Shown here in pieces: positions 1 to 64,000 of a DNA stretch of 64,000 nucleotides. Location of the stretch: the sequence record PZ583742.1. One strand, given 5' to 3'. Numbering within the stretch: the first letter of the stretch is position 1; the number at the start of each line of letters is the position of its first letter. The position numbers and the translations under genes were made by a program. The DNA comes from a phage. The notes under the pieces were generated by a model that was not told the origin of the DNA, ran no database searches, and worked only from the letters and a program-made list of their open reading frames with translations.

Positions 1-2
1 AA

Positions 3-86
3 CCCGTTACGGAAGACCTGATTAAGTTGATGTGGGATTCTACTCGCAAACAAATTTGGGAAATCGTAAATGGCATTAGTAAATAA
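3..86 (+). CDS. 3' end of a gene that begins upstream of the window (partial)
   Basis: Open frame from window edge to TAA at 84-86; only 27 codons visible. Confidence 0.25.
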   Translation, partial: PVTEDLIKLMWDSTRKQIWEIVNGISK

Positions 87-270
87 ACCCTTTAAACGGC
101 TTCTTATTGGAGCCGCTTTCAGACTTCGCTCATATGGTAATATCTGTATCAAACAGACCGAAACCGAATACAAAATGATGGGCCAATATTCTGATGGTAT
201 TTTTAAGATTGAGCCTGTAGCCAAGGTTTGGGTCGATTCTCATCAACTTAAGAAATGGTGGCAACGATGA
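70..270 (+). CDS. hypothetical protein (66 aa)
   Basis: ATG ORF upstream of gene 47; no recognisable motif. Confidence 0.3.
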   Translation: MALVNKPFKRLLIGAAFRLRSYGNICIKQTETEYKMMGQYSDGIFKIEPVAKVWVDSHQLKKWWQR

Positions 271-328
271 TAACATGGACAGGTGGCTAATGAACGACGA
301 ACATCCAGATTTTTAAGAGGCTATATGA

Positions 329-502
329 ATGACGAATTCGACGGATTTTGATAAGATTAAATCTGACAAAAATGAGATGATACTTCAATTTGAAGCCGCT
401 CGCATTAAAGCAGAAAATGAAGGTACTATTACCTATAAGCCTATCAAGTTCAGGTCTTCTCATGAACCTCTGTATGGTGTATTAATTGAAAAGGAAGCCT
501 AG
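329..502 (+). CDS. hypothetical small protein (57 aa)
   Basis: ATG 329 with AAGAGG 8 nt upstream; stop sits inside a stem-loop terminator. Confidence 0.4.
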   Translation: MTNSTDFDKIKSDKNEMILQFEAARIKAENEGTITYKPIKFRSSHEPLYGVLIEKEA

Positions 503-515
503 TGCTTCCTTTTTT
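493..515 (+). terminator. intrinsic terminator
   Basis: Stem GGAAGC 493-498 / GCTTCC 504-509 followed by a T run. Confidence 0.55.
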
Positions 516-539
516 GCTTTATATTCGGGATGATAAAAT
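515..539 (+). promoter_or_regulatory. MotA-box middle promoter candidate
   Basis: TGCTTTA at 515-521 and TAAAAT at 534-539, 19 nt between TGCTT and -10 start. Confidence 0.45.
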
Positions 540-559
540 GAACCAACTGAGGAGAGTAT

Positions 560-703
560 ATGGAATTATTTTTAGGATATGTCGTGCTATTCATGGCATT
601 CTACACATTCACAAGAGCTTGTTGGATAGGATTCTTTTCTACTCCTGACGGGTTCATTTCAGTAATTTTATTTTGCATTGCGATAACGGTGCTTGGCTTA
701 TGA
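560..703 (+). CDS. small hydrophobic peptide (47 aa), predicted membrane
   Basis: GAGGAG SD upstream; stop overlaps gene 47 ATG (ATGA). Confidence 0.35.
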   Translation: MELFLGYVVLFMAFYTFTRACWIGFFSTPDGFISVILFCIAITVLGL

Positions 704-1719
704 AAATTTTAAATTTAGGTGATTGGCACTTAGGTGTCAAAGCTGACGACCCATGGGCTCAAAACATTCAACGCGATGGTATTTTACAGGCGATTGCATA
801 TTCCAAAGCGAATGGGATTAAAGTCTGGATTCAATATGGGGATATTTTTGACGTCCGTAAGGCCGTAACGCATAAGACGATGGAATTCAGCCGTGAGATT
901 ATGGAACTCCTTCGTGAAGCAGGAATTACTATGCACACGATAGTCGGGAACCATGACATGAATCTGAAGAATAAGATTCATCCTAATGCTATCACTGAAC
1001 TCCTGAATAAGTATGACCATGTTAAAATCTACGATAAGCCAACGACTGTTGATTTTGACGGTTGTCAGATTGATATGATTCCATGGATGTGTGACGAGAA
1101 CGCAACTGACATTCACCAACATATCAAAACTTCTGGGGCTGAATATTGCATCGGTCACTGGGAATTAACCGGGTTTTATTTCTATAAAGGATTGAAATCC
1201 CACGGACTTGAGCCTGATTTCCTTAAGAAGTACAAGCAAGTTTGGTCTGGTCACTTCCACACAATTTCAGAAGCTGCAAACGTTAAGTACATCGGGACAC
1301 CATGGACATTAACAGCAGGTGACGAGAACGACCCACGCGGGTTCTGGGAATTTGATACCGAAACCGAAGAGATGAAATTTATTCCGAATGAAACCACCTG
1401 GCATCGGAAGATTTTCTATCCAAACGAAACTATTAACTACGACGACTTCAAAGACTTATCAGTCCGTGTTATTGTAGAAAAAGTCGATAAAGACCTGACC
1501 AAGTTCGAATCTGAATTAGAAAAGCGTGTGCATGAATTGCGTGTTGTCAATAAGGTTGATAACAGTGTTGACACATCAGACTCTGATGAAGAGTTAGACA
1601 TAAAACGCTTAACAGATATGATGGCAGAATATATCGATGCATTACCTGACGCTAATGAGAAAGAATCAAAAGCTCTCAAAGCATTGGCCAATAAATTATA
1701 TCTTGAGGTGCAACCGTGA
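700..1719 (+). CDS. 47: recombination endonuclease subunit gp47 (Mre11/SbcD-like)
   Basis: N-terminal MKILNLGDWHLG and GNHD phosphoesterase motifs; 339 aa; followed by gp46. Confidence 0.95.
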   Translation: MKILNLGDWHLGVKADDPWAQNIQRDGILQAIAYSKANGIKVWIQYGDIFDVRKAVTHKTMEFSREIMELLREAGITMHTIVGNHDMNLKNKIHPNAITELLNKYDHVKIYDKPTTVDFDGCQIDMIPWMCDENATDIHQHIKTSGAEYCIGHWELTGFYFYKGLKSHGLEPDFLKKYKQVWSGHFHTISEAANVKYIGTPWTLTAGDENDPRGFWEFDTETEEMKFIPNETTWHRKIFYPNETINYDDFKDLSVRVIVEKVDKDLTKFESELEKRVHELRVVNKVDNSVDTSDSDEELDIKRLTDMMAEYIDALPDANEKESKALKALANKLYLEVQP

Positions 1720-1979
1720 GACTTTATGATTTTAATGAAGCGGGTCTTGAACATATCCGCGAATGTGCTGTGGTTGACGACGATAATCAACCGAATACTA
1801 TTAAGTATTGGTTTGAAGCTATCACTGACCGGGAAACTGGTCAACTTATCAAAGTCTATGTAGTCACCGATTGGGCCGTGGAATTTAGCTTTAATGTAAT
1901 GGAAGATGATACTCCAGAGACATTAATTCATATGGCTGAATCATGCATCAAGGATGCTTATTATGATGAAGACTTTTGA
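1716..1979 (+). CDS. hypothetical acidic protein (87 aa)
   Basis: GTG start overlapping gp47 stop; fills gap between 47 and 46. Confidence 0.35.
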   Translation: MRLYDFNEAGLEHIRECAVVDDDNQPNTIKYWFEAITDRETGQLIKVYVVTDWAVEFSFNVMEDDTPETLIHMAESCIKDAYYDEDF

Positions 1980-2172
1980 ATTTAATCTTGATGATGAATT
2001 TGTAGCAAATATTGATTATACCGAAGAAGATTCTAGATATGTCGGAATAATTTATATCACATCAAAAACGGCGCAGGGAGTGGTTTGCATGGCTGAATTT
2101 GATGAATGCTTTTTAGATTATGATGATATGATAGAATGGTCTAAAAGATACATTAAAAGGAATCTTTTGTGA
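1963..2172 (+). CDS. hypothetical acidic protein (69 aa)
   Basis: ATG with AAGGA upstream; stop overlaps gp46 start. Confidence 0.35.
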   Translation: MMKTFEFNLDDEFVANIDYTEEDSRYVGIIYITSKTAQGVVCMAEFDECFLDYDDMIEWSKRYIKRNLL

Positions 2173-3851
2173 AGACTTTTAAGCTTAAGAAAGTTATCTA
2201 TAAAAATATTATGTCGGTTGGTGCTCAACCGATTACTGTTGAACTGGATAAAGTCCAAAAAACTCTGGTCACCGGCAAGAATGGTGCGGGTAAATCTACG
2301 TTCCTTGAAGCGGTTACCTTTGCTATGTTCGGTAAGCCTTTCCGTGATGTAAAGAAAGGCCAGTTGATTAACTCGAGCAACAAAAAAGATATGCTCGTTG
2401 AATTGTGGATGGAATATGATGGAAAAGAATACTATATCAAACGCGGGCAAAAACCCAATGTTTTTGAAATCTCTTGTGGCGGTAAACGTCTTGATGAATC
2501 TGCCAGCAGTAAAGACTTCCAAGCGGAATTTGAACAGCTCATCGGAATGTCCTATGCAAGCTTCAAACAGATTGTCGTACTCGGCACAGCTGGATATACC
2601 CCTTTTATGGGCCTATCCACTCCTGCAAGAAGAAAACTTGTCGAAGACCTTTTAGAGGTTTCTGTACTGGCCGATATGGATAAGCTGAACAAATCTCTTA
2701 TCCGCGAAGTCAATAGTCAAATCCAGGTGATGGATGTGCAGCATGACGGGATTGTTCAACAGATTAAAATCTATCAGGACAACGAAGACCGTCAAAGAAA
2801 ATTATCAGGTGATAATCTGTTGCGGCTGCAAACGATGTATGATGAACTTGCCACAGAAGCACGTGGAATCAAGACAACTATCGAAGAAGCAACAACAAGA
2901 CTGACCGAGATAATCTTGGGAGAAGACCCTGAGCATGAACTCACGAAGCTAAAGCAGGAATCATTTCTGATTAAGTCGAAGATAGACGATTACCGAAAGG
3001 TTGTTGGTCTGTACGAGAAAGGTGGTTGTTGTCAGACTTGTGCCAGTCAGTTGCATCCAGGAGACCCTATTGTCGCCAGGATTGAGTCAAAGATTGAAGA
3101 ATGTAATGCATCAGCTGATAAGCATAAAGCTCGCCAGAATGCTGTTCAAGAGCAATTTGATACGTATTCTGCTGCAAGACAAAACCAGCGTACAATAGCC
3201 CAAGACATTCAAACTAAGAAACAAACCTTAATCCAGACTGTTGAAAAGGCTAAAAAGGTTAAAGCATTAATCGAGCAAGCTAAGTCAGAATTCATTGACC
3301 ATGCAGCAGACATTAAAATGCTTCAAGACCAGCTTGATAAAATAGTCAAACAGAAATCTGACCTTGTGATGGAAAAATATCAACGTGGCATCCTAACGGA
3401 TATGTTGAAAGATTCCGGTATCAAAGGCGCGATTATTAAGAAATATATTCCTATCTTTAATAAGCAGATAAACGCTTACCTTAAAGTTATGGAAGCTGAT
3501 TATAGCTTTACGTTAGATGAAGAGTTCAACGAAACTATTAAATCTCGTGGACGTGAAGACTTCAGCTATGCATCATTTAGCCAGGGTGAAAAAGCTCGTA
3601 TCGATATTGCATTGCTGTTTACATGGCGTGATATTGCTGCGAAAGTATCTGGTGTTAATATTAACACCTTGATTCTGGATGAAGTTTTTGACTCGGCCAC
3701 TGATGTAGAGGGTGTTAAAGCAATTGCTACCATCCTGAACAAATTGGAAGACACCAACATCTTTATTATCAGTCACCGAGACCATGACCCGGAAGCATAC
3801 GGGCAACATCTCCAGATGAAAAAAGTTGGTCGATTCACTGTTATGGAATAA
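2169..3851 (+). CDS. 46: recombination endonuclease subunit gp46 (Rad50/SbcC-like ATPase)
   Basis: Walker A GKNGAGKST, central coiled coil with CxxC zinc hook, Walker B LILDEVFD; 560 aa; GTG start. Confidence 0.95.
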   Translation: MKTFKLKKVIYKNIMSVGAQPITVELDKVQKTLVTGKNGAGKSTFLEAVTFAMFGKPFRDVKKGQLINSSNKKDMLVELWMEYDGKEYYIKRGQKPNVFEISCGGKRLDESASSKDFQAEFEQLIGMSYASFKQIVVLGTAGYTPFMGLSTPARRKLVEDLLEVSVLADMDKLNKSLIREVNSQIQVMDVQHDGIVQQIKIYQDNEDRQRKLSGDNLLRLQTMYDELATEARGIKTTIEEATTRLTEIILGEDPEHELTKLKQESFLIKSKIDDYRKVVGLYEKGGCCQTCASQLHPGDPIVARIESKIEECNASADKHKARQNAVQEQFDTYSAARQNQRTIAQDIQTKKQTLIQTVEKAKKVKALIEQAKSEFIDHAADIKMLQDQLDKIVKQKSDLVMEKYQRGILTDMLKDSGIKGAIIKKYIPIFNKQINAYLKVMEADYSFTLDEEFNETIKSRGREDFSYASFSQGEKARIDIALLFTWRDIAAKVSGVNINTLILDEVFDSATDVEGVKAIATILNKLEDTNIFIISHRDHDPEAYGQHLQMKKVGRFTVME

Positions 3852-3875
3852 TGCTTTAAACAAGGATGTTATAAT
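3852..3875 (+). promoter_or_regulatory. MotA-box middle promoter candidate
   Basis: TGCTTTA 3852-3858, TATAAT 3870-3875. Confidence 0.45.
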
Positions 3876-3885
3876 AGAGGCTATT

Positions 3886-4077
3886 ATGGCTGACTTCTTA
3901 ACCGGGCAGCATTTACTGGCTGTCCCTGAAATTAAACGGTATGTGTTAGTTAATACCTTTTCGAAAGATGAACACCTTGTTACTGAACGTGACTTACAAA
4001 ACGCTTTCGGTGAAGAATATGTTAAAATAATCGCGAACAGACACAATGCCTGGTTTGCATATGAATACTTTGATTAA
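3886..4077 (+). CDS. hypothetical protein (63 aa)
   Basis: ATG 3886 with AGAGG upstream, just after the middle promoter. Confidence 0.4.
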   Translation: MADFLTGQHLLAVPEIKRYVLVNTFSKDEHLVTERDLQNAFGEEYVKIIANRHNAWFAYEYFD

Positions 4078-4101
4078 TTGATAATGAATAGAGAGAATAT
4101 T

Positions 4102-4509
4102 ATGAACAACGTAACTGCTAAAGATATCCAAGTTAAAACCATCCGCACCGACGCTAACCCACACAACCAAAACCGCATCCGCAAATCCTGGGTCCTGGCA
4201 TGTGATGAAGCATCTGCTGCCCGTCTGCAGTCTCTGCCGCAAGAAATTAAATTCATGCTGTACGGTGTGATTGATACTGATGTATCTGATAAGTGGATTG
4301 AACTGATGCGTAATCACTACAACGATTCACTGGCTGCTGGTGCTAAACTGGTTATCGACCGTGACGGTTCCGAACGTCTCGAAGATGATTACTGTGTTGA
4401 CTTCGACGACCACCTGGTCCAAGCTGGTTCTATTATTGCTGCGCAACTTCCAGAGTATATTGAATCTCTTCCGGAAGCTATCCGCAAACAAATGGCAGTT
4501 GTTGCGTGA
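4102..4509 (+). CDS. RpbA-like protein (by position between 46 and 45 and by size)
   Basis: 135-aa ORF with strongly biased codon use; start choice (4084 vs 4102) uncertain. Confidence 0.4.
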   Translation: MNNVTAKDIQVKTIRTDANPHNQNRIRKSWVLACDEASAARLQSLPQEIKFMLYGVIDTDVSDKWIELMRNHYNDSLAAGAKLVIDRDGSERLEDDYCVDFDDHLVQAGSIIAAQLPEYIESLPEAIRKQMAVVA

Positions 4510-5393
4510 ATTTGATTTATAAAATAACCTTTATAACAAGGGAACAAAATAATGAATTCCCTTGTTATTATATTGGTTCAAAGGTTGATACGACATTTAA
4601 TGGCCAAAATATTCTCGATAAAAATAATAAAATTTATACAGGTTCTCCGAATTCAAAATATACTACGCTGTATAATGAATTAATTGATAGCGGTGACTAT
4701 ATTGTTACTATCATTGGGGAAACAAAACAGGACCCAAGGAAAATAGAAAATATTTTTCAAATGTCAGTTAAAGCTGTAACCAATGAGAAATACTTTAATA
4801 AAACGTATGCACACGACAAAAGCCGCTATGATGCTCCTGGATATGCTCCATACCGAAACTTGAAAACGGGTAAAGTTGTTAAATTACATCCATCTGAACT
4901 TACATCTGATTATGTTGGTGTTCGTAAAGATTGTTCAATTTCAGATAAGCACATTCAAGCAATTAAAGACTTCCAAAAAGAATATTGGACTGACGAAGCT
5001 CGACAAGCAAGGTCTGTTGAAGTCAAAAATCGTTATAAAGATGTTGAGTATGCTTTAAAATTCAAAGCTATAATGAATACATCTGAAGTATATGAAAAAT
5101 ATTTAAAATCAATTACTGAATATTGGAATAATTCAGATAATAGAATAAAGGCTTCAAAACGAGCAACCGAACGAAATGCCAACCCTGAATTTAAAGAAAA
5201 ATTTAGGAAATCTAAAGCAAGAGGAACCTGGTTACAGTATGAAGATGAACTTAAAGCATTGTGGAATGCTTTAGGCCAACCAGGGTATATTAAGTTTAGA
5301 AAACACGCCATTGAACATGGGTTTAATGATGAAAACTATCAGGGTGCAATCCGGTCCTGGTCAAATTATTATGTTAATAGGAAAATGAAATGA
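4506..5393 (+). CDS. GIY-YIG-like homing endonuclease (Seg-like), free-standing
   Basis: N-terminal LIYKITF...CYYIGSK motif pair; AT-rich ORF wedged between conserved genes; GTG start. Confidence 0.5.
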   Translation: MNLIYKITFITREQNNEFPCYYIGSKVDTTFNGQNILDKNNKIYTGSPNSKYTTLYNELIDSGDYIVTIIGETKQDPRKIENIFQMSVKAVTNEKYFNKTYAHDKSRYDAPGYAPYRNLKTGKVVKLHPSELTSDYVGVRKDCSISDKHIQAIKDFQKEYWTDEARQARSVEVKNRYKDVEYALKFKAIMNTSEVYEKYLKSITEYWNNSDNRIKASKRATERNANPEFKEKFRKSKARGTWLQYEDELKALWNALGQPGYIKFRKHAIEHGFNDENYQGAIRSWSNYYVNRKMK

Positions 5394-6085
5394 AATTTAG
5401 TCGTGACACCATCGCAGTTTTGAAAAACTTCACCTCCATCTACTCTGGCATTATGCTTAAACCAGGCAATACCATCCTAACTCGTTCTGTAACTGGAGCG
5501 TCATATGGTGAATCTGAAATCAATGATACAATCGACTTTGAAGCGGCAATTTATGACCTGAACGGCTTCTTAAGTATCCTGGGCCTGGTAACTGACCAAG
5601 CTGAAGTATCTCTGTCTGAAGATGCATCGAATATCATTATCAAAGACCAACGTTCAACGATTCACTGGCCTGCAGCTGACCCGAGCACTATCGTGTTCCC
5701 TGCTAAGAAGATTCCTTTCCCGGTAGCTAAGGTTATCTTCGACCTGAAAGGCAGTGACCTGCAGCAGCTTCTGCGTGTGGCTGGTGGTTTGTCTCTGGAC
5801 ACTTTTGCAATCACCAACAAAGACGGTAAGATTGTTATCCATGGTTATAACCAGCTCGAAGATAAAGAATTAGCGCGTCCATTGTATTCCCTGGTGTGTG
5901 GCGATTACGAAGGCGATGCAGCGTTTAAATTTATCATTAACAAACTGAATATGAAAATGATTCCGGCTGATTACCGTGTTATGCTTTGGGCGAAAGATGA
6001 TAAATTTGCTACGAAGTTTGAAGGCACACAAGCAAGCTATGTGATTGCAATGGAACAAGGCTCTAGCCACGAATTCCAAGATTAA
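5390..6085 (+). CDS. 45: sliding clamp gp45
   Basis: 231 aa, similar to T4 gp45 along its length (e.g. FPAKKIPFPVA, LWAKD). Confidence 0.95.
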   Translation: MKFSRDTIAVLKNFTSIYSGIMLKPGNTILTRSVTGASYGESEINDTIDFEAAIYDLNGFLSILGLVTDQAEVSLSEDASNIIIKDQRSTIHWPAADPSTIVFPAKKIPFPVAKVIFDLKGSDLQQLLRVAGGLSLDTFAITNKDGKIVIHGYNQLEDKELARPLYSLVCGDYEGDAAFKFIINKLNMKMIPADYRVMLWAKDDKFATKFEGTQASYVIAMEQGSSHEFQD

Positions 6086-6088
6086 TAA

Positions 6089-6106
6089 ATGGGGCTTCGG
6101 CCCCAT
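6089..6106 (+). other. UUCG-tetraloop hairpin (no T run)
   Basis: ATGGGGC-TTCG-GCCCCAT between genes 45 and 44. Confidence 0.5.
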
Positions 6107-6143
6107 GGAGTACAAAGTAGAAACTAATATGAGGAAAATAATA

Positions 6144-7121
6144 ATGGCAACAGTAATTAACGGTTTGACAGTCAATGAATCCGACTTCATGTGGGAACAA
6201 AAATATCGCCCAGGTACATTATCAGAGTGTATTCTCCCGGCCCATGATAAAGAAACATTAGAGGCGATTGTTAAAAAAGGTTTGATTCCTAACTTGATTC
6301 TGGTCAGTAGTTCCCCTGGTACTGGTAAGACAACAGTTGCAAAAGCTATGTGTGCAGATACGAATTCTGATATGCTGTTTGTTAACGGCTCCGATTGCCG
6401 AATTGACTTTGTGCGTAATGAATTGACTCGCTTTGCATCATCCAAATCAATCGAAGGTCGCCGCAAGGTAATCGTTATCGATGAGTTCGACCGTGCAGGT
6501 CTGGCTGAATCACAACGGCACCTCCGTAGCTTTATGGAAGCTTATTCGAGTAACTGTTCAATCATTATGACCGCGAACAATATCGATGGTATCATCACTC
6601 CGTTGCAGTCTCGTTGTCGCGTCATTAAATTCGGTGAAGCAACTCCGGCTGACCAGACTACCATGATGAAAGAGATGATTCATCGTGCAGTCGCGGTATG
6701 TAAAAACGAAGGCGTTGAAATCGAAGACCTGAAAGTTGTTGCTGCTCTGGTTAAGCATAACTTCCCGGACCTGCGTAAGACAATTAACGAGCTTGACCGT
6801 TACTCTGCAAAGGGTGTTATCGATTCTGGTATTCTGAGTATCGTGACAAACAATCGCACACCAATTGATGATGTGATTGATGCCCTTAAGGACCGTAACT
6901 TTAAAGTTCTCCGTGGCTTGGCTCCTAAGCATGCAAATGATTATTCAAGCTTCATTGCAAAGCTGGCTGATGAAATGTATGGCAAACTGACTGGTGCAAG
7001 TATCATCCGCATGTATGAGATTGTAGGTGAGAATAATCAGTATCATGGCATTGCGGCCAATACCGAAGTACACTTGACTTATCTGTTTGCTCAACTGGCT
7101 GGGGAAATGAAATGGCTGTAA
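6144..7121 (+). CDS. 44: clamp loader large subunit gp44 (AAA+)
   Basis: Walker A SPGTGKTT, Walker B VIVIDEFD, SRC motif; start at 6144 after AGGA SD (upstream extension of the ORF-track frame rejected). Confidence 0.95.
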   Translation: MATVINGLTVNESDFMWEQKYRPGTLSECILPAHDKETLEAIVKKGLIPNLILVSSSPGTGKTTVAKAMCADTNSDMLFVNGSDCRIDFVRNELTRFASSKSIEGRRKVIVIDEFDRAGLAESQRHLRSFMEAYSSNCSIIMTANNIDGIITPLQSRCRVIKFGEATPADQTTMMKEMIHRAVAVCKNEGVEIEDLKVVAALVKHNFPDLRKTINELDRYSAKGVIDSGILSIVTNNRTPIDDVIDALKDRNFKVLRGLAPKHANDYSSFIAKLADEMYGKLTGASIIRMYEIVGENNQYHGIAANTEVHLTYLFAQLAGEMKWL

Positions 7122-7690
7122 GTCTCTTTGATGATGACGTTCAATTAAACGAACATGAGGTTGCGTGGAAATCACGCGACTTTAACAAAATTCAGGAATT
7201 GTCCGATTCATACAAAGAGAAAGCAGAAAATGAATTGTTCGCGATTCTTAACGACATAACCGTTAGCAAAAAACCACGGAACCTTATTCAATCAGAAAAC
7301 TACAATAAATTCTGGCTGGATAACGCATTGAGTCAACATGTTGATTGCATCATGCAGGTGAACGTGATGAACTTAATCGGTTCCGGGTTAACAGACCAGC
7401 AGCATTATAATTATTTGTTGCATGCAGTTCCACAAGGCAAGCGTTATGGCAAATGGGCCAAGGCTGAACCGGATGTAGTCAACGTCCAGCTTGTGTTAAA
7501 GCTTTTGATGAAATATTATACAATTAATGCAGATGATGCTTTGATGTATATGGAAACATTGAAAGTCAAAGGTAGTCTTAAAGATGTTTTGAAAAAGACA
7601 AAAGGTCTGGTAACGGATGAATTCTTAAAGACCGTTACCAGTAATGTGAAAGAACAAAAAGAAATTAAAAAACAAATATTGGAATGGTAA
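7112..7690 (+). CDS. 62: clamp loader small subunit gp62
   Basis: 192 aa, start overlaps gp44 end; matches T4 gp62 (GKRYGKWAK). Confidence 0.9.
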   Translation: MAVSLFDDDVQLNEHEVAWKSRDFNKIQELSDSYKEKAENELFAILNDITVSKKPRNLIQSENYNKFWLDNALSQHVDCIMQVNVMNLIGSGLTDQQHYNYLLHAVPQGKRYGKWAKAEPDVVNVQLVLKLLMKYYTINADDALMYMETLKVKGSLKDVLKKTKGLVTDEFLKTVTSNVKEQKEIKKQILEW

Positions 7691-7691
7691 A

Positions 7692-8060
7692 ATGATTGAA
7701 ATTACATTAAAGCAACCTGAAGACTTCCTGAAAGTTAAAGAAACTCTGACCCGTATGGGCATCGCAAATAATAAAGACCGTGTACTGTACCAGAGCTGCC
7801 ACATCCTCCAAAAGCAAGGTCGTTACTATATTGTTCACTTCAAAGAAATGCTGCGCATGGATGGTCGTCAGGTGGATATTGACGGCGAAGACTATCAGCG
7901 CCGTGATTCCATTGCTCAACTGCTCGAAGACTGGGGCTTAATTGCTATCAAAGAAGAAGAGCATAATGAATTGTTCGCAGTAACAAACAACTTCCGTGTT
8001 ATCTCATTCAAACAAAAAGACGACTGGAAGCTCGTAGCCAAATATACAATTGGTAATTGA
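7692..8060 (+). CDS. regA: translational repressor RegA
   Basis: 122 aa; MIEITLK...FRVISFKQK close to T4 RegA. Confidence 0.95.
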   Translation: MIEITLKQPEDFLKVKETLTRMGIANNKDRVLYQSCHILQKQGRYYIVHFKEMLRMDGRQVDIDGEDYQRRDSIAQLLEDWGLIAIKEEEHNELFAVTNNFRVISFKQKDDWKLVAKYTIGN

Positions 8061-8061
8061 T

Positions 8062-8277
8062 ATGAAGCATGAAATTGAAACATGTGAACGCCTTAAAGAA
8101 GTATACGGACTTTCCCCAACTCAAACTATTTTTGACCTTTCCGAAGAACTTCAAATAGAATTTCAAAAGGAACTCAATAAATTATTGCATCCTGGTCAGA
8201 GAGTCTTCCAGGCTATGGTTAGAACTAAAGATGAAAATGGTAATCCGACTATCGAACGTCGTACAATAGAAATTTAA
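8062..8277 (+). CDS. hypothetical protein (71 aa)
   Basis: ORF between regA and gene 43, ends at terminator hairpin. Confidence 0.4.
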   Translation: MKHEIETCERLKEVYGLSPTQTIFDLSEELQIEFQKELNKLLHPGQRVFQAMVRTKDENGNPTIERRTIEI

Positions 8278-8282
8278 AGCAA

Positions 8283-8301
8283 AGGGACTTCGGTCCCTTT
8301 T
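8283..8301 (+). terminator. intrinsic terminator (UUCG tetraloop)
   Basis: AGGGAC-TTCG-GTCCCT then TTTT. Confidence 0.55.
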
Positions 8302-8362
8302 GTAGTATAATAGCGTCAAGTCATAAAACAAAAGTCAATCACTCGACTATAAAGGAAACCAA

Positions 8363-11077
8363 ATGCAAGAATTTTATTTAACTATCGAACAAATCGGTGA
8401 CAATCTGCTTGAACGATACATTGACAAGAACGGTCATGAACGTGTTCGTGAAATCCCTTATGCTCCATGCTTGTTTATGCACGCCCGGGAAGGCCAGGCT
8501 GCAAAGTATACAGACATCTATAATAAAGGTTGTGTGAAAAAAGAATTCGATTCCATGCGTGATGCATCCCAGTGGATGAAGCGAATGAATGACATGGGCC
8601 TCGAAGTTATGGGTATGGATGACTTTAAACTCGCATACTTGTCCGACCGTTACCCACACGAAATCAAATATGATTCAAGTAAAATCCGTGTTGCTAACTT
8701 CGATATCGAGGTGACATCTCCTGATGGGTTCCCTGAACCGTCTGAAGCACGTCACCCTATTGATGCCCTGACGCACTATGATTCGGTAGACGATAAATTC
8801 TATGTCTTTGACCTTTTGGGCTCACCATACGCCACTGTGGAGCAATGGTCTATTGATATTGCTGCTAAGCTGCAGGAAGACGGTGGTGATGAAGTCCCTG
8901 AAGAAATCCTGGAAAAAATTGTTTATATGGCTTTCGATTCAGAAGAAGAAATGCTCCAGCAGTATTTGGTATTCTGGAACGAGAAAACTCCGGTTATGTT
9001 AACCGGTTGGAACATCGAGAAGTTTGATATTCCATATATCTACAACCGTCTTAAAAATGTATTTGGTGAAGCTACGGCAAAACGTCTGAGCCCACATCGT
9101 CGTACAAAAGTTAAGGTCATTAACAACGGCTTTGGTGAAGAACAAGAAATCATTCAGATTCTGGGTATCTCTGTTCTGGATTATCTGGACCTGTATAAAA
9201 AGTTCAGCTTCACAAACCAACCGTCTTATTCGTTGGATTATGTTGCGGAATCTGAACTGGGTGTTGGTAAACTCCCGTATGATGGTCCGATTTCTAAACT
9301 GCGTGAATCAAATCACCAGCGGTATATTTCTTATAACATCATCGACGTTTATCGTGTTGTGCAGATTGACCGTAAGCGGCAGTTTATTAACCTGAGTCAG
9401 TCAATGGGTTATTACGCAAAAATGCAGATTCAGTCTGTATTCAGCCCAATCAAAACTTGGGATGCGATTATCTTTAACAGCCTGAAGACTCAAAACAAAG
9501 TCATTCCGGAAACCAAATCGCATGTTCGTCAATCGTTCCCTGGTGCATTTGTTAAGGAACCTATTCCGAACGCGTACAAATATGTGATGAGCTGTGACTT
9601 AACATCTCTGTATCCAAGCATCATCCGACAGATTAATATCAGTCCAGAAACGATTGCCGGTTCATTTGCCCCAGCGCCGATGTATGAATACATCGCAGGA
9701 ACTGCTGACCGTCCATCTGATACATTTAGTTGTGCTCCAAATGGTATGATGTATTTTAAAGATGTTGCGGGTATTATTCCGACAGAAGTCACCAAGGTGT
9801 TTAATCAGCGTAAAGAGCACAAAGGCTATATGCTTGCGGCTCAACGTAATGGTGAACTGATTAAGGAAGCTCTGCGTAATCCAGGAACTGGCACAACCGA
9901 ACCAGAAGTTGATTATCGTCATGACTTTGATGACAATATGAAAACGGCCCTGCATGGTCTGAATCAAACAGTCCTGAATGGTATGTTGTACAAAGCGCAG
10001 ATGGAAGAAGTTGCAGGCATGACCGCACAGATTAACCGTAAACTGCTTATCAACAGTTGTTATGGCGCTCTGGGCAATATCTGGTTCCGTTACTTTGACC
10101 TGCGAAATGCAACCGCGATTACATCTTTCGGACAACTTGCATTGCAGTGGATTGAGCGTAAAGTTAACGAATACTTCGATAGTGTCTGTGGGACAAGCGG
10201 CGAAACTTATGTGTTCTATGGCGATACTGACTCCATTTATATCCAGTGCGATAACCTGATTAAAAAGGTTGGTGGCGAATCTAAATTCCGTGATACAAAC
10301 CACCTGGTTGACTTCATGGACAAGTTTGCGAAAGACCGTCTGGAACCGGCAATCGATAAAGCTTTCCGTGAGCTGGCTGAATACATGAACAACAAACAGC
10401 ACCTTATGTTTATGGACCGTGAAGCGATTGCATGTCCTCCGCTGGGTTCTAAGGGTGTGGGTGGATTCTGGACGGCGAAGAAGCGTTATGCACTGAACGT
10501 GTACGATATGGAAGGCACACGATATGCTGTTCCGAAATTGAAAATCATGGGTCTGGAAACTCAAAAGTCGAGTACTCCAAAGGCATGTCAGAAAGCTCTG
10601 AAAGAATGTATCCGCCGTATGCTGCAAGAAGGTGAAGAATCTCTGCAGACATACTTCAAGGAATTCAATAAGGAATTTAATGAGCTTAACTACATGACCA
10701 TCGCAGGTGTATCATCGGTTAACAACATCCAGAAATATAATGAAGGCGGTTTCCCTGGATTTAAGTGCCCGGCTCATATCAAAGGTGTGCTTGCATATAT
10801 GCGTGCAACTAAAGGTCTGAAGACTGTTCCACAAATCATGGAAGGGGAAAAGGTGTATGTACTTCCTCTTAAAGTCGGTAACCCGTTTGGTGAAACCGTG
10901 ATTGCATGGCCATCTGGGATTGAACTCCCGATTGAAATCCGTGACCAGGTTCTGCAGTGGATGGACTACAACATACTGTTCCAGAAGACTTTTGTTAAGC
11001 CATTAACAGGTTTCTCTGAAGCTGCAAAGGTTGATTACGAAAAGAAAGCAACTCTTTTTGATATGTTTGACTTTTAA
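8363..11077 (+). CDS. 43: DNA polymerase gp43 (family B)
   Basis: Exo motif FDIE, motif A DLTSLYPSII, motif C YGDTDS; 904 aa. Confidence 0.97.
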   Translation: MQEFYLTIEQIGDNLLERYIDKNGHERVREIPYAPCLFMHAREGQAAKYTDIYNKGCVKKEFDSMRDASQWMKRMNDMGLEVMGMDDFKLAYLSDRYPHEIKYDSSKIRVANFDIEVTSPDGFPEPSEARHPIDALTHYDSVDDKFYVFDLLGSPYATVEQWSIDIAAKLQEDGGDEVPEEILEKIVYMAFDSEEEMLQQYLVFWNEKTPVMLTGWNIEKFDIPYIYNRLKNVFGEATAKRLSPHRRTKVKVINNGFGEEQEIIQILGISVLDYLDLYKKFSFTNQPSYSLDYVAESELGVGKLPYDGPISKLRESNHQRYISYNIIDVYRVVQIDRKRQFINLSQSMGYYAKMQIQSVFSPIKTWDAIIFNSLKTQNKVIPETKSHVRQSFPGAFVKEPIPNAYKYVMSCDLTSLYPSIIRQINISPETIAGSFAPAPMYEYIAGTADRPSDTFSCAPNGMMYFKDVAGIIPTEVTKVFNQRKEHKGYMLAAQRNGELIKEALRNPGTGTTEPEVDYRHDFDDNMKTALHGLNQTVLNGMLYKAQMEEVAGMTAQINRKLLINSCYGALGNIWFRYFDLRNATAITSFGQLALQWIERKVNEYFDSVCGTSGETYVFYGDTDSIYIQCDNLIKKVGGESKFRDTNHLVDFMDKFAKDRLEPAIDKAFRELAEYMNNKQHLMFMDREAIACPPLGSKGVGGFWTAKKRYALNVYDMEGTRYAVPKLKIMGLETQKSSTPKACQKALKECIRRMLQEGEESLQTYFKEFNKEFNELNYMTIAGVSSVNNIQKYNEGGFPGFKCPAHIKGVLAYMRATKGLKTVPQIMEGEKVYVLPLKVGNPFGETVIAWPSGIELPIEIRDQVLQWMDYNILFQKTFVKPLTGFSEAAKVDYEKKATLFDMFDF

Positions 11078-11080
11078 GTG

Positions 11081-11109
11081 TTTACAACGGCAATGGATTG
11101 CCGTATGAT
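11081..11109 (+). promoter_or_regulatory. early sigma70 promoter with stem-loop in spacer
   Basis: TTTACA 11081-11086, 17-nt spacer holding CGGCAAT/ATTGCCG hairpin, TATGAT 11104-11109. Confidence 0.55.
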
Positions 11110-11146
11110 TACCTCATCAACTGATGAATAACTTAAGGATATTAAA

Positions 11147-11389
11147 ATGGAAACATTAATTGCGGGTACTGTTGTTCTTGGTGCGGGTTCTTTCTTCCTG
11201 GCTGCACTGGCATATTTTCTGCCGTGGATTATCGCGCTGCTGCGTGGTACCAAAAGTAATTGTGGAATCTTCTTTGTTAACCTCCTGTTAGGTTGGACAA
11301 TGGTCGGATGGTTTATTGCATTTATCTGGGCACTCGTTGCTGAACGTAAATCAAACGCACAAGTAATTATCATCAAGGAAGCAAAATGA
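11147..11389 (+). CDS. imm: superinfection immunity protein Imm
   Basis: 80-aa two-TM protein with LPWIIALLRG...LLGWTMVGW motifs; position after gene 43. Confidence 0.7.
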   Translation: METLIAGTVVLGAGSFFLAALAYFLPWIIALLRGTKSNCGIFFVNLLLGWTMVGWFIAFIWALVAERKSNAQVIIIKEAK

Positions 11390-11529
11390 AGATAATTACA
11401 ATTATTGTACTGATTGCATTTTTTAGTATGTCAATCTATTGGGCAATAATGACTCCGCATATGATTCCAACTTTAATTTTGGGTTGGGTATTTTTGGGGC
11501 TCCAAGCCCGCTATGAATGTTTTAATTGA
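11386..11529 (+). CDS. small hydrophobic peptide (47 aa)
   Basis: ATGA overlap with imm stop; single predicted TM segment. Confidence 0.3.
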   Translation: MKIITIIVLIAFFSMSIYWAIMTPHMIPTLILGWVFLGLQARYECFN

Positions 11530-11539
11530 GGAAAATACA

Positions 11540-12043
11540 ATGAAAAAGTTAGCTATCGCAGCTGTTATGCTGCTATCTGGTTGTGCTTACCAGGGTGATG
11601 TTGTTAATGCCAACGAGATTGGTAAAGCGCGAATTGCTGCAGACCGTCAGGTGCATAATGGTTCCTTTGATTTCAAAGGCGGTACTGGACTTATCTACAA
11701 ACGCGACAACAATCAATGTGGAAACAACTGCGCGAAATATGCTCAACAAGAAATTGAGTACAAACGCGAGCAAGCTGCGAAGCATGACGAAATCATTGCC
11801 AAGCTGGAAGCAGAAACTAAGCGACAAAATGACCTGGATACTGTTAACCAGATTTCACAGGTCTGCATGTCATATATCAATATGCAGATAAACATCATGC
11901 GCGCAGAAGCTTATCAGGCAGCGGAGACGGGTTCTCCAAAAGCTAATGAGTACCGCGATATGTATCAGCGTTCTGCTCAAAACCGTCTGAGCTATATTAA
12001 TAAATGTGTGGCTAAAGAGAAAGCACGCCAAGGTATTAACTGA
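11540..12043 (+). CDS. predicted lipoprotein (167 aa)
   Basis: Signal peptide MKKLAIAAVMLLSGC with lipobox LSGC; GAGGA SD upstream. Confidence 0.5.
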   Translation: MKKLAIAAVMLLSGCAYQGDVVNANEIGKARIAADRQVHNGSFDFKGGTGLIYKRDNNQCGNNCAKYAQQEIEYKREQAAKHDEIIAKLEAETKRQNDLDTVNQISQVCMSYINMQINIMRAEAYQAAETGSPKANEYRDMYQRSAQNRLSYINKCVAKEKARQGIN

Positions 12044-12150
12044 TGTTATTATTACTTCTGATTGTTGTAACAGTAATTGGTTTGTTGCTATTAGAAAAGC
12101 GTAATAAGCATTTGAATGAAGAAAACTGGAAACGTGGTAACGTTTACTAA
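12043..12150 (+). CDS. small hydrophobic peptide (35 aa)
   Basis: TGATG overlap with lipoprotein stop; Leu-rich TM segment. Confidence 0.3.
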   Translation: MLLLLLIVVTVIGLLLLEKRNKHLNEENWKRGNVY

Positions 12151-12177
12151 ATTGCTCTGAACTGCGAGAAGAATATT

Positions 12178-12306
12178 ATGATTGGTATGTTATTGATTAG
12201 CCTATGGCTGTTGTCTGCATTTGGTATTGGGTTTATGTACTGGTGGGACAAACGTCAGACCCGGAAGATTGTTGAACGTGCAATTAATCGTGGATTCAAT
12301 CGTTAA
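12178..12306 (+). CDS. small hydrophobic peptide (42 aa)
   Basis: ATG after AGAAGAA purine run; TM segment then basic tail. Confidence 0.3.
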   Translation: MIGMLLISLWLLSAFGIGFMYWWDKRQTRKIVERAINRGFNR

Positions 12307-12307
12307 T

Positions 12308-12332
12308 TGCTCTAAAAATACAGTGATATAAT
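12308..12332 (+). promoter_or_regulatory. MotA-box-like middle promoter candidate for uvsX
   Basis: TGCTCTA 12308-12314 (one mismatch) and TATAAT 12327-12332. Confidence 0.35.
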
Positions 12333-12385
12333 TATCCTATCTTAAACCTGTGAGAAAAATATAATGGTGCCTATGGAAAAAATGA

Positions 12386-13564
12386 ATGTCTATTGCAGAT
12401 TTGAAATCCCGTTTGATTAAAGCTTCTACATCCAAAATGACCGCGACTCTTACCAAGTCCAAGTTTTTTAATGATAAAGATGTAGTTCGTACAAAAATCC
12501 CGATGCTGAACATTGCAATCAGCGGTGCACTAGATGGTGGTATGCAGTCAGGTTTGACTATTTTTGCTGGTCCGTCAAAACACTTTAAATCCAATATGGG
12601 TTTAACGATGGTCTCTGCATATATGAACAAATACCCCGATGCAATCTGTTTGTTCTATGATTCAGAATTTGGTATCACAGAAGCCTATCTTCGTGCAATG
12701 AAAGTTGACCCGGAACGTGTTATCCACACACCAATCCAGTCGGTTGAACAATTGAAAGTTGATATGGTTAACCAGCTTGAAGCAATTGAGCGTGGTGAAA
12801 AAGTCATTATCTTTATTGACTCAATCGGTAACATGGCATCGAAAAAAGAAACAGAAGATGCGATGAACGAAAAAGTCGTTGGCGATATGACTCGTGCTAA
12901 ATCCCTGAAATCTCTGTTCCGTATTGTTACCCCGTATTTTAGTATCAAGGATATTCCTTGTGTCGCGGTTAACCATACAATCGAGACGATTGAGATGTAT
13001 AGCAAAACCGTTATGACCGGTGGCACAGGTGTTATGTATTCCGCGGACACCGTATTCATTATCGGCAAACGTCAGATTAAAGAAACTGGTAAAGAACTTG
13101 AAGGCTTCCAATTTGTTCTGAACGCCGAAAAATCTCGTATGGTCAAAGAGAAAAGTAAATTCTTCATTGATGTAAAATTCGATGGCGGTATTGACCCGTA
13201 TTCTGGCCTGCTTGATATGGCAATGGAAATCGGATTTGTGGTGAAACCAAAAGTTGGTTGGTATAACCGTGAATATCTTGATGTTGAGACCGGTGAAATG
13301 GTCCGCGAAGAAAAATCATGGCGCGCAAAAGATACTAACTGCACCGAATTCTGGGGCCCATTGTTCAAACACGAACCTTTCCGTGACGCAATCAAACGCC
13401 ATTACCAACTGGGTGCAATCGATAGCAATGCTGTTGTTGATGCCGAAGTTGATGCGCTTATTGCCTCCAAGGTTGAAAAATACACTGCTCCTGAAGGTAA
13501 GACAAAACCGTCTGCTGCAGATATTGAAAACGATTTAGATATGATGGAAGACCTTGATGAATGA
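12386..13564 (+). CDS. uvsX: recombinase UvsX (RecA-like)
   Basis: Walker A GPSKHFKS; 392 aa; close to T4 UvsX throughout. Confidence 0.95.
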   Translation: MSIADLKSRLIKASTSKMTATLTKSKFFNDKDVVRTKIPMLNIAISGALDGGMQSGLTIFAGPSKHFKSNMGLTMVSAYMNKYPDAICLFYDSEFGITEAYLRAMKVDPERVIHTPIQSVEQLKVDMVNQLEAIERGEKVIIFIDSIGNMASKKETEDAMNEKVVGDMTRAKSLKSLFRIVTPYFSIKDIPCVAVNHTIETIEMYSKTVMTGGTGVMYSADTVFIIGKRQIKETGKELEGFQFVLNAEKSRMVKEKSKFFIDVKFDGGIDPYSGLLDMAMEIGFVVKPKVGWYNREYLDVETGEMVREEKSWRAKDTNCTEFWGPLFKHEPFRDAIKRHYQLGAIDSNAVVDAEVDALIASKVEKYTAPEGKTKPSAADIENDLDMMEDLDE

Positions 13565-13898
13565 TATCGATTTATCTGATTTAGATAATTTCGAGAAAGA
13601 TGCGGAGGGAGCTAAGGCTCCTTCTGTACCTTACTACGAAAAAAGTTTGGAGATTATCCGGCAATCCATGGGAACTGTACGACAGGAAATTCTGTTATCA
13701 CTCCCTGATGGGTCCAGTCACATTGTGTACGTAACCGGAATTAAAATTGAACCATCTGGAAAAGTTTCAGTTGATTTCGGCACCCCTTCTGAAGACCGCA
13801 AAGCGGAGCTTGCAGTGCATGTAGAAAAGTGTGTTACAATGCAAATACAAGATGAAATTGATAAGATTAAAATGAAAAAGAGGTGGTGGAAGTGGTAG
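13557..13898 (+). CDS. 40: gp40-like head vertex assembly chaperone
   Basis: 113-aa ORF between uvsX and gene 41, size and position as T4 gene 40. Confidence 0.55.
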   Translation: MNDIDLSDLDNFEKDAEGAKAPSVPYYEKSLEIIRQSMGTVRQEILLSLPDGSSHIVYVTGIKIEPSGKVSVDFGTPSEDRKAELAVHVEKCVTMQIQDEIDKIKMKKRWWKW

Positions 13899-15322
13899 AA
13901 ACTATTTTATCCCAGCTACTCTTTAACAAGGAATATTTTGTTAAAGTCTGGCCATATCTGAATAATACATATTTTGAAAAGGGTCCTGCAAAGACCCTTT
14001 TTAATACGATTAACGAACACGTAAAAGAATATCAAGCGGTACCAACTAAGACTGCACTTGATATCGCGCTCGACAGTTCTGACCTTTCTGAAGTCGAATA
14101 TGAAGGCACAAAGAAACTCTTAGGAGTCCTGGCCGATACTCCAGAAGACCAGGAATGGTTGGTTAAAGAAACCGAGAAGTATGTACAGAAGTCTGCGATG
14201 TTCAATGCCACATCCAGGATTATCGAAATCCAGAGTAATGCCGAACTTCCGAAAGATAAACGTGATAAACGAATCCCGGATATTGGTGCTATCACCGACA
14301 TCATGCGCGATGCATTGTCTATCTGTTTTGACTCTGCTCTGGGCCATGACTGGTTAAACGATTACGAAGCTCGATTCCAGACTTATCTGAACAAATCGAA
14401 GAAGGTTCCGTTCCGTATTAACATCCTGAATAAAATCACAAAGGGTGGGGTTGAGTACGGTACAGAGAACGTTTTACTGGCTGGGACAAACGTCGGCAAA
14501 TCCCTTGGACTTTGTTCGTTAGCGGCTGACTATCTTCAGACTGGTCATAACGTGCTTTATATAAGCATGGAAATGGCTGAAGAAGTATGTGCCAAACGTA
14601 TTGATGCCAACTTGCTGGATGTATCTCTGGATGATATTGATGAAGGTCATGTGTCATGGGCAGAATACAAAAGTAAGATGGAAAAATGGCGCGCAGCCGG
14701 GACTCTTGGGACTCTGAAGATAAAACAATATCCAACTGGTGGTGCTCATGCGGATACCTTCCGTGCATTATTGAATGAATACAAACTGAAACAAGGGTTT
14801 GTGCCGGATGTGATTATTGTTGACTACCTGGCAATCTGTGCAAGCTCAAGATTGAAAACGTTTACCGAAAACAGTTACGGCCTGATTAAAATGGTTGCAG
14901 AAGAACTTCGTGGCCTGGCGGTCGAGAAAAATGTGGTCCTGTGGACTGCAGCACAGACAACCAGGGGCGCGAACGTTGCAGCTGAGATTGATATGGCTGA
15001 CATTGCAGAATCCTTTGGTATTGCTCACACGGCCGATTTTATGTTGGGTGTTGTTGAGACTGAAGAATTCGCTCAAATGGGTCTGCAGTTAATCAAACAG
15101 CTTAAGTCTCGTTATGGTGATAAGAACTACTATAATAAATTCAAGATGGGTGTTAAGAAAGGTAATCAGCGCTGGTATGAGGTTGATGATGATTCGGCTC
15201 CTAAACAAGGCCCTACGGTTAAAGAAGCCACTGGTGAGATGAATCGCCAGGCTGAAATGAATAGACAAACCAGGGTCAACAGGAGCGACCTGGACGACCT
15301 TGCTGCTCAAATGAAATTCTAA
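13892..15322 (+). CDS. 41: replicative DNA helicase gp41 (DnaB-like)
   Basis: Walker A GTNVGKS; MVETILSQLLF aligns with the T4 gp41 N-terminus; GTG start 6 nt after GAGGTGG. Confidence 0.95.
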   Translation: MVETILSQLLFNKEYFVKVWPYLNNTYFEKGPAKTLFNTINEHVKEYQAVPTKTALDIALDSSDLSEVEYEGTKKLLGVLADTPEDQEWLVKETEKYVQKSAMFNATSRIIEIQSNAELPKDKRDKRIPDIGAITDIMRDALSICFDSALGHDWLNDYEARFQTYLNKSKKVPFRINILNKITKGGVEYGTENVLLAGTNVGKSLGLCSLAADYLQTGHNVLYISMEMAEEVCAKRIDANLLDVSLDDIDEGHVSWAEYKSKMEKWRAAGTLGTLKIKQYPTGGAHADTFRALLNEYKLKQGFVPDVIIVDYLAICASSRLKTFTENSYGLIKMVAEELRGLAVEKNVVLWTAAQTTRGANVAAEIDMADIAESFGIAHTADFMLGVVETEEFAQMGLQLIKQLKSRYGDKNYYNKFKMGVKKGNQRWYEVDDDSAPKQGPTVKEATGEMNRQAEMNRQTRVNRSDLDDLAAQMKF

Positions 15323-15340
15323 AGACCTTCGGGTCTTTTT
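15322..15340 (+). terminator. intrinsic terminator (UUCG tetraloop)
   Basis: AAGACC-TTCG-GGTCTT then TTTT, overlapping gp41 stop. Confidence 0.6.
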
Positions 15341-15350
15341 CATTTAGAGG

Positions 15351-15379
15351 TTTACAACACCATAAAAGGGGTGTACCAT
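15351..15379 (+). promoter_or_regulatory. early sigma70 promoter
   Basis: TTTACA, 17-nt spacer, TACCAT. Confidence 0.5.
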
Positions 15380-15380
15380 T

Positions 15381-15413
15381 ATCCCATCAACTACTGATGA
15401 GGATAATAAAATG
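15381..15413 (+). repeat. conserved 5' leader cassette, copy 1 of 3
   Basis: ATCCCATCAACTACTGATGAGGATAATAAAATG; near-identical copies at 24432-24463 and 28551-28583. Confidence 0.8.
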
Positions 15414-15659
15414 TTATTAGTTAATGTGCATTACCAGTTCAAATCTGAAGAAGCTCTCCAAAAGTATGCTGATATTTGTGAGCATAATAAAAGAACAGCT
15501 GCCATTGTTGGTCTGAAGCCTTTTAAAATTTTGGATTGCACCTTGAACAGAGCAAGGCGCTGGTGTAGTGTTGCCTGTCATGCTTCAGTTGAAGGGAATG
15601 ATTATTTTTTCATTACTTTCAATGCACAAGATTTTCATTTAATTAATGAATTAAAATAG
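15411..15659 (+). CDS. hypothetical protein (82 aa)
   Basis: ORF behind early promoter and conserved leader. Confidence 0.4.
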   Translation: MLLVNVHYQFKSEEALQKYADICEHNKRTAAIVGLKPFKILDCTLNRARRWCSVACHASVEGNDYFFITFNAQDFHLINELK

Positions 15660-15688
15660 TGTACAAGCCCCTTGACTTAGGACATAAT
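15660..15688 (+). promoter_or_regulatory. early sigma70 promoter
   Basis: TGTACA, 17-nt spacer, CATAAT; followed by CCACACTGAGTTAC leader. Confidence 0.55.
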
Positions 15689-15738
15689 GATTCCACACTG
15701 AGTTACACAATAAACCAACTGTTAAAAAGGAAAACCAT

Positions 15739-16041
15739 ATGTTTAATCAAACCGACATGAATCGTTACTATTTTGGACAATTCGCTCGCCGTGATGAAAA
15801 CTGTGCCGCTCTTATCGCATCAGGCATTCAAACTGGTAAATTAATAAAGCTCAAAAGCGATGTTCAACCTTCATCTGTTCGCAGCTCTCTTCGTGAGTAT
15901 CTGCTTGCAGGCGGTGAAGTGTACGTCATCGCCGAACCTTTTGTTAACGTGTGTGATGATTACACAATTAGTGTGACTGTTATGCACCCAACTACCGGGA
16001 AAATTCGTTGTCTGACTATGCGCAACTATGAGTTGGTGTAA
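15739..16041 (+). CDS. hypothetical protein (100 aa)
   Basis: ATG with AAAGGAAAACC upstream; ends at terminator. Confidence 0.4.
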   Translation: MFNQTDMNRYYFGQFARRDENCAALIASGIQTGKLIKLKSDVQPSSVRSSLREYLLAGGEVYVIAEPFVNVCDDYTISVTVMHPTTGKIRCLTMRNYELV

Positions 16042-16049
16042 GTGAATAA

Positions 16050-16071
16050 AGGGGCTTACAGCCCCTTTTTC
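16050..16071 (+). terminator. intrinsic terminator
   Basis: GGGGC-TTACA-GCCCC then TTTTT. Confidence 0.55.
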
Positions 16072-16109
16072 TTATGTTATAATGACTCTATCAACTACTG
16101 GAGAATAAA

Positions 16110-16427
16110 ATGAAAACCATTGATTGCAAGGCAGAATACAAAGTTTATTATCATGGGTCAAGCTCTAATGCTGGAATCCAAAATATGCTTTGCCCTCCTG
16201 ATGCAACTGGTGTTCTGTCAGAAGTTGGACGTAAGAAAAACCTGAATCGTGTGTTCTTTACTGAAGATATCGGTTTGGCTAAGATTTATGCTGGACGTGC
16301 AGCTCGTTCAGTGGGAGGAGAACCTCGTCTTTATCGTGTAATTGCTCCGGTAGATGTGGTTTGTTTAAATGATACTAAAGGCGCCACGGTTTATCATGCT
16401 GAATGGGCCTTCTGCGAGGAAATCTAA
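16110..16427 (+). CDS. hypothetical protein (105 aa)
   Basis: ORF preceded by TGTTATAAT extended -10 and ATCAACTACTGGAG leader; no confident domain. Confidence 0.4.
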   Translation: MKTIDCKAEYKVYYHGSSSNAGIQNMLCPPDATGVLSEVGRKKNLNRVFFTEDIGLAKIYAGRAARSVGGEPRLYRVIAPVDVVCLNDTKGATVYHAEWAFCEEI

Positions 16428-16430
16428 ATG
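16416..16430 (+). repeat. repeated gene-junction cassette GAGGAAATCTAAATG (copy 1)
   Basis: Identical 15-mer at 16626-16640; each encodes a C-terminal EEI, the stop, and the next start. Confidence 0.7.
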
Positions 16431-16637
16431 GAAGAGTTTGCTAAAGTAGTTTTTATCGGTTGGTTTGAAAATGATAGCATGTTTACCAAAGAAATCCGCA
16501 TGGATATATCAGACAAAGAGCATATCATGTGGGCGACCATGAGTTTTGCTGAAGTAAATAAAGCATTGGTAAAAGCCTTTGTCAACGATGTGAAAGTGTT
16601 TGAATGTGATTGGCGCAACAAGCCTGAGGAAATCTAA
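16428..16637 (+). CDS. dmd: Dmd-like antitoxin (discriminator of mRNA degradation)
   Basis: KVVFIGWFENDSMFTKEI...AEVNKALVKAF matches T4 Dmd as I recall it; lies next to gene 41 as T4 gene 61.5 does. Confidence 0.55.
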   Translation: MEEFAKVVFIGWFENDSMFTKEIRMDISDKEHIMWATMSFAEVNKALVKAFVNDVKVFECDWRNKPEEI

Positions 16638-16877
16638 ATGAATATTACCTTAATGAAACCAACTCCCGGTTCTTTTTGGAACAAATCTTTTGGTAAGCAT
16701 AATATGTTTATCCAACGCACTGTAAGCAACTGGGAACTAGTTCTTTCAGTCGGCCACAACGATTATGAACAAGAATACGTAGAGTTCTTCGATTTTCCTG
16801 TGAAGCCTACTAAGCGTCAGATTCGTCAGACAAAACGTAAATTCCGTAAAATTTATTTGGAAGACGCATTAAAATAG
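16638..16877 (+). CDS. hypothetical basic protein (79 aa)
   Basis: C-terminal PTKRQIRQTKRKFRK motif shared with ORF 18021-18242. Confidence 0.4.
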   Translation: MNITLMKPTPGSFWNKSFGKHNMFIQRTVSNWELVLSVGHNDYEQEYVEFFDFPVKPTKRQIRQTKRKFRKIYLEDALK

Positions 16878-16906
16878 TGTACAACAAAGGGATAATGCAG
16901 TATATT
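16878..16906 (+). promoter_or_regulatory. early promoter with stem-loop
   Basis: TGTACA, 17-nt spacer, TATATT; hairpin GGGATAAT/ATTATCCC spans the -10. Confidence 0.5.
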
Positions 16907-16934
16907 ATCCCTATCAACTACTGAGGAGATTGAA

Positions 16935-17228
16935 ATGAAAAAGTTATTAATCGCAGCAATTCTTACCGTAGCATCATGTGGTACAGCTCCAGTTACTGCT
17001 GGACTTGATAAAGACCTTTGTGAGTGGTCTATGACTGCGGACCAGACTGATGTTGAACATCAGATTTATGCCGATATCATGAATATTACTAAACGTGACC
17101 GCCCAGATATGGTTAAAGAAGTATCTGACCAATTGACTTCTGGTGACGTTATGCAGTATAACTATGTTCTGTATTGCGATGCTTCATTTGACAACAGCAA
17201 GATTGTTCAATGGGTTACAGGTGAATAA
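16935..17228 (+). CDS. secreted/lipoprotein-like protein, spackle-like by position and size
   Basis: 97 aa with signal peptide MKKLLIAAILTVASC; position corresponds to T4 sp (61.3). Confidence 0.4.
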   Translation: MKKLLIAAILTVASCGTAPVTAGLDKDLCEWSMTADQTDVEHQIYADIMNITKRDRPDMVKEVSDQLTSGDVMQYNYVLYCDASFDNSKIVQWVTGE

Positions 17229-17229
17229 A

Positions 17230-17667
17230 ATGATTAACAGAAATTTAGTTATCAAAAAACTTCGTTGTAAAAATCCAAATGCACAAGCATACAGGGCGTT
17301 TTGGAGCGACGACCATCAATACCTGGGTTATTTTCTTGTTGATAGTGATGATAGAATTACGTTTGCTCATAAACTTCTTAACAAAGAATTAAACCATTGG
17401 AAAGAACTTATTGCGGTCAAGTCCAAATTATTTTCTTGCAATACAATGCACCAATTGGTTTATTTTTTCGCTGATGGTATTCCTGACAAGGTTGAGTTTG
17501 ACGGGTTTGAATTTAAAGACATCAACCCTGATAATGAATTGAATGACAGTATTGTTAATATGGGTATCCCTGGCAAGTACATCAAAAACAGTCTTTTGAA
17601 AATTCTGGAAACCCCTGTTTATTCAGTTGACGACCAGATTTTTAATGCTTTCATGAAGCGAGATTAA
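17230..17667 (+). CDS. hypothetical protein (145 aa)
   Basis: ATG with GGTGA upstream; C-terminus SVDDQIFNAFMKRD shared with next ORF. Confidence 0.4.
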   Translation: MINRNLVIKKLRCKNPNAQAYRAFWSDDHQYLGYFLVDSDDRITFAHKLLNKELNHWKELIAVKSKLFSCNTMHQLVYFFADGIPDKVEFDGFEFKDINPDNELNDSIVNMGIPGKYIKNSLLKILETPVYSVDDQIFNAFMKRD

Positions 17668-17671
17668 TATG
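17626..17671 (+). repeat. 46-bp direct repeat, copy 1
   Basis: Matches 17978-18023 with 3 mismatches; spans a gene end, stop and next ATG. Confidence 0.8.
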
Positions 17672-18019
17672 AATGATTACAATTTTCTGAATTTTGAACT
17701 GGCGAGCAATAATGATGGTAATGCTCATTATGAATTCCGCGACCCTCGGTTTAATCAGGCGATTGGTTATATTATCGTTAAAGATGATATTATCATAAAG
17801 GCTCGCTCATTCCTGGTAATGAAAGGACCTTATGAAGATACTCGCGGTTATCCGTTTGATAAAAAGAATGTGCGTGATTGCGCCGCCTGGATAACGGGAA
17901 ATCCCAAAATTGGAGTCATGTTATCTGATGAAGCGAACGACATTTTGAATGGGGTAGGCAAAGCTCAAGAACAGTCTGTCGACGACCAGATTTTTAATGC
18001 CTTCATGAAGCGAGGTTAA
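17669..18019 (+). CDS. hypothetical protein (116 aa)
   Basis: Ends with SVDDQIFNAFMKRG, encoded by the second repeat copy. Confidence 0.4.
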   Translation: MNDYNFLNFELASNNDGNAHYEFRDPRFNQAIGYIIVKDDIIIKARSFLVMKGPYEDTRGYPFDKKNVRDCAAWITGNPKIGVMLSDEANDILNGVGKAQEQSVDDQIFNAFMKRG

Positions 18020-18023
18020 TATG
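17978..18023 (+). repeat. 46-bp direct repeat, copy 2
   Basis: See 17626-17671. Confidence 0.8.
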
Positions 18024-18242
18024 TTTGTTTTGACCCAATTCTCTAAAGCAATATATAGTTACTCTTGTCAATGGGAAGTCTTTATTGACACTCCGTCTCC
18101 CAAGTACGGAGTTTTTGGACGAGTAACTACTCAAGCTTACGTTGCTCGACCAACTAAACGCCAGATTCGTAAACTTAAAAAGGCACATCGTCAACTGATT
18201 AAAAGAAGGGAACAATATGAGTGCAATGTGTACGGGCTCTAA
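18021..18242 (+). CDS. hypothetical basic protein (73 aa)
   Basis: PTKRQIRKLKK motif paralogous to ORF 16638-16877. Confidence 0.4.
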   Translation: MFVLTQFSKAIYSYSCQWEVFIDTPSPKYGVFGRVTTQAYVARPTKRQIRKLKKAHRQLIKRREQYECNVYGL

Positions 18243-18408
18243 GATTTCTGTCTTCCAGATTTTTGAAGAATATGAAATCGTATCGCAAGACCAAGAAGCA
18301 ATCCATGTTATCGCTGATGATGGTGTTACCTGGATTATTCCGTTGTATCATGAAGACACTTATGAAGTGACTGATGCAAATGGTGATAAAGCTATCTTCG
18401 TTGTATAA
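18217..18408 (+). CDS. hypothetical acidic protein (63 aa)
   Basis: ATG with AAGGG upstream. Confidence 0.35.
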   Translation: MSAMCTGSKISVFQIFEEYEIVSQDQEAIHVIADDGVTWIIPLYHEDTYEVTDANGDKAIFVV

Positions 18409-18411
18409 ATA
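18404..18411 (+). promoter_or_regulatory. late promoter motif TATAAATA
   Basis: Exact TATAAATA, 17 nt upstream of ATG 18428. Confidence 0.4.
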
Positions 18412-18427
18412 GCGGAAAGGGGGTGTT

Positions 18428-18595
18428 ATGAAAACATTCAAAGATTTTATCAACGAAAATATGGTTGCCGGTGATGCGGGTGGAAACCCAACTAATATCG
18501 CAACAGGTACCACTTCCGGGGCAGTTGTCAATAAAGGCCCTGAACAAATCCCATCAAAAAAGCGTAAGAACAAAGACGATAAACCTACAGTATAA
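18428..18595 (+). CDS. small Gly/Thr-rich protein (55 aa) with basic tail
   Basis: ATG after AAAGGGGG; below the 60-aa ORF-track cutoff. Confidence 0.35.
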   Translation: MKTFKDFINENMVAGDAGGNPTNIATGTTSGAVVNKGPEQIPSKKRKNKDDKPTV

Positions 18596-18613
18596 TGGTC
18601 CTTCGGGGCCATT
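18594..18613 (+). other. UUCG-tetraloop hairpin before gene 61 SD (no T run)
   Basis: AATGGTCC-TTCG-GGGCCATT, 8-bp stem with one G-U pair. Confidence 0.45.
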
Positions 18614-18627
18614 GAAATGAGGAAACT

Positions 18628-19656
18628 ATGTCATATATTGATAAAGAATTTGCAGTCAGAGCTTTATCGTATCAACCACGTTATAGAGAAGTCACCGGGA
18701 GCACATTTAAAGCAAACTGTCGTTGCAAGGTTTGTGGGGACTCCCAGAAAGATTCACACAAGGCTCGATTCTGGGCGTATACTAATCCGACTGATGGCGC
18801 GGTTTACGTGAAATGTTTTAACTGTGACTACTCCACGCATATAAGCAAATACATAAAAGAGTTTGAGCCGGATTTACACCGGGAATATATGGTTGAGAAG
18901 TATAAGGAGAATGCATTTGGGCGACAACGCACTGAAGTTGCAGAAGCTCCGAAAGAACCAGAAAAAACTCCGGTTATTGAGCAGCTTGCTTTTTGTGAAA
19001 GACTCGATACTTTACCAGAAGCACATCCGATAATTAAGTATGTAAAAAGTCGGTGTATTCCGAGCAATGTTTGGAACCGGTTATGGTTTACAAACAAATG
19101 GCCTGCATTAGTTAACTCCGTTAATCCTGGGACGTATAAGAATGAAACGAATGAACCACGCTTGGTTATTCCTATCTTCAACGGCAAAAAAGAAATCGAA
19201 TCTTTCCAAGGACGAGCTCTTCGCAAAGATGCACCACAAAAATATATCACAATCAAAGCTCACCCAGAAGCTTCCAAAGTCTATGGCGTAGACAAGATTG
19301 ATGAGCGTAAACGCGTATGGGTAATGGAAGGTCCAATTGATAGTTTGTTTATCCCTAACAGCATTGCGATAACCGGTGGAACATTAGCATTGGAAGCTGT
19401 TCCTTACCCAGAAACCAGAGTATGGGTGATGGATTCAGAAGCAAGACATCCTGATACGATTAAACGTATGAAGAAATTAGTCGATGCAGGAGAAGCTGTT
19501 ATGTTCTGGGACAACGCACCGTGGCATACGAAAGATATAAATGAAATGATTAAATCGGAAGGAGCAACGCCTGAGCAAATTGAAGCCTATATGAATGATA
19601 ATATTGCACAAGGTTTAATGGCAAAACTTCGATTATCCAAATATGCAAAAATATGA
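18628..19656 (+). CDS. 61: DNA primase gp61
   Basis: Zinc ribbon CRCKVCGDS...CFNCDY; 342 aa; C-terminal LMAKLRLSKYAKI as in T4 gp61. Confidence 0.95.
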   Translation: MSYIDKEFAVRALSYQPRYREVTGSTFKANCRCKVCGDSQKDSHKARFWAYTNPTDGAVYVKCFNCDYSTHISKYIKEFEPDLHREYMVEKYKENAFGRQRTEVAEAPKEPEKTPVIEQLAFCERLDTLPEAHPIIKYVKSRCIPSNVWNRLWFTNKWPALVNSVNPGTYKNETNEPRLVIPIFNGKKEIESFQGRALRKDAPQKYITIKAHPEASKVYGVDKIDERKRVWVMEGPIDSLFIPNSIAITGGTLALEAVPYPETRVWVMDSEARHPDTIKRMKKLVDAGEAVMFWDNAPWHTKDINEMIKSEGATPEQIEAYMNDNIAQGLMAKLRLSKYAKI

Positions 19657-20420
19657 ATTATCTAAAATTATATAATAAATTAATAGACAAAGGCCTCGCA
19701 AGGGGCCTAAACAAAAAGAATATCCCATTTTATACGGAGTCCCATCATATACTACCAAGGTGTTTGGGTGGACCTGACACCGAAGATAATTTGGTATTGT
19801 TATCAGCAAGAGAACATTTTATTGCACATTTGTTACTTTTTAAAATTTATCGACTTTCTAAATTAATGTTTGCTATACACCGGATGTGCGGTGACAAATT
19901 TGATAGCGCAAAATATGAATGGATGCGAAAAGAACATAGTAAAGCCGTTAGTGAACATATGTCAAACTTATGGAGTCAATCCGAGTTTAAAGACAAAATG
20001 TTAATTGCTTTACACAAGCGACATAACGACCACCCTGTGTCTGATAAAACCAAAAGTAAAATAGCTAACTCATTAAAATTGTATTATCAAAATAATCCAG
20101 TTACTGATGAACAACGGCAAAAGAATCGCGATGCACAAATGAGAAGATTTAAAGAAAATCCGCAAACCGAAGAAACGAAAAAGTTGCGGCGAGAAGCATG
20201 CCGAAAGGCAACTGGAACACCGGTTTGTAGATGCGATGAATTTGGTAATATACTTGAAAAGTATAATTCGGGAGCTGAGGCAAAGGAATTATTACAATTG
20301 GCGGGCAATACTCAAAATATATACACAGCTTGTAAAAGAAATAAAAAGACAGGCCGAATGTATAGGTCAAACGGCCATTTTTGGAAGTATCAAGACGAGG
20401 AAGGGATTCCGGTAAAGTAA
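19653..20420 (+). CDS. HNH homing endonuclease with NUMOD-like DNA-binding repeats
   Basis: HNH core ESHHILPRCLGGPDTEDNLVLLSAREHFIAH; basic repeated C-terminal half; ATGA overlap with gene 61 stop. Confidence 0.7.
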   Translation: MNYLKLYNKLIDKGLARGLNKKNIPFYTESHHILPRCLGGPDTEDNLVLLSAREHFIAHLLLFKIYRLSKLMFAIHRMCGDKFDSAKYEWMRKEHSKAVSEHMSNLWSQSEFKDKMLIALHKRHNDHPVSDKTKSKIANSLKLYYQNNPVTDEQRQKNRDAQMRRFKENPQTEETKKLRREACRKATGTPVCRCDEFGNILEKYNSGAEAKELLQLAGNTQNIYTACKRNKKTGRMYRSNGHFWKYQDEEGIPVK

Positions 20421-20596
20421 CCGATGATGGAATGGATATGTTCCATTGTGACCTGGGGTAAGTGTACCCCTTGTGTTGCAGCGATAGGCACAACCAGTAA
20501 GTTCCACAGGAAAACATCAAGAGCTAAAAAGCCCATGATGAGCTTCTTGTCTTTCTTACTGGTTAATTTCCAAATCTGATAGAATAATGTTCCCAT
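20390..20596 (-). CDS. small single-pass membrane protein (68 aa), paralog A
   Basis: Minus-strand ORF; AGGTGG SD overlaps stop of upstream paralog; TM core FLWNLLVVPIAATQGV. Confidence 0.45.
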   Translation of the reverse strand: MGTLFYQIWKLTSKKDKKLIMGFLALDVFLWNLLVVPIAATQGVHLPQVTMEHIHSIIGYFTGIPSSS

Positions 20597-20604
20597 AGTT
20601 CCAC

Positions 20605-20802
20605 CTATATAAGGCCGATTAATGCCAGTGAAACATCTACAACTGATTCGAGCGCGACGACTGGTAATATAACACCATGTGCCATTGCAACTGGAGCAAC
20701 AATGAAGTTCCAGAGTAGAACTAAACAGAGTACCGAAAGGACCAGAATCGTTCGCTTACGACTGCCTTTGATGGCTTGAATTAGACTAGATAGTTTTAGC
20801 AT
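20605..20802 (-). CDS. small single-pass membrane protein (65 aa), paralog B
   Basis: Minus-strand ORF with GGGGGA SD; TM core LLWNFIVAPVAMAHGV paralogous to 20390-20596. Confidence 0.45.
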   Translation of the reverse strand: MLKLSSLIQAIKGSRKRTILVLSVLCLVLLWNFIVAPVAMAHGVILPVVALESVVDVSLALIGLI

Positions 20803-20824
20803 ACATCCCCCTTTCTTGTATTTA

Positions 20825-20848
20825 TGCTTTAAACCAATACGATATAAT
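20825..20848 (+). promoter_or_regulatory. MotA-box middle promoter candidate for gene 56
   Basis: TGCTTTA 20825-20831, TATAAT 20843-20848. Confidence 0.45.
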
Positions 20849-20886
20849 TAACATACAAACAACATGAATTGATAAGGAAAAATATA

Positions 20887-21405
20887 ATGGCTCATTTTAA
20901 TGAATGTTCTCAACTGATTGCTGGTGTTGATAAAGCTCAGGGCGCTTATGATAATGCAATTTTTGAAGGCACTGACCCACTGCAAGTTATGCTTGATATG
21001 CAGAAATCATTGCAGGTTCGTCTGGCTAAAGAAAAACCAGAATATAACGAACATCCTGATAACCTGGCGACTGCTGGTGAAGTTGTTACCTGGCTCCGCA
21101 ACCAGAAAGATTATATTGATGATGAATTCCGTGAACTGATTACTGCATTAGGTGGCATGTCCAATGGCGAGAAAGCTGCCTCGGCCGTATGGAAACCATG
21201 GAAAGCACAACATGGCGAAATGCAGCAAACCCTGATTAATGATTTATCTCCTGAAGACCAGCTCGAAATTAAATTTGAGATGATTGATATCCTGCACTTT
21301 GTCCTGAACATGTTCCACGGTCTTGGACTGACTGCAGAAGAAATCTTTAAATTGTATTATCTGAAAAATGCCGAAAACTTTGCTCGTCAAGACCGAGGTT
21401 ATTAA
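20887..21405 (+). CDS. 56: dCTP pyrophosphatase gp56 (all-alpha NTP-PPase)
   Basis: MAHFNEC...DPLQVMLDMQ...FKLYYLKNAENFARQDRGY close to T4 gp56; start at 20887 after AAGGA. Confidence 0.85.
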   Translation: MAHFNECSQLIAGVDKAQGAYDNAIFEGTDPLQVMLDMQKSLQVRLAKEKPEYNEHPDNLATAGEVVTWLRNQKDYIDDEFRELITALGGMSNGEKAASAVWKPWKAQHGEMQQTLINDLSPEDQLEIKFEMIDILHFVLNMFHGLGLTAEEIFKLYYLKNAENFARQDRGY

Positions 21406-21686
21406 TGGCTCGATTAAATAAACGTCAGCTTAAGAAAGCTCGCAAGAAATATATTAACGATATAATTGAAAATGTTAATACCGAAATCTTCGTAGAACTC
21501 TTATCTAATCAACTAAAACATTTATCTAAACATGAAATTGATACGAATACTGAAAATGCTAAAAATGTAATTGAAACTCATAATGCTTTTGCTAATGCAA
21601 CAGCAGAATGGATGGCGAATCCTACTGCTGAAAATCTAGCTAAAATGACTGAAGCCAATAAAGCAGTTCAAGCCATCAAATTGTAA
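21405..21686 (+). CDS. hypothetical protein (93 aa)
   Basis: ATGG overlap with gp56 stop; basic N-terminus. Confidence 0.4.
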   Translation: MARLNKRQLKKARKKYINDIIENVNTEIFVELLSNQLKHLSKHEIDTNTENAKNVIETHNAFANATAEWMANPTAENLAKMTEANKAVQAIKL

Positions 21687-21688
21687 GT

Positions 21689-21696
21689 TATAAATA
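21689..21696 (+). promoter_or_regulatory. late promoter TATAAATA for soc
   Basis: Exact TATAAATA 32 nt upstream of soc ATG. Confidence 0.55.
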
Positions 21697-21727
21697 CGCC
21701 TGTAATTAAACAACAAAGGAGTTAATT

Positions 21728-21961
21728 ATGGGTGGTTTCGTTAATATCAAAACCTTCACGCATCCAGCTGGTGAAGGTAAAGAAGTTAAAGGTGTTGAAG
21801 TATCTGTTCCGTTTGAAATCTATTCGAACGAGCACCGTATTGCTAATGCACACTATCAGACTTTTCCTTCCGAAAAGGCCGCTTATGTCACCGTAGCGTC
21901 TAGTGCAGCTGATTGGCGAACTAAGAACGCGGCGATGTTTACGCCTACCCCAGTAGTTTAA
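21728..21961 (+). CDS. soc: small outer capsid protein Soc
   Basis: 77 aa; VNIKTF...AHYQTFPSEKAAY matches T4 Soc; AGGAG SD. Confidence 0.85.
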   Translation: MGGFVNIKTFTHPAGEGKEVKGVEVSVPFEIYSNEHRIANAHYQTFPSEKAAYVTVASSAADWRTKNAAMFTPTPVV

Positions 21962-21966
21962 TTATA

Positions 21967-21989
21967 GGGAACCTTCGGGTTCCCTTTTT
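21967..21989 (+). terminator. intrinsic terminator (UUCG tetraloop)
   Basis: GGGAACC-TTCG-GGTTCCC then TTTTT. Confidence 0.6.
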
Positions 21990-22012
21990 GCTTTTAATAG
22001 AAGCGGTATAAT
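21989..22012 (+). promoter_or_regulatory. MotA-box middle promoter candidate
   Basis: TGCTTTT 21989-21995 and TATAAT 22007-22012. Confidence 0.4.
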
Positions 22013-22037
22013 TATTTCAATTACAGAGGAGAATACT

Positions 22038-22235
22038 ATGTTAAACCGTTGGATTAAACCGAACAAAGTTTTAGATGAAGTTATTGCTCATGATGTCCAT
22101 TTTAAGTATGGATTGGGTGTGTTTGATGAGGTTATCGTACATTCATTCATGATGCATGACGATGACTCTTTAGAATTCAATATTGAAATCCGTTGTGATG
22201 ATGGTAAAGTTGAATTTAAACGAGGTTTCCTATGA
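22038..22235 (+). CDS. hypothetical protein (65 aa)
   Basis: ATG with GAGGAG upstream. Confidence 0.4.
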   Translation: MLNRWIKPNKVLDEVIAHDVHFKYGLGVFDEVIVHSFMMHDDDSLEFNIEIRCDDGKVEFKRGFL

Positions 22236-22570
22236 TTAGTTGGCTCAAGAATTTATTCAAGACTAAACCGGGTGAAGGTGTGGTTCCTGTTAGCCTACCA
22301 GATGTTAAACTAAGAGAATATGTTTACATGGGTGATGGTATGATGGAAGAAGTTCGTCGACGACCAGAAAAAGCCGGTAATGTCGGACCAGGCGCATTAC
22401 CATTGAATTCGAAACAGTTAAAAGAGCATCTGGATTCAAGACGTTCTACAAGCCATGTCGATATGACTCCGATTGTAGTCGCTGCTGCCGTCAGTTCGTG
22501 GACTGGTGATTCGTCTTATTCCTCCTATGATTCAGGAAGCTGCGATTCGTCTTCCAGCTCGTGTGATTAA
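22232..22570 (+). CDS. hypothetical protein (112 aa) with Ser/Cys-rich tail
   Basis: N-terminus MISWLKNLF; C-terminal SSYSSYDSGSCDSSSSSCD. Confidence 0.4.
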   Translation: MISWLKNLFKTKPGEGVVPVSLPDVKLREYVYMGDGMMEEVRRRPEKAGNVGPGALPLNSKQLKEHLDSRRSTSHVDMTPIVVAAAVSSWTGDSSYSSYDSGSCDSSSSSCD

Positions 22571-22765
22571 ATGAGAATTACAAGTTGGCTTAAAGATTGG
22601 TTGGTTACCCCAGGGATTGATGATTCCTGGGTGGCCAGAGCCGAGGAAGAAATGCAGCGCGAAGCTGAAGAATGGGCTGCTACAGGGCTTAAAGCCATGC
22701 AGGAAAAGAAGACCGAACGAGCTGCGCTTAAACTGCTGCGTGATATCTACGGGGATAAATCATGA
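22571..22765 (+). CDS. hypothetical protein (64 aa)
   Basis: N-terminus [11 protein letters not shown] paralogous to preceding ORF. Confidence 0.4.
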
Positions 22766-22911
22766 CACAAGAAGAAGCCGAACGCCAGGCAAAAGAAGCA
22801 CTGGATTTGCTTTTGAAAATTGGCAGTAAAATGATGGAAGAAAATGAAAAGTACATCAAGGAAAATAAAGTTCCTGATGGTCCATTAGTTGGTAAGAGGA
22901 AATCATTATGA
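22762..22911 (+). CDS. hypothetical small protein (49 aa)
   Basis: ATGA overlaps on both sides; below ORF-track cutoff. Confidence 0.3.
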
Positions 22912-23390
22912 AAGTATACGAATTAGAATTCTATGTCCGTGATTCGGCTGGGCAAACACGACCTTACTATGCAACAGCCTGTCTTATCTTTGCATATAAT
23001 GGCATGGATTCGGTTACTGAGTTGGAAACAAAATTAATGAACCTGACGATGCCAGAAAACGTTATGCTGAAGGTATTTCATAGAAAAAACGTTAATGTGG
23101 CTGAAGGGTGTCCATTTACTGTTTCCGAAGCTCTGCATATCAAAGGCTATCGCCACCCGGACCTTTATGGCGAAGATACCATTTTCTATAAAGATAGAGA
23201 TAAAATGGCCACTGAACGTCTTCAAGGTCGCACATATCTGATTTCCACTACCGACGACCTTGCTGAAGTTGAACGTCAGATTTGGAAGCACTTTGATATC
23301 GGCTTGCGCTTTACTTTAACAGAAGAAGCTATTCAAGATACTAAAATGCGTGCTCGTATGTATGGTTACGGTCCTATCGGTGGCTACTAA
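22908..23390 (+). CDS. hypothetical protein (160 aa), Mrh-like by position and size only
   Basis: Lies between soc and the ADP-ribosyltransferase pair as T4 mrh does. Confidence 0.35.
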
Positions 23391-23569
23391 TGGATTTATT
23401 TGAACTTTTTGAAGAGCCTAAAGCTCCTACGGAAGCCCGTGTGGACCTAGTTGACGAACTTGATGCGATTATACAGAAGCATGGTTTTAGTCTCCCAATA
23501 GAAGTTCTGCGCGACCTGGCCTCATATTACGACGACCCACCTCCATGGGCACCATGGGTGAAACGATGA
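23390..23569 (+). CDS. hypothetical acidic protein (59 aa)
   Basis: Translationally coupled small ORF. Confidence 0.3.
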   Translation: MDLFELFEEPKAPTEARVDLVDELDAIIQKHGFSLPIEVLRDLASYYDDPPPWAPWVKR

Positions 23570-23799
23570 ACTGGTTAACAAATATTCCCACATCGGCGCT
23601 GGATATCGACCGTAAACAGGCTCATAAGGAAATTGAGCAACAAAAAATTAATCGCTTACAAAGGCTTAAGACTGAATCCGAGACAATTAAAGTCAAACGC
23701 CCGACAGAATCGAAAAGTTCTTACTCATCATATCAATCTCCGATTGGCATGGCCGTAGACATTGCAGTCTTTGGCGTCCCACTTGGAGTATTTAAGTAG
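23566..23799 (+). CDS. hypothetical protein (77 aa) with hydrophobic C-terminus
   Basis: ATGA overlap; C-terminal IGMAVDIAVFGVPLGVF. Confidence 0.35.
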   Translation: MNWLTNIPTSALDIDRKQAHKEIEQQKINRLQRLKTESETIKVKRPTESKSSYSSYQSPIGMAVDIAVFGVPLGVFK

Positions 23800-23855
23800 T
23801 TTACTTACTCCCCTCCTAATGACATAATGGCCTTTCTTACAACAGAGAGGCCATT

Positions 23856-24416
23856 ATGAACATCATCAAATCTGATACCGAACCCAACCAGTTAAAATTT
23901 AGTGAAATGGAGATAGCTTCATTATTTGAGTGTCGCACATCAAAGGTTGATAAGACCTTGCATTCAAACGTTAACTCAATCATCAAGTCAAGGTTATCTG
24001 TACCTGATACAGTCTTGTATCGTGGGGTTACCCAGCAAGAGATTGATTTGTTAGATGAAGCAAAAGAATCAATGCAACCTTTTGAATTTGGAAGGATAAC
24101 CTCCTTTACAGAAGACTATGGTATTGCCAGGGATTTTGCTGCAATGGAATATGTGTCAAGGACTATCATCAGATTGAATCATACAAAAGCTTTTTGTTAC
24201 CATGATGCGATGCGCAAAATCGCGCTTGACGTTCCACTGGAATTCTTCAATACTGCTTCTGGTTCCGAACAGGCAGCAACGTTAAGACGTGAAGAATACA
24301 TGGACATGATTGATTCTGAGCTTGAATGGTTTGTTCCAGTTGACCAGAAATTCGTGGTGGTTGATGCTGGATTTGTTGGTGATTATTATGTTCTTGACTG
24401 TGTACAAGAGCAATAA
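23856..24416 (+). CDS. ADP-ribosyltransferase (R-S-EXE type; ModB-like by position)
   Basis: LYRG Arg, SFT motif and ELE in SELEWFVPV; 186 aa. Confidence 0.55.
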   Translation: MNIIKSDTEPNQLKFSEMEIASLFECRTSKVDKTLHSNVNSIIKSRLSVPDTVLYRGVTQQEIDLLDEAKESMQPFEFGRITSFTEDYGIARDFAAMEYVSRTIIRLNHTKAFCYHDAMRKIALDVPLEFFNTASGSEQAATLRREEYMDMIDSELEWFVPVDQKFVVVDAGFVGDYYVLDCVQEQ

Positions 24417-24431
24417 GACACGTTAAGATGT

Positions 24432-24463
24432 TCCTATCAACTACTGATGAGGATAATAAAATG
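24432..24463 (+). repeat. conserved 5' leader cassette, copy 2 of 3
   Basis: See 15381-15413. Confidence 0.8.
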
Positions 24464-25075
24464 CTGTACACAAGTCACCAATTAGCAGAGTACATCAATG
24501 CAGTTAAATGTGAATATTTTCGTGAAAATACCCAGATTGAAATTGATGAAATTTACTCTGAGTTGGAACAGAGTACACTCTGGCAGTGTATGGAAAATAA
24601 GCCAGACACTATCCAGGAAACTTTGAACAAAATTATTCGTAAGAATTTGACTTCTGCTGTGCCTGGTAAGTTATATCGCGGGATTTCTAAGAAAACTTTG
24701 GCATATCTTGAAACCGTAGGATGTGTTGGTGCTACGATTGAGTTTGACCGTGTAATGAGTTTCTCCAAAGATTTCAGTGTTGCGCGTAACTTTGCTTCCT
24801 TTAGCTTCTATGGAACCAAAAATATTTTCTGTATTAATGATGCACCATTCGCATTTGATTATCAGGAAGCGATTTTTAAAATGATTTGTGCGGCACCTCC
24901 TGAAGAGTTCAACGGACTATATCCTGAAATAACTCGTTCTTCAAACTTGCAATTAGTAAATGATGAAGATGAGATGATGTTCCCTGCGGGAACTACGCTA
25001 CGCGTGGACTCTATTGAGAGCATTTATAGATGGGAAGACTATAAATTATGGAATCTTTCTGTTCTTTCTTACTGA
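24461..25075 (+). CDS. ADP-ribosyltransferase (R-S-EXE type; ModA-like by position)
   Basis: LYRG, SFS motif and EDE in DEDEMMFPAG; start at 24461 after the leader (ORF-track start 24428 lies inside the leader). Confidence 0.55.
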   Translation: MLYTSHQLAEYINAVKCEYFRENTQIEIDEIYSELEQSTLWQCMENKPDTIQETLNKIIRKNLTSAVPGKLYRGISKKTLAYLETVGCVGATIEFDRVMSFSKDFSVARNFASFSFYGTKNIFCINDAPFAFDYQEAIFKMICAAPPEEFNGLYPEITRSSNLQLVNDEDEMMFPAGTTLRVDSIESIYRWEDYKLWNLSVLSY

Positions 25076-25157
25076 AGTATTCTGGGTTAACAAAAGGCCA
25101 AAAACCTTAGAACCATTATACACAGTAAAAATAAAAGCGTTAAAGGTGAAAAAGTAG

Positions 25158-25185
25158 TGTACATAAAAGATGAATAGTGTATAAT
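25158..25185 (+). promoter_or_regulatory. early sigma70 promoter
   Basis: TGTACA, 16-nt spacer, TATAAT; TCATACTGAGTT leader. Confidence 0.55.
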
Positions 25186-25231
25186 GATTTCATACTGAGT
25201 TTTCAATCGTCCGTAAGATGAGAAAAATATC

Positions 25232-25978
25232 ATGACTTTATCAAAAACCAAAACGCTGAAAGTTAAACGTCGTCTGGAACACACTCAAGCTTCCGCTAAA
25301 CGTCGCGGTAAAGACTTTAACCTGGATTTTAATTATCTGGTTAACATTCTTGACCAAAAAGTTTGTGCTTATTCTGGTGAAGCATTTAACAACTCTATTG
25401 AAGGTGAGAAGTTATCATTAGAGCGTTTTAACAATGATATTGGTTATATCAAGGGTAATGTTATTCCTGTTAAAAAGAAATACAATACCATGCGTTCTGA
25501 TTGGTCCCTGGATGAGCTTAAACAACGTCGCGATGATGTTGCTGTAAAAATTGCTCGCCCGTCCGTCAAGAAGATTGAAAAGTTAAATCTGACAGCAGAG
25601 AAATGGGAACAGATTAAAAAGTCGTATACCCATATTAAGAACATCCAACACAAACGTGATAATCGCGTTAAGCATTATGCTCAAATGAGTAAATCAGAGC
25701 AGTCCAAAGAAAACCAATTAAAAATGATTGCTCTGAAGGCTCGCATTGATGGTTCCCGTGTTGCAGAAGGTCATGAGCTTACTAAATTGAATGTCCTGCT
25801 CAAAGGTAATGACTGGAAGGTTACCAAGAAATTAACTAATGCTGAAACGCTTTTTGATTGCTATGATAAAATCATTCAAGGTCTTGAGCGTTTTGAGAAG
25901 ATTGGTTTTATTGGTAAATTAAAACTGAAACGTGGTCTACCTTTGAACGCGTCAATTTTTAAACTGATTAGAGGTTAA
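25232..25978 (+). CDS. hypothetical basic protein (248 aa), Srd-like by position and size only
   Basis: Lies between the transferase pair and dda as T4 srd does. Confidence 0.3.
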   Translation: MTLSKTKTLKVKRRLEHTQASAKRRGKDFNLDFNYLVNILDQKVCAYSGEAFNNSIEGEKLSLERFNNDIGYIKGNVIPVKKKYNTMRSDWSLDELKQRRDDVAVKIARPSVKKIEKLNLTAEKWEQIKKSYTHIKNIQHKRDNRVKHYAQMSKSEQSKENQLKMIALKARIDGSRVAEGHELTKLNVLLKGNDWKVTKKLTNAETLFDCYDKIIQGLERFEKIGFIGKLKLKRGLPLNASIFKLIRG

Positions 25979-25982
25979 TGTG

Positions 25983-26279
25983 ATGTACTACGCATATGTG
26001 CTGGTTCACAAAGATAAAGATGGTTTTGAACGCCCATTGGAATACAATGGAAAGGTTACCTTATACACCACAAAAGCGGGTGCAGAATATGAACTTGCCA
26101 ACTATTCATATACCACAAACCGATATTTAAGTATGGGGCGTATTGAAACCATTTACATTCCTAGGAAGTGGTGGTTTGATAAGCGTGAAACAAAAACAGT
26201 TTTTCCTACTGAAGAACACGCACGAGAATTGAAACAGGTTTTATATACTTTATATGTTAAGCGAGTAAAATTGGCATGA
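25983..26279 (+). CDS. hypothetical protein (98 aa)
   Basis: ATG after GAGG; stop overlaps dda start. Confidence 0.4.
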   Translation: MYYAYVLVHKDKDGFERPLEYNGKVTLYTTKAGAEYELANYSYTTNRYLSMGRIETIYIPRKWWFDKRETKTVFPTEEHARELKQVLYTLYVKRVKLA

Positions 26280-27604
26280 TTAAATTTGAAGACTTGAACA
26301 CAGGACAAAAAGAAGCTTTTGATTATATCACCGAAGCTATTCAACGACGTTCAGGGGAATGTATTACTCTGAATGGTCCAGCTGGTACAGGTAAAACTAC
26401 TCTGACAAAATTTGTCATTGACCATCTGGTGCGTAATGGAGTTATGGGAATTGTGCTTGCCGCACCAACTCACCAGGCAAAAAAAGTTCTATCTAAATTG
26501 TCTGGTCAAACGGCGAATACAATCCATAGTATTCTGAAGATTAACCCGACCACATATGAAGACCAAAACGTTTTTGAACAGCGCGAAATGCCTGACATGT
26601 CAAAATGTAATGTTCTGGTTTGTGATGAAGCAAGTATGTATGACGGGTCTCTGTTTAAGATTATTCTTAACTCTGTTCCTGAATGGTGTACTATTCTTGG
26701 GATTGGTGATATGCACCAGCTGCAGCCAGTTGACCCAGGAAGCACACAACAAAAGATAAGCCCATTCTTTACGCATCCTAAGTTCAAACAGATTCATCTG
26801 ACTGAGGTTATGCGAAGCAATGCTCCTATCATTGAAGTAGCGACAGAAATTCGTAACGGGGGTTGGTTCCGCGACTGTATGTATGATGGTCATGGTGTAC
26901 AGGGTTTCACCTCACAAACCGCTTTAAAGGATTTCATGATAAACTATTTTGGTATTGTAAAAGATGCTGATATGTTGATGGAAAACAGGATGTATGCGTA
27001 CACGAATAAATCAGTTGAAAAACTGAACAATATTATTCGTCGCAAGCTCTATGAAACGGATAAAGCATTTTTACCGTATGAAGTCCTAGTTATGCAAGAG
27101 CCACACATGAAAGAGCTGGAATTTGAAGGCAAGAAATTCAGCGAAACCATTTTTAATAATGGTCAGTTGGTTCGCATCAAGGATTGCAAATACACTTCCA
27201 CAATTCTCCGTTGTAAAGGTGAATCACACCAGTTAGTGATTAATTACTGGGACCTGGAAGTTGAGTCAATTGATGAAGATGAAGAATATCAGGTTGACCG
27301 CATCAAAGTTTTACCTGAAGACCAGCAACCAAAATTCCAGGCATATCTGGCTAAAGTTGCTGACACATACAAACAGATGAAAGCCGCTGGTAAACGTCCA
27401 GAGTGGAAAGACTTCTGGAAAGCCCGCCGGACCTTCTTGAAAGTTCGTGCTCTTCCGGTTAGTACAATCCACAAGGCCCAGGGCGTTTCAGTAGACAAGG
27501 CATTCATCTATACTCCATGCATCCATATGGCCGAAGCTTCATTAGCGAGCCAGTTGGCTTATGTAGGAATCACACGAGCGAGGTACGACGCATATTATGT
27601 ATAA
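26276..27604 (+). CDS. dda: Dda DNA helicase (SF1B)
   Basis: Walker A GPAGTGKTT, Walker B VLVCDEASM; 442 aa. Confidence 0.95.
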   Translation: MIKFEDLNTGQKEAFDYITEAIQRRSGECITLNGPAGTGKTTLTKFVIDHLVRNGVMGIVLAAPTHQAKKVLSKLSGQTANTIHSILKINPTTYEDQNVFEQREMPDMSKCNVLVCDEASMYDGSLFKIILNSVPEWCTILGIGDMHQLQPVDPGSTQQKISPFFTHPKFKQIHLTEVMRSNAPIIEVATEIRNGGWFRDCMYDGHGVQGFTSQTALKDFMINYFGIVKDADMLMENRMYAYTNKSVEKLNNIIRRKLYETDKAFLPYEVLVMQEPHMKELEFEGKKFSETIFNNGQLVRIKDCKYTSTILRCKGESHQLVINYWDLEVESIDEDEEYQVDRIKVLPEDQQPKFQAYLAKVADTYKQMKAAGKRPEWKDFWKARRTFLKVRALPVSTIHKAQGVSVDKAFIYTPCIHMAEASLASQLAYVGITRARYDAYYV

Positions 27605-27836
27605 AGTACATAAAGAAGATTTAGATACTCTTATCTATGGTATTCAGGACGCGGTTGAATTTTTCGAAGATAATCCGACTATCGTCCAACAGGGTAATTA
27701 CGTTTTACTGGAACTGAGTCTTATTCAGAAACGTATGGCCGCGATTGAATATTTTAACAATGAAGAGCCAGGAATTTTTATCTCCGACTATGTTGCTGGT
27801 GAAATTCAGAAATTAAAAGAGATGTGCGATGATTGA
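27597..27836 (+). CDS. hypothetical acidic protein (79 aa)
   Basis: Overlaps dda stop; between dda and dexA. Confidence 0.4.
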   Translation: MYKVHKEDLDTLIYGIQDAVEFFEDNPTIVQQGNYVLLELSLIQKRMAAIEYFNNEEPGIFISDYVAGEIQKLKEMCDD

Positions 27837-28548
27837 TGCTATTATTGACTTTGAAACTCTGGGAAACGGCTCGAAGGGAGCCGTTATTGACTTGGCCCTG
27901 ATTACATTCGAATCTGACCCTGCTATTGTGGAATCATTCGAAACCCTGGTTAATCGCGGCAAACGTATTAAGTTCAGTCTCGAATACCAAAAAGGAAAAC
28001 GTCTGTTTGACACAACAACCATGGGTTGGTGGAAAAAACAATCAGCAGAAGCACGTGTTAACCTGGCCCCTTCTGCACATGATGTTGATACTCTGACCGG
28101 TATCCAACAGGCGATTGACTATCTGAATGGCAATGGAATTAACAAATACGAAAGCCTTATGTGGTGCCGTGGAATGTCTTTTGACTTCCCGTTGTTTGTT
28201 GACCTTATCCGTGACCTGCAGCGCAATGAGGGTATCCCTGAGCGTGAATTGAATACCTATGACCTGGAGCCGGTTGTATTCTGGAACCAGCGAGATATCA
28301 GGACGGCAATCGAAGCCTTGTCACTCGTCCGTAAGATGTGTGAAACCCCATTACCGAAAGGGACTTTAGATGGATTTGTGGCGCACGATTCAGTGCATGA
28401 CTGCGCGAAAGATATTCTTATGCTGAAGTATGCCCAGCGCTATGCTCTTGGTTTAGATGAAGTTCCTTCCGAAGAAGATGCAGACCCGTTATCTTTACCA
28501 AAAAAAAACGATAAAAGTAGTGTACAAGGCCAATGGAAAGAGACATAA
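27829..28548 (+). CDS. dexA: exonuclease A DexA (DnaQ-like 3'-5' exonuclease)
   Basis: Exo I motif IDFETLG near N-terminus; 239 aa; position after dda. Confidence 0.7.
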   Translation: MIDAIIDFETLGNGSKGAVIDLALITFESDPAIVESFETLVNRGKRIKFSLEYQKGKRLFDTTTMGWWKKQSAEARVNLAPSAHDVDTLTGIQQAIDYLNGNGINKYESLMWCRGMSFDFPLFVDLIRDLQRNEGIPERELNTYDLEPVVFWNQRDIRTAIEALSLVRKMCETPLPKGTLDGFVAHDSVHDCAKDILMLKYAQRYALGLDEVPSEEDADPLSLPKKNDKSSVQGQWKET

Positions 28549-28549
28549 T
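28521..28549 (+). promoter_or_regulatory. early sigma70 promoter (inside the dexA 3' end)
   Basis: TGTACA, 17-nt spacer, CATAAT. Confidence 0.55.
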
Positions 28550-28550
28550 T

Positions 28551-28583
28551 ATCTCATCAACTACTGATGAGGATAACAAAATG
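28551..28583 (+). repeat. conserved 5' leader cassette, copy 3 of 3
   Basis: See 15381-15413; one substitution. Confidence 0.8.
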
Positions 28584-28838
28584 ATTACTTCTTTTGAAAT
28601 TGGCCAACAATATGAAATGTCCGCTCTTCAAGCTGCTGAAGCAGGTCTGACCGAAGCGTTTGAATGTGCATTTACAAATATTCGTGGTAAAATCTTTACT
28701 GTCAATAAAATTGCGGTATATGATAAAGAAACAGACATGAACAAAGGCATCTACTTGAACGTGTCAAACGCAAAAGGTCGTCGTGAAATTATGGTTGTAC
28801 AACCTAATCAACTGGCGATGTTCAATAAGGTTGCATAA
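28581..28838 (+). CDS. hypothetical protein (85 aa)
   Basis: Start after the leader (ORF-track start 28533 rejected). Confidence 0.4.
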   Translation: MITSFEIGQQYEMSALQAAEAGLTEAFECAFTNIRGKIFTVNKIAVYDKETDMNKGIYLNVSNAKGRREIMVVQPNQLAMFNKVA

Positions 28839-29590
28839 TGAAACCAGAATTTATTGACTTTGATGTTGTAAGTATGTATGTTCGCCCAATTAAACCATTA
28901 AAACTTGAGAAACAAAATATGACTATTGAAATTAACAAAACTTATCAACTGATTGAACCTATTATTCAAAACGCAGCTATGGTTTCTGGGTATAATACTC
29001 TGACTGATGCTTTAGGTGAAGGTGAATTTATTGTTGAAACTTTTGTAAAAAGTAACTGGTTTGATAAAGCATATATTCTACATGCACGTCGCCTTGATAC
29101 AAATAAAGTAGAAAAAATTATGGTTTATGAAGCTGAGATTGAACTCTTCAAAGAAGTTGAAGAAACTCCTATCAAAGTTGACAAAACCTATCAACTTGTT
29201 GGATATGGTGATTTTGATAATACTAATGCATTGAATGCCGGTTGGCGGGTGCTGAAAGGTATTTTTGGATTTGCTCCATTTACCGTTAAAACAGTTAAGT
29301 ACCACAATCACCAAAGCATCTTTGAATTTACTGCGGTCAATGAATCAGGTGACAATCTTGAAGCTATCCTTTATCCACGTGAATCTGTACTGCTGGAAGA
29401 AGTTAGCGAACTGGGTGACCCTATTGACTTGCTGTGTAAACCAGTTCAAATCAAACGCCCATTTAACAGTTCCATTTGTGGTTGGGTAACAGACCAGTGG
29501 ATTGAAGAGAGTGTTGAACTCCTGAACGTTGTCCATGCTGGTGAATTTACTGTTGTACCACGTTCCATGGTTGTTGAAATTTTTAATTAA
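28838..29590 (+). CDS. hypothetical protein (250 aa) with internal duplication and a C-terminal module shared with 29670-30230
   Basis: Repeated KTYQL segments; C-terminal WVTDQWIEESVELLNVVHAGEFTVVP. Confidence 0.45.
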   Translation: MKPEFIDFDVVSMYVRPIKPLKLEKQNMTIEINKTYQLIEPIIQNAAMVSGYNTLTDALGEGEFIVETFVKSNWFDKAYILHARRLDTNKVEKIMVYEAEIELFKEVEETPIKVDKTYQLVGYGDFDNTNALNAGWRVLKGIFGFAPFTVKTVKYHNHQSIFEFTAVNESGDNLEAILYPRESVLLEEVSELGDPIDLLCKPVQIKRPFNSSICGWVTDQWIEESVELLNVVHAGEFTVVPRSMVVEIFN

Positions 29591-29596
29591 ATTTAA

Positions 29597-29640
29597 AGTG
29601 TACAAACTCTTGGGGTCAGAGTATAATGACCCCACTGGAG
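29597..29640 (+). repeat. 44-bp promoter/stem-loop cassette, copy 1
   Basis: Matches 40846-40889 with one mismatch; includes TGTACA, GGGGTCA/TGACCCC hairpin and TATAAT. Confidence 0.85.
29599..29627 (+). promoter_or_regulatory. early promoter with stem-loop across the -10
   Basis: TGTACA 29599-29604, TATAAT 29622-29627, stem 29612-29618/29627-29633. Confidence 0.55.
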
Positions 29641-29669
29641 AATAAACTTATTAACCAAGAGAGAAAATT

Positions 29670-30230
29670 ATGAAAGTTGAAGCTGGCGAAATCGTTCGCG
29701 TATCCAAAAAATCTCGTTCAAGAGCCGCTGGACGTTTTGTTGAGGTTGTCAGTATTCGTGCTGATATTTTTGTTGACCATCCTGATAATGAAGTAAAGGT
29801 GCGTATCATTCCCAAAAATGGTCAGACTGAAACTCAATTCGCTTATGTTCGTGCTAAATTCCTGGAATCAACTGCTATTACTGCCGCCAACCTCCCTGTG
29901 GTTGAAGAAGTTGAATCCCATGATGGATATGTGTGCGAAAGCAATGATATCCGTGGCGTAATTGCTCAAGACGTTGAAACCATTGACCAGTCTCATGTTG
30001 GGGTTGATTTTAAATGGAAATTGGGCAAAGGTGTCTTTTTTGTTTCACCTAAACCGTTTGAATATGTTGACGAACCTTTTGGTACTTATGAAACCACTAG
30101 CATGTCTGGTTACATCACAGACCAGTGGGTTGAAGAAGGCGTTAAGCTCTATAACATCGTGTTCCTTGGAACCTTTAAGGTGGTTCCTGAAAGCTTTATC
30201 GTTGAGTATGCTGATATTCATCGTGCCTAA
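29670..30230 (+). CDS. hypothetical protein (186 aa) sharing a C-terminal module with 28838-29590
   Basis: C-terminal YITDQWVEEGVKLYNIVFLGTFKVVP. Confidence 0.45.
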   Translation: MKVEAGEIVRVSKKSRSRAAGRFVEVVSIRADIFVDHPDNEVKVRIIPKNGQTETQFAYVRAKFLESTAITAANLPVVEEVESHDGYVCESNDIRGVIAQDVETIDQSHVGVDFKWKLGKGVFFVSPKPFEYVDEPFGTYETTSMSGYITDQWVEEGVKLYNIVFLGTFKVVPESFIVEYADIHRA

Positions 30231-30278
30231 ATTATAAAAATGATAGGGTAAAATTACCCTATCAATGAGGAGAATATT

Positions 30279-30509
30279 ATGTTTAATGAAAATTGTGTGA
30301 CCACTTCCCTGACTGCTGAAGAGTTCTGGGACACTGCTGAAAGTGATAAAGTGATTGTGAAGAAAAACATCAATGAATTTCTTTGTACCACTGACATCAT
30401 TTATGTGTACGCAGATAAAGATGCAGAACTACCTAGCTATGCGCTGTTCCGCGAAGAATCAGAAGATGGCACAGATTTTTGGAAGGAGACTTATCATGTT
30501 GAAATTTGA
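30279..30509 (+). CDS. hypothetical acidic protein (76 aa)
   Basis: ATG with GAGGAG upstream. Confidence 0.35.
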   Translation: MFNENCVTTSLTAEEFWDTAESDKVIVKKNINEFLCTTDIIYVYADKDAELPSYALFREESEDGTDFWKETYHVEI

Positions 30510-30870
30510 AACTGATAAATGGTATTATTTTAAAGATAATGTTGCTGAAAGCAGATTTCGTTTGTTATGCTCTGATAATGATAATATAGCTGATGCTATA
30601 ATCAATGGTGAAGGATTTAGACCAGTCGGAATTGAAGGTGGTGATGTATATCGGATAGAATTTTCGACCGGTGGAATAGAGAGAATATTCATAAAGGAAG
30701 ATGAGCGTCGTTTCTTTGAAGAAGAAAAAGATGACGATACTGAAGATGAATGCGAAGACGCTGATGAAGCATTTGAACCAAGCGAATTCCCTTTGACTAA
30801 AATCACCATTTCTAATAACTCTGAAGCCTGGACCGTTTACCAGATGTTGAAAGCACACTTTAAGGAATAA
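30496..30870 (+). CDS. hypothetical protein (124 aa) with acidic tract
   Basis: AAGGAG SD then ATG 30496; EEEKDDDTEDECEDADE run. Confidence 0.4.
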   Translation: MLKFETDKWYYFKDNVAESRFRLLCSDNDNIADAIINGEGFRPVGIEGGDVYRIEFSTGGIERIFIKEDERRFFEEEKDDDTEDECEDADEAFEPSEFPLTKITISNNSEAWTVYQMLKAHFKE

Positions 30871-30871
30871 C

Positions 30872-31045
30872 ATGCCACTTTATGATTACAAATGTCAATC
30901 CAATGACTGCGCGAAAGAATACGAAAAAATCAAGAAAATCTCTGAAAGAGATAATGATGTTTGTCCTGATTGCCATCGGCTGGCTGTTCGGTTAGTCTCG
31001 GCTCCTAAACATGTTAATGGCGGTTTTTACGACCTTTTGAAGTGA
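30872..31045 (+). CDS. zinc-ribbon protein (FmdB-like), 57 aa
   Basis: MPLYDYKC...C...CPDC layout; AAGGA SD; below ORF-track cutoff. Confidence 0.45.
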   Translation: MPLYDYKCQSNDCAKEYEKIKKISERDNDVCPDCHRLAVRLVSAPKHVNGGFYDLLK

Positions 31046-31051
31046 GGATAT

Positions 31052-31312
31052 ATGAAATACATTAATCGTTCTATTGCAGCACTGGTACTGGCGGTTTCAT
31101 TGGCTAGTTGTACTGATGCAGATAATGCCATTCGTGTATTAGATGCAAACGGCTATGAACAAATCCAAATCACCGGTTATAACTGGTTGGGTTGCTCTGA
31201 AGATGATTTCCAACACACAGGCTTTACGGCCGTAGGGCCAACTGGTAAGAAAGTTAAAGGAACTGTTTGTTCTGGATTGCTGTTTAAGAATTCAACCATT
31301 CGATTTGAATAA
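31052..31312 (+). CDS. predicted lipoprotein (86 aa)
   Basis: Signal peptide with lipobox LASC; GAGGA SD. Confidence 0.5.
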   Translation: MKYINRSIAALVLAVSLASCTDADNAIRVLDANGYEQIQITGYNWLGCSEDDFQHTGFTAVGPTGKKVKGTVCSGLLFKNSTIRFE

Positions 31313-31329
31313 GGCCTTCGGGCCTTTTT
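31312..31329 (+). terminator. intrinsic terminator (UUCG tetraloop)
   Basis: AGGCC-TTCG-GGCCT then TTTT. Confidence 0.55.
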
Positions 31330-31353
31330 GCTTTAAAATATGTGACTTATAAT
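31329..31353 (+). promoter_or_regulatory. MotA-box middle promoter candidate
   Basis: TGCTTTA 31329-31335, TATAAT 31348-31353. Confidence 0.45.
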
Positions 31354-31359
31354 ACCTCC

Positions 31360-32067
31360 ATGAACTTAAAACAATTTATTGAAGAAAATCTTTTAACTAA
31401 GAACCCGAATCGTCTTAACGGTAATTTGTTCAAAAATGATTTAGAATTTGCCAAGAAATTCTGGGAAAAATATCCAGAAGAAGCAAATGTCTTTAGAACA
31501 GAAGCACTGCATTGTCAAGGAGGTAAAAGAGACCAACATCCGTACAATGAGGTCTGCTACCGTATTTTACATGATATAAAAGGAAAAGTCTTATGTAAGT
31601 GTGGTAAACCTGTTAACTATCATACATTTGCTACTGGCTACCATGAATTTTGTTCCGTTAAATGTCAGGGTGGTGGTATATTTGAAGAAGAGCGTATTTG
31701 TCCTGTTTGCGATACTAAGTATATGGCTACGAATAGGACTCAAAAATATTGTTCAGATTCCTGTGGTAAAGAAGCAAGAGATACTCAATCACTGGACTTG
31801 CCATATAGTCATTCCATAAAGATGAAAAAGCGCGACGTTTTGAAGTTAATTGAGGATACTCCGTATTGTGAAATTTGTAAAATAAAACTAACAAACAATT
31901 CGACTTCTTTATCAAAAAGCACTTGGTTCAATGTAGACCATTGCCACTCGACTGGTAAAGTCCGAGGTATTTTATGTTCAAAATGCAACATAGGCCTAGG
32001 AATGTTTAAAGACAATATTGCTTCATTAGAAACTGCGATAGAATACTTGAAACAAAGCAAGGAATAA
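31360..32067 (+). CDS. endonuclease VII-like His-Me finger nuclease with N-terminal zinc fingers (putative homing endonuclease)
   Basis: C-terminal DHCHSTGKVRGILCSKCNIGLG; several Cys pairs; first ATG (31360) near the predicted transcript start, so start uncertain. Confidence 0.55.
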   Translation: MNLKQFIEENLLTKNPNRLNGNLFKNDLEFAKKFWEKYPEEANVFRTEALHCQGGKRDQHPYNEVCYRILHDIKGKVLCKCGKPVNYHTFATGYHEFCSVKCQGGGIFEEERICPVCDTKYMATNRTQKYCSDSCGKEARDTQSLDLPYSHSIKMKKRDVLKLIEDTPYCEICKIKLTNNSTSLSKSTWFNVDHCHSTGKVRGILCSKCNIGLGMFKDNIASLETAIEYLKQSKE

Positions 32068-32073
32068 TTGATT

Positions 32074-33906
32074 ATGATTGAAAATAAAATTGAAATGCTT
32101 TCAGATAAAGACCATTGTTTGAAACGTCCGGGAATGTACATCGGAAGTGTTTCATATGAAGAATACGAAAGATTTTTATTTGGTGAGTATACTAAAGTAT
32201 CTTATGTGGCGGGTGTATTAAAACTAGTTGATGAGATTATCGACAACTCGGTTGATGAAGCTATACGTACAAATTTCAAATTTGCCAATAAAATTTCCGT
32301 TGATATCTCTTTGACTGATAACAAAGTTACTGTTGAAGATAATGGTCGTGGTATTCCGCAGGCTGTTGTCATAACTCCAGAAGGTGAAGAATTACCTGGC
32401 CCTGTAGCGGCCTGGACGAAAACCAAAGCGGGTGGGAATTTCGGTGATGATAAAGAACGTGTAACCGGCGGCCAGAATGGTGTTGGTTCAAGTCTTACCA
32501 ATATTTTTTCAATCCTTTTTACTGGGACCACATCTGACGGTAAAAATGAGCTTCGTGTAAGTTGTTCAAATAATGCCGATAATGTATCATGGAAAACCAA
32601 ACCAACCAAATCCAATGGTACCAAGGTTGAGTTTATTCCAGACTTTAGTCATTTTGAAATGAACAGTTTTGATAAAATTTATCTGGATATTACACTTGAC
32701 CGTCTGCAGACTCTTGCTGTTGTTTATCCTGATATTGAATTCAAATTCAATGGTAAAAAGGTACAAGGTCAGTTTAAAAAGTTTGCTAAACAATATGATG
32801 ATGAAATCATTATCCAGGAACAAGATAATTGCTCAATTGCAATCGGTCGGTCACCTGACGGATTCAGACATCTGACATATGTCAACAACATCCACACAAA
32901 AAATGGTGGACACCATATTGAATGCGTTATGGATGAAATGTGTGATGTGTTAATCCCGGCGATTAAACGCAAGTATAAAATTGAAGTAACCAAAGCACGC
33001 GTTAAAGAATGTATTACATTGTTGATGTTTATTCGCAATATGAAGAACATGCGATTTGATTCCCAGACCAAGGAGCGATTGACTTCCACTGCCGGTGAAA
33101 TTAAATCACATATCCAGGTCAATGGCAAAAAGTTAGCTGGTTCGTTGTTAAAATCAGAAGCTATTCTGACGCCTATCATTGAAGCTGCATTGGCTCGTAA
33201 ATTGGCTGCAGAGAAAGCAGCAGAGACTAAAGCAAATAAGAAAGCTTCAAAGGCCAAGGTACAAAAGCATATCAAAGCCAACGAATGGGGTAATGATAAG
33301 CTGGAAACGACTCTATTCCTGACCGAAGGAGATTCTGCAACGGGTCCGTTTATCAAGGTTCGTGACCGTGAATTGCAAGGTGCTTATCCGTTACGTGGTA
33401 AGTTTAAAAACACATGGGGTCTGAAAGCTGTTGAAGTTATGAAGAACGCTGAAGCCTTTGATGTGTGTGCGATTACTGGTTTAACGATTGGACAACCGGC
33501 CGAGAATATGAATTACCGAAACATTGCTATCATGACAGATGCGGATGTGGATGGTGTTGGTAGTATCTATCCATCGTTATTGGCGTTTTTCAGTAACTGG
33601 CCAGAGCTGTTCCATGAAGGACGAATTCGCTTTGTGAAAACTCCTGTTATTATTGCACAGCTCAAAGATAAACAAGAATGGTTCTATTCTCTTCCTGATT
33701 ACGAAGAAGCTAAGGATAAACTTCCGAAGCATACCATTCGATATATCAAGGGGCTTGGTTCTCTGGAAGATTCAGAGTACAAACGCGTATTGCTCGAGCC
33801 AGTATTCGAAGTTGTTCAATTGCCCGACAATTGGAAAGAACTGTTCGAAATGCTATTCGGTAAAGATTCCCAGCAGCGTAAAGACTGGATGAATGCGACG
33901 CTATAA
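32074..33906 (+). CDS. 39: DNA topoisomerase II large subunit (gp39 with the gene-60 part contiguous)
   Basis: GyrB-like ATPase N-terminus, TOPRIM LTEGDSATGP; single 610-aa frame. Confidence 0.9.
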   Translation: MIENKIEMLSDKDHCLKRPGMYIGSVSYEEYERFLFGEYTKVSYVAGVLKLVDEIIDNSVDEAIRTNFKFANKISVDISLTDNKVTVEDNGRGIPQAVVITPEGEELPGPVAAWTKTKAGGNFGDDKERVTGGQNGVGSSLTNIFSILFTGTTSDGKNELRVSCSNNADNVSWKTKPTKSNGTKVEFIPDFSHFEMNSFDKIYLDITLDRLQTLAVVYPDIEFKFNGKKVQGQFKKFAKQYDDEIIIQEQDNCSIAIGRSPDGFRHLTYVNNIHTKNGGHHIECVMDEMCDVLIPAIKRKYKIEVTKARVKECITLLMFIRNMKNMRFDSQTKERLTSTAGEIKSHIQVNGKKLAGSLLKSEAILTPIIEAALARKLAAEKAAETKANKKASKAKVQKHIKANEWGNDKLETTLFLTEGDSATGPFIKVRDRELQGAYPLRGKFKNTWGLKAVEVMKNAEAFDVCAITGLTIGQPAENMNYRNIAIMTDADVDGVGSIYPSLLAFFSNWPELFHEGRIRFVKTPVIIAQLKDKQEWFYSLPDYEEAKDKLPKHTIRYIKGLGSLEDSEYKRVLLEPVFEVVQLPDNWKELFEMLFGKDSQQRKDWMNATL

Positions 33907-33909
33907 ATA
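33902..33909 (+). promoter_or_regulatory. late promoter motif TATAAATA
   Basis: Exact TATAAATA overlapping the gene 39 stop. Confidence 0.35.
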
Positions 33910-33912
33910 GAT

Positions 33913-33932
33913 ACGGGAGAATATTCTCCCGT
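33913..33932 (+). other. 20-bp perfect palindrome
   Basis: ACGGGAGAAT|ATTCTCCCGT, no T run. Confidence 0.6.
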
Positions 33933-33948
33933 CTTATAGGAGAAGTCC

Positions 33949-34101
33949 ATGAAAAAGTGGTGGGTTACGTTGTCAAATGGCGAATACGGTTATCTGTGGG
34001 CCGAGACTAAACCTCTGTTTGCATCCTTTGTCACCATTATGTGCGAGACCTGGGATGGTGAATACTATACCGCATATGGGCAAGTCTATAAAGTTGAGTA
34101 G
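33949..34101 (+). CDS. hypothetical small protein (50 aa)
   Basis: AGGAG SD then ATG; Trp/Tyr-rich. Confidence 0.35.
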   Translation: MKKWWVTLSNGEYGYLWAETKPLFASFVTIMCETWDGEYYTAYGQVYKVE

Positions 34102-34106
34102 CCAAA

Positions 34107-34128
34107 AGGACCTTCGGGTCCTTTTTTA
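34107..34128 (+). terminator. intrinsic terminator (UUCG tetraloop)
   Basis: AGGACC-TTCG-GGTCCT then TTTTTT. Confidence 0.6.
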
Positions 34129-34131
34129 TTA

Positions 34132-34160
34132 TGTACAAGCCACAAAAAGTGTGTTAATAT
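34132..34160 (+). promoter_or_regulatory. early sigma70 promoter
   Basis: TGTACA, 17-nt spacer, TAATAT with TG upstream. Confidence 0.5.
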
Positions 34161-34177
34161 GTCTTTGAGGTGAAAAT

Positions 34178-34462
34178 ATGATTATGTCTGACGGAAGTTT
34201 AGTTAATCTGCAAAATGTCGCACGGTGTATTATGGAAGCAGGCCTGAGGAAGGTGCAGGGGCTCCCAGATAACGACAGGAAGCGAAGTTACTTGTTAGCG
34301 GTAAGAACAACAGCCATGAGCATTAAGGCTGGCCAGAAGGTCCCTGAGGAGCGAATTGAAGCACTCCTTGCATTGATATACCATGGCCAAGAACATAAAG
34401 CTACCATGCGTAGTATGAGAAAAATATTGCAGGAGATTGGAAATGACGAACTTCAAAGTTAA
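34178..34462 (+). CDS. hypothetical protein (94 aa)
   Basis: GAGGTG SD then ATG. Confidence 0.4.
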   Translation: MIMSDGSLVNLQNVARCIMEAGLRKVQGLPDNDRKRSYLLAVRTTAMSIKAGQKVPEERIEALLALIYHGQEHKATMRSMRKILQEIGNDELQS

Positions 34463-34646
34463 TATGGAACTGTTTGATAAGGCTATCCATAAAGAATACC
34501 GTGTTATCCAACGATTTTTTGATATAAGAGAAGCTGAAGAGTTTAAAGAACGCTTCAAAGAAATCCGTATTAAAATAGCTTCAGACACCGCAACAAAGGA
34601 TGAACTTCTTGAAGTTGCAGAATTAATCAAACGTAACATAAAGTGA
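34443..34646 (+). CDS. hypothetical protein (67 aa)
   Basis: AGGAG SD then ATG 34443 (ORF-track TTG start 34437 less likely). Confidence 0.4.
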   Translation: MTNFKVNMELFDKAIHKEYRVIQRFFDIREAEEFKERFKEIRIKIASDTATKDELLEVAELIKRNIK

Positions 34647-34653
34647 GAAAAAC

Positions 34654-36888
34654 ATGATTTTAGAAACTGAAAAAGAAACAATCCTTGGTAATGGTGCCAA
34701 AGCATCAGCATTCACAATCCAGGCATCTCCAAAGGTGTTTAAGATTCTGACCAGCGACCTTTATACAAACAAGGTGCGCGCGGTTGTTCGTGAGCTGATT
34801 ACCAATATGATTGATGCTCATATGCTCAATGGCTGTCAGGATAAATTCATTGTTCAAGCTCCTGGCGAACTGGACCCACGTTTTGTATGTCGTGACTTTG
34901 GTCCAGGTATGAGTGATTTCCAGATTCGTGGTGATGAAAATACCCCAGGTCTGTATAACAGTTTCTTTGCATCATCCAAGGCTGAATCCAACGATTTTAT
35001 TGGTGGCTTTGGTCTGGGTTCTAAATCTCCGTTCAGTTATACAGAGACGTTTAGCCTGATTTCATATCATGATGGTCAAGTTAATGGTTATGTCGCTTAT
35101 ATGGACGGCGATGGTCCACAGATTAAGCCAACCTTTAGCGAACCAATGAAACCTGGCGACCGCACAGGGATTGAAGTTGTTGTCCCGGTTGATAGTAATG
35201 ATTTTGGTAAGTTCCGCCACGAGATTGCATATATCATGCGCCCATTTGCTGGACTGGCTGAAGTACAAGGCGTAGGCGAAATTAATTATTTCCCGGAATT
35301 TGATGATTATTATGCTCCAGAGCGTATTGATTATAGCAGCCCAGAACGTTATGGACTTTATGCAATTTATGGCGGAATTGTTTATCCGATTGATGGCGGG
35401 TATACAAAGAAAACCTGGATGACTGCCAAAAATGATGTTGTCTTTATTAAGTTCCCGATGGGTTCGCTGGATATCGCACCTTCTCGTGAAGCATTATCGC
35501 TGGACAAACGTACGGTCGCAAATATCGTTGAACGTATTGAAACCCTTGATAAGAAAGTCATGGAAGACGATTGTAAGAAATGGCAGGAATCAGAATGTCT
35601 CCGCCATACATATCGCGAATTGCAGAATCTGAATTATGAAGCTCGTAATTTTCTGAAAGCTCGTAATGCTGAAACGAAATTTACGAAATCACAATTGACC
35701 TTTAACCAGATGTACGAAATGTTCGAGCTGGACAAAGACCTTATTAATGCCGGGGTTGTTTATGATATCTATCGTGACACTCGTCTGAAACGTCTGCGCA
35801 ACTCAAGCTCAAACTCGAACACAGCAAGTCTGACGAGCATGTTTGGTATTCAGAATGATACCTTGAACATTGTTATTGATGATGTTAAAGGGCGAATTGC
35901 GATGATTCGCGGTATCAGTTCAATGTTGTATGATACCAGTGCAAAAGCCAAAAAGCTTATTGCATCTGGTAAAGTCCCGACTCGTCAGGGTAGTAGTTTA
36001 CTGTTTGTTGACCCGACCAGCGAAATTCAAACACGGTTGATGGTTCAACTCCAGGAACGATTTAAAGGCGATACAGTTAATATCTATCGTACGTCTGAAC
36101 TGACTGCCCTTGTAAAAGACTGGATTCCGGTTGCGGACCCGAAAGAGCGTGTTAAGTCAAAGACTCCATCGGTGATTCGTTGGACTAAAACTAATGGCAA
36201 ATGGCAGTCTGTTGAAGAATTTACATGTGCAGCTGATGCAGAGGAAATCGATGGTTATGCTGTATTCATTAACCGCAGTAGCATTTCCCCGTTGAATCAG
36301 GAATATGGCACCACGACCTTCGGGACCCAGACATTGTGTAAACTGGCAAACCTGTTGGAAATCAATGAATTCTGTGTTATTCGTCCACAGCTTCAGAAAA
36401 AGGTTACCAAGCTGGCGCAGTGTGATTGTCTGATTGAAGCTGCGGTCAATCGTTATGTAGAATTGATTGATGCGGTTGATGTGGACCAGTACATTGCCGC
36501 TTCAAGCCGTTCGCGTTATTATATTCCTATCCTGTCTGAATATGCAGAACTGAATTTTATGTTCAAGTATTTTTATGCAAAAGATGTTCAGAAAGATGTG
36601 AATACTGACTATGCCGAACTAATGCAGTTCAATAAGTTCTTTGCTTATAACGCATATAACAGTGGAACGGTTGATAAAACCATGCAGGAAACACTGGTCC
36701 TTTGTAATAAGATTTATTACGACCTGACCAAAAACGCTTCAGTAACAAGCGATAAAATGGTTTTTGAATTTGAAAAGAATCACCCGATTGTTTCACACTT
36801 TTTATATAACCGTAACGCTATGTCAACTGAACAAGTACAGAACGTTGCTCAAATCATGAAGGCCGTGGAAGCGGCCAATAAGGAATAA
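34654..36888 (+). CDS. rIIA: rIIA protein (GHKL-type ATPase fold)
   Basis: N-terminus MILETEKETILGNG and N-box VRELITNMIDA match T4 rIIA; 744 aa. Confidence 0.9.
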   Translation: MILETEKETILGNGAKASAFTIQASPKVFKILTSDLYTNKVRAVVRELITNMIDAHMLNGCQDKFIVQAPGELDPRFVCRDFGPGMSDFQIRGDENTPGLYNSFFASSKAESNDFIGGFGLGSKSPFSYTETFSLISYHDGQVNGYVAYMDGDGPQIKPTFSEPMKPGDRTGIEVVVPVDSNDFGKFRHEIAYIMRPFAGLAEVQGVGEINYFPEFDDYYAPERIDYSSPERYGLYAIYGGIVYPIDGGYTKKTWMTAKNDVVFIKFPMGSLDIAPSREALSLDKRTVANIVERIETLDKKVMEDDCKKWQESECLRHTYRELQNLNYEARNFLKARNAETKFTKSQLTFNQMYEMFELDKDLINAGVVYDIYRDTRLKRLRNSSSNSNTASLTSMFGIQNDTLNIVIDDVKGRIAMIRGISSMLYDTSAKAKKLIASGKVPTRQGSSLLFVDPTSEIQTRLMVQLQERFKGDTVNIYRTSELTALVKDWIPVADPKERVKSKTPSVIRWTKTNGKWQSVEEFTCAADAEEIDGYAVFINRSSISPLNQEYGTTTFGTQTLCKLANLLEINEFCVIRPQLQKKVTKLAQCDCLIEAAVNRYVELIDAVDVDQYIAASSRSRYYIPILSEYAELNFMFKYFYAKDVQKDVNTDYAELMQFNKFFAYNAYNSGTVDKTMQETLVLCNKIYYDLTKNASVTSDKMVFEFEKNHPIVSHFLYNRNAMSTEQVQNVAQIMKAVEAANKE

Positions 36889-36889
36889 T

Positions 36890-37861
36890 ATGTTTAATAT
36901 CAAATGTATGTCTAAAGCCGAACAAGCTGATGTGGTCCAGATGTATTCAACAGGCAATTATACCCAGCCTGAATTGGCAGAATATTTTGCCGTGTCCGTC
37001 GACACCATTCGCCGCGTTTTGAAAAATGATAAAGAATCAAAATTAGCTAAAACCATTTCTGCATCACTGAAAGCAGCTGTTGGCGTGGCGATTAATGCTC
37101 CGGTGACAGTAACGGTTGAAGTCCCGGTTACTGATACAATCGGTGGAAGCCGCCCGGAAATCGTATGGAACGCATCGAGTAAATTCGTTTCCATCACTGA
37201 AGGCCGTACAGTCTGGAACGCAACAAAAGACCATAAACACTTTGATGATATTATTCAGGCATTGATTGAATTCCGTTATGAAGATGCTATCGAGTTTATC
37301 TCAATCAAAGCTGCAGTACAAAAATATGTGAAAGGTGATGTGCGTATTGAAGGTGGTAGTTTGTTCTATCAGGGAATTGAACTGCGCTCTGGCCTGGTTA
37401 CTCGTATCATTGATTCAATGCAAAATGGTGAAGACTTTGAATTCTATCTGCCGTTCCTTGAGAATCTCCTTGAGAATCCGAGTGAGAAAGCTGTACAGCG
37501 TTTGTTTGACTTCCTGGTTGCAAACGATATCGAAATCACCGAAGACGGTCATTTCATCGCATGGAAAATGGTTCGTGCAACTTACAAAGATTGTCACTCA
37601 AACACATTCGACAACAGCCCTGGTCAATATGTTAAAATGCCGCGCTCTCGTGTGAATGACAATGACGAACAGACCTGTTCAACCGGGTTGCATGTTTGCT
37701 CTAAAGGCTATATCGGAAGTGGTTTTGGTCATGGTGATGGACGCATCGTATCCTGTAAAGTTCACCCGCGTGATGTTGTAAGTATCCCGGTGGATTATGG
37801 GGATAGTAAGATGAGGGTCTGTGGTTACCTGGTCCTTGATGATGTAACTGAACAATTTTAA
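36890..37861 (+). CDS. rIIB: rIIB protein
   Basis: MFNIKCMSKAEQ...VSVDTIRRVLKN and C-terminal HVCSK...VHPRDVVSIP match T4 rIIB. Confidence 0.9.
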   Translation: MFNIKCMSKAEQADVVQMYSTGNYTQPELAEYFAVSVDTIRRVLKNDKESKLAKTISASLKAAVGVAINAPVTVTVEVPVTDTIGGSRPEIVWNASSKFVSITEGRTVWNATKDHKHFDDIIQALIEFRYEDAIEFISIKAAVQKYVKGDVRIEGGSLFYQGIELRSGLVTRIIDSMQNGEDFEFYLPFLENLLENPSEKAVQRLFDFLVANDIEITEDGHFIAWKMVRATYKDCHSNTFDNSPGQYVKMPRSRVNDNDEQTCSTGLHVCSKGYIGSGFGHGDGRIVSCKVHPRDVVSIPVDYGDSKMRVCGYLVLDDVTEQF

Positions 37862-37868
37862 ATTAATC

Positions 37869-37882
37869 GGGGCTTCGGCCCC
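37869..37882 (+). other. UUCG-tetraloop hairpin (no T run) before next SD
   Basis: GGGGC-TTCG-GCCCC, same element as 6091-6104. Confidence 0.5.
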
Positions 37883-37894
37883 TAATGAGGCTTT

Positions 37895-38092
37895 ATGTTA
37901 GGTTTCCAAGCACGTGTAGTTGAAGAATACGACCAGCTGGTTTTGAAAATCAATGCTCTTGAAGAATTTATTAAGGGCGGTGTTTTTGAAACTCTTGACA
38001 TCCGTCAACAAGGTCTTTTGATTGCACAACTCGACGCGATGGGCGCTTATGCTCATATACTGGCAGTTCGTATCTCTTATTTTGGTGAATAA
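37895..38092 (+). CDS. hypothetical protein (65 aa)
   Basis: GAGG SD then ATG. Confidence 0.4.
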   Translation: MLGFQARVVEEYDQLVLKINALEEFIKGGVFETLDIRQQGLLIAQLDAMGAYAHILAVRISYFGE

Positions 38093-38095
38093 ATT

Positions 38096-38416
38096 ATGAT
38101 TAACTATATGAACGTTGGTGATGAATCTATTAACGAAATTCGGTTGCATGGTAATCATGTTGCGGATATTGTTTATTGTGTTGATTGCCATTATGCTTCT
38201 ACAAAGTCAACTGGCCGGTTATATGCGAGAGACATCATTCTTGCAACGAAAGAAGAACTTCGTAGTCTGGACCATTCCACTCTAGCCGAAAGTGCCAGAA
38301 TTTATTATGGCGTCGTTCATGTAGACAAAGTTTATATTGGCAGTGATTATCAAGAGCAAGCTGAGCAAAATTCTTTGGATATTGTCGAAAAATCCGATAT
38401 GTATTTTAAAGGATGA
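38096..38416 (+). CDS. hypothetical protein (106 aa)
   Basis: ATG 3 nt after preceding stop. Confidence 0.4.
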   Translation: MINYMNVGDESINEIRLHGNHVADIVYCVDCHYASTKSTGRLYARDIILATKEELRSLDHSTLAESARIYYGVVHVDKVYIGSDYQEQAEQNSLDIVEKSDMYFKG

Positions 38417-38420
38417 GCTG

Positions 38421-39014
38421 ATGATTCAGAAGAGTAAAACATGGGAGCATCTGAAAAAGATGCCCTCCTTTCTTTATACAAAGGAAGACTTAACCCCTGA
38501 ATCCCTGCAAAAGATTGTAGACACGGCTAGGTATTCATTGCGTAAAGACCCAGGTCAGGACCGTGAGCAAGTCATGCAAAGATGTATGGTGGCCACAATG
38601 GCTGAACAAGCTATTGCTAAATGGACCTCCGGTTTTTTATGTGGCGGTGATGAAGATTACGATAATCCTTATTCCTTTGCATTTGATGTAGTTTCGAAGG
38701 AAGGGGTAAGAATCGAAGTCAAGACTCATCAGTCTGGTTCCAAATGGATATCCGTGCATACTGGTCACCAGGGTGATTATCCGCATGGTTACGGGGTCAA
38801 TCTTGGTCCTTTTATGCAACACAAGCTTGCTGACCTTATGATTATGTTTAATGTAAAAGAGACTCTCAAAGGTTATAGATTTAAACCAAAATTCCTTGCT
38901 GGACCTGGTGCTTTCGTTCCTGAGTCTGGTCTTGTGCAGAAGTCACAAGGGGATGGTTGGTACCTCCGTTCTTGTTCAGAAGAAAAATTTCCCTATCACC
39001 GGTTTACAAGCTGA
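38421..39014 (+). CDS. hypothetical protein (197 aa), possible PD-(D/E)xK nuclease
   Basis: FAFDVV...RIEVKT resembles a D...E-x-K core; lies where T4 denB sits, but I cannot confirm similarity. Confidence 0.35.
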   Translation: MIQKSKTWEHLKKMPSFLYTKEDLTPESLQKIVDTARYSLRKDPGQDREQVMQRCMVATMAEQAIAKWTSGFLCGGDEDYDNPYSFAFDVVSKEGVRIEVKTHQSGSKWISVHTGHQGDYPHGYGVNLGPFMQHKLADLMIMFNVKETLKGYRFKPKFLAGPGAFVPESGLVQKSQGDGWYLRSCSEEKFPYHRFTS

Positions 39015-39026
39015 ACCAACTGTGTA

Positions 39027-39060
39027 ATAATGTCCTCATACCAACAAATGAGGACATTAT
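39027..39060 (+). promoter_or_regulatory. SD-sequestering hairpin (translational control element)
   Basis: 13-bp perfect stem ATAATGTCCTCAT/ATGAGGACATTAT; 3' arm contains GAGGA SD and ends 2 nt before ATG 39062. Confidence 0.5.
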
Positions 39061-39061
39061 C

Positions 39062-39337
39062 ATGGAACACGTTACTACTCACAACATCAAACAAATCCTT
39101 ATCCAAGCACTCAAAAACAACAACATCAATTTTCCAACCCATGAAATTTTTGATGTGGCATTCAACGAAGTCCAGGGTCAAGTTGCATATTATGACGTTA
39201 TCATTTATCTTTCAGAATTTGAAGTATACCACCTGACTGAAATTGCTTTCTATCTATATCGTGGGACTGCAGATTTTACTGGGGTCGTGAATGCAGTTGG
39301 CGCATATAAAGAAGTTAAAGAACAAATGCACAATTAA
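39062..39337 (+). CDS. hypothetical protein (91 aa)
   Basis: ATG directly after the hairpin. Confidence 0.4.
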   Translation: MEHVTTHNIKQILIQALKNNNINFPTHEIFDVAFNEVQGQVAYYDVIIYLSEFEVYHLTEIAFYLYRGTADFTGVVNAVGAYKEVKEQMHN

Positions 39338-39348
39338 TTAAAAAGTAG

Positions 39349-39378
39349 TGTACATCAGTATGGAGTCTATTGTATAAT
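39349..39378 (+). promoter_or_regulatory. early sigma70 promoter
   Basis: TGTACA, 18-nt spacer, TATAAT; CCATACTGAGTTAC leader. Confidence 0.55.
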
Positions 39379-39416
39379 GATTCCATACTGAGTTACCAAA
39401 CAGACTGGAGAATAAA

Positions 39417-39572
39417 ATGAAACCTGCTCAATATGCAATGACTTTATACCTTGAAGTTAATGGCGATATTACTGAATTTTTTAAATTAATGCAACAGCGC
39501 GGAAAAAGTTTTGCAGTTACTGAGCGTCAATTTTACGCGTGTCGCAAAAATACATACAATCGTTATGCATGA
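39417..39572 (+). CDS. hypothetical small protein (51 aa)
   Basis: GGAGAATAAA SD region then ATG. Confidence 0.35.
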   Translation: MKPAQYAMTLYLEVNGDITEFFKLMQQRGKSFAVTERQFYACRKNTYNRYA

Positions 39573-39582
39573 GGAAAACAAA

Positions 39583-39780
39583 ATGGATATCAAATTATAT
39601 TACGCCAAGCACAAAGTTACAGGTATGGTTGTTGCTGCCATGTATGATGCGTCAGGTGATGGTGATGATATTACTACAGAATTGTCTCTTTCTGAATGTA
39701 AATTTCTTCGCCCGCTAGTTGCATCAAAGCGTGATTTAAAAAGCTTATTGATGGAAAACTGGATAATGTTGATGGCATAG
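39583..39780 (+). CDS. hypothetical protein (65 aa)
   Basis: GAGGA SD then ATG. Confidence 0.35.
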   Translation: MDIKLYYAKHKVTGMVVAAMYDASGDGDDITTELSLSECKFLRPLVASKRDLKSLLMENWIMLMA

Positions 39781-39940
39781 ATATTCTTTATGACCTTCGC
39801 ACCGCATTGCACAGGGGTCTGATTGAAATAAAAGAGGTGATATTTTGAGCAGCAAAACCTGGTGTCTTATCTGGATGTTGTGTATCCCAGTAATTTGCGT
39901 TTGTTTTAGTTTATTATTAATGAAACTTGCATAAAAGAGT

Positions 39941-39968
39941 TGTACATCTCCGGTGGTTGTAGTATAAT
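39941..39968 (+). promoter_or_regulatory. early sigma70 promoter
   Basis: TGTACA, 16-nt spacer, TATAAT. Confidence 0.5.
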
Positions 39969-39994
39969 GAACCTATCAACTGCTGGAGATGATT

Positions 39995-40105
39995 ATGAAA
40001 AAGTTACTTAAAGTCATTTGGAACATGTTTGTGTTGTTAATGGTATTGAGCATTTTCCCAATCGTTTTTATGATTGACCATGTACGTGTATTCTTTAACT
40101 TCTGA
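39995..40105 (+). CDS. small hydrophobic peptide (36 aa)
   Basis: GGAGA SD then ATG; single TM segment. Confidence 0.3.
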   Translation: MKKLLKVIWNMFVLLMVLSIFPIVFMIDHVRVFFNF

Positions 40106-40115
40106 GGAAAATATT

Positions 40116-40262
40116 ATGGGTAATCGAATTTATAAAGTAAAGCTGCACGGTAAAGTGATTGCAACCCTTAGCTTTAATGCTTATATCAGTGCTGATTGTG
40201 CTCGTGATATCCTCATTGAGGAAGGTTATAGCAAATACATCCAAATTGAAGAAATTCTTTAA
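40116..40262 (+). CDS. hypothetical small protein (48 aa)
   Basis: Leader AACTTCTGAGGAAAATATTATG, repeated before 40280. Confidence 0.35.
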   Translation: MGNRIYKVKLHGKVIATLSFNAYISADCARDILIEEGYSKYIQIEEIL

Positions 40263-40279
40263 CTTCTGAGGAAAACATT

Positions 40280-40492
40280 ATGAAACTTTTTAAAGATGTG
40301 GTAGTCGGCGAGAGCTTTGTATTACATAATGGCCAACAACTGATTCGCATTTCTCCTTTGCAAGTTGGGACCGAATTACAACCTGTTAATGCTACGGACC
40401 TTTATGATTCAACTAAGCGTTTTTGTGTAGGCCCTAGTGTACAGTGCCTTACCGTTGATGAACTGATGGCTATTTCTGTTGACGCTGAATAA
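40280..40492 (+). CDS. hypothetical protein (70 aa)
   Basis: Same leader as previous ORF. Confidence 0.4.
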   Translation: MKLFKDVVVGESFVLHNGQQLIRISPLQVGTELQPVNATDLYDSTKRFCVGPSVQCLTVDELMAISVDAE

Positions 40493-40502
40493 GGAAAATA
40501 TT

Positions 40503-40847
40503 ATGTCTAAAGTATTTTTTGGTAATCGCAACATTATGTTCTTTAAACAGATTAGCGTATCAGAAGCATTTGATTTAAGTTATTCAGGTGGTACAAAGGC
40601 TGTTAACCTTAAAAATTTGATGTCTGCAGAATTTGCATTCTATCAGGACCCTGAAACTGGTTTCTACAAATTTATTAAGTTCCGCATGACTATGGACCGC
40701 GATTATCGCGATGTTTATTATACAAGTTATGAAAGTGTTATCAATGCAATTCGTGAAGCTTATGGATTGGATTCGTTATCTCTTGACCGCCTGTATAATG
40801 CAAGCCTTTACACCAGCGGATTTATTTTAGAACAACTTCAAAAATAG
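40503..40847 (+). CDS. hypothetical protein (114 aa)
   Basis: AAGGA SD then ATG 40503. Confidence 0.4.
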   Translation: MSKVFFGNRNIMFFKQISVSEAFDLSYSGGTKAVNLKNLMSAEFAFYQDPETGFYKFIKFRMTMDRDYRDVYYTSYESVINAIREAYGLDSLSLDRLYNASLYTSGFILEQLQK

Positions 40848-40889
40848 TGTACAAACTCATGGGGTCAGAGTATAATGACCCCACTGGAG
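40846..40889 (+). repeat. 44-bp promoter/stem-loop cassette, copy 2
   Basis: See 29597-29640. Confidence 0.85.
40848..40876 (+). promoter_or_regulatory. early promoter with stem-loop across the -10
   Basis: TGTACA, TATAAT 40871-40876, GGGGTCA/TGACCCC stem. Confidence 0.55.
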
Positions 40890-40920
40890 CACAAAACTTT
40901 AACTTACTGAGGAAATTAAT

Positions 40921-41370
40921 ATGACTACTTACATGACCCGTCGTGACGTACTGAATGCTGGCGCTACCACTGTTGCTTACATCCATAATGGCAATTATGT
41001 TGCAGGGCGTCCAACTAAAGAAGCTATCACTCAACCAGGTTTTTATTTCGTGGTTAAAGGTGAAGGTGAATCACGTATTGTTGCCGCACGTTTTTATGTT
41101 GGTAACCAACGTTCACAACAAGGGTTTGACACTGTATTAAGTCACATCCGCAAACAGCGTTCTCAACTGTCTCGCACAATGGCGAACAATGGGGTTATCT
41201 ATGAAGTCCTGTTTGTCCCAGTTTCTAAAATGAAACCTCTGACAACTGGTTACGGTAAAGGTCAAATTGCGATGGCGTTCACTCGCTCACATAATTCTGA
41301 TTGTCAGACCCTTTCAGAAATGAATCGCATGCTTGCTGATAACTTTAAATTCATTCTGCAGAGCTATTAA
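40921..41370 (+). CDS. hypothetical protein (149 aa); Ndd-like by position and size only
   Basis: GAGGAAA SD then ATG; no motif I can verify. Confidence 0.35.
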
Positions 41371-41431
41371 TATGAGTAATTTCCATAATGAGCACGTGAT
41401 GCAATGGCATCGTCATAATCTGAAATTAACT

Positions 41432-41447
41432 GGCGTCTTTGGACGCC
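41432..41447 (+). other. hairpin immediately upstream of an SD
   Basis: GGCGTC-TTTG-GACGCC followed by CCTGAGGAAAACATG. Confidence 0.4.
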
Positions 41448-41459
41448 CCTGAGGAAAAC

Positions 41460-41624
41460 ATGCAATCAGTTTTTACTTTTATCTGGCTCGTAGCTGTTAT
41501 CGTTGCTGTGACTCTTTTTGCTACAGGTGTATGGGTCCCAAGTACTCTTTTTGCAGGATTTATTTGCACATGGTTTGTACTGGATGCCTTAGTTAAATTT
41601 CTTGAATCGGCTATTAATAAATGA
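41460..41624 (+). CDS. small membrane protein (54 aa)
   Basis: TM segment FIWLVAVIVAVTLFATGVW. Confidence 0.35.
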   Translation: MQSVFTFIWLVAVIVAVTLFATGVWVPSTLFAGFICTWFVLDALVKFLESAINK

Positions 41625-41761
41625 TTAAGAAAATCCTGGGCTACTCGTTAGCCCTTGCTGCCTTATTGGTAGCGCTGTATTATGGAGTTGTATTTGCATT
41701 AGTGCAGGTTGTGCTTTTTATTTCTGATGCTATAATGGCAGTACATTCGTTAATCTGGTAA
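41621..41761 (+). CDS. small membrane protein (46 aa)
   Basis: ATGA overlap; hydrophobic throughout. Confidence 0.3.
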   Translation: MIKKILGYSLALAALLVALYYGVVFALVQVVLFISDAIMAVHSLIW

Positions 41762-41769
41762 GGTGATAT

Positions 41770-43149
41770 ATGTCTGACGTTTTAAGTATGATGTCCAAAC
41801 AGTTCAGTGATTCCGTGGGGACCCTTAACCCACGCAGTCTAAAAGACATTATTGATGTGGAAGCATTGTCATATGCTATCTACACTGTGGAAGGTCGTGC
41901 CATCCCAAACATGATTGATGGTTTTAAACCAGTTCACAGATTTGTTATGGCGAGAGCATTAGACCTGGCTCGTGGTGATAAGAATAAATTCCATAAGGTT
42001 GCATCCATCGCAGGTGGCGTAGCTGATTATGGTTATCACCATGGCGAAGCATCAGCGGAAGAAGCAACTTCTGGTCTGGTCGCAACATATAAAAATGAAT
42101 ACCCCATGTTTGATGGACAAGGCAACTTTGGTTCCAGAATGGTGCCAGAAGCATCATCAGCTCGTTATGTATTCGCAAGGGTTTCAAAGAACTTTTATAA
42201 CTTGTTTAAGGATACAGAATATGCTCCGGTCCATCCTGATGAAGAACATAAGCCTCCTGCTTTTTATCTTCCTGTTATTCCTACTGTATTACTTAACGCC
42301 ACTTCTGGGATTGCTGTTGGCTTCGCTACTGATATACTTCCTCATTCGTTCCAGGACGTCAAGGAAGCTGTTAAAGCTATCGTGGAAGGTCGTGAGCCGG
42401 TTGCTCCGAAAGTAAAATATCCAGAATTCCGCGGTGAAGTTGTTGAGCTGGAAGAGCCTGGTAAGTATGAGCTTCATGGCACATACAAAATGACTTCCCG
42501 GACTCAAATGGAAATTACTGAAATCCCGGTCCAATGGAACCTGGAAAAATATACAAGTAAAATACTTGACCCGCTGGAAGAGAAAGGTTTTATCACCTGG
42601 AAAGATAACTGCGGTGAACATGGTTTTGGGTTTAAGATTAAATTCCGCAAAGAATACAAGTTGGATGGCACTGAAGAAGAGAATCATGAGAAAATCATGA
42701 AAGACTTTGGTCTGATTGAGAAACTCTCCCAGAACTTAACTGTGCTTAATCACAAAGGCAAATTAGCTGAATACACCAACACGCTTGACCTGATTCGCGA
42801 TTTCGTGGATGTCCGTAAGACCTATGTTCAAGTGCGAATTGACAGCAAGATTAAAGAAACTGAAGCGGCATTTAAACTGGCCCGTGCGAAAGTCTTCTTT
42901 ATTAAAGAAGTGATTGATGGTAAGGTTATTATCCAGGGGAAACCTCGTAAGAAGTTGATTGAGGAACTCCAGGCGAGTGAAATATATGGCGATTATGCAG
43001 AGAAGTTAGTGGCGATGAACATCTACCATATGACCTCTGATGAAGCCAAGAAGCTTGCAGACGAAGCAAAGGCTAAGAAAGCTGAGCATGAGTACTGGAA
43101 GACAACTGATGTTAAAACTGAATACCTTAATGATTTGGAGGCTCTATGA
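41770..43149 (+). CDS. 52: DNA topoisomerase II medium subunit gp52 (GyrA-like)
   Basis: AIPNMIDGFKPVHRFVMARALDL and C-terminal EYWKTTDV match T4 gp52; 459 aa. Confidence 0.92.
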   Translation: MSDVLSMMSKQFSDSVGTLNPRSLKDIIDVEALSYAIYTVEGRAIPNMIDGFKPVHRFVMARALDLARGDKNKFHKVASIAGGVADYGYHHGEASAEEATSGLVATYKNEYPMFDGQGNFGSRMVPEASSARYVFARVSKNFYNLFKDTEYAPVHPDEEHKPPAFYLPVIPTVLLNATSGIAVGFATDILPHSFQDVKEAVKAIVEGREPVAPKVKYPEFRGEVVELEEPGKYELHGTYKMTSRTQMEITEIPVQWNLEKYTSKILDPLEEKGFITWKDNCGEHGFGFKIKFRKEYKLDGTEEENHEKIMKDFGLIEKLSQNLTVLNHKGKLAEYTNTLDLIRDFVDVRKTYVQVRIDSKIKETEAAFKLARAKVFFIKEVIDGKVIIQGKPRKKLIEELQASEIYGDYAEKLVAMNIYHMTSDEAKKLADEAKAKKAEHEYWKTTDVKTEYLNDLEAL

Positions 43150-43244
43150 GTTTTGGAGTTGAGTTTGCATTGCTTTGTATTTTCGCGGCAATCGCAGGTG
43201 TGATTGTTGGTATGTTTATTGGTAATAAGATAGATAAAGACTAG
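43146..43244 (+). CDS. small hydrophobic peptide (32 aa)
   Basis: ATGA overlap with gp52 stop. Confidence 0.3.
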   Translation: MSFGVEFALLCIFAAIAGVIVGMFIGNKIDKD

Positions 43245-43265
43245 GACCCTTCGGGGTCCTTTTTT
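43243..43265 (+). terminator. intrinsic terminator (UUCG tetraloop)
   Basis: AGGACCC-TTCG-GGGTCCT then TTTTT. Confidence 0.6.
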
Positions 43266-43281
43266 ATTTTAAAAAAAGTAG

Positions 43282-43310
43282 TGTACAATCCCCTTGACCC
43301 GCTGCATAAT
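43282..43310 (+). promoter_or_regulatory. early sigma70 promoter
   Basis: TGTACA 43282-43287, 17-nt spacer, CATAAT 43305-43310. Confidence 0.55.
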
Positions 43311-43359
43311 GATTCCATACTGAGTTACACAATGAATCACAAAAACTTTGGAGAATAAA

Positions 43360-43575
43360 ATGTTTACTGCACAACAGAATGAAGGTCAAGAATACATTAA
43401 CGCTAAATTCAAATCTAATAAAGAAGCTTGTTATTACTACTTTGACATGTTCAAACTGGCAAACTCTAAAGAAGAACGTAAACAAGCGATTGATGTGATT
43501 GTTTCTACTTCCCATATGAAACGTACTGTGGTACAATCATATGCATCAAATTATATGAAATCTATTAAGGGATAA
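43360..43575 (+). CDS. hypothetical protein (71 aa)
   Basis: GGAGAATAAA then ATG. Confidence 0.4.
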   Translation: MFTAQQNEGQEYINAKFKSNKEACYYYFDMFKLANSKEERKQAIDVIVSTSHMKRTVVQSYASNYMKSIKG

Positions 43576-43577
43576 TT

Positions 43578-44186
43578 GTGAACAAGTTAAATTATATCGT
43601 TAAATGCTCCCAGAACGCTCTACATGAGACTGATGTTAATGCTCTGGTGTTTGTATACAAAAACAACTTTGTGAGTCCAGAAGTTGTTTTAGACCAGCAG
43701 AACACATCAATTGATAGTGTACAGACATTGTTGAATAACAACTATGTTGAAGCTTCCGGTGATGGTTTGATGGTTACAGAAAAAGGTGTTGACCTTATTC
43801 TGGATGCAGCAGAATTGTGGGCGAATGAAAATAATCCCGACCTTCTGGAAGTGAAGAAGACAAGAACAAAACGCGGTGTGACTGATGAAATGGAAGCGAC
43901 TGCAGAATATATCAAAGAGCAATTATTGTCTATTGGTATTGACTTTAAGAGCATTTCAGAAGACCGCAGCAATCTGATTGTGAAGTTCAAGCGTATCAAG
44001 ACATTAAAACAGATTGATGTACGTCGTGATGGTCAGATTCGTGTGCATGCGTATAATACTGAACAAAAGATAGTAAAACAGTTTACAGACGTGGGATTTA
44101 GCGTTAAAGTAGGTGGATTGAATACCTACATTGACAATCATATGTCAACTGAAAACATTCAACATGTTATTAACATCTTAAAGTGA
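43578..44186 (+). CDS. motA: middle-transcription activator MotA
   Basis: ASGDGLMVTEKG and C-terminal VKQFTDVGFSVKV...TENIQHVINIL match T4 MotA; GTG start. Confidence 0.8.
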   Translation: MNKLNYIVKCSQNALHETDVNALVFVYKNNFVSPEVVLDQQNTSIDSVQTLLNNNYVEASGDGLMVTEKGVDLILDAAELWANENNPDLLEVKKTRTKRGVTDEMEATAEYIKEQLLSIGIDFKSISEDRSNLIVKFKRIKTLKQIDVRRDGQIRVHAYNTEQKIVKQFTDVGFSVKVGGLNTYIDNHMSTENIQHVINILK

Positions 44187-44193
44187 GGAAATT

Positions 44194-44526
44194 ATGAATA
44201 AGCTGAATATTGTTAATGAATTGCGTGCTTGTGCGGAACCTACTCAAGAGGGTTGGGATGTTTGGTATCATGGCGCTTACCTTGGAACTATTGTCAAGGT
44301 CAAAGCTGGTCAGTATCTTATTCATCGTCAGGATGATGCGACAGCACCGTTTGGCGTCCGCAAGAACTTCATGGCAGCGATTGGTGCTTTTGTTCCAGCA
44401 GCATATGAAGTATATAAAGCTGACTATAAAGAATACCAGGAATCACAACCAGTTATTCGCTCAATTGGTGTTAATAAAGCTCAACAGAAAAGTCTGTGGC
44501 AACGTGTTAAAGGTTGGTTCAAATGA
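44194..44526 (+). CDS. hypothetical protein (110 aa)
   Basis: GAGGAAATT SD then ATG. Confidence 0.4.
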
Positions 44527-45011
44527 ATCCATTAAAAGGTAAAGAATTATCCTTTAAAGACCGTATGGCTTTATTAGATAAAGCTCTTTCTCGTGAAACT
44601 CCAGAAAGTCTAGCAGCTAAATTACAGGCCTATGGTGACTACACCGAATATACGGAAGAGGATGTTTTAGAAGAAGTTCCTGAAATCTGTTGGCAGATTG
44701 CTCATTGGAACAATAATGAAAAATATCAGCGACGGATTGTATGTGCAGCCAACCGCTTTAAGTTAAAAGATGGTGGGACTCTGGTTATTCCTGGTGCCAG
44801 ACATTATTCCAAGGATATGGCAGAAGTGCTTGACCAGGTAAGTGATAAACTTGTGTCGGACCATGTTTGTGGTGACGACCAAGGATTCATTGACCAATAC
44901 AGCAATTACTGGACCCGCGAAGAAGCAATGATTATTGCGACTTATGCAAATCAGGTGCGTATTGAACGTGGCGGTAGCGAAAAAGAACTTTATTCAGAGG
45001 ACCTTTACTAA
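44523..45011 (+). CDS. hypothetical protein (162 aa)
   Basis: ATGA overlap; contains [15 protein letters not shown] and HVCGDDQGF. Confidence 0.4.
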
Positions 45012-45292
45012 TGAACCTTAAACAACTCCAGATTGATGCAATCGAAACCCATATCAATCATATCAAACGTCTGAACACTATGATGGAAGACAACTGGGGA
45101 ACTTATGTTAACCAACCTGCATGGATAGCCTTAGACCATGAATATATAAAGGATATTAGTTCTAAGACATTTCATGAAAGCATGGTAGGATTGAAGCCTT
45201 TCCTGCGTGATATGTATATAGCAACCAATAAAGAAATTATTAGTTCTCTTGAATATCAATTAAGGAAATTGCATGAACAATCTGGTAGCTAA
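45011..45292 (+). CDS. hypothetical protein (93 aa)
   Basis: Position and size recall T4 arn, but the sequence is not obviously acidic. Confidence 0.35.
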   Translation: MNLKQLQIDAIETHINHIKRLNTMMEDNWGTYVNQPAWIALDHEYIKDISSKTFHESMVGLKPFLRDMYIATNKEIISSLEYQLRKLHEQSGS

Positions 45293-45381
45293 GCACGATT
45301 TCAATAAGGCGTCTGTCCATAAGGACAAGAAGAAAACCAAAATGCAGTCCAAACGTAAGCAGAAGCACAAAGGGAATCATT

Positions 45382-45546
45382 ATGAGTCATAACTTAGAGA
45401 ACACCATCACCGGTCAACGTACACGCGAGCTGGCTTGCTTTGAGGAATTCCTTGGAGCTGATTTTAAGTTCCAGGAACCAGTTGAACAGATGTATCAGGA
45501 ATATGTTGTACACATGGAAAATCATGTGTACAACCCAGAGGAATAA
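45382..45546 (+). CDS. hypothetical small protein (54 aa)
   Basis: AAGGG SD then ATG; 3' end overlaps the asiA promoter. Confidence 0.3.
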   Translation: MSHNLENTITGQRTRELACFEEFLGADFKFQEPVEQMYQEYVVHMENHVYNPEE

Positions 45547-45555
45547 TAGTATAAT
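45527..45555 (+). promoter_or_regulatory. early sigma70 promoter for asiA
   Basis: TGTACA, 17-nt spacer, TATAAT. Confidence 0.55.
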
Positions 45556-45604
45556 ACCCTTACTGAATAATTGAATGTCTTATTGAATACTTGAGTAAAT
45601 TAAA

Positions 45605-45880
45605 ATGACTAAATTTGAAATCGTTTCTGAAATTGTTACTATAACTTCAATTTTGATTAAAACCGACCGGGAAGATATTACGATGAAGCGTGATGTGTTT
45701 ATCGCGTTTTTGAATGAGTTGGGATTGAGAAATGAGAATGGGAATGAGTTAAACAATGTATCGTTTAACAAGTTGTTTAAAAGTTTATCTGAAGATGAAA
45801 TTGAACAAATCATTGAACAATTTAACGAAGGATTCGAAGATATACACCGTTATCTTATGATGTATACCTCCGGATTCTAA
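45605..45880 (+). CDS. asiA: anti-sigma70 factor AsiA
   Basis: SEIVTITSILIKTDREDI...FIAFLNELG...FNEGFEDIHRYLMMYT matches T4 AsiA. Confidence 0.85.
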   Translation: MTKFEIVSEIVTITSILIKTDREDITMKRDVFIAFLNELGLRNENGNELNNVSFNKLFKSLSEDEIEQIIEQFNEGFEDIHRYLMMYTSGF

Positions 45881-46530
45881 CGTGTACGCCCAAGCGTACG
45901 ACCTGCTTGTCCACACATAGCAGAAAGCCTATCAAAACCAAGGTTAGGTTTTTGCTTATACCAGTACAGTGAGACTGTACCTGCATAAACGTTTTCCAAA
46001 TTAAAGAATGGGCAGCTGAACATATATGAGAAGCTGCTTTTTTTCTTTGTTGGTAAGAATACAGATTCCGTACTGGATTCAAAATAATTACCATTAACCC
46101 CCGCCAAATATTCCGCCGAAGTTTTATCTATTGGAAACCCACCTAAATTTTTTTCGTCGACTGTATCAGGCAATATCCCCTCGTATCCCACCATATCCAC
46201 AAAGTAGTTAAGGTTAGTTGGTCTAAAAGAATATATTGCTGTAAAGTCTGCCCCACTTGACGAGTGGACTATCTGGATTTGCTCGATAGCTGCAATTTTA
46301 AATCTGTTGTCCTGGTCTTGCCTTATCATTTCTGTGTATGAGGCATATGAAGCATCCCTGTACGCATCTAAAAGTGCATCACCTTTATACCAGATTACCG
46401 CCATTAAAAATAATAGAACAATAACTAGTACCCGGGAAAAAACAACTTTCCCGGTCGCATTATCTTTAAAAATTCTATCAAGAAGTCCAAAAAGTAGGTC
46501 GGGTATTGATATTCCTACTTTTGGTTCCAT
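45877..46530 (-). CDS. t: holin T
   Basis: LLDRIFKDNATGKV and FSCPFFNLENVYAGT match T4 holin; 217 aa. Confidence 0.9.
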   Translation of the reverse strand: MEPKVGISIPDLLFGLLDRIFKDNATGKVVFSRVLVIVLLFLMAVIWYKGDALLDAYRDASYASYTEMIRQDQDNRFKIAAIEQIQIVHSSSGADFTAIYSFRPTNLNYFVDMVGYEGILPDTVDEKNLGGFPIDKTSAEYLAGVNGNYFESSTESVFLPTKKKSSFSYMFSCPFFNLENVYAGTVSLYWYKQKPNLGFDRLSAMCGQAGRTLGRTR

Positions 46531-46548
46531 ACTTTTCTCCTTTAAAGA

Positions 46549-46556
46549 TATTTATA
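46549..46556 (-). promoter_or_regulatory. late promoter TATAAATA for t
   Basis: Plus strand reads TATTTATA; about 20 nt upstream of GGAG SD. Confidence 0.5.
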
Positions 46557-46567
46557 GCGCTTATGTA

Positions 46568-47350
46568 CTATAGCCAGGAGCCGTAGATAGTGCCTGTAGC
46601 GCCCCATGAAGGAGAACTTCCGAATACAGCTCGTCCAGCTCCGCCTTGTGAGCCGTATGTAACGCGTCGTCCGTAAGCGCCGCCACCAGCCCCACCCGCG
46701 TCGCCGCCATTACCACCACCCCACTGTCCACCAAAGCTACCACCGCCACCTGGTCCGGTATAACTAGCGTTGCCGCCTGGGTTTACGGCGCCATTAGTAC
46801 CACCTAATCCATATGGTCTACCGCCACCGCCACCAGCTGTACCCGCCACAAGCCAAGAGTTATTTGAAGCACATCCGGCACCGCCGCCGCCCCCTGAAGC
46901 TATAACGCCATAGTTCCAGATACGGAGTCTGCCACCAATGTCGTTTTGAATTACATCACCACCATTTGTACCCGCTACCCAAACACGGGTCCCACCGTTA
47001 CCACCACGGCCCCACATATGGACCCCGCCGTGAATATTCAAAGTAACGTATTCATTAGGGGTATCGCCATACATAAAGAACAACGGAACATCTTTAGTAT
47101 AAGATACTAAATCACCTGTGATATTAAACACAATAGGGGCAGCACCGGCTTCAAAACAACGGTCTCTAAACCATTGCCCGTTAAAGTTATGGTCGGCTCC
47201 AAGTGTGTGAATTATTTCAACAGACCGACCTACCATATTACTCATCCAAAACGGAATACCCATTCTCAATCGTTGGGCAGCGCCGCCCATCCAAGGGTCC
47301 CCAGTTTGTACCCTCGCAGACCACCCTACCCACGGTCCTACTACTGCCAT
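46568..47350 (-). CDS. 38: gp38 receptor-binding adhesin (T2-type, glycine-rich motifs)
   Basis: C-terminal half has poly-Gly blocks separated by short variable segments; GGAGG SD before ATG at 47350. Confidence 0.8.
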
Positions 47351-47361
47351 ATAAACCTCCA

Positions 47362-47377
47362 AGGGGCCGAAGCCCCT
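47362..47377 (-). other. UUCG-tetraloop hairpin between genes 37 and 38
   Basis: Minus-strand RNA AGGGGC-UUCG-GCCCCU just upstream of gene 38 SD. Confidence 0.5.
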
Positions 47378-47381
47378 CTTA

Positions 47382-50300
47382 TTATTTTAACAATGATTTA
47401 ATTAATGCTTTAAGTTCTTCAATCTCTGACTTAAGTTCTGCAATTTCTGCAGTATGCTCATTGATTGCAGCTGTATTTAAACCAATTACACCGTTATAGT
47501 TTAAACGAAGTAAAGCTTCACCATCAGGGTCGCCTTCAACCAATTCAGGTAAAATAGATTGAACTTCTTGAGCAATTAAACCAGCGTTAGGTTCCCATTT
47601 CTGATTACCTTCTTCATCCAGGCCACGTTTCTGCATATAAGTGTAACCGTTAATTTTAGAAAGCTTCTGAGAAGCATTTTCAAATTTAACAAGGTCTTTT
47701 TTAACACGAATATCAGAACGGACATAAACATCTCGAACATATGTAGAATAGCTGTCGTTTGCCTGAACAAGATGACCATAAGACATAATAGCTCTTCCTT
47801 GCTCAGTCCACAAAGCACCATTGGTATCCCAAAGACCTTCATGGATATGATAAGCGCTAGACCAAGATGCAATATGCATACCATTGGCAACCATATTGAT
47901 TCGGCCGTCACCACCATGAACTAATCCTGTATCATTATCACCAATAACAAGACACGGGCCGGTCCATACAGGGTCACCACCACCAGCTGATAATCTTGCT
48001 CCAGTTTTAACCATGTTAGGAACATACAGAACTCCATTGTGGTGGAATTCATAGATAGCTTGTGGGTCAGAACCGTTTTCCTGGTTACCTACACGAATAA
48101 TACCTTGCGCCCAGTTATTAGTGATACGACGCATACCGAAATCTACACCTGATATGAATCCTTCGTTAGTAATACCAGATTTTCCTTTGATAATCGGATA
48201 ATAACTATCATTACCAACATTACCAAAATCAACAAATACCGGTGCTTCTTGCTTCCATTGGTTTCCCCAATCGCCGGCCTGGTGGGATGCCCAGACAGAG
48301 CCATTAATAAAAAGACGGTCCCTATTAAAATTAAAAGTGGCTGAACCTTGTGGGTTTAAAGCAATATCGCCGTCTGCATTAATATTTACGCCTGAATTAG
48401 TTTGAAAACTATAAATTGATACAGCATTATCGGCACCGCCGTTACCTACATACCAGTTATCAATACCAGCTTTTTGTCCTTTCATATAACCAGATTCGGT
48501 TGCAGCACTGTTAATAACAATAGCATCCGAGTTTGCATTAAGAGTTAAACGCCCGGTCATTGTGTCACCACTTTTACCGACACGAGTATTCACTGCTGCA
48601 TCAAGGTTAGTAGCACCGCTATACTTTTTCCAAATAGAACCTGCAATATTACCATCGGTATTCATATAAGCTGTACCGGCATATAAGCGGTTCTGAGCCA
48701 TGAAGTTACCTTCTTTGGTAAAGCGCCAATATTTTAATCCTGTAGCATCACCATCACCAAGCAAATCGCCTTGAGCAACAATTCGGTATTCGCTTGTAGC
48801 GCGGTCCATACCTTGAGTAATAGTTACATTAGAAACTGTATTTTTCTGCTTGGTAATTGGATAGAATGCTTGGGTTGCTGCACCAAGTGTTTGATACAAC
48901 GGAGCTTTAGTCGTATTCTGGTTGGCATAAGATGCACCATTACCAGCAGGGAATTCTAATACGCTGTTAGCAATAAAAGAAACTTGGTCAGCCGCTAAAT
49001 TAGGGATTTTAACTTGACCAGTGTCTAACGTAATACTTAATGGGCGTAATGGGCCTAATCCGCCACTTTCGCCGGCATTAACATTGGTCGGGATAATATG
49101 CAGCTGGTCTTCCGAATTTCGAAAAATAACACCGTACTTATCGTTCCAAATACGAAGACCACTAGCAGCGCGAACTTTAATTTCATTGGAAACATACAGA
49201 TTGCGTTTTAAGGATGTATCTTGATTGACAGTCAATCCTTCAATTACATTCATGGTACCATTTAAATAGGATTCGACTTTACCTGCTGTAGTTCGTTGAA
49301 TATAATGCATCCAGCCGGTAGCATCAGATGTTTCCATTACGTTTTTACGAGAACCATCTACCGTATTAAAAGTGTCACCCCAAACTTTGAGCTCTATATT
49401 ATCAACTGAACTACTTCCTGTTGTATTTCCTTTAAAAAGCACTGTCGAAGCATTACTGAGACCATCAATATTAACCGAACCACCACGGACTTCAACGTTA
49501 CCAGGAGTAACCAACAACCCACCATCGGTGTTAACGTTTGTTACACCTTTGCCACGAAAATAATGGTGATATTTGCCACTTTGGTGATATCCTAAAAGAG
49601 TTTGACCGTCACCGAAGCCGTTTTTATCATTAGTAGTATTAACAATAACTAATGGATAGTTTTGGGTTGTAGGGAGAATTAAATCAGAACCGTTGGTTGA
49701 ATAACCCGCAACTAACTGTTTAAGGCTTGTAACTTCAGTCGGAGTTGTAAGTAAAGTATAAGCTCCATTATTAACTATATGGAACTGGCCGTCTTGTCTC
49801 CATTTCAAACCTGTGTTATTGTCGCCAAGTGCGATAGCAGACGGACCTAATGTTGAGTATCCTGAGCTATCCCCAGGTAGGCCAACGGAAAGAGAATTTG
49901 ATGTTTTGACATCTCCATCTGCATTAAATGACCAAAGATACTTAGCTGTTCCGGCTGTAGAAATAGAATGCCATGAAATACCATTTACATTATTAAGTTC
50001 ACGATACCTAATTCCATCGACAGCGTGTCTACTTATTCTAAGATAGTTAATAGCTGTTGCACTTGAACTTGCAGGATTATTATTTGCCAATGAAGATATA
50101 TCATAATCAAGAGCTGATTTATTACCGGTATCAACGGTATTAGTATAAATTACCGGAGATTTTATTGATGTTCCACCGGAAATAGATGGAGCATAAAATA
50201 AACCGTCGCCGTTGAATGCAAAAATATTAGATGTTGAATTAGTATAATCCTGGACACGAACGTTCAAGATTTGCTTGGTATCCCCAGTACGGTTTTGAGA

Positions 50301-50711
50301 ATAAATTATACCTCTTTCGCGAGCATCAGCCAAATCCTGGAATCGAACATGAGTGGTTCCTGTACCTCGTACAAGAACTTCACCGTTATCTGTCATTAAA
50401 CGGGCTTTTGCAGTAATATCACCATTTGCTGTTATATTACCAGTAGTAGTAAAATGTCCAGACGTTTGTGAAATATCTCCGGCTATAGTATAGGCGCCGG
50501 TTTGATTGTAATTTCCTTTATGAATAACGTTACCGTCAATATTACCACCTTTAGCAAAGCCAAGGTCGATGATGGCGCCGGTGTCATCTTTAGTAAAAAG
50601 TAAGCGGTCTTTCAGGTTGATAGCCAGTTCACCTTCAGCAAGAACTGTTGGCGCCGGACGAACGCCGGCAACCTTACTTCTTTTAAATTGTATTTGTTTT
50701 AAAGTAGCCAT
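47382..50711 (-). CDS. 37: long tail fibre distal subunit gp37 with C-terminal autoproteolytic chaperone domain
   Basis: N-terminus [13 protein letters not shown] as T4 gp37; C-terminal SDIRVKKDL...[15 protein letters not shown] plus coiled coil. Confidence 0.9.
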
Positions 50712-50719
50712 AATGCCTC

Positions 50720-51367
50720 TTAATAATATCCAAAATCTTGTACGGAGTCTTTAAGAACGATTTGGTCAAAACGGGGCACGTGAGCCGGGTCTGATGCTGG
50801 GTTCCTAGAGAAGAAATTAGGTGCTGACAAGTTACCTGTCATTGTTTGCAATGTACTATTATTTAGTTCCACCTGTTGCTGGTTAGTTACATTACCAAGA
50901 CCAACTTGAGCTTTTGACGGAGTATTCCCTGGAGAAAATACACGCCCTGTTTCATCATAAATCTGTCGAGCTAACGTATCACCCATAACAATAAGACGTT
51001 TTACTCCCGTCGTAGTGTCAGGGTCAAAAATAACGAATGGTGTTCCCGTTTCAGTCTCAAATCCAAACGGCCCTTTAATACGGAAAGATGCAGTAAATGG
51101 TGCACCACCTGTTCTCGCTCCCAACTTAATCCCGTAACCATTTGAATCGTTAAATGTCAGGCCTTGTTCGAAATATACGTTTGCTTTATAATTACCACCA
51201 AGAGCTTTAGAAACGAAATCGTTATCGACTGCTTGTGGCTTGTTATATTCGGAATAAATTTTATAAGTTTTGAAATATAAGTCATTACTGACTGGTGTTA
51301 ATGGGAAATTACCCTGGTGCCAGAGGACCGAACCTCCGGCTGTTGAGCCTAGTTTTAAATCTGCCAT
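50720..51367 (-). CDS. 36: long tail fibre distal connector gp36
   Basis: 215 aa; position between 35 and 37. Confidence 0.85.
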   Translation of the reverse strand: MADLKLGSTAGGSVLWHQGNFPLTPVSNDLYFKTYKIYSEYNKPQAVDNDFVSKALGGNYKANVYFEQGLTFNDSNGYGIKLGARTGGAPFTASFRIKGPFGFETETGTPFVIFDPDTTTGVKRLIVMGDTLARQIYDETGRVFSPGNTPSKAQVGLGNVTNQQQVELNNSTLQTMTGNLSAPNFFSRNPASDPAHVPRFDQIVLKDSVQDFGYY

Positions 51368-51402
51368 TTATAAGTCCTCTTCAACCGGCATATGATATTT
51401 TG

Positions 51403-51410
51403 TATTTATA
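51403..51410 (-). promoter_or_regulatory. late promoter TATAAATA for gene 36
   Basis: Plus strand reads TATTTATA, about 36 nt upstream of the gene 36 start. Confidence 0.5.
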
Positions 51411-51418
51411 ACGAAAAA

Positions 51419-51436
51419 AGGACTCCGAAGAGTCCT
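51419..51436 (-). terminator. intrinsic terminator after gene 35
   Basis: AGGACTC-loop-GAGTCCT with T run downstream on the minus strand; overlaps gene 35 stop. Confidence 0.5.
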
Positions 51437-52565
51437 ATTGTTTTTCTCGTAGTTCGGCTGCGTATATCTTGCCGGCTCTCGGAGCTTGTGCATCTGGTAA
51501 TGTTACAATTGTATTGCCTGTATTTGTTGCATCGTTTGCATATGACATCCTTATGCCGTTGACACCAAATTCAGCTGGTTTGAATGCCGAGTCACCTCTG
51601 GTTATCTCACCAATAACAATATTACGTATTGACCCAGTTCCCACAGCTACAGTCCTTGATGTTACTACTGTAAAGCCATCGGCTCCCGCTGGAATCTCAA
51701 CATATCTTTCGAAACTTACCCATGCACCAGCTGGAACGTTTGCTGCAATATCGATGTTTGTATTTGATATCGGAGAAGTGCTAGGACTTTTAAAGAATCG
51801 AACCGAAGTCCTTACAGTCCCGGCGGCTTTCAGTTCAGCGTCAAATGACATCTGAAACTTCAGGTAAAGCACATCCAAAGGTAAAAGGTTATATGTGCTC
51901 ATAGGAGTCACCAGGTCCTCTGTGGGGAACCTTCTAATTGAGGTTGATGTTCCATCACCTGTTGATGAATACGTGCTCTCGTCTTCCGTTATGCGCACAG
52001 GATAGCCTGTTGCTCCTATATCACTAAAGGTATCATAAACGACTTCAAGCGGAGTCGAAACATCCTCAACTAACTTCCCGTCATTATACTTAACATGCTC
52101 CGAAACAATTACGTTCCGGCCGGTTATGTAAAAAGCCGAGTACGATGTATCAACTTTATCAATCAGCCATTTCTCGGGGAATGCTCTTGAGCCACATTTA
52201 CGAAGCCAGTCAATTAATGTTTGCGAGGCATTTAGTTTCCCAGAAGAAATAAAAGCAATCAATCTTCCAGCTGGAACAGATTCCACAAAGGTGATTAATG
52301 CCTGACTGATTACATCATGTGTGCTGGTCAATGAATAGTTTTTCGTGTTAACAATTTTATTCGTAGTTGTATCAATTTCTAATAGAGTCAAACCATTGCC
52401 AAAAGTAGTTGGTCCGATTTGTTCATCCTGAAATTTGATATACGATTTCACCGTGGAAAGAGTACAGCTCCCTGCTATACTCATTTTAAATTTAACGGCA
52501 TTATTTTCTGATATAACTGGCGTTTGGACGTATCCTTGTCCAAACTCTGCCATAAATTTTTCCAT
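51435..52565 (-). CDS. 35: long tail fibre proximal connector (hinge) gp35
   Basis: 376 aa; position between 34 and 36. Confidence 0.85.
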   Translation of the reverse strand: MEKFMAEFGQGYVQTPVISENNAVKFKMSIAGSCTLSTVKSYIKFQDEQIGPTTFGNGLTLLEIDTTTNKIVNTKNYSLTSTHDVISQALITFVESVPAGRLIAFISSGKLNASQTLIDWLRKCGSRAFPEKWLIDKVDTSYSAFYITGRNVIVSEHVKYNDGKLVEDVSTPLEVVYDTFSDIGATGYPVRITEDESTYSSTGDGTSTSIRRFPTEDLVTPMSTYNLLPLDVLYLKFQMSFDAELKAAGTVRTSVRFFKSPSTSPISNTNIDIAANVPAGAWVSFERYVEIPAGADGFTVVTSRTVAVGTGSIRNIVIGEITRGDSAFKPAEFGVNGIRMSYANDATNTGNTIVTLPDAQAPRAGKIYAAELREKQ

Positions 52566-52573
52566 ATTACCTC

Positions 52574-55500
52574 TTATTCAACCCATTCAAACTTAACGGA
52601 TTTAGTGGTCGGGTCTGGGATGATGCGCACGTTACCGATACGCAACCAATCGAGAATGGTTAAGTTCCCCATTGTTGTGTTGTCGGCCGGTAATGCACCA
52701 ACATCCTCTGCAGACGGAGGGTTATCCGCGGTGTAAACCATTGCAAAAGTCGTCCATGCAGATTTATTTTTCTGCCATGTACGAGTATAACGAATAGTAC
52801 CACCGTTCAATCCAGTTGGATAACACACCCAATCCTGATAACATGAATCCAATGTATTACCAAACTGAGTTAACGTACCAGGGTATTTAACTTCCTTATC
52901 ACGAACCGAATAGTCAAACCAGGTTCCGCGCAGTTTTTGGCCAGAGCTACCTAATACTTCATCACCGAGTGTACCATCGTCATTACGATAACGAATAACA
53001 GGCGAGGCGAAAGTTCCATTTTCAGTTAACCAACCAGAAGCATTCCAAACTTCATCAGTTACCCCAGCAGGTTTAGTTTGAACTGTATCAATGTTTACCT
53101 GACGTTTTAACTTCATTGTCCAATAACCAGGGAACTGACTATAAGTCGGTTCATCATTGATATCGACAGACCAGAAGCCAACAGTATCTGCAGTCGGAGC
53201 TTGTGCGATAAGACTTGGTTTCGTACCGAATACACGGACCGGAGCATTCACATGGAGCACACCAGACATTGTATCACCGCCTTGGTTAACAAAGTTTCTA
53301 TCTACAATCTCAACAGCGTTTTTCTCGGTCAGGACTTTAAATGCACCGCCACCATTTGCTATGATATTACCAGCATCAAGAGTTTTAAGCACTAAATTCT
53401 GCGAGTTATCACCCAGAGCCAGAGTTGCACCAGAAGCTTCACCCGTTGTGGTTGCGATAGTACGACCATTTAGAACGTAATTATTTTTGGCTTGAACATC
53501 ATTTCCGGCGCTAAGGTTGTTCAGTACAGCAGCATTACCCGAGGCGGTGTTTAATGTCAATACGTTAGTCGTATCGCCAATAGTCATTGTCGTTCCGGTG
53601 GAAGGAGCGGTGATTTTCCACTTGTTAGTTCCGTTAACAACGTTCACAGTTCCGAACGTCGAAGTGCCAGCCGTTACATCAGTAAACACTGCAGTGCTCG
53701 TCGATACAACCGGAGCAGATATATTTGTCTGTTTGGTAAGAGTTAACACACCTTCAACAGTCTGAGCAATATCACGACGAATAAACTGGGTCGAATCAAG
53801 GTTATCCAGTTTTTCAGCATTAACAGCCATCGCATTTATCGGTAGGAAGTTTTGCAATACGCGGTTTAATTCGTAAGGTGAAACTGCATATCCAGATTTT
53901 GCGTAGCTAACCAGTTTACTTGGGTCCGGAGTATACACGCCATTTGCATATGTAAATCCTGCACCAGTCGTTGTAGTTGCGGCCGAAGTAGCTGTACCAG
54001 AAGATAAACGAACAAATCCACGTAGGGTTTCAGATGCTTCCCAGGTTGTTTCCGTTTGTGCAATATATTTCAGCGCTGACGGACTGATGGCCAAGACTTT
54101 TGATGTACCTGCTGTTGCTTCTGCGTTTGTCGCGATGCGAACAATACCTTCGGCATTTTCAGTGGCTTTTTTCGACATCAATTTAAGCGGGGTAACGATT
54201 GTTTTATCGTCAGTGCCGGTATTGACTTCACCCTGAGTTGCTAATCTTGCCGTACCACGCTGAGTCTCATTTGCTTCAAGAATATTCAGGCTATAATGGT
54301 CCCAGAGCGTCCCTGTTTCTACTAAACCACTTAATGCATTAACAGAAGTACGAGCAGTATTATTAAATCTATTTTTAATTTTTAATGGAGTTGAGATACG
54401 AGTATCATCAGTTCCAGTATCAAATTCTGATTGCGTAGCAATCTCGGCTATGCCGGTTAACGTTTCTGATGCTTTACGGTCATTTAACGTTTTAGGAGTC
54501 ACAGCTCTGGTATAATCGGTTCCTGCATCTGTTTCCACTTGAGTTGCAATCTCGATTAAACCGATACGGGAATCAAGAGCAGTTTTGCGATGTAACATTT
54601 CTGGAGTAACGACTGCGTTTGCCCATCCAGATTGAGAAGTACCAGCAATTACTTCACTTTCAACCGCAAGAATAACCGCACCTTGTTGGGTGTAAGTAGC
54701 TTTGTACTGGTCAAGAGCTTTCGGAGAAACAACCAGATTAACCGTATTTTTATTATAAACGTTTGTACCATTTAATTCACGCGAAGCAGCAGGAGTTGCA
54801 CCGGTTGTTGAAACGTAAGTTACAATACCAGATAGCGATTCTGAGCCCTGGCGCGCTTGTAGTTTCTTCGGAGTGATAATTGTGGTATCATCTACACCTG
54901 CATCGGTTTCTTGCTGTGTGGCGAGTTCTGCGAGCCCACGTCTCGTTTCTGTTGCCGTACGTTCATTGAGTTTTTTCGGAGAAATAATTACATCATCAAC
55001 AAATGCAAAATCGCTGTTCTGATTTACTTGAGCAGTCGTTGCGATTCTGGCAATACCTCGTTGGTTCTCTTTAGCAACACGGTTGGCCAAAGTCTGAGGG
55101 GTAATTGCAAGTTCTTTCTCTGGGTTATTTTCATGGTCAACGTTTGCCTGAGTCTGGTTTGCCAGAGCAATAACACCAAGACGTGCGCGCGTGGAATCAT
55201 TTAATGAGTCAACTCGTTCGACAGTCGGGACGTTCTGAGCGACAACCCAATAACTTGTTCCAGACACTGTATCTTCTGCATATGATAATTCAATAACCGG
55301 AGTATAACTGATGTTGCCATTAAAGGTCAATGAATCAACCAACACCCAAGTTGTATCTGGTGGATACTCGGAACGTTTAGGGAATTGCAGCAATTTAATG
55401 TCAGATGCAATCTTATCGCCAACAGCAGCTCTTATATTAACAGTCTGCGATTTACGGAGATAGTTCAATGCAATTTTAACAATGTCACCTTGTAAAACAT

Positions 55501-56530
55501 CAGTCGGTAAATCGATATTAATCGTTGCCGGAGTTGAGTTATCTTCGCCAAATACAATGACGCTTTCGTTTGGTAAAAGTTTAACGCTGTCACGAATAAC
55601 GCGCAGACGAGTTTTAAAATCACCGTCCCAAACATGCCAGAGTTTTTCGGCAGCATCATAAACGAAGAAACCATCACCTGTGGTACGGAATTCCATTTGA
55701 TGCTGACCAGCTTTATCAAGACTGGAACTAGTGTCAAAGGTTTCAACCATCAGGTGGAACGTTGGTCCCATACCATCGATATCAACAGATTTGACAATAT
55801 CACCCTGGTTTGCATACTTAGGAAGAATGAAAGTAATCGGTGCACCAGTTGTATAACGACGCATAATAAAGTCGCCAGCTTGTGCATGGAAACGTCCGGT
55901 CGACGGTTCTACTCTGATACCACGTTCTTCGTTACCTGCTTCCCAAAATTGCCATAAGCGGTTTGAAAAGATAAGCATGTTATAAGAGAATGGTTTGGTA
56001 ATTAAAACTTCTGAATACTGATTACCAAAGCGAACAATCTTTTGGTTACCTTGACCAGGCACATTGCTCGATTGAACTTTAATTTCATTATAACCGGTAT
56101 TACCGCCGATATCTTTAATAACGATGGTATCACCATCAGTCGGGTTCGGAGGCAATGTAAATGTGGTAAAGCTTGCAGCTGAGTCGACTGCGATAAATTC
56201 CCCGGAGCTAAGCTGACGAGTTGGAGATGCAACAGTTTCCCATTTAGGGTCAGTACGAGTTGCTAACCAATACTGAGGGGTAAATGCTCCAGCTGGTGCC
56301 GGAATATCACGTTGAGCAACCCAAATACGGTTATCATTAATAACCGCAAAGTTCTTTTTGTATCCGCGCGTCGCATCATATTGTTGAATTGTGTTTTCTT
56401 CTATAAAGAAACCTACGTTAACGCCGTCTGATAAAACTGAGTAATCAGCTTTTGCGACATTAATGACTTTCTCACCAGCAGCATCGAGACCGGATGTTGC
56501 TCTGAATGCTGGTTTTAAAATATCGGCCAT
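52574..56530 (-). CDS. 34: long tail fibre proximal subunit gp34
   Basis: 1318 aa; start of the late fibre block. Confidence 0.9.
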   Translation of the reverse strand: MADILKPAFRATSGLDAAGEKVINVAKADYSVLSDGVNVGFFIEENTIQQYDATRGYKKNFAVINDNRIWVAQRDIPAPAGAFTPQYWLATRTDPKWETVASPTRQLSSGEFIAVDSAASFTTFTLPPNPTDGDTIVIKDIGGNTGYNEIKVQSSNVPGQGNQKIVRFGNQYSEVLITKPFSYNMLIFSNRLWQFWEAGNEERGIRVEPSTGRFHAQAGDFIMRRYTTGAPITFILPKYANQGDIVKSVDIDGMGPTFHLMVETFDTSSSLDKAGQHQMEFRTTGDGFFVYDAAEKLWHVWDGDFKTRLRVIRDSVKLLPNESVIVFGEDNSTPATINIDLPTDVLQGDIVKIALNYLRKSQTVNIRAAVGDKIASDIKLLQFPKRSEYPPDTTWVLVDSLTFNGNISYTPVIELSYAEDTVSGTSYWVVAQNVPTVERVDSLNDSTRARLGVIALANQTQANVDHENNPEKELAITPQTLANRVAKENQRGIARIATTAQVNQNSDFAFVDDVIISPKKLNERTATETRRGLAELATQQETDAGVDDTTIITPKKLQARQGSESLSGIVTYVSTTGATPAASRELNGTNVYNKNTVNLVVSPKALDQYKATYTQQGAVILAVESEVIAGTSQSGWANAVVTPEMLHRKTALDSRIGLIEIATQVETDAGTDYTRAVTPKTLNDRKASETLTGIAEIATQSEFDTGTDDTRISTPLKIKNRFNNTARTSVNALSGLVETGTLWDHYSLNILEANETQRGTARLATQGEVNTGTDDKTIVTPLKLMSKKATENAEGIVRIATNAEATAGTSKVLAISPSALKYIAQTETTWEASETLRGFVRLSSGTATSAATTTTGAGFTYANGVYTPDPSKLVSYAKSGYAVSPYELNRVLQNFLPINAMAVNAEKLDNLDSTQFIRRDIAQTVEGVLTLTKQTNISAPVVSTSTAVFTDVTAGTSTFGTVNVVNGTNKWKITAPSTGTTMTIGDTTNVLTLNTASGNAAVLNNLSAGNDVQAKNNYVLNGRTIATTTGEASGATLALGDNSQNLVLKTLDAGNIIANGGGAFKVLTEKNAVEIVDRNFVNQGGDTMSGVLHVNAPVRVFGTKPSLIAQAPTADTVGFWSVDINDEPTYSQFPGYWTMKLKRQVNIDTVQTKPAGVTDEVWNASGWLTENGTFASPVIRYRNDDGTLGDEVLGSSGQKLRGTWFDYSVRDKEVKYPGTLTQFGNTLDSCYQDWVCYPTGLNGGTIRYTRTWQKNKSAWTTFAMVYTADNPPSAEDVGALPADNTTMGNLTILDWLRIGNVRIIPDPTTKSVKFEWVE

Positions 56531-56560
56531 GTGCTTTATCCTTATTGATTGGTATATGTG

Positions 56561-56568
56561 TATTTATA
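56561..56568 (-). promoter_or_regulatory. late promoter TATAAATA for gene 34
   Basis: Plus strand reads TATTTATA, about 31 nt upstream of gene 34 ATG. Confidence 0.55.
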
Positions 56569-56569
56569 T

Positions 56570-56597
56570 TGCTTTAAAAATTTTATGCTAATATAAT
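56570..56597 (+). promoter_or_regulatory. MotA-box middle promoter candidate for rnh
   Basis: TGCTTTA 56570-56576, TAATAT/TATAAT 56589-56597. Confidence 0.45.
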
Positions 56598-56625
56598 CGA
56601 GTCAACTAATTGAACAGAGGTTCAT

Positions 56626-57570
56626 ATGAATTTAGATTTTTTACTCCCTGAAGAAGACCGTCAAAAAGAAGGTTTTCAGTTACTCGATTTTAGTCAGCTC
56701 ATCATGGCTGCAGCCTTTCAGGAATTCGGCAAAGACGCAGGCTTTCCGAAAGTAACAACTGCAATGACCAGACACTTGGTTCTGAACTCTATCCGAAAAA
56801 ATATCGTACAGTTCAAAAAGCTTGGTTATACAATTCCAATTATTTGTGTTGATAACTCGAAGAATGGCTATTGGCGCCGGACTAAATCTTATTATTATAA
56901 GAAAAACCGTGCAAAGGCTCGTGAAGAGTCTCAATTCGATTGGGAAGGTCTACATGCTGCCATGCACATCATCATCGATGAAATGGAAAAATACATGCCT
57001 TACATCGTGATGAATATGGATAAAGTCGAGGCTGATGACCATATTGCAGTATTAACGAAGTTGCTCACTAGTCTAGGACATCCGGTTATGATTGTTTCTT
57101 CGGATGGTGACTTTACACAGTTGCATAAATTCCCTGGGGTGAAACAATGGTCCCCGATGCAGAAAAAATATGTCAAAACTAAATCAGGCGATGCCCTTAT
57201 GGATTGCGTGACAAAGGTTGTTAAAGGTGACAAAAAAGATAACGTGTCAAGCATCAAGGTTCGTGGTGATTTTTATTATACTCATGAAGAAGGTGAACGT
57301 ACTCCACCAACCCGTGCAGCCGAGCTTGAACAAATTGCTCTCAACTATTACGACCATGACGTGCTGAAAACGCTTTTAACAGAAGAGCAATATAATAGAT
57401 TCTGTGAAAACCAATTGTTGATTGATATGGACTTTATCCCAACGGAAATATCCGCTTCAATCTTAGAACGATATAATAATTACGTTATCCCAGCCAAAAG
57501 TAAAGTTTATCCTTACTTTGTTAAGTCTGGTTTGTCTAAACTAACTGCAAACATTGCTGAATTTTATTAA
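56626..57570 (+). CDS. rnh: RNase H (5'-3' exonuclease, FEN family)
   Basis: GYWRR...YYYKKNR, EADDHIAV, SSDGDFTQLH match T4 RNase H. Confidence 0.9.
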   Translation: MNLDFLLPEEDRQKEGFQLLDFSQLIMAAAFQEFGKDAGFPKVTTAMTRHLVLNSIRKNIVQFKKLGYTIPIICVDNSKNGYWRRTKSYYYKKNRAKAREESQFDWEGLHAAMHIIIDEMEKYMPYIVMNMDKVEADDHIAVLTKLLTSLGHPVMIVSSDGDFTQLHKFPGVKQWSPMQKKYVKTKSGDALMDCVTKVVKGDKKDNVSSIKVRGDFYYTHEEGERTPPTRAAELEQIALNYYDHDVLKTLLTEEQYNRFCENQLLIDMDFIPTEISASILERYNNYVIPAKSKVYPYFVKSGLSKLTANIAEFY

Positions 57571-57578
57571 GGTATATT

Positions 57579-57848
57579 ATGAAAGAGAAAAAAGTGAAAG
57601 TTGAATTTTGTCCTGATACTCATGGTGCTGAACTGGCCAAGCTGATTAAAGCTGCTTCCGATACCAAATTAAAAATGGAAGCATATGCAGACGAAATTAA
57701 AGACCTTAAAGACAAGGCAAAAACCGAATTAGGCGTTGACGGTAAGATGTTCAATACACAGCTCGGCCTGTATCATAAAGGCACTCGTGAGCGTTTTGAA
57801 GATGAAAAAACCGAAGCTGTGGAGCTCTATGATGTCCTCTTTAGTTAA
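57579..57848 (+). CDS. dsbA: DsbA-like dsDNA-binding protein
   Basis: 89 aa, the size of T4 DsbA, between rnh and gene 33. Confidence 0.55.
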   Translation: MKEKKVKVEFCPDTHGAELAKLIKAASDTKLKMEAYADEIKDLKDKAKTELGVDGKMFNTQLGLYHKGTRERFEDEKTEAVELYDVLFS

Positions 57849-58122
57849 TTTTGATACACAGAAAACTGAATCGCCTTCCGGGGCGATTAGTAAGCAGCAA
57901 AACGGGCTTGATATTGAAGCCATGGTCGAGTCAACTGAAATGTCTTATCTGGAAGCTGCGACTGCCTGGTTGGAAGAACGTGGAATTCCTGAAGGTAATT
58001 TTGCGCGATATATCCCTGCGGGAATCGTCGATAAGATTATGAATGAAGCATATGATGATAACTTGCTTCGTCCTAGTATGTCTCGTACACAGAAAACTAA
58101 TACGCTGGACTTTTTGTTATGA
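57829..58122 (+). CDS. 33: late transcription co-activator gp33
   Basis: C-terminal LRPSMSRTQKTNTLDFLL and NGLDIEAMVESTEMSYLEA match T4 gp33. Confidence 0.8.
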   Translation: MMSSLVNFDTQKTESPSGAISKQQNGLDIEAMVESTEMSYLEAATAWLEERGIPEGNFARYIPAGIVDKIMNEAYDDNLLRPSMSRTQKTNTLDFLL

Positions 58123-58787
58123 TTACGATTCGCATGCCTCCAAATAACAACCGATATATAAATGGTAAATCAGTATACCAACTGTACTTATCCATCAAAC
58201 AGCATTTTTCGGGTCGTTATGATATTATCAAATATAACTGGACCATGCGAATCTCCGATAGTGCTTATCAAAAACGTCGCGATAAGTATTTTTTCGAAAA
58301 GCTTAGCGATAAGTACACTCTTAAAGAATTAACGTTAATATTCATGTCAAACCTGGTTGCAAACCAGGATGCATGGATAGGCGATATAAGTGATGCCGAT
58401 GCTCTGATATTTTATAGAGAATACATTGGCCGACTTAAAAGAATTAGACAAGTATACGAAGATGATATAAAGAACATCTATTACTTCAGTAAGAAAGTCG
58501 AAGTCAAATCGCTCCAAGAGATTTTCGAGTATAATACTAAAGTGAATACAAGTTATATTTTCAAACTTCTCCAATCGAATGTTATCTCATTTGAAACGTT
58601 TTGTTTGCTTGATTCATTTTTAGGTATTATAAATAAACATGATGAACAGACTAACGACTTGGTTTGGGAAAAGTATTCAACCAAACTAAATGCCTATAAG
58701 AAAATCTTAAATATAGATTCTCTTGAAGCTCGTAAATTGTTCATCGAGACCGTTAAAAACTGTCAAATAACGCTTCAATCACTTTGA
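58119..58787 (+). CDS. 59: helicase loader gp59
   Basis: RYINGKSVYQLYL...ANQDAWIGDISDADAL match T4 gp59; 222 aa. Confidence 0.92.
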   Translation: MITIRMPPNNNRYINGKSVYQLYLSIKQHFSGRYDIIKYNWTMRISDSAYQKRRDKYFFEKLSDKYTLKELTLIFMSNLVANQDAWIGDISDADALIFYREYIGRLKRIRQVYEDDIKNIYYFSKKVEVKSLQEIFEYNTKVNTSYIFKLLQSNVISFETFCLLDSFLGIINKHDEQTNDLVWEKYSTKLNAYKKILNIDSLEARKLFIETVKNCQITLQSL

Positions 58788-58847
58788 AGTATAATTAATA
58801 CGTAATCAAAACAACTGCTAAAAATCAAATAATCTAAGGAAAATCAT

Positions 58848-59759
58848 ATGTCTATGTTTAAACGTAAAAACCCTGCTGACCTGGCTGCTTCCCTTAACGC
58901 TCTGAAAGGTGGTGCTGGTTTCTCTTCTGACGATAAAAAAGAATGGAAACTGAAAGATACTGATGGCGTCGGCTCTGCGGTTATTCGTTTCCTACCTTCT
59001 AAGAATGAAGAAAATCCATCTCCATTCATCAAGCTCGTTAACCACGGCTTTAAAAATGCTGGTCAATGGTATATTGAAAACTGTACTTCTACTCACGGTG
59101 ATTATGAAAACTGCCCTGTGTGTGCGTACATGAATAAGAATGACCTGTACAATACAAACGAATCCGAATATCGTAAACTGAAGCGTAATACTTCTTACTG
59201 GGCTAACATCCTGGTCATTAAAGACCCTGCAGTTCCGTCTAACGAAGGTCAAGTATTCAAATATCGCTTCGGCAAGAAAATCATGGACAAAATCAACCAG
59301 ATGGTTGAAGTTGATGTTGACATGGGCGAAACAGCTATTGATGTAACTTGTCCGTTTGAAGGTGCGAACTTCGTACTGAAATCTAAAATGGTTTCCGGTT
59401 ATAAAAATTACGATGATTCCAAATTCATGAACCAGTCTGAAATCGCTGGTATCAATGATGAAGCATTCCAGAAAAAACTTTGGGACGAAATGTCTGACCT
59501 GAATGAATTGCTGACATTTAAATCCCTTGAAGAGAATCAGAAGAAATTCTCTAAAGTAATGGGTACAGCTGCTCTCGGTGGTGCTGCTTCTAAAGCTGCT
59601 GCGCAAGCCGATAAACTGGGCGCTGACCTGGACGATTTTGATAAAGATATGGAAGACTTCACTTCCAGCAAACCTGCTAAGTCTGAACGCACTGCGACCG
59701 CTCCAAGCACTCCAGAGCCTTCTGATGATGGTCTTGACGACCTTCTGGCTGGCCTTTAA
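58848..59759 (+). CDS. 32: ssDNA-binding protein gp32
   Basis: Zn-site [26 protein letters not shown], acidic C-terminus; 303 aa. Confidence 0.95.
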
Positions 59760-59765
59760 TATAAG

Positions 59766-59788
59766 GGGACCTTCGGGTCCCTTTTTTA
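59766..59788 (+). terminator. intrinsic terminator (UUCG tetraloop)
   Basis: GGGACC-TTCG-GGTCCC then TTTTTT. Confidence 0.6.
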
Positions 59789-59802
59789 TTTTCAAAAAGT
59801 AG

Positions 59803-59831
59803 TGTACAAGTCCTTTGAGCTAAGGCATAAT
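59803..59831 (+). promoter_or_regulatory. early sigma70 promoter
   Basis: TGTACA, 17-nt spacer, CATAAT. Confidence 0.55.
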
Positions 59832-59869
59832 GATTCCATCAACTACTGATAACAACTGAGGAAATAAAA

Positions 59870-60232
59870 ATGGAAATCGGCAAAAAATATGAGTTCAATC
59901 CACATCGTATTAAATCTTTCATTGATATTAGTTCATCGAATGCTAGTATGGTCGACATCATCCAAGAAAATGGCGGTTGGTTTGAAGTTAAATCAATATC
60001 AAGTGCAGACGGCTATGATTATGTAACCGAAATCATTTGTGCTAATGGTGCAATCTATAATGATGATGGCATGGGTGATGATTATTTTGAACTTAGTGAA
60101 GAAGAGTTTTATTGCTTCCGTGAATACTCCAATTATACGAAAACACCTTCGGGGGCGGTTTCTATTAATTGTGTTGTAGATGCTAATAACGTCGACCAAA
60201 TCATTGAACTTCTACAAAAAGCTTTCAAATAG
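59870..60232 (+). CDS. hypothetical acidic protein (120 aa), paralog of 60581-60955
   Basis: Shares MEIGKKYEF, DDYFELSEEEF and C-terminal IIELLQKAF with the paralog. Confidence 0.45.
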   Translation: MEIGKKYEFNPHRIKSFIDISSSNASMVDIIQENGGWFEVKSISSADGYDYVTEIICANGAIYNDDGMGDDYFELSEEEFYCFREYSNYTKTPSGAVSINCVVDANNVDQIIELLQKAFK

Positions 60233-60235
60233 CAG

Positions 60236-60265
60236 TTTACAACGGGTCTATGATTATGTTATTAT
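60236..60265 (+). promoter_or_regulatory. early promoter with stem-loop
   Basis: TTTACA; GGTCTAT/ATAGACC hairpin; TATTAT. Confidence 0.45.
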
Positions 60266-60294
60266 AGACCTATCAACTACATGAGGAAAATAAA

Positions 60295-60522
60295 ATGGCT
60301 AAGGTTAATATTGATATCGTTGATTTTGAATACACTTACGAAGTTATCCGTAATCGCTATCCTTCTTTGAGTATGACTTACATTAAAGATACGCAATTCT
60401 TTAGTATTCAAATTGAAGTTCAAGGTCCTCTTGAAGACCTTACTCGCTTTATGGCTGATGAGTATTGTGACGGTATGCATGCTGAAGACGCTGAATTTTA
60501 TATGGGCTTAATTCAAGCGTAG
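60295..60522 (+). CDS. hypothetical acidic protein (75 aa)
   Basis: ATG after CATGAGGAAAATAAA leader. Confidence 0.4.
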
Positions 60523-60551
60523 TATACAAACCAATGGGAACATATTATCAT
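60523..60551 (+). promoter_or_regulatory. early promoter with stem-loop
   Basis: TATACA; GGGAACAT/ATGTTCCC hairpin; TATCAT. Confidence 0.45.
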
Positions 60552-60580
60552 GTTCCCTCAACAAAAATGAGGAAATTAAA

Positions 60581-60955
60581 ATGGAAACCGGTAAATTTTA
60601 CGTATTGGACCCTGCTGCTAAAAAACAATTCATCACTTCTGCCATTGCTGATGATAATTATAATTCATGCATGGTCAAGTTGATGGAACAACACGGCAAT
60701 TCCTTCAAAGTCCTGGATATGAGTTATATTGAAGGTGATTATTTTGTTGAAAAAGTTGAAATGAAAGATGGCACTATCCTGAATAGTATGGGTGGGCCTG
60801 ATGAGTACTTTGAACTCGCTGAATGGGAATTCCGTCACTTCCTGGAAGTTGATGGCGATGCTCCTGATGTTGATACCCAAACCATTCATGTGCAAGTCAA
60901 TCACAAAAATGCCGCAGAAGTCATTGCGCTGATTAAAGCAACTTTTGGGGTCTAA
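60581..60955 (+). CDS. hypothetical acidic protein (124 aa), paralog of 59870-60232
   Basis: See 59870-60232. Confidence 0.45.
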   Translation: METGKFYVLDPAAKKQFITSAIADDNYNSCMVKLMEQHGNSFKVLDMSYIEGDYFVEKVEMKDGTILNSMGGPDEYFELAEWEFRHFLEVDGDAPDVDTQTIHVQVNHKNAAEVIALIKATFGV

Positions 60956-60956
60956 C

Positions 60957-61211
60957 ATGACTAAAGATGATTTCCTGGATGCAGTAGAAAAAGCAAGCGA
61001 TCAATTTGAAGTAATGGGTGTACGAGTTCATAAAGACAGAAATTATGGTCTGGATGTTCAAACATACTCATTATGGCTTGTTGGTGAACACAGTCTTGCA
61101 ACCAATCTTGTTATGGGGGTTGATACTCATCCTTTATTAGTTAAGTTCAGAAGTATGGAAAAAGCCACCAAGGAAATGATTAAACTTGGCAAATGGCTTG
61201 ATAAAATTTAA
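60957..61211 (+). CDS. hypothetical protein (84 aa)
   Basis: ATG 60957 after GGGG (ORF-track TTG start 60945 less likely). Confidence 0.4.
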   Translation: MTKDDFLDAVEKASDQFEVMGVRVHKDRNYGLDVQTYSLWLVGEHSLATNLVMGVDTHPLLVKFRSMEKATKEMIKLGKWLDKI

Positions 61212-61218
61212 AAAGTAG

Positions 61219-61247
61219 TGTACAACCAAATGGGGCTATGACATAAT
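61219..61247 (+). promoter_or_regulatory. early sigma70 promoter
   Basis: TGTACA, 17-nt spacer, CATAAT; CCATACTGAGTTAAC leader. Confidence 0.55.
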
Positions 61248-61288
61248 GGTCCCATACTGAGTTAACAACTAAAACACTGGAGAATAAA

Positions 61289-61528
61289 ATGAAATTACAA
61301 CGTGAGAGCATCAAAGATTCAGAAGTTAAAGGCAAATGGTACTTTACAATCCAGGGTAACAATCCAGAAGCCCTGGAAAAAGCTGAAGAAACTTTATGTG
61401 CGATGGGTTGGAAAGATGAGTGTGATGGTTGTCCTCTTTATGAAGATGGTAGCTCATCTGGTTTCTGGATTCACCACTCTGATGTTGACCAATTTAAAGC
61501 TGACTGGAAAGTCGCTAAGAAAGCGTGA
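61289..61528 (+). CDS. hypothetical protein (79 aa)
   Basis: GGAGAATAAA then ATG. Confidence 0.4.
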   Translation: MKLQRESIKDSEVKGKWYFTIQGNNPEALEKAEETLCAMGWKDECDGCPLYEDGSSSGFWIHHSDVDQFKADWKVAKKA

Positions 61529-61538
61529 GGAAAATATA

Positions 61539-63314
<1,776 letters not shown>

Positions 63315-63315
<1 letters not shown>

Positions 63316-63512
63316 TGAATATTCGTATAGTAAACAATAGATACGGCGCCAATGAGGTGCTGTTTGAAAAAATGAACATAAGTCTCGATGAACTGCCTAA
63401 AGAGAAAACAACGATTTTTGTCCAGGGTAAAGAACTTTATGTTATGCGTGTAATTAAATCGTATGAATATGATGATTTCAATCGGTCTATCTGGTTTATT
63501 GTCGAGGTCTAA
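63315..63512 (+). CDS. hypothetical protein (65 aa)
   Basis: ATG overlapping td stop. Confidence 0.4.
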
Positions 63513-63573
63513 TGAAAATTCAAATTGTCGGTATTTTATTTCTGGCCGTAATGGTCGGGCTTAACTTCCTATT

Positions 63574-63873
63574 ATGAAAGCCTGTCGGGTTGTTAACAAA
63601 TATCAATCCGACTTTGATGTGAATATTCAACGGGGTACCATGTGGGGAAACCCATATAAAGATGGTACCCGAGAAGAAAACATAAAGAACTTTAAAGAAT
63701 ATTTCATAGCAAAGATTAAATCGGGTGAAATCAAAAGAGAACACCTTGAAACCCTTCGTGGAATGCGATTAGCCTGCACATGCAAACCGAAGTCATGTCA
63801 TGGCGACGTTATCGCTCTGGTCGTTAACAAACTTTTCAAAGACACCTTTTCGCTCGAGGATTTGGGTACATAA
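63574..63873 (+). CDS. DUF4326-like protein (99 aa)
   Basis: WGNPYKDG ... LACTCKPKSCHGDV signature. Confidence 0.4.
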   Translation: MKACRVVNKYQSDFDVNIQRGTMWGNPYKDGTREENIKNFKEYFIAKIKSGEIKREHLETLRGMRLACTCKPKSCHGDVIALVVNKLFKDTFSLEDLGT

Positions 63874-63932
63874 ATACGATTCCGCTTCAGGGCACTGTGA
63901 TATAATTATTTAAAATTTAATGAGAGGAAATT

Positions 63933-64000
63933 ATGAATTTACGATTTAAACGCCAGTCAGGCGAAGTCATTTTTGAAATGCCACAATTTACCGAACAGGA
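63933..64000 (+). CDS. 5' end of a gene continuing past the window (partial)
   Basis: GAGAGGAAATT SD then ATG 63933; runs to window end. Confidence 0.3.
   Translation, partial: MNLRFKRQSGEVIFEMPQFTEQ

Follow-up and report, generated by a model that had tools for sequence, protein, structure and literature searches.

The open reading frame (ORF) at positions 31360-32067 of the window, the 64,000-nt stretch of phage DNA analysed here (PZ583742.1), is best read as the gene of a free-standing homing endonuclease of the already-described DHHRN (Endo VII-motif) family, and it is quite likely that the encoded enzyme homes to the 5′ end of the adjoining gene 39. The nuclease gene is probably a selfish, mobile element that was inserted just before this topoisomerase gene. 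The reading is comparative throughout and draws on how the element is built and distributed, on the tracts linked to it and on the selective constraint that acts on it. A homing-type history, which had been suggested for this locus in the original prediction, is clear from the empty sites in related phages, the linked divergent tracts, the recoding in phage VR7 and an independent replicate in the genus Krischvirus. The features of the locus are listed in Table 1.

Table 1. Features of the endonuclease locus and related genes in the window; functions and promoters are assigned by sequence comparison.
Feature	Position	Strand	Basis and remarks
Intrinsic-terminator-like hairpin	31311..31328	+	AAGGCCTTCGGGCCTT followed by a T-run; terminator scan; closes the upstream 39.1
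Native MotA-type middle promoter of gene 39	31329..31353	+	Mot box TGCTTTA 31329-31335, −10 TATAAT 31348-31353
Left cassette junction	31359..31361	+	Identity with empty sites stops after ...TATAATACCTCCAT; the cassette gives the G of the ATG
Putative homing endonuclease gene, free-standing	31360..32067	+	235 aa; Endo VII-motif (DHHRN) family
N-terminal helical domain, aa 1-78	31360..31593	+	Confined to the gene-39-associated subfamily
Two tandem FCS/YacG-type zinc ribbons	31594..31764	+	C79/C81...C98/C102 and C114/C117...C131/C135
ββα-Me (Endo VII-type) nuclease domain	31852..32052	+	Zinc ligands C170, C173, C206, C209
Embedded MotA-type promoter match	32019..32044	+	TGCTTCA-N13-TAGAAT; pattern search; gene 39 ATG follows after 29 nt
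Divergent 5′ tract of gene 39 (allele B)	32068..33180	+	68-70% identical to HNH-less relatives; flanks 92-98%
Gene 39, unsplit DNA topoisomerase II large subunit, 610 aa	32074..33906	+	Pfam HATPase_c, DNA_gyraseB, TOPRIM_C
Site homologous to the T4 39/60 split and MobA insertion	33478..33501	+	Intact, outside the element; homologies meet at aa 476
motA, trans-acting activator needed by both Mot-box promoters	43578..44177	+	tblastn with T4 MotA; Pfam MotA_activ, MotCF
asiA	45623..45871		tblastn with T4 AsiA

The ORF product matches the Pfam family Endonuclease_7 (PF02945) over residues 165-231 of 235 with an E-value of 5.2e-18, which is far past chance, and also matches the PHROG endonuclease VII families. 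The predicted His-Me finger signature is present in the ORF ending at 32067 (DHCHSTGKVRGILCSKCN, encoded at 31936-31989). The predicted cysteine pairs could be found as well, but not at the N-terminus where they had been placed; they are located in the middle of the protein and belong to the two tandem zinc ribbons, presumed to be a DNA-binding module. For the N-terminal helical domain (aa 1-78), which presumably contributes to target recognition, no structural match was obtained. The catalytic residues of the ββα-Me domain are D193, H194, H196, R202 and N210, and these are invariant in alignments of 10 and of 24 sequences, as are the cysteine pairs C170/C173 and C206/C209. The AF2 model of the endonuclease has a pLDDT of 88. 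With dN/dS values of 0.01-0.15, the protein is therefore under purifying selection. A 235-residue entry that is 100% identical to the window endonuclease exists in BFVD (UPI001E7C63BD), and an exact-sequence look-up in a large protein collection returned no hit.

The conserved start codon is the ATG at 31360; the upstream GTG at 31342 is not kept in the relatives. The ORF is intergenic and lies outside of introns and inteins, gene 39 is collinear with its homologues, and the search of positions 30800-34300 against Rfam revealed neither a group I intron nor another RNA family at E ≤ 1. A second Endo VII-type gene was not found in the window by tblastn.

The DHHRN family and its catalytic pattern, CX2-4C ... 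D-H-x-H ... R ... CX2C-N, are defined in the sections of Fang et al. (2018; PMC6083498) drawn on here, and the window endonuclease shows this pattern. Its motif is C-terminal (aa 165-231/235) and preceded by an unrelated N-terminal region, which is the layout of the endonuclease clade, whereas the motif is N-terminal in the resolvase clade. In the same sections, VR7 gp6 is assigned to the endonuclease clade and predicted to be a free-standing homing endonuclease; this protein is 49% identical to the product of the window ORF, and its gene occupies the same genomic site. The target gene, the linked allele and the promoter arrangement are not mentioned in the phylogenetic-analysis and catalytic-domain sections of that paper, nor did term searches retrieve them.

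A described system of similar layout is F-CphI of cyanophage S-PM2, which has the same C-terminal CX2C...DH.H...R...CX2C-N module and is likewise encoded by a free-standing gene adjoining a conserved target gene. According to the sections of Fang et al. (2018; PMC6083498) drawn on here, F-CphI comprises ~130-180 aa and targets psbA near a group I intron, and sequential nicks were demonstrated. In contrast, the window protein has an additional 78-aa N-terminal domain and two FCS-type zinc ribbons, and its gene adjoins gene 39 without an intron. The closest structures are those of Hpy99I (3fc3) and T4 endonuclease VII (1e7d/2qnf). The best match, in sequence as well as in structure, is Hpy99I over aa ~133-232 (E = 6.8e-8), compared to an E-value of just 0.3 for T4 endonuclease VII. 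The ββα-Me fold and the structural zinc are common to all three proteins. Hpy99I differs in being partnered with a methylase in Helicobacter, and T4 endonuclease VII differs in being a dimeric junction resolvase, the C-terminal dimerisation domain of which is missing from the window protein.

Among the Gaprivervirus phages, about 4 of 27 carry the gene (RZ, VR26, TH15 and VR7), and a copy with 44% identity is present in 13 of 59 Krischvirus records. Full-length homologues with 45-76% identity were also found in metagenomic data, where the gene is located immediately upstream of the topoisomerase gene in four out of four contigs examined. In every locus examined, the endonuclease gene lies immediately 5′ of gene 39. 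The presence/absence polymorphism at a fixed site with a precise junction after ...TATAATACCTCCAT, which was read from the window, VR26 and VR7 versus the empty sites of VR20 and P8, is that of a free-standing homing endonuclease gene. A functional partnership would also lead to so strict an association with gene 39 across all lineages.

In each case the insertion is linked to an altered tract of gene 39 with sharp edges. In the window, RZ and VR26 this tract (allele B) makes up the initial 1.1 kb of the gene and ends at one and the same right boundary, as read from the alignment; allele B is confined to phages carrying the endonuclease gene (HNH+). Allele B is equally distant from allele A and from T4. 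Within the module the window groups with VR26; in the flanks, the window groups with SP18 and VR26 with VR7. The endonuclease gene and allele B form one imported module of ~1.8 kb. Allele B diverges by 30%, and its nearest matches outside, among them Dhakavirus Bp7/IME281 and Mosigvirus-like phages, are no more than ~76-77% identical; the donor is therefore taken to be unsampled. The spread of the allele within the genus could be explained by a single introgression, followed by ordinary recombination.

Altered target tracts linked to the gene were also found beyond these three phages. Over the first 60 nt of gene 39, VR7 and VR20 differ by 18 substitutions, which amount to 8 synonymous codon changes and 3 conservative ones; the 210 nt thereafter are identical. 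Krischvirus provides an independent replicate, in which the upstream flank is 98% identical, nucleotides 1-700 of gene 39 are 66-86% identical and the remainder is 97-99% identical. The linked altered or co-converted tract hence measures 1.1 kb in the window, RZ and VR26, 60 nt of recoded sequence in VR7 and 0.7 kb in Krischvirus. In G37-3 the linked allele is present without the endonuclease gene, a pattern that is expected if a repair event stopped before reaching this gene.

Divergent tracts can also arise in another way. The nuclease and the divergent gene 39 might have entered once from an unspecified phage and have been moved by ordinary homologous recombination ever since, the present role of the enzyme being that of a passenger or of a weapon that degrades or excludes co-infecting relatives, or another one, without biased inheritance of its own gene. 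Mosaicism without an endonuclease gene does exist: a second two-allele block (~73% identity) is located just downstream of gene 39 at ~33871-34170 and does not co-segregate with the HNH gene. Due to this T4-like mosaicism, a divergent tract alone is therefore no proof of endonuclease-driven conversion. The right boundary shared by the window, RZ and VR26 fits a single introgression, and strong purifying selection fits any useful function. On the other hand, a second genus shows this architecture again, with a tract of another length, and in VR7 the tract is merely 60 nt long and consists of mainly synonymous recoding hard against the insertion. This recoding is the expected mark of target-site immunity and argues against random mosaicism. 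The same few dozen base pairs also hold two unrelated GIY-YIG-type endonuclease genes in P479 and Bp7, and marker exclusion and homing are mechanistically one process in T-even phages (PMC2988022). A passenger or weapon moved by ordinary recombination is hence considered improbable.

Far less probable is a conserved, non-mobile paralogue of gp49, the Holliday-junction resolvase of T4, with a role in recombination or packaging, a possibility that the original prediction had itself raised. Most phages of either genus lack the gene, the motif sits at the C-terminus, where endonuclease-clade proteins have it, and not at the N-terminus as in the resolvases, and VR7 has a separate resolvase-clade protein, gp81 (PMC6083498, in the sections drawn on here); against this stand the database label "endonuclease VII" and the Endo VII zinc and His-Me catalytic core, which are common to both proteins. 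The sporadic distribution and the much better match to Hpy99I than to T4 endonuclease VII disagree with such a paralogue. An orthologue of gp49 was rejected too, as neither full-length similarity nor the C-terminal dimerisation domain nor genus-wide conservation was found. The constant adjacency to gene 39 would also be explained by a functional tie to the topoisomerase, e.g., by YacG-like zinc ribbons that bind or modulate the GyrB-like gp39. However, for a zinc ribbon of 36 residues the structural matches do not rise above noise and generic FCS fingers match the same region, the gene is dispensed with by most relatives, and an intact, constrained nuclease active site would be needless for such a role. 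We regard this tie as very unlikely, and gyrase binding as deduced from the resemblance of the ribbons to YacG was rejected, since the resemblance is too weak.

Both the native site (31329-31353) and the embedded site (32019-32044) match the consensus of MotA-dependent middle promoters, (a/t)3TGCTTtA-N11-13-TAnnnT, for which the −12 to −7 numbering of PMC1524935 was used, and MotA as well as AsiA are encoded in the window. The promoter pattern occurs 12 times in the window versus 1.3 times expected. In the native promoter, the Mot box and the −10 are separated by 12 nt, which matches the T4 middle-promoter consensus. The HNH-less phages VR20, P8 and SP18 have the identical promoter 22 nt before gene 39, and the layout in T4 is the same. 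The AAGGCCTTCGGGCCTT hairpin is native flank outside of the cassette and precedes the gene 39 promoter in the empty-site phages and in T4, too.

The transcript start of the native promoter is predicted at ~31360. The first ATG of the ORF had been predicted to sit near this start, and it indeed follows the −10 after 6 nt. This distance is exactly 6 nt in all eight loci with an upstream Mot-box promoter (the window, RZ, VR26, VR7, L014, L019 and L016/L017), which comprise five distinct HNH variants. No Shine-Dalgarno sequence precedes the ATG at 31360. Sequestering of the start codon by RNA structure was rejected, as the fold is no better than that of shuffled sequences (z = −0.55) when the upstream terminator hairpin is set aside.

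The embedded promoter is located within the 3′-terminal coding part of the endonuclease gene, its −10 partly overlapping the conserved I-E-Y coding motif, and its transcript start is predicted at ~32051. In nine out of nine Tevenvirinae-type loci (L018 included) it is kept 25-29 nt before gene 39, in three amino-acid contexts, and it is presumed to be the replacement middle promoter of gene 39. Both the promoters and leaderless translation are deduced from consensus matches. Both the upstream 6-nt arrangement and the embedded promoter are absent from the two Krischvirus copies; no motA orthologue was found in Krischvirus, and RB49 is without MotA (PMC1524935).

Gene 39 starts with the ATG at 32074 (alternatively with the TTG at 32068) and was confirmed as one frame of 610 aa directly downstream of the nuclease ORF. 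The T4 split and bypass are absent, as had been predicted, since residues 1-473 of T4 gp39 and 28-159 of gp60 align end to end with the window protein at ~70% identity. The idea that the nuclease is poised at the site where the T4 gene is disrupted did not hold: the alignment with T4 39+60 places the split at residue ~476 of the window gp39 (~nt 33499), which lies 1.43 kb past the stop codon of the nuclease gene and at a distance of 2.1 kb from the left junction of the cassette. Gene 39 is unsplit in eight of the eight Gaprivervirus loci examined as well as in Krischvirus, Dhakavirus Bp7 and the metagenome loci examined, and the unsplit state is therefore uninformative about the window nuclease.

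The T4 MobA/gene 60 cassette was reportedly described by Bonocora et al. in 2011. Like the window element, MobA exploits the topoisomerase II large-subunit gene and spreads with flanking host sequence. It differs in being a classical HNH protein without detectable similarity to the window endonuclease and in inserting within the ORF, where it splits the gene and carries a 50-nt bypass, whereas the window element lies 1.4 kb upstream, outside of the ORF, and does not interrupt gene 39. MobA is reported to insert at Topo2L aa 466-473 (bioRxiv 10.1101/2022.08.31.505936), in agreement with the junction mapped on the window gp39. A relationship to MobA was rejected after a tblastn comparison with the T4 mobA (rIIA-dexA) region revealed no similarity, and a MobA-type element at the split was rejected due to the absence of homology and the continuity of gene 39 across nt ~33478-33501. 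Counting the two GIY-YIG-type genes mentioned above, at least three unrelated endonuclease genes use the 5′ end of gene 39, a hot spot for the insertion of homing endonuclease genes that is distinct from the T4 39/60 split site.

From these comparisons we infer how cleavage and homing may proceed. In a mixed infection, the enzyme would bind DNA via its N-terminal domain and the two zinc ribbons, and the ββα-Me domain would nick or cut the endonuclease-less allele of gene 39, probably inside the first ~60 nt. The break would be repaired by the phage recombination machinery with the endonuclease-carrying genome as template, and both the endonuclease gene and the neighbouring part of gene 39 would be copied in. 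The carrier would be immune because the 5′ end of its own gene 39 is recoded or replaced. The stretch co-inherited here would be 1.1 kb of gene 39 with a divergence at inter-genus level, and the mobile unit would therefore extend over ~1.8 kb (31362 to ~33180). As the cassette was inserted precisely where the MotA-dependent middle promoter of gene 39 is predicted to start transcription, the endonuclease may be made at a low level, most likely from a leaderless mRNA starting with its own AUG, and the MotA-type promoter at the 3′ end of the cassette would return the essential gene 39 to middle-mode expression.

The seg and mob genes of T4 (segG before gene 32; MobE at nrdA/nrdB) are likewise intergenic and located beside an essential DNA-metabolism gene. 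As in the window element, the cleavage site is presumed to lie in the neighbouring gene, the flanks are co-converted and the ribosome-binding site is weak or absent; promoters for the downstream essential genes are embedded in the endonuclease ORFs (PMC2988022). The window endonuclease differs in belonging to another nuclease family and in the fixed position of its start codon, at the +1 predicted for a middle promoter, an arrangement suggestive of leaderless translation. A leaderless arrangement is not mentioned for the T4 endonuclease genes in the review PMC2988022, in which the term "leaderless" has no occurrence.

It is conceivable, though doubtful, that the AUG fixed at +1 in five diverged variants, a leaderless mRNA and a cassette-borne Mot box sparing gene 39 together represent a conserved "promoter-capture" design; no description of such a design was found for phage homing endonuclease genes. 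If this applied, the element would be a vehicle by which phage genera exchange the whole ATPase-domain-coding portion of the topoisomerase gene. The fixed start codon makes leaderless translation a candidate control on endonuclease expression.

The case is ordinary but tidy and does not overturn current understanding. It is a well-delimited addition to the free-standing homing endonuclease genes of T4-like phages, and it illustrates how new genomes receive, via elements of this kind, kilobase-sized pieces of an essential enzyme gene that diverge at inter-genus level. HNH+ and HNH− relatives fit for crosses (e.g., VR7, VR26, VR20 and SP18) are already isolated and sequenced, and the VR7/VR20 pair narrows the predicted target region to the first ~60 nt of gene 39.

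The phage is T4-like and belongs to the Gaprivervirus group, with vB_EcoM_RZ (95.5% identity across 3.4 kb) and VR26 as its closest records. On the + strand the gene order is motB, cef, goF, 39.2, 39.1, an endonuclease ORF, gene 39, two small ORFs and rIIA. The nuclease ORF with a His-Me signature and the unsplit topoisomerase large subunit gene, both part of the original prediction, were verified by the features listed in the table and by a match of aa 165-231 of the ORF to Pfam Endonuclease_7 (E=5.2e-18). An in-frame GTG at 31342 lies within the promoter and is not kept in relatives.

Features of the gene 39 locus and of related middle-promoter and topoisomerase functions in the window
Feature	Position	Strand	Remarks
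Native gene 39 middle promoter, MotA-dependent type	31329-31353	+	Mot box TGCTTTA 31329-31335, 12 nt, TATAAT 31348-31353
Endonuclease ORF	31360-32067	+	235 aa; ATG start common to RZ and VR26
His-Me finger motif DHCHSTGKVRGILCSKCN	31936-31989	+	within the endonuclease ORF
Embedded Mot-box promoter match	32019-32044	+	inside the endonuclease ORF near its 3' end; distance to the gene 39 ATG 29 nt
Gene 39	32074-33906	+	single 610-aa frame; GHKL ATPase, GyrB-transducer and Toprim-C matches
gp52	41824-43146		encoded in the window
MotA	43578-44177		encoded in the window
AsiA	45623-45871		encoded in the window

[quoted passage not shown] The family name was given to the Endo VII-motif class after the characterisation of F-CphI, and VR7 gp6 is already predicted there as a homing endonuclease (Fang et al., Mob DNA 2018, PMC6083498). 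Since VR7 gp6 is a homologue of the window ORF (49% identical) at the same genomic position, the kind of element is already known; databases list near-identical proteins under the names 'putative endonuclease' or 'endonuclease VII'. The only moderately new points are that the 5' end of gene 39 is a hot spot, how long and how divergent the hitch-hiking tract is, and that the start codon consistently falls at the predicted +1.

Within the family, none of the residues that define the Endo VII catalytic motif varies (zinc ligands C170, C173, C206 and C209; D193, H194, H196, R202 and N210). The AlphaFold2 model (mean pLDDT 88; alignment of 24 sequences) has three parts, and for the helical N-terminal domain (aa 1-78) a structural match was not found. 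The dN/dS of 0.01-0.15 between close pairs indicates strong purifying selection, and the window and RZ proteins differ by one amino acid at pS = 0.19. Distribution, domain position and weak similarity speak against a gp49-like resolvase paralogue, and an Rfam search of the locus gave no hit, to group I introns or to anything else.

Among the approximately 27 distinct Gaprivervirus phages matching the region, only RZ, VR26 and TH15 carry the gene at 91-99.6% identity, and VR7 carries its 49% variant. The empty site in VR20 and Yersinia phage P8 reads ...TGCTTTAAAATATGTGACTTATAATACCTCCAT followed directly by ACACAAGAGGAAAGATGATG of gene 39. The left junction is exact: the window, VR26 and VR7 match the empty sites up to CCTCCAT, where the endonuclease ORF begins. 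In the RB49-like Krischvirus group, a 44%-identical copy lies directly 5' of gene 39 in 13 of 59 records, and all four metagenomic full-length homologues with retrieved contigs (45-76% identity) are located directly upstream of a topoisomerase gene.

Over the first ~1.1 kb of gene 39, the window, RZ and VR26 are only 68-70% identical to SP18, VR20 and P8, which have no endonuclease gene, whereas the upstream genes and the remainder of gene 39 are 92-98% identical; the right edge of the divergent tract is near nt 33180. This linked allele is equally distant from the native allele and from T4, and at identities of at least 90% it was found only in phages with the endonuclease gene. By its module the window is closest to VR26, but by the flanks it belongs with SP18, and VR26 belongs with VR7, which indicates horizontal spread within the genus. 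In Krischvirus, JEP8 (with the gene) and RB49 (without it) are 98% identical upstream, 66-86% at gene 39 nt 1-700 and 97-99% beyond. In G37-3 the linked allele starts from about nt 9 of gene 39 and the endonuclease gene is absent, the expected product of a repair tract ending before that gene.

A passenger in ordinary mosaicism, without self-copying, is a less likely rival, and a second two-allele block without an endonuclease gene, downstream of gene 39, speaks for it. It leaves unexplained the recurrent architecture in two genera and the recoding in VR7, the most telling case for mobility: VR7 and VR20 differ by 18 substitutions in gene 39 nt 1-60 (8 codons synonymous, 3 conservative) and by none across the next 210 nt. 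Such dense silent recoding hard against the insertion has the look of target-site immunity, so that the first ~60 nt of gene 39 are the likely recognition region of the predicted homing endonuclease. For a functional tie to the topoisomerase via YacG-like fingers, the structural matches are at noise level.

The proposed position of the nuclease at the site where T4 is disrupted was not borne out by aligning gene 39 with T4 39 and 60. T4 gp39 residues 1-473 align with window gp39 residues 1-476 and T4 gp60 residues 28-159 with residues 476-607 (69-70% identity), which places the T4 junction at nt ~33499, 1.43 kb beyond the stop codon of the nuclease ORF. The MobA insertion site fits this, being at Topo2L aa 466-473 (bioRxiv 10.1101/2022.08.31.505936). 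Similarity between the endonuclease and the T4 mobA region was not detected, and gene 39 is unsplit in all eight Gaprivervirus loci and in the Krischvirus, Dhakavirus Bp7 and metagenome loci examined.

The native gene 39 promoter comes after the 39.1 terminator hairpin, a layout identical to that upstream of T4 gene 39. The Mot-box pattern occurs 12 times across the window (e.g., at 3852-3875, 5051-5074, 20825-20848 and 54272-54297), about nine times the 1.3 expected; ten of these matches are on the + strand. The -10 hexamer is followed by the endonuclease ATG after exactly 6 nt in the window, RZ, VR26, VR7 and the metagenomic loci L014, L019 and L016/L017; four different spacer sequences and five distinct endonuclease variants (47-76% identical to the window protein) occur among these loci. 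With the -10 numbered -12 to -7 (PMC1524935), the A of the ATG is the predicted +1, in agreement with the predicted closeness of the start codon to the transcript start. No Shine-Dalgarno sequence precedes this ATG. The middle transcript would be leaderless for the endonuclease and may allow low-level expression, and read-through early transcripts would be translated poorly into endonuclease. The first 45 nt of the ORF (31360-31404) are identical in VR7 (L002:2067-2111), although the two proteins share only 49% identity overall, which suggests either recombination between variants at their 5' ends or a 5' coding constraint, e.g., leaderless initiation.

All Tevenvirinae-type copies have an equivalent of the embedded Mot-box match, 25-29 nt ahead of gene 39 and in three different amino-acid contexts; embedded promoters for downstream essential genes are likewise known from T4 seg and mob ORFs (PMC2988022). 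Krischvirus copies lack both promoter features and start instead at a GTG, with a Shine-Dalgarno sequence; in RB49, recognisable motA and middle promoters are absent (PMC1524935). In a metagenomic locus (L018:3440-3510, 45% identity) there is no upstream Mot-box promoter, and the ORF uses a non-ATG start together with a GAGGA ribosome-binding site; the embedded promoter is nonetheless kept.

Other endonuclease genes were found around gene 39. In Escherichia phage P479 a 265-aa homing endonuclease gene with GIY-YIG, NUMOD3 and I-TevI DNA-binding domains (L007:2083-2880) is found at this site. It interrupts gene 39 behind codon 4, takes its ribosome-binding site and start codon (ATGATGATTAAT followed by GAAGTA...) and is accompanied by a third allele of the 5' end of gene 39. 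In Bp7, the 226-aa ORF EpBp7_0131 (L013:1328-2008; RefSeq label 'HNH endonuclease') occupies the 39.1/39 junction and extends into the start of gene 39. With NUMOD3 repeats and a YIGST motif it looks Seg/GIY-YIG-like, and it is a third unrelated occupant of this junction. Endonuclease-like ORFs directly follow or overlap the gene 39 3' end in G37-3 (L012:4769-5332, HNH_3 and AP2) and in a metagenomic locus (L014:3664-4491, 275 aa, weak NUMOD3 match). Gene 39 thus seems to be a target in three places: the 5' end, aa ~470 (MobA) and the 3' end.

The second polymorphic block (~33871-34170) contains the gene 39 stop, an ORF (33949-34101) and a hairpin (34104-34125). Its two allele classes (~73% identity) comprise the window, RZ, VR26, P479 and P8 versus VR7, SP18 and VR20, and do not co-segregate with the endonuclease gene. 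Furthermore, some phages have an RB69ORF005c-like ORF (132-137 aa, no Pfam match; L001:2024-2422 in SP18, L003:2009-2422 in RZ) in the stretch from the stop codon of 39.1 to the terminator/promoter. Its presence is not tied to that of the endonuclease gene: RZ carries both genes, SP18 this ORF alone and the window the endonuclease gene alone.

What the first reader, a model, noticed from the sequence alone, without database searches (positions are those of the whole stretch)
33902..34101. Late-promoter motif, 20-bp perfect palindrome and small ORF at the gene 39 stop
TATAAATA overlaps the gene 39 stop, followed 4 nt later by the perfect palindrome ACGGGAGAAT|ATTCTCCCGT, then AGGAG and a 50-aa Trp/Tyr-rich ORF. 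A zero-loop palindrome of this length is more typical of a protein operator than a terminator.
Basis: seen in the sequence. Interest (0 to 1): 0.35.

Follow-up and report, generated by a model that had tools for sequence, protein, structure and literature searches.

The report
Late promoter nested in RNA hairpin
The 20-bp palindrome after the phage topoisomerase gene is not a protein-binding site but an RNA hairpin. It overlaps a T4-type late-promoter motif and heads a small gene cassette conserved across T4-like phages, a variant of a control design already known from T4.

Summary
TATAAATA (33902-09) overlaps the gene 39 stop. A unique perfect 20-bp palindrome (33913-32) follows after 3 nt, then AGGAG (33938-42), a 50-aa ORF (33949-34101) and a UUCG intrinsic terminator (34104-25).

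The window is a Gaprivervirus (VR7/SP18-like T4-type phage). In 12 Tevenvirinae genera the same junction keeps one layout: gene 39 stop, (A/T)ATAAATA, an 8-12 bp stem-loop 0-4 nt later, SD, small ORF, terminator. The stem sequence differs in every lineage:
- All 8 pairs covary.
- There are 13 G·U pairs and 0 A·C pairs on the + strand.
- Loops are non-palindromic outside this genus.

So it is a sense-strand RNA hairpin, not a DNA operator. The core 16-mer occurs once per complete genome.

The ATAAATA core is invariant even where it is detached from the stop codon, and it is depleted elsewhere in the window. The predicted late start (G33915) always falls inside the 5' arm and is always a purine.

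This resembles T4's soc/e/49/I-TevI "late promoter inside a hairpin", and soc in this window shows that design. Here, however, the stem stops short of the SD, and I found no consistent effect on predicted RBS accessibility. No transcript data exist. I score it a new variant of a known kind, of modest interest.

The parts
32074..33906 (+). Gene 39 (fused 39+60 topoisomerase II large subunit), with stop TAA at 33904-06. It is the upstream early/middle cistron whose read-through RNA carries the full hairpin.
   Evidence: ORF. Annotated as DNA topoisomerase II large subunit in relatives that are 90-97% identical.
33902..33909 (+). TATAAATA, a T4-type (gp55) late-promoter motif at -13..-6. It overlaps the last sense codon and the stop of gene 39.
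   Evidence: Invariant in 11 Gapriverviruses. (A/T)ATAAATA is invariant at the orthologous site in 12 genera plus Thanatos-2. The core is depleted in the window. Consensus rules come from PMC1524935 and PMC2988020. Activity is inferred, not shown.
33915..33915 (+). Predicted late transcription start (G), the 6th nt after the motif. It is the first base of the G/C-rich upper stem.
   Evidence: The rule that TATAAATA occupies -13..-6 (PMC1524935). In 15 lineage representatives this position is always a purine (G 12, A 3) and always lies inside the 5' arm. Inferred only.
33913..33932 (+). RNA stem-loop: 5' arm 33913-20, loop AUAU 33921-24, 3' arm 33925-32. As DNA it is the perfect 20-bp palindrome.
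   Evidence: -12.5 kcal/mol, z -5.15. Covariation across genera. Strand assignment rests on G·U 13 against A·C 0.
33938..33942 (+). Shine-Dalgarno AGGAG of the small ORF, outside the stem.
   Evidence: An AGGAG/AAGGA motif sits at the same place in all lineages.
33949..34101 (+). Small ORF of 50 aa (VR7ORF004c family, phrog_4369), predicted to form a 4-stranded beta sheet. Function unknown.
   Evidence: E 8e-29; 271 and 326 phage records; alignment; pLDDT 85.5. No Pfam match and no PDB fold match. The phiR1-RT homologue Gp008 was detected by LC-MS/MS.
34104..34131 (+). Intrinsic terminator: 9-bp stem, UUCG loop and T-run. It closes the cassette.
   Evidence: The stem is different but compensated between Gaprivervirus clades. 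An equivalent terminator follows the ORF in all 17 lineages examined.

Best explanation
The region is the 5' control end of a self-contained small-gene cassette placed between topoisomerase gene 39 and the rIIA-proximal genes. The cassette consists of a late promoter, a stem-loop, an SD, a 50-aa ORF and an intrinsic terminator.

The palindrome acts as an RNA stem-loop in the sense transcript, not as a DNA site. TATAAATA is most likely a gp55/gp33/gp45-dependent late promoter whose start (G33915) lies inside the 5' arm. Two RNA isoforms are therefore expected:
- Early/middle read-through RNA from gene 39, carrying the full 8-bp stem (8-12 bp in other genera) just upstream of the SD.
- A roughly 215-nt late monocistronic RNA that begins, with no 5' overhang, with the G/C-rich upper 6 bp of the stem and ends at the terminator.

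I infer that the stem-loop sets the stability and/or translation of the small ORF's message differently in the two isoforms. In the late RNA it would act as a 5'-terminal protective hairpin. In read-through RNA it would act as an intercistronic structure or barrier.

The design is that of T4 soc/e/49/I-TevI, where a late promoter is encoded in the 5' strand of a hairpin. The difference is that here the helix does not cover the SD or the AUG.

Shown: the sequence elements, their conservation, the covariation and the strand. Inferred: promoter activity, the start site and the functional consequence.
For: (1) The architecture is conserved in 24 distinct sequences from 12 genera, and the motif-to-loop distance is only 8-12 nt.

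(2) The stem sequence is unrelated between genera but stays paired.
- 95% of 120 cells are paired, against 50 +/- 4% in shuffles.
- With the tool count, 91.7% are paired against 65.1%, 8 of 8 pairs change on both sides, and 0 of 500 shuffles reach that.
- RNAalifold gives a covariation term of -2.2.
- There are within-genus compensatory changes: JS98 against L023 (C-G to U-A) and Q7622 against L029 (U-A to G-C).

(3) The strand is the + strand. There are 13 G·U and 0 A·C pairs, and the + strand MFE is better than the reverse complement in 20 of 26 sequences.

(4) The motif looks selected.
- ATAAATA is invariant and independent of the stop-codon frame. In TG1 the stop is TGA, 6 nt upstream; JD18 has a separate copy.
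- A at -13 is the commonest T4 variant (PMC2988020).
- ATAAATA occurs 9 times against 20.7 +/- 5.1 expected, and AATAAATA 0 times against 7.4 +/- 2.7, so surviving copies are probably functional.

(5) The predicted +1 is a purine in 15 of 15 lineages and always lies inside the 5' arm, leaving 3-7 bp with no overhang.

(6) The part of the stem upstream of +1 is also kept paired: 87% against 43 +/- 5%. So read-through RNAs are under selection too.

(7) There is a precedent in the same window. The soc gene (Pfam Soc) has TATAAATA at 21689-96 abutting a 13-bp hairpin. The mechanism is reviewed in PMC3014915.

(8) A terminator follows the ORF in all 17 lineages. T2 lacks the ORF, the motif, the hairpin and the terminator together.

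(9) The phiR1-RT homologue was detected as a protein in a particle preparation.
Against: - No transcript 5'-end data exist for any phage carrying this cassette. The literature searches found none.
- TATAAATA by itself is not enriched in the window.
- Predicted RBS accessibility does not differ consistently between long and late isoforms (mean unpaired 0.47 against 0.54, with mixed signs). An e/soc-type on/off translational switch is therefore not supported. The soc control barely responded either (0.33 against 0.38), so this test is insensitive.
- The start-site rule is taken from T4.
- The paired lower stem has no role in a late RNA, so part of the structure serves something else that I cannot identify.
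- The Shewanella phage Thanatos-2 keeps the motif but has only a weak 5-bp stem.
Confidence: 0.6

Rival explanations
1. The hairpin is only an intercistronic RNA element of the early gene 39 transcript, such as a barrier to 3' exonucleases, a processing landmark or a folding insulator. TATAAATA is not an active promoter and is conserved for another reason, for example as an A/U-rich S1-binding or nuclease site.
For: - The lower stem, which lies upstream of the predicted late start, is conserved as paired.
- Stem-loops without U-tracts are frequent at gene boundaries in this window and overlap early-type promoters too.
- Hairpins are enriched about 3-fold.
Against: - An exact 7-mer is invariant across 12 genera in four different relations to the stop codon. 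That is more than an A/U-rich tract needs.
- It equals the late-promoter core, which is otherwise depleted.
- The phase to a purine at +1 and to the start of the G/C-rich upper stem is constant.
- The early transcript already ends in a strong terminator 170 nt downstream, so a 3' barrier here is not obviously needed.
Confidence: 0.2
2. The stem-loop is an RNA operator bound by a protein that regulates translation of the small ORF. Candidates would be a RegA- or gp43-type translational repressor, or the ORF's own product.
For: - The hairpin abuts the SD in several genera, at 0-1 nt in Q7622, CGG4-1 and TG1.
- T4 gp43 uses a hairpin plus RBS-overlapping sequence as its operator (PMC3014915).
Against: - Loop and stem sequences are not conserved between genera, whereas known T4 operators keep their loop bases (PMC3014915).
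- No Rfam family matches.
Confidence: 0.08
3. It is an intrinsic terminator for minus-strand (antisense or late-direction) transcription. The reverse complement of the motif (UAUUUAU) would supply the U-rich tail.
For: - The scan flags the stem plus ATCTATTTAT on the minus strand.
- In many genera the stem is directly followed on the minus strand by UAUUUAUU.
Against: - All 13 wobble pairs are G·U on the + strand and would be C·A mismatches on the minus strand. No case goes the other way.
- The minus-strand fold is weaker in 20 of 26 sequences.
- A U-tract does not require an invariant 7-mer.
- The nearest minus-strand genes are about 12 kb away, at 45877-56530.
- In the window the tail is offset by AUC and is poor.
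Confidence: 0.07
4. This is the first reader's idea: the perfect zero-loop palindrome is a DNA operator for a dimeric phage or host protein that controls the adjacent promoter.
For: - There is a perfect 20-bp dyad, expected 0.075 times per window.
- It sits at -2..+18 of the putative promoter.
- The 16-bp core is invariant within the genus.
- T4 DsbA binds A/T-rich sites overlapping late promoters (PMC2988020).
Against: - The half-site sequence is not conserved in any other genus, while the pairing is.
- Dyad symmetry is broken by G·T positions in most Gapriverviruses and by asymmetric loops elsewhere.
- The core is single-copy in three complete genomes.
- No repressor system that binds palindromes is known in T4-type phages (own knowledge).
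Confidence: 0.03

Closest known systems
T4 e, soc, 49 and I-TevI leaders: a late promoter nested in an inhibitory RNA hairpin (reviewed in PMC3014915, section 29)
   Same: - A T4-type late promoter lies in the DNA that encodes the 5' strand of a stem-loop, just upstream of a gene that sits in an early transcription unit.
- Read-through RNA and late RNA therefore differ in 5' structure.
- The soc copy in this same window has the same zero-gap motif-to-stem phase.
   Different: - In the known cases the SD and/or the AUG are inside the helix, and the late RNA cannot form it.
- Here the stem ends 16 nt before the AUG (10-19 nt in relatives) and the SD is outside it.
- The late RNA keeps a 3-7 bp upper stem.
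- Predicted RBS accessibility does not change consistently.
T4 late promoters (gp55/gp33/gp45-dependent TATAAATA; PMC2988020, PMC1524935)
   Same: - Exact consensus in the window, and A(-13) variants in most other genera.
- A purine at the predicted start.
- The -5..-1 segment is 63% A/T.
   Different: - The promoter is located in an early region at the 3' end of a topoisomerase gene.
- Activity has not been measured.
5'-terminal stabilising stem-loops of E. coli mRNAs, ompA-type, which protect against 5'-end-dependent RNase E (own knowledge; 5'-end dependence is cited in PMC3014915 refs 18-19)
   Same: The predicted late RNA starts at the base of a G/C-rich hairpin with no overhang in all lineages.
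   Different: - The stems are short (3-7 bp).
- No half-life data exist.
- This does not explain the conserved lower stem.
Rho-independent terminators and CUUCGG hairpins of T4 intercistronic regions
   Same: A stable G/C-containing stem with a tetraloop immediately after a stop codon.
   Different: - There is no U-tract on the sense strand.
- The true terminator of the unit is the UUCG hairpin at 34104-25.

Membership tests
T4-type late promoter | An 8-bp TATAAATA box (A tolerated at -13) about one helical turn upstream of the start | tested here: met
   TATAAATA at 33902-09. (A/T)ATAAATA at the orthologous site in all 26 distinct sequences. Variant rule from PMC2988020 and PMC1524935.
T4-type late promoter | A/T preponderance in the segment just downstream of the box, and initiation about 6 nt after it | tested here: inconclusive
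   The -5..-1 segment is 63% A/T across 15 lineages, and the nucleotide at the predicted +1 is G in 12 and A in 3. The window itself has GATAC.
T4-type late promoter | A primary RNA 5' end in vivo that depends on gp55, gp33, gp45 and replication | not testable with these tools
   No transcript-mapping data were found for any phage with this cassette.
e/soc/49/I-TevI-type inhibitory hairpin with nested late promoter | The late promoter lies in or next to the DNA encoding the 5' strand of the helix | tested here: met
   The stem starts 3 nt after the motif in the window (from -3 to +5 nt in relatives). The predicted +1 is inside the 5' arm in 24 of 24 distinct sequences.
e/soc/49/I-TevI-type inhibitory hairpin with nested late promoter | The SD and/or the AUG are sequestered in the helix of the long transcript | tested here: not met
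   The stem ends at 33932, the SD is at 33938-42 and the AUG at 33949. The gap from stem to AUG is 10-19 nt in all lineages. TIR unpaired probability is 0.47 in long against 0.54 in late RNAs, with mixed signs.
e/soc/49/I-TevI-type inhibitory hairpin with nested late promoter | The late transcript lacks the 5' strand and cannot form the structure | tested here: not met
   Only the lower 0-8 bp are lost. A 3-7 bp G/C-rich upper stem remains (6 bp in the window; the 33915-33960 fold is -13.6 kcal/mol).
Intrinsic (Rho-independent) terminator | A G/C-rich stem-loop followed immediately by a U-tract on the transcribed strand | tested here: not met
   On the + strand the tail is CUUAUAGG, which is not flagged. 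On the minus strand the tail AUCUAUUUAU is flagged, but the G·U asymmetry argues against that strand.
DNA operator (dyad-symmetric protein binding site) | Half-site sequence conserved among relatives, usually with more than one copy per genome | tested here: not met
   The sequence differs in every genus. The flanks are asymmetric in most Gapriverviruses. There is a single copy in the window and in three complete genomes.
Curated RNA families (Rfam 15) | A match to a covariance model | tested here: not met
   There is no hit on 33902-33948. Only sub-threshold hits fall on the terminator.

The most novel reading that the evidence does not exclude
The motif-plus-stem unit could be a distinct, conserved class of promoter-coupled leader. 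Late initiation at a fixed phase would trim a hairpin from 8-12 bp to a 3-7 bp 5'-terminal cap. Stability or ribosome loading of the message would then be switched between early read-through RNA and late RNA without occluding the RBS.

The unit would control a small beta-sheet protein that is retained in over 300 T4-like phage records and may be particle-associated.

In Gapriverviruses there is an extra twist. The 5' arm GGGAGAA mimics the SD, so loss of that arm would let UUCUCC (33924-29) pair with the SD (fold of 33922-60, -8.4 kcal/mol).
Probability: 0.3. Interest if true: 0.45.

Novelty: new variant of a known kind. Interest (0 to 1): 0.3.

Why it matters
- It gives a clean, testable example of how T4-type phages place a late gene at the tail of an early operon.
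- It extends the known "late promoter inside a hairpin" design to a case where the RBS is not occluded.
- It points to a widely conserved, uncharacterised 50-aa protein with its own late promoter and terminator.
- For annotation, it shows that perfect palindromes next to TATAAATA in these genomes should be read as RNA leader structures, not as operators.
- Similar stem-loops overlapping early promoters in the same window hint at a general rule: read-through and promoter-initiated RNAs are made structurally different at cistron boundaries.

Tried and rejected
- MAFFT alignments of the whole leader (A3), of equal-length motif-to-stem segments (A4) and of 12 hairpins (A5) put the arms out of register. 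Only a 9-sequence, 20-nt hairpin-centred set aligned without gaps (A6), and I used that for the tool counts. Those segments were picked by folding, so "paired" is partly by construction. The informative part is that the sequences differ.
- I did not attempt a covariance-model route, for the same reason.
- An RBS-accessibility comparison of long against late isoforms showed no consistent effect. The soc control barely responded either, so the test is insensitive.
- Rfam gave nothing at the hairpin.
- Pfam gave no family for the ORF.
The single-sequence model (pLDDT 85.5) has no significant PDB neighbour (best E 0.66).
- The search for related loci in IMG/VR added little diversity, with 16 loci that were mostly known isolates.
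- Literature searches for mapped late 5' ends in Gaprivervirus or other ORF-bearing phages found none. One query failed on syntax.
- I considered RegB. The SD has GGAG, but its 3' context fits the GGAGRAYARAA consensus poorly, and several genera have GGAA instead.
- I considered an RNase E site in AAUAAAUA and rejected it. There is no UU-containing motif, and that rests on my own knowledge of the consensus.
Full report
**Identity of the window and check of the observation.**
The window is a Gaprivervirus, a VR7/SP18-like T4-type phage. Positions 33400-34700 are 90-97% identical to 34 such genomes. The local gene order is topoisomerase gene 39 (39+60 fused, ending at 33906), a 50-aa ORF, DUF7367, rIIA.1 and rIIA.

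- TATAAATA at 33902-09, overlapping the stop TAA at 33904-06.
- The perfect palindrome ACGGGAGAATATTCTCCCGT at 33913-32, after a 3-nt spacer.
- AGGAG at 33938-42.
- ATG at 33949, opening a 50-aa ORF rich in Trp and Tyr that ends at 34101.

The 20-mer is unique in the window even with 3 mismatches. A perfect 20-bp palindrome is expected 0.075 times per window. As RNA it is an 8-bp stem with loop AUAU, -12.5 kcal/mol, z = -5.15. Two cautions apply. Stems of 8 bp or more are common here (28 against 9.2 +/- 3.3 expected), and TATAAATA alone is not enriched (7 against 4.9).

**Within the genus.**
In 11 Gapriverviruses the 16-nt core GGGAGAATATTCTCCC and the TATAAATA are invariant. The two outer pairs vary as GU..GU, GU..GC or AC..GU. 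These variants pair in + strand RNA through wobble but are mismatches in a DNA dyad. The fully perfect 20-bp palindrome is a peculiarity of this window. The core 16-mer occurs once in each of three complete Gaprivervirus genomes in IMG/VR (VR26, VR20, VR25). The other 49 hits lie in contigs other than those three genomes, and I did not examine them.

**Beyond the genus: the decisive evidence.**
The small ORF (phrog_4369) is found by tblastn in 271 and 326 phage records and aligns well across genera. I fetched the junction from representatives of 12 Tevenvirinae genera:
- Gaprivervirus, Dhakavirus, Kanagawavirus and Mosugukvirus.
- Jiaodavirus, Winklervirus, Kagamiyamavirus and Tegunavirus.
- Moonvirus, Karamvirus, Gelderlandvirus and Roskildevirus.

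I also fetched an unclassified Shewanella phage. Every Tevenvirinae lineage has the same layout:
- The gene 39 stop.
- (A/T)ATAAATA.
- A stem-loop of 8-12 bp that begins from 3 nt before the motif's end to 5 nt after it (0-4 nt after in most lineages), with a 3-6 nt loop.
- A short A-rich linker, the SD, then the ATG.

A strong intrinsic terminator follows the ORF in all 17 lineages examined.

The stem sequences are unrelated between genera, yet pairing is kept.
- In 15 lineage representatives, 95% of the 120 innermost cells are standard pairs, against 50 +/- 4% after shuffling partners (max 64% in 5000 shuffles).
- On a gap-free 9-sequence alignment, the tool count gives 91.7% paired against 65.1 +/- 3.7%. 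All 8 pairs change on both sides (0 of 500 shuffles reach this), and slid controls give 41-56%.
- RNAalifold recovers the same helix.
- Within-genus compensatory changes are visible: JS98 against L023 (C-G to U-A) and Q7622 against L029 (U-A to G-C).

Loops outside Gaprivervirus are not self-complementary. So the conserved object is a hairpin, not a palindrome.

**Strand.**
There are 13 G·U pairs on the + strand and no A·C cell, which would be a G·U pair on the minus strand. The + strand fold is more stable than the reverse complement in 20 of 26 distinct sequences. The structure is therefore selected in the sense RNA. This argues against the minus-strand terminator that the simple scan suggests.

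**The motif.**
- ATAAATA is invariant in all 26 distinct sequences, although its relation to the stop codon changes. The stop is the first TAA of TAATAAATA in some lineages. It is the internal TAA after GAA or CTA in others. It is a TGA 6 nt upstream in TG1. JD18 has a separate, duplicated copy.
- T or A at -13 matches published late-promoter consensus. In T4, 32 of 50 sites are perfect and 9 have A at -13 (PMC2988020). A or T at -13 is common in T4-like phages, and the box spans -13..-6 (PMC1524935).
- In the window the core is depleted: ATAAATA 9 against 20.65 +/- 5.09 expected, and AATAAATA 0 against 7.35 +/- 2.70. Copies that persist are probably used.
- Three of the seven TATAAATA sit upstream of the minus-strand late genes at 45.9-56.5 kb, and one is the soc promoter.

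**Phase between motif and stem.**
The loop starts 8-12 nt after the motif in all lineages. The predicted +1 (6th nt after the box) is always inside the 5' arm and always a purine (G 12, A 3 of 15). It coincides with the start of the G/C-rich upper stem, leaving 3-7 bp and no 5' overhang.

The portion of the stem upstream of +1 is nevertheless also conserved as paired: 87% against 43 +/- 5%. Only transcripts starting further upstream contain that portion. Read-through RNA from gene 39 must therefore also be under selection for the full hairpin.

**Comparison with what is known.**
T4 genes e, soc, 49 and I-TevI have a late promoter in the DNA encoding the 5' strand of a hairpin that sequesters the SD or AUG in early read-through RNA. 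Late RNA lacks that strand and is translated (PMC3014915). The soc gene in this window shows this design: TATAAATA at 21689-96 abuts a 13-bp stem whose 3' arm covers the AUG.

The element studied here shares the promoter-in-5'-arm design but fails the defining feature. The stem ends 16 nt before the AUG (10-19 nt in relatives) and leaves the SD free. Computed TIR accessibility is 0.47 in long RNAs against 0.54 in late RNAs, with mixed signs across lineages. That computation hardly responds for soc either, so it is a weak test.

T2 lacks the small ORF, and it also lacks the motif, the hairpin and the terminator. It has an early-type promoter directly after gene 39. So the four elements travel as one cassette.

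**The ORF.**
There is no Pfam family. The single-sequence AlphaFold model is a 4-stranded beta sheet with pLDDT 85.5, and it has no significant PDB neighbour. The phiR1-RT homologue Gp008 is 100% identical to the TG1 protein. It was detected by LC-MS/MS in a purified-particle preparation with 18% coverage from one peptide (PMC6893735 supplement). This is weak evidence that the protein is made and present late.

**Verdict.**
The palindrome is a sense-strand RNA stem-loop, which I hold with high confidence. The TATAAATA is probably a functional late promoter, which I hold with moderate confidence and only in silico. Together with the SD, the ORF and the terminator they form a conserved late-expressed cassette at the end of an early operon.

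The functional consequence of the hairpin is inferred, not shown. I consider 5' protection of the late RNA, and an intercistronic role in read-through RNA, the most likely. The operator interpretation is not supported.

This is a new variant of a known T4 design, of modest interest.

Noticed in passing
window 29611-29634 and 40860-40883; also 16888-16912, 60536-60557, 11087-11104: Early-type promoters also sit inside hairpins. An identical 24-nt hairpin TGGGGTCAGAGTATAATGACCCCA occurs twice. Each copy is preceded by GTGTACAA (-35-like) and has a perfect TATAAT in the loop and 3' arm. Similar arrangements occur at three other gene boundaries, and at the T2 39/rIIA.1 junction (L045 896-925). Read-through RNA would carry a stem-loop that promoter-initiated RNA lacks.
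   Followed up: partly
window 21689-21734: The soc gene (21728-21961, Pfam Soc) has TATAAATA directly abutting a 13-bp hairpin. The SD is in the loop and the AUG is in the 3' arm. This is the classical T4 soc arrangement, conserved in this genus.
   Followed up: partly
whole window: The late-promoter core is under-represented. ATAAATA occurs 9 times against 20.65 +/- 5.09 expected, and AATAAATA 0 times against 7.35 +/- 2.70. This suggests purging of spurious late promoters.
   Followed up: partly
window 33913-33944: This is specific to Gaprivervirus. The 5' arm GGGAGAA mimics the SD AGGAGAA. Without the 5' arm, the 3' arm UUCUCC (33924-29) pairs with GGAGAA (33939-44) and would sequester the SD (fold of 33922-33960, -8.4 kcal/mol). 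The complementarity is not conserved in other genera.
   Followed up: partly
window 34104-34131, and alignment A1 columns 233-262: The terminator after the small ORF has two allelic stems within the genus, GGACC-UUCG-GGUCC and GGUCUCC-UUCG-GGAGACC. These co-vary with two alleles of the ORF that are 74% identical at the protein level. The window combines an AC-type hairpin flank, as in CJ20, with the RZ-type ORF allele, which suggests recombination inside the cassette.
   Followed up: no
window 34132-34160: A possible early-type promoter for the next genes sits just after the terminator: TGTACA, a 17-nt spacer, then TGT-TAATAT. It is conserved in the genus but falls below the scan threshold.
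   Followed up: no
window 31342-32067: A 241-aa HNH/endonuclease VII-like, homing-endonuclease-type ORF ends exactly where gene 39 begins (phrog endonuclease VII families, E 1e-21). A UUCG terminator-like hairpin lies at 31311-26, upstream of it.
   Followed up: no
window 18404-18595: Another TATAAATA (18404-11) lies 16 nt upstream of a 55-aa ORF (18428-18595) just before primase gene 61. It has no strong downstream hairpin and the ORF has no Pfam match.
   Followed up: no

What the first reader, a model, noticed from the sequence alone, without database searches (positions are those of the whole stretch)
38421..39014. Possible PD-(D/E)xK nuclease downstream of rIIB
The 197-aa protein has FAFDVV...RIEVKT, compatible with a D...E-x-K core, and sits where T4 has denB. 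If it is a nuclease it may target host or unmodified DNA.
Basis: inference. Interest (0 to 1): 0.35.

Follow-up and report, generated by a model that had tools for sequence, protein, structure and literature searches.

The report
Phage T4-type endonuclease IV (denB)

Summary
The ORF at 38421-39014 (+, 197 aa) is real and carries the quoted FAFDVV...RIEVKT motif. It is the denB (T4 endonuclease IV) orthologue, not a gene that merely sits at the denB position. It matches the DenB PHROG at E=2e-80, is 100% identical to the annotated 'DNA endonuclease IV' of Escherichia phage vB_EcoM_RZ (Gaprivervirus), and is about 46% identical to T4-type DenB. It lies in the rIIA-rIIB-denB-ndd-52 arrangement.

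The PD-(D/E)XK reading holds. Across 35 family members, some only about 20% identical, the only invariant residues are E62, D89, E99 and K101. An AlphaFold2 model (pLDDT 94.4, pTM 0.90) retrieves almost only restriction-endonuclease-fold structures from the PDB. NhoI and Eco15I of the BisI family come first (E about 4e-4, prob 0.98-0.99), but TM-scores are low (0.3-0.5), so no solved structure is close. Sequence profiles alone give only sub-threshold hits.

Residues known from T4/T2 mutants are kept: G71, S176->S175, G180->G179, W181->W180; W88 is F88 here. A 2025 paper already reports the PD-(D/E)xK motif in DenB, so the finding is correct but known.

One puzzle remains, already raised in print. 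This phage genus has denB, alc, denA and dCTPase but no detectable dCMP hydroxymethylase, so how its own DNA escapes DenB is unknown.

The parts
38421..39014 (+). denB coding sequence (197 aa plus stop): T4-type endonuclease IV orthologue
   Evidence: ORF. PHROG 1360 'DenB-like DNA endonuclease IV' at E=2.1e-80 over residues 1-196. 100% identical to the RZ 'DNA endonuclease IV', 97.5% to VR25 denB, about 46% to RB32/T4-type DenB.
38408..38413 (+). Shine-Dalgarno AAAGGA, 7 nt upstream of the ATG; it abuts the stop codon (38414-38416) of the upstream 106-aa ORF
   Evidence: Read directly from the sequence.
38604..38606 (+). Codon of E62, the acidic residue on the core alpha-helix (H48-68) of the PD-(D/E)XK site
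   Evidence: Invariant in 35 of 35 sequences. Lies in helix 48-68 of the model.
38685..38687 (+). Codon of D89, the 'PD' aspartate (FD here, WD in T4)
   Evidence: Invariant. The neighbouring T4 W88R mutation abolishes activity (PMC2175332; mapping).
38715..38723 (+). Codons of E99-V100-K101, the (D/E)xK triad on strand 97-103
   Evidence: E99 and K101 invariant, V100 conserved at 97%. Strand E97-103 in the model.
38943..38960 (+). Codons of S175-W180 (SQGDGW), equivalent to T4 S176...G180-W181, the segment implicated in reading dC tracts and binding DNA
   Evidence: Mapping. T4 S176N loses polarised cleavage. T2 G180E and W181* escape retron Eco2 and were placed at the DNA-binding interface (PMC12916289).
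38967..39011 (+). C-terminal extension (residues 183-197, RSCSEEKFPYHRFTS) that T4-type DenB (185 aa, ending ...GWYLSI) lacks
   Evidence: Alignment A1 and the C-terminal tails. F195 and T196 are invariant within the extended subgroup. The model predicts a strand at 192-194.
34654..37861 (+). rIIA (34654-36888) and rIIB (36890-37861), upstream synteny anchors
   Evidence: ORFs. RZ annotation 'protector from prophage-induced early lysis'. RB32 shows the order rIIB - denB.1 - ORF - denB.
40921..41370 (+). ndd (nucleoid disruption protein), downstream synteny anchor
   Evidence: PHROG 1102 at E=1.1e-59. RZ annotation.
41770..43149 (+). Gene 52 (topoisomerase II medium subunit), downstream synteny anchor
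   Evidence: ORF. RZ and RB32 annotations.

Best explanation
The gene encodes the DenB (T4 endonuclease IV) orthologue of a Gaprivervirus, a T4-like coliphage. It is a small, single-domain, metal-dependent nuclease of the PD-(D/E)XK fold. E62 on the core helix, D89 on the second core strand, and E99 and K101 on the third form the site that binds Mg2+ and activates water. By homology with the T4 enzyme, it should cut single-stranded DNA on the 5' side of unmodified deoxycytidine. The C-terminal segment (S175, G179, W180) would contact DNA and read further dC residues in a tract. In the infected cell it would fragment host and plasmid DNA wherever single strands are exposed, supplying nucleotides and preventing replication of cytosine DNA. 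Shown here: orthology, synteny, intact and invariant catalytic residues, the predicted fold, and retention of most residues known from T4/T2 mutants (W88 is F88). Inferred only: the ssDNA and dC specificity of this particular protein, and how the phage's own DNA is spared.
For: Orthology: PHROG 1360 at E=2e-80. 1091 phage records hold a match, most annotated DenB or endonuclease IV, with 100% identity to RZ and about 46% to T4-type. Full-length alignment with RB32 DenB. Same gene order rIIB ... denB ... ndd ... 52 as in RZ and RB32.

Active site: E62, D89, E99 and K101 are the only invariant columns among 27 and 35 members reaching about 20% identity.

Fold: the AF2 model has pLDDT 94.4 and pTM 0.90, and all five models agree. 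Element order is helix(E62) - strand - strand(D89) - strand(E99xK101) - strand - helix - strand. Foldseek against the PDB gives NhoI (E=4e-4, prob 0.98-0.99) and Eco15I_Ntd first, then EcoRV, SwaI, NlaIV, HincII, PvuII, MvaI, RecE and Cas4. NhoI and Eco15I are described as PD-(D/E)XK enzymes with WD...QVK motifs (PMC11347163); the fold class of the others is from my own knowledge. Sub-threshold Pfam hits among family members fall on NOV_C (8 of 27), Hjc and PDDEXK_5.

Literature: T4 Endo IV needs divalent cations, cuts 5' of dC in ssDNA, and does not cut glucosyl-hmC DNA (PMC1635256). W88R is inactive and S176N loses polarity (PMC2175332). DenB was reported to have a conserved PD_D/ExK motif (PMC12405507). 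The T2 escape mutations G71R, G180E and W181* lie at residues conserved here.
Against: No sequence-profile method reached significance against any solved structure or any Pfam family in the local copy. Foldseek TM-scores to PDB hits are only 0.3-0.5 with rmsd around 10 A, so the fold assignment rests on a predicted model plus motif conservation, not on a close structural relative. I could not inspect model coordinates to confirm that the four residues cluster in space. No activity data exist for this protein. The genus lacks a detectable dCMP hydroxymethylase, so it is unclear how a dC-specific nuclease is tolerated.
Confidence: 0.85

Rival explanations
1. Same orthologue and same fold, but substrate preference or biological role has shifted in this lineage. 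For example, it might tolerate or ignore ordinary cytosine in phage DNA, recognise another sequence or base, or be held in check by a phage factor. The reason to consider this is that the genus has no known hydroxymethylcytosine pathway to protect its own DNA.
For: Two papers report that Gaprivervirus lacks the hmC enzyme but keeps denB, alc, denA and dCTPase (PMC8056088; PMC12115623). tblastn and phmmer with RB32 gp42 and the adjacent RB32 ORF041 (annotated as similar to T2/T6 glucosyltransferases) find nothing in the window or in the whole RZ genome. No gene 42 or beta-gt lies between gene 43 and uvsX. The protein is only about 46% identical to T4 DenB and has a 15-residue C-terminal extension next to the DNA-reading segment.
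Against: The residues tied to dC-tract reading and DNA binding in T4/T2 (S176, G180, W181) are conserved. The C-terminal extension is not special to this genus: Pectobacterium phage PM2 has it too, and Klebsiella phage homologues align out to residue 196. Retention of dCTPase, Alc and DenA argues that the phage still treats cytosine DNA as foreign, which fits an unidentified cytosine replacement better than a changed DenB.
Confidence: 0.12
2. The D...ExK match is coincidental, and the protein has another nuclease fold or is not a nuclease.
For: The bare pattern appears in 81% of shuffled sequences. No Pfam or PDB sequence hit reaches threshold. Foldseek TM-scores are low.
Against: The four motif residues are the only invariant ones in the family. 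The top-scoring PDB fold matches are all restriction-endonuclease-fold proteins, and such proteins make up most of the top 50. T4 DenB is a biochemically proven Mg2+-dependent endonuclease. The motif has been reported independently.
Confidence: 0.02
3. The gene is a decayed, inactive remnant of denB, kept only by linkage.
For: None specific. It is suggested only by the absence of the hmC pathway in the genus.
Against: The reading frame is intact and full length. All catalytic residues and most mutationally defined residues are kept (W88 is F88). The protein is 97.5-100% conserved among Gapriverviruses, with 10 records at 99% or more and 25 at 95-99%.
Confidence: 0.01

Closest known systems
Bacteriophage T4 endonuclease IV (DenB); PHROG 1360; Pfam PF26887 on the homologues
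   Same: Full-length homologue (about 46% identity) at the same genomic position between rIIB and ndd. It has the same E...D...ExK residues (T4 E62, D89, E102, K104). G71, S176, G180 and W181 are conserved.
   Different: 197 aa against 185 aa, because of a 15-residue C-terminal extension. T4 W88 is F88 here. A 3-residue deletion precedes the ExK strand. The host phage genus has no recognisable gene 42 or glucosyltransferase, unlike T4.
BisI-family modification-dependent restriction endonucleases NhoI and Eco15I_Ntd (PDB 8rpx, 8q5n, 8q5o)
   Same: Best structural matches to the model (Foldseek E=4e-4 to 6e-3, prob 0.91-0.99). They are small PD-(D/E)XK domains with an aromatic-D motif (WD in NhoI) and an xVK triad, and their specificity depends on the modification state of cytosine.
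   Different: Only 9-17% identity and TM 0.3-0.5. They use QVK/QIK rather than EVK. They are dimeric enzymes that cut double-stranded GCNGC and require methylated or hydroxymethylated cytosines, the opposite preference to DenB, which cuts single-stranded DNA at unmodified dC.
Classical type II PD-(D/E)XK restriction enzymes of the EcoRV/PvuII/HincII group
   Same: Same core fold and catalytic motif. They recur throughout the Foldseek list.
   Different: These are weak matches (E 0.03-1). They are sequence-specific, double-strand-cutting dimers paired with methyltransferases. DenB is a stand-alone phage enzyme acting on single strands with loose sequence preference.
E. coli endonuclease IV (Nfo, AP endonuclease, TIM-barrel)
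   Same: The name only.
   Different: Unrelated fold and chemistry. No hit to the AP-endonuclease family in Pfam. The shared name 'endonuclease IV' in annotations is a historical coincidence (my own knowledge).

Membership tests
T4 DenB / endonuclease IV family | Significant full-length sequence similarity to T4-type DenB | tested here: met
   PHROG 1360 at E=2.1e-80 covering residues 1-196. tblastn E about 1e-47 and 45-46% identity to RB32 and other Tequatrovirus denB. Alignment A1.
T4 DenB / endonuclease IV family | Position in the rIIB - denB - ndd - 52 early-gene block | tested here: met
   Window ORFs and PHROG/Pfam hits, compared with the RZ and RB32 annotations.
T4 DenB / endonuclease IV family | Conservation of residues shown by mutation to matter (T4 W88, S176; T2 G71, G180, W181) | tested here: met
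   Mapping: G71, S175, G179 and W180 are identical; W88 is replaced by another aromatic residue, F88. Mutant data from PMC2175332 and PMC12916289.
T4 DenB / endonuclease IV family | Divalent-cation-dependent cleavage 5' of dC in single-stranded DNA, with no cleavage of (glucosyl-)hmC DNA | not testable with these tools
   Known for the T4 enzyme only (PMC1635256).
PD-(D/E)XK nuclease superfamily | Conserved acidic residue on the core helix, plus D on the second strand, plus (D/E)xK on the third strand | tested here: met
   E62, D89, E99 and K101 are the only invariant columns in 35 sequences. Their placement on H48-68, the 89-91 strand and E97-103 is seen in the model.
PD-(D/E)XK nuclease superfamily | Restriction-endonuclease-like alpha-beta-beta-beta-alpha-beta core fold | tested here: met
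   Predicted model with pLDDT 94.4 and pTM 0.90. The significant Foldseek PDB hits, and most of the top 50, are PD-(D/E)XK enzymes, with NhoI at E=4e-4 and prob 0.98-0.99. Caveat: this is a prediction, TM is only 0.3-0.5, and coordinates were not inspected.
PD-(D/E)XK nuclease superfamily | Significant profile match to a curated PD-(D/E)XK family or a solved member by sequence | tested here: inconclusive
   Only sub-threshold hits: NOV_C in 8 of 27 members (best E=0.008), Hjc at E=0.0016 in one distant member, PDDEXK_5 at E=0.11. Nothing in PDB sequence searches. HHpred-type profile-profile comparison against Pfam or PDB was not available.
BisI family (NhoI/Eco15I) | Sequence homology, WD...Q(V/I)K motif, dimeric recognition of modified GCNGC | tested here: not met
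   9-17% identity and TM 0.3-0.5. The triad is EVK, not QVK (PMC11347163). This is a structural neighbour, not a member.

The most novel reading that the evidence does not exclude
An intact, strongly conserved DenB is kept, together with dCTPase, Alc and DenA, in a phage genus (Gaprivervirus) with no detectable dCMP hydroxymethylase or glucosyltransferase. If this DenB still cuts at ordinary dC, the phage must replace or mask cytosine by a pathway not yet identified, or carry an unknown inhibitor of its own nuclease. Otherwise the enzyme's base preference has changed. Either way the denB gene would be a handle for finding a new DNA modification or a new self-protection mechanism. The idea is already raised as a hypothesis in PMC8056088 and PMC12115623.
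Probability: 0.35. Interest if true: 0.6.

Novelty: already known. Interest (0 to 1): 0.12.

Why it matters
For the finding itself, little changes. The gene is the known denB, it is annotated as such in an identical GenBank protein, and its PD-(D/E)xK motif was published in 2025. The work here adds independent support for the fold: the four catalytic residues are the only invariant ones across the whole, small, phage-restricted family (34 clusters among 1.84 billion representatives), and a high-confidence model has no close solved relative. DenB matters in practice because it limits generalized transduction by T4-like therapeutic phages and is the trigger sensed by the retron Eco2 defence system. 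This protein keeps the residues that T2 mutates to escape Eco2, so I predict (an untested inference) that this phage would also trigger it. The open point is how a phage without a known hydroxymethylcytosine pathway lives with this nuclease.

Tried and rejected
Pfam scan of the protein gave only a meaningless sub-threshold hit, NOMO1-like. The precomputed family PF26887 seen on homologues is not in the local Pfam copy, so its name and clan could not be read.

phmmer and hmmsearch against PDB sequences, with the single protein and with two family profiles, gave only chance hits: photosystem I subunit, LSP1/PIL1, spidroin.

The first structure model, from 18 close homologues, was uneven: one model at pLDDT 80.7 and four near 64. 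I replaced it with a model from a 35-sequence alignment, which gave pLDDT 94.4. The Foldseek result was the same.

I tested whether the 176-aa ORF at 11513-12043, which sits where T4 has gene 42, could be a replacement cytosine-modifying enzyme. I rejected this. It has no Pfam hit, belongs to PHROG 1754 of unknown function, and also occurs outside this genus, in JS10- and VR5-type coliphages and in Serratia, Erwinia and Enterobacter phages, one of which has an arabinose 5-phosphate isomerase annotated next to it.

Searches for gene 42 and the adjacent RB32 ORF041 (annotated as similar to T2/T6 glucosyltransferases), by tblastn and phmmer over the window and the whole RZ genome, found nothing. 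phmmer also failed to detect thymidylate synthase, so its sensitivity is limited.

A literature search for restriction or modification data on VR7-type phages found nothing usable. The terminator-like hairpins inside the 5' end of denB (38445-38489) are one small palindrome read on both strands, and I set them aside as chance.

Full report
THE OBSERVATION. The ORF is as described: ATG at 38421, stop at 39012-39014, + strand, 197 aa. An AAAGGA ribosome-binding site lies 7 nt upstream, and the preceding 106-aa ORF ends at 38416. rIIA (34654-36888, 744 aa) and rIIB (36890-37861, 323 aa) lie upstream. ORFs on the opposite strand inside the gene are short (43 and 61 aa) and have no support. A loose D-x(5-30)-[DE]-x-K pattern is found in 81% of shuffles of this protein. 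The motif alone therefore carries no weight; its conservation does (see the fold test below).

WHAT IT IS. The protein matches PHROG 1360 'DenB-like DNA endonuclease IV' at E=2.1e-80 over its whole length. tblastn against 50,697 phage records finds it in 1091 of them, mostly T4-like phages of Escherichia, Klebsiella, Shigella, Acinetobacter and relatives. Where annotated, it is usually called denB or endonuclease IV. It is 100% identical to the 'DNA endonuclease IV' of Escherichia phage vB_EcoM_RZ (Gaprivervirus), 97.5% to VR25 denB, and 45-46% to the Tequatrovirus (T4, RB32) protein. The window as a whole is 95-98% identical to RZ. Gene order is the same as in RZ and RB32: rIIA, rIIB, a 65-aa ORF, a 106-aa ORF (DUF7418), denB, several small ORFs, ndd (40921-41370, PHROG 1102 at E=1e-59), two small ORFs, and gene 52 (41770-43149). 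So the gene is the denB orthologue, not merely a gene at the denB position.

THE FOLD TEST. Sequence methods alone do not settle the fold. The local Pfam copy gives nothing. PDB sequences give nothing, either with the single protein or with family profiles.

A full HMMER scan of 1.84 billion representative proteins shows a small family: 34 clusters at E<=1e-3 and 20 at E<=1e-10. I aligned 27 and then 35 members, the most distant about 20% identical. The only invariant positions besides the initiator Met are E62, D89, E99 and K101; V100 and D138 exceed 90%. This is the canonical PD-(D/E)XK arrangement: an acidic residue on the core helix, an aspartate on the second strand, and (D/E)xK on the third, as summarised for NhoI in PMC11347163.

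A first AlphaFold2 model from 18 close homologues was uneven. A second, from the 35-sequence alignment, is confident: mean pLDDT 94.4, pTM 0.90, and all five models between 93.9 and 94.4. Its elements run helix 48-68 (E62), short strand 72-73, strand around 90 (D89), strand 97-103 (E99, K101), strand 111-114, helix 129-134, then strands 139-147 and 152-160.

Foldseek against the PDB gives the same picture for both models. NhoI comes first (E=3-5e-4, prob 0.98-0.99), then the Eco15I N-terminal domain. After them come EcoRV, SwaI, NlaIV, HincII, PvuII, MvaI, HinP1I, Sau3AI, RecE, AspBHI, AbaSI, PvuRts1I and Cas4-type proteins, essentially all of them restriction-endonuclease-fold enzymes. TM-scores are only 0.3-0.5, so no solved structure is close; the similarity is at the level of the core.

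In the viral predicted-structure library the model matches other DenB models at TM 0.8-0.87. Further down it matches proteins named 'Restriction endonuclease', 'NO VEIN C-terminal domain' and Cas4. Sub-threshold Pfam hits among family members fall repeatedly on NOV_C (8 of 27 members, best E=0.008), Hjc (E=0.0016) and PDDEXK_5. From my own knowledge, these families belong to Pfam's PD-(D/E)XK clan. I could not read model coordinates, so the spatial clustering of the four residues is inferred from topology, not measured.

LINK TO EXPERIMENTS ON T4 AND T2. T4 endonuclease IV needs a divalent cation. It cuts the bond 5' of dC in single-stranded DNA with a TCA preference. It does not cut double-stranded DNA, RNA or glucosyl-hmC DNA, and it is lethal when expressed in E. 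coli (PMC1635256). W88R is inactive, and S176N loses the polarised cleavage of dC1-dC6 tracts (PMC2175332). T2 mutants that escape the retron Eco2 defence carry G71R (near the active site), G180E or W181* (DNA-binding interface), and purified DenB nicks the retron's msDNA upstream of dC (PMC12916289).

In the alignment these positions map to G71, F88 (next to D89), S175, G179 and W180 of the window protein; T4's E62, D89, E102 and K104 map to E62, D89, E99 and K101. Most of the tested residues are thus conserved, and the dead W88R mutation sits beside the catalytic aspartate. This fits the proposed active site.

HOW IT MOST LIKELY WORKS. Early in infection the enzyme binds stretches of single-stranded cytosine DNA. 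In the T4 model these are exposed after endonuclease II nicks the DNA and the gp46/47 exonuclease widens the nicks. It then hydrolyses the phosphodiester 5' of dC with a PD-(D/E)XK metal site, while the C-terminal segment contacts neighbouring dC residues. The result is fragmentation of host and plasmid DNA and a block to replication of cytosine DNA. Orthology, the active-site residues and the fold are supported here. The substrate specificity of this protein is inferred.

COMPARISON WITH WHAT IS KNOWN, AND NOVELTY. The identical protein is already annotated as DNA endonuclease IV.

The protein differs from T4 DenB in four ways: 46% identity, a 3-residue deletion before the ExK strand, F for W at position 88, and a 15-residue C-terminal extension (RSCSEEKFPYHRFTS). 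That extension is also present in Pectobacterium phage PM2 and in metagenomic relatives, and Klebsiella phage homologues align out to residue 196. The name 'endonuclease IV' has nothing to do with E. coli Nfo.

THE ONE OPEN POINT. Two comparative papers note that Gaprivervirus phages keep denB, alc, denA and the dCTPase but lack the dCMP hydroxymethylase, and they suggest an unknown non-canonical base (PMC8056088; PMC12115623). This holds in the window. Between gene 43 (8363-11077) and uvsX (12386-13564), where T4-type phages carry imm, 42 and beta-gt, there is only imm, small ORFs and a 176-aa protein of unknown function. A dCTPase-like gene is present at 20869-21405.

tblastn and phmmer with RB32 gp42 and the adjacent RB32 ORF041 (annotated as similar to T2/T6 glucosyltransferases) find nothing in the window or across the whole RZ genome. 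The RZ annotation lists Alc, endonuclease II, dCMP deaminase and thymidylate synthase, but no hydroxymethylase or glucosyltransferase. The 176-aa ORF is not a lineage-specific replacement, because it also occurs in phages outside this genus, including JS10- and VR5-type coliphages and Serratia, Erwinia and Enterobacter phages. How this phage's DNA escapes its own DenB therefore remains unexplained. That question, not the fold, is where something new could lie.

VERDICT. The feature is an ordinary, already known gene, so interest is low. The residual novel reading is an unknown cytosine protection or a changed DenB specificity in this genus. I give it about 0.35 probability and moderate interest if true.

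Noticed in passing
window 39003-39065: A perfect 13-bp inverted repeat (39027-39039 / 48-39060, loop 8 nt) lies just after the denB stop. It extends to a stem that includes the GAGGA Shine-Dalgarno and the ATG (39062) of the next ORF (39062-39337, PHROG 17571, function unknown). As RNA it folds at -20.2 kcal/mol, z = -4.4, and no shuffle out of 200 folds as well. A sigma-70-like site (TTTACA-17-AATAAT with an upstream TG, 39003-39031) would start transcripts inside the 5' arm. This resembles the T4 arrangement in which read-through transcripts hide a ribosome-binding site and promoter-proximal transcripts expose it. The sequence is identical in phage RZ.
   Followed up: partly
window 11078-12385 (between gene 43, 8363-11077, and uvsX, 12386-13564); also 20869-21405: T4-type phages have imm, gene 42 (dCMP hydroxymethylase) and a glucosyltransferase at this spot. 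Here there is only imm, small ORFs and a 176-aa protein (11513-12043, PHROG 1754, no Pfam hit). No gp42 homologue was found in the window or in the closest complete genome, yet a dCTPase-like gene (20869-21405), and in RZ also Alc and endonuclease II, are present. The literature flags this as a possible unknown DNA modification in Gaprivervirus.
   Followed up: partly
window 34654-36888 versus L001 2236-4465 (phage RZ): rIIA is one intact 744-aa ORF in the window, but the RZ GenBank record annotates it as two overlapping CDS (1275 and 966 nt). This suggests a frameshift or a sequencing error in that record.
   Followed up: no
window 19653-20420 and 31342-32067: There are two endonuclease-like ORFs next to replication genes. 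A 255-aa homing-endonuclease-like protein (PHROG 655, E=6e-45) overlaps the end of the primase gene (18628-19656). A 241-aa protein with an endonuclease VII/HNH-like C-terminal half abuts the 612-aa ORF at 32068-33906, which corresponds to RZ's topoisomerase II large subunit. Both are probably mobile elements.
   Followed up: no
window 37895-38092 and 38096-38416: The two small ORFs between rIIB and denB belong to recently defined families: the 65-aa protein to Pfam crAss001_48 (E=5e-19) and the 106-aa protein to DUF7418 (E=7e-26). The second ends 4 nt before the denB start codon, so translational coupling is possible. Neither has a known function.
   Followed up: no
window 17669-18019: A 116-aa ORF gives a sub-threshold Pfam match to AdfA (anti-DarT factor A): E=5e-4, 19.8 bits against a cut-off of 27, over its C-terminal 85 residues. 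It could be an anti-defence gene.
   Followed up: no
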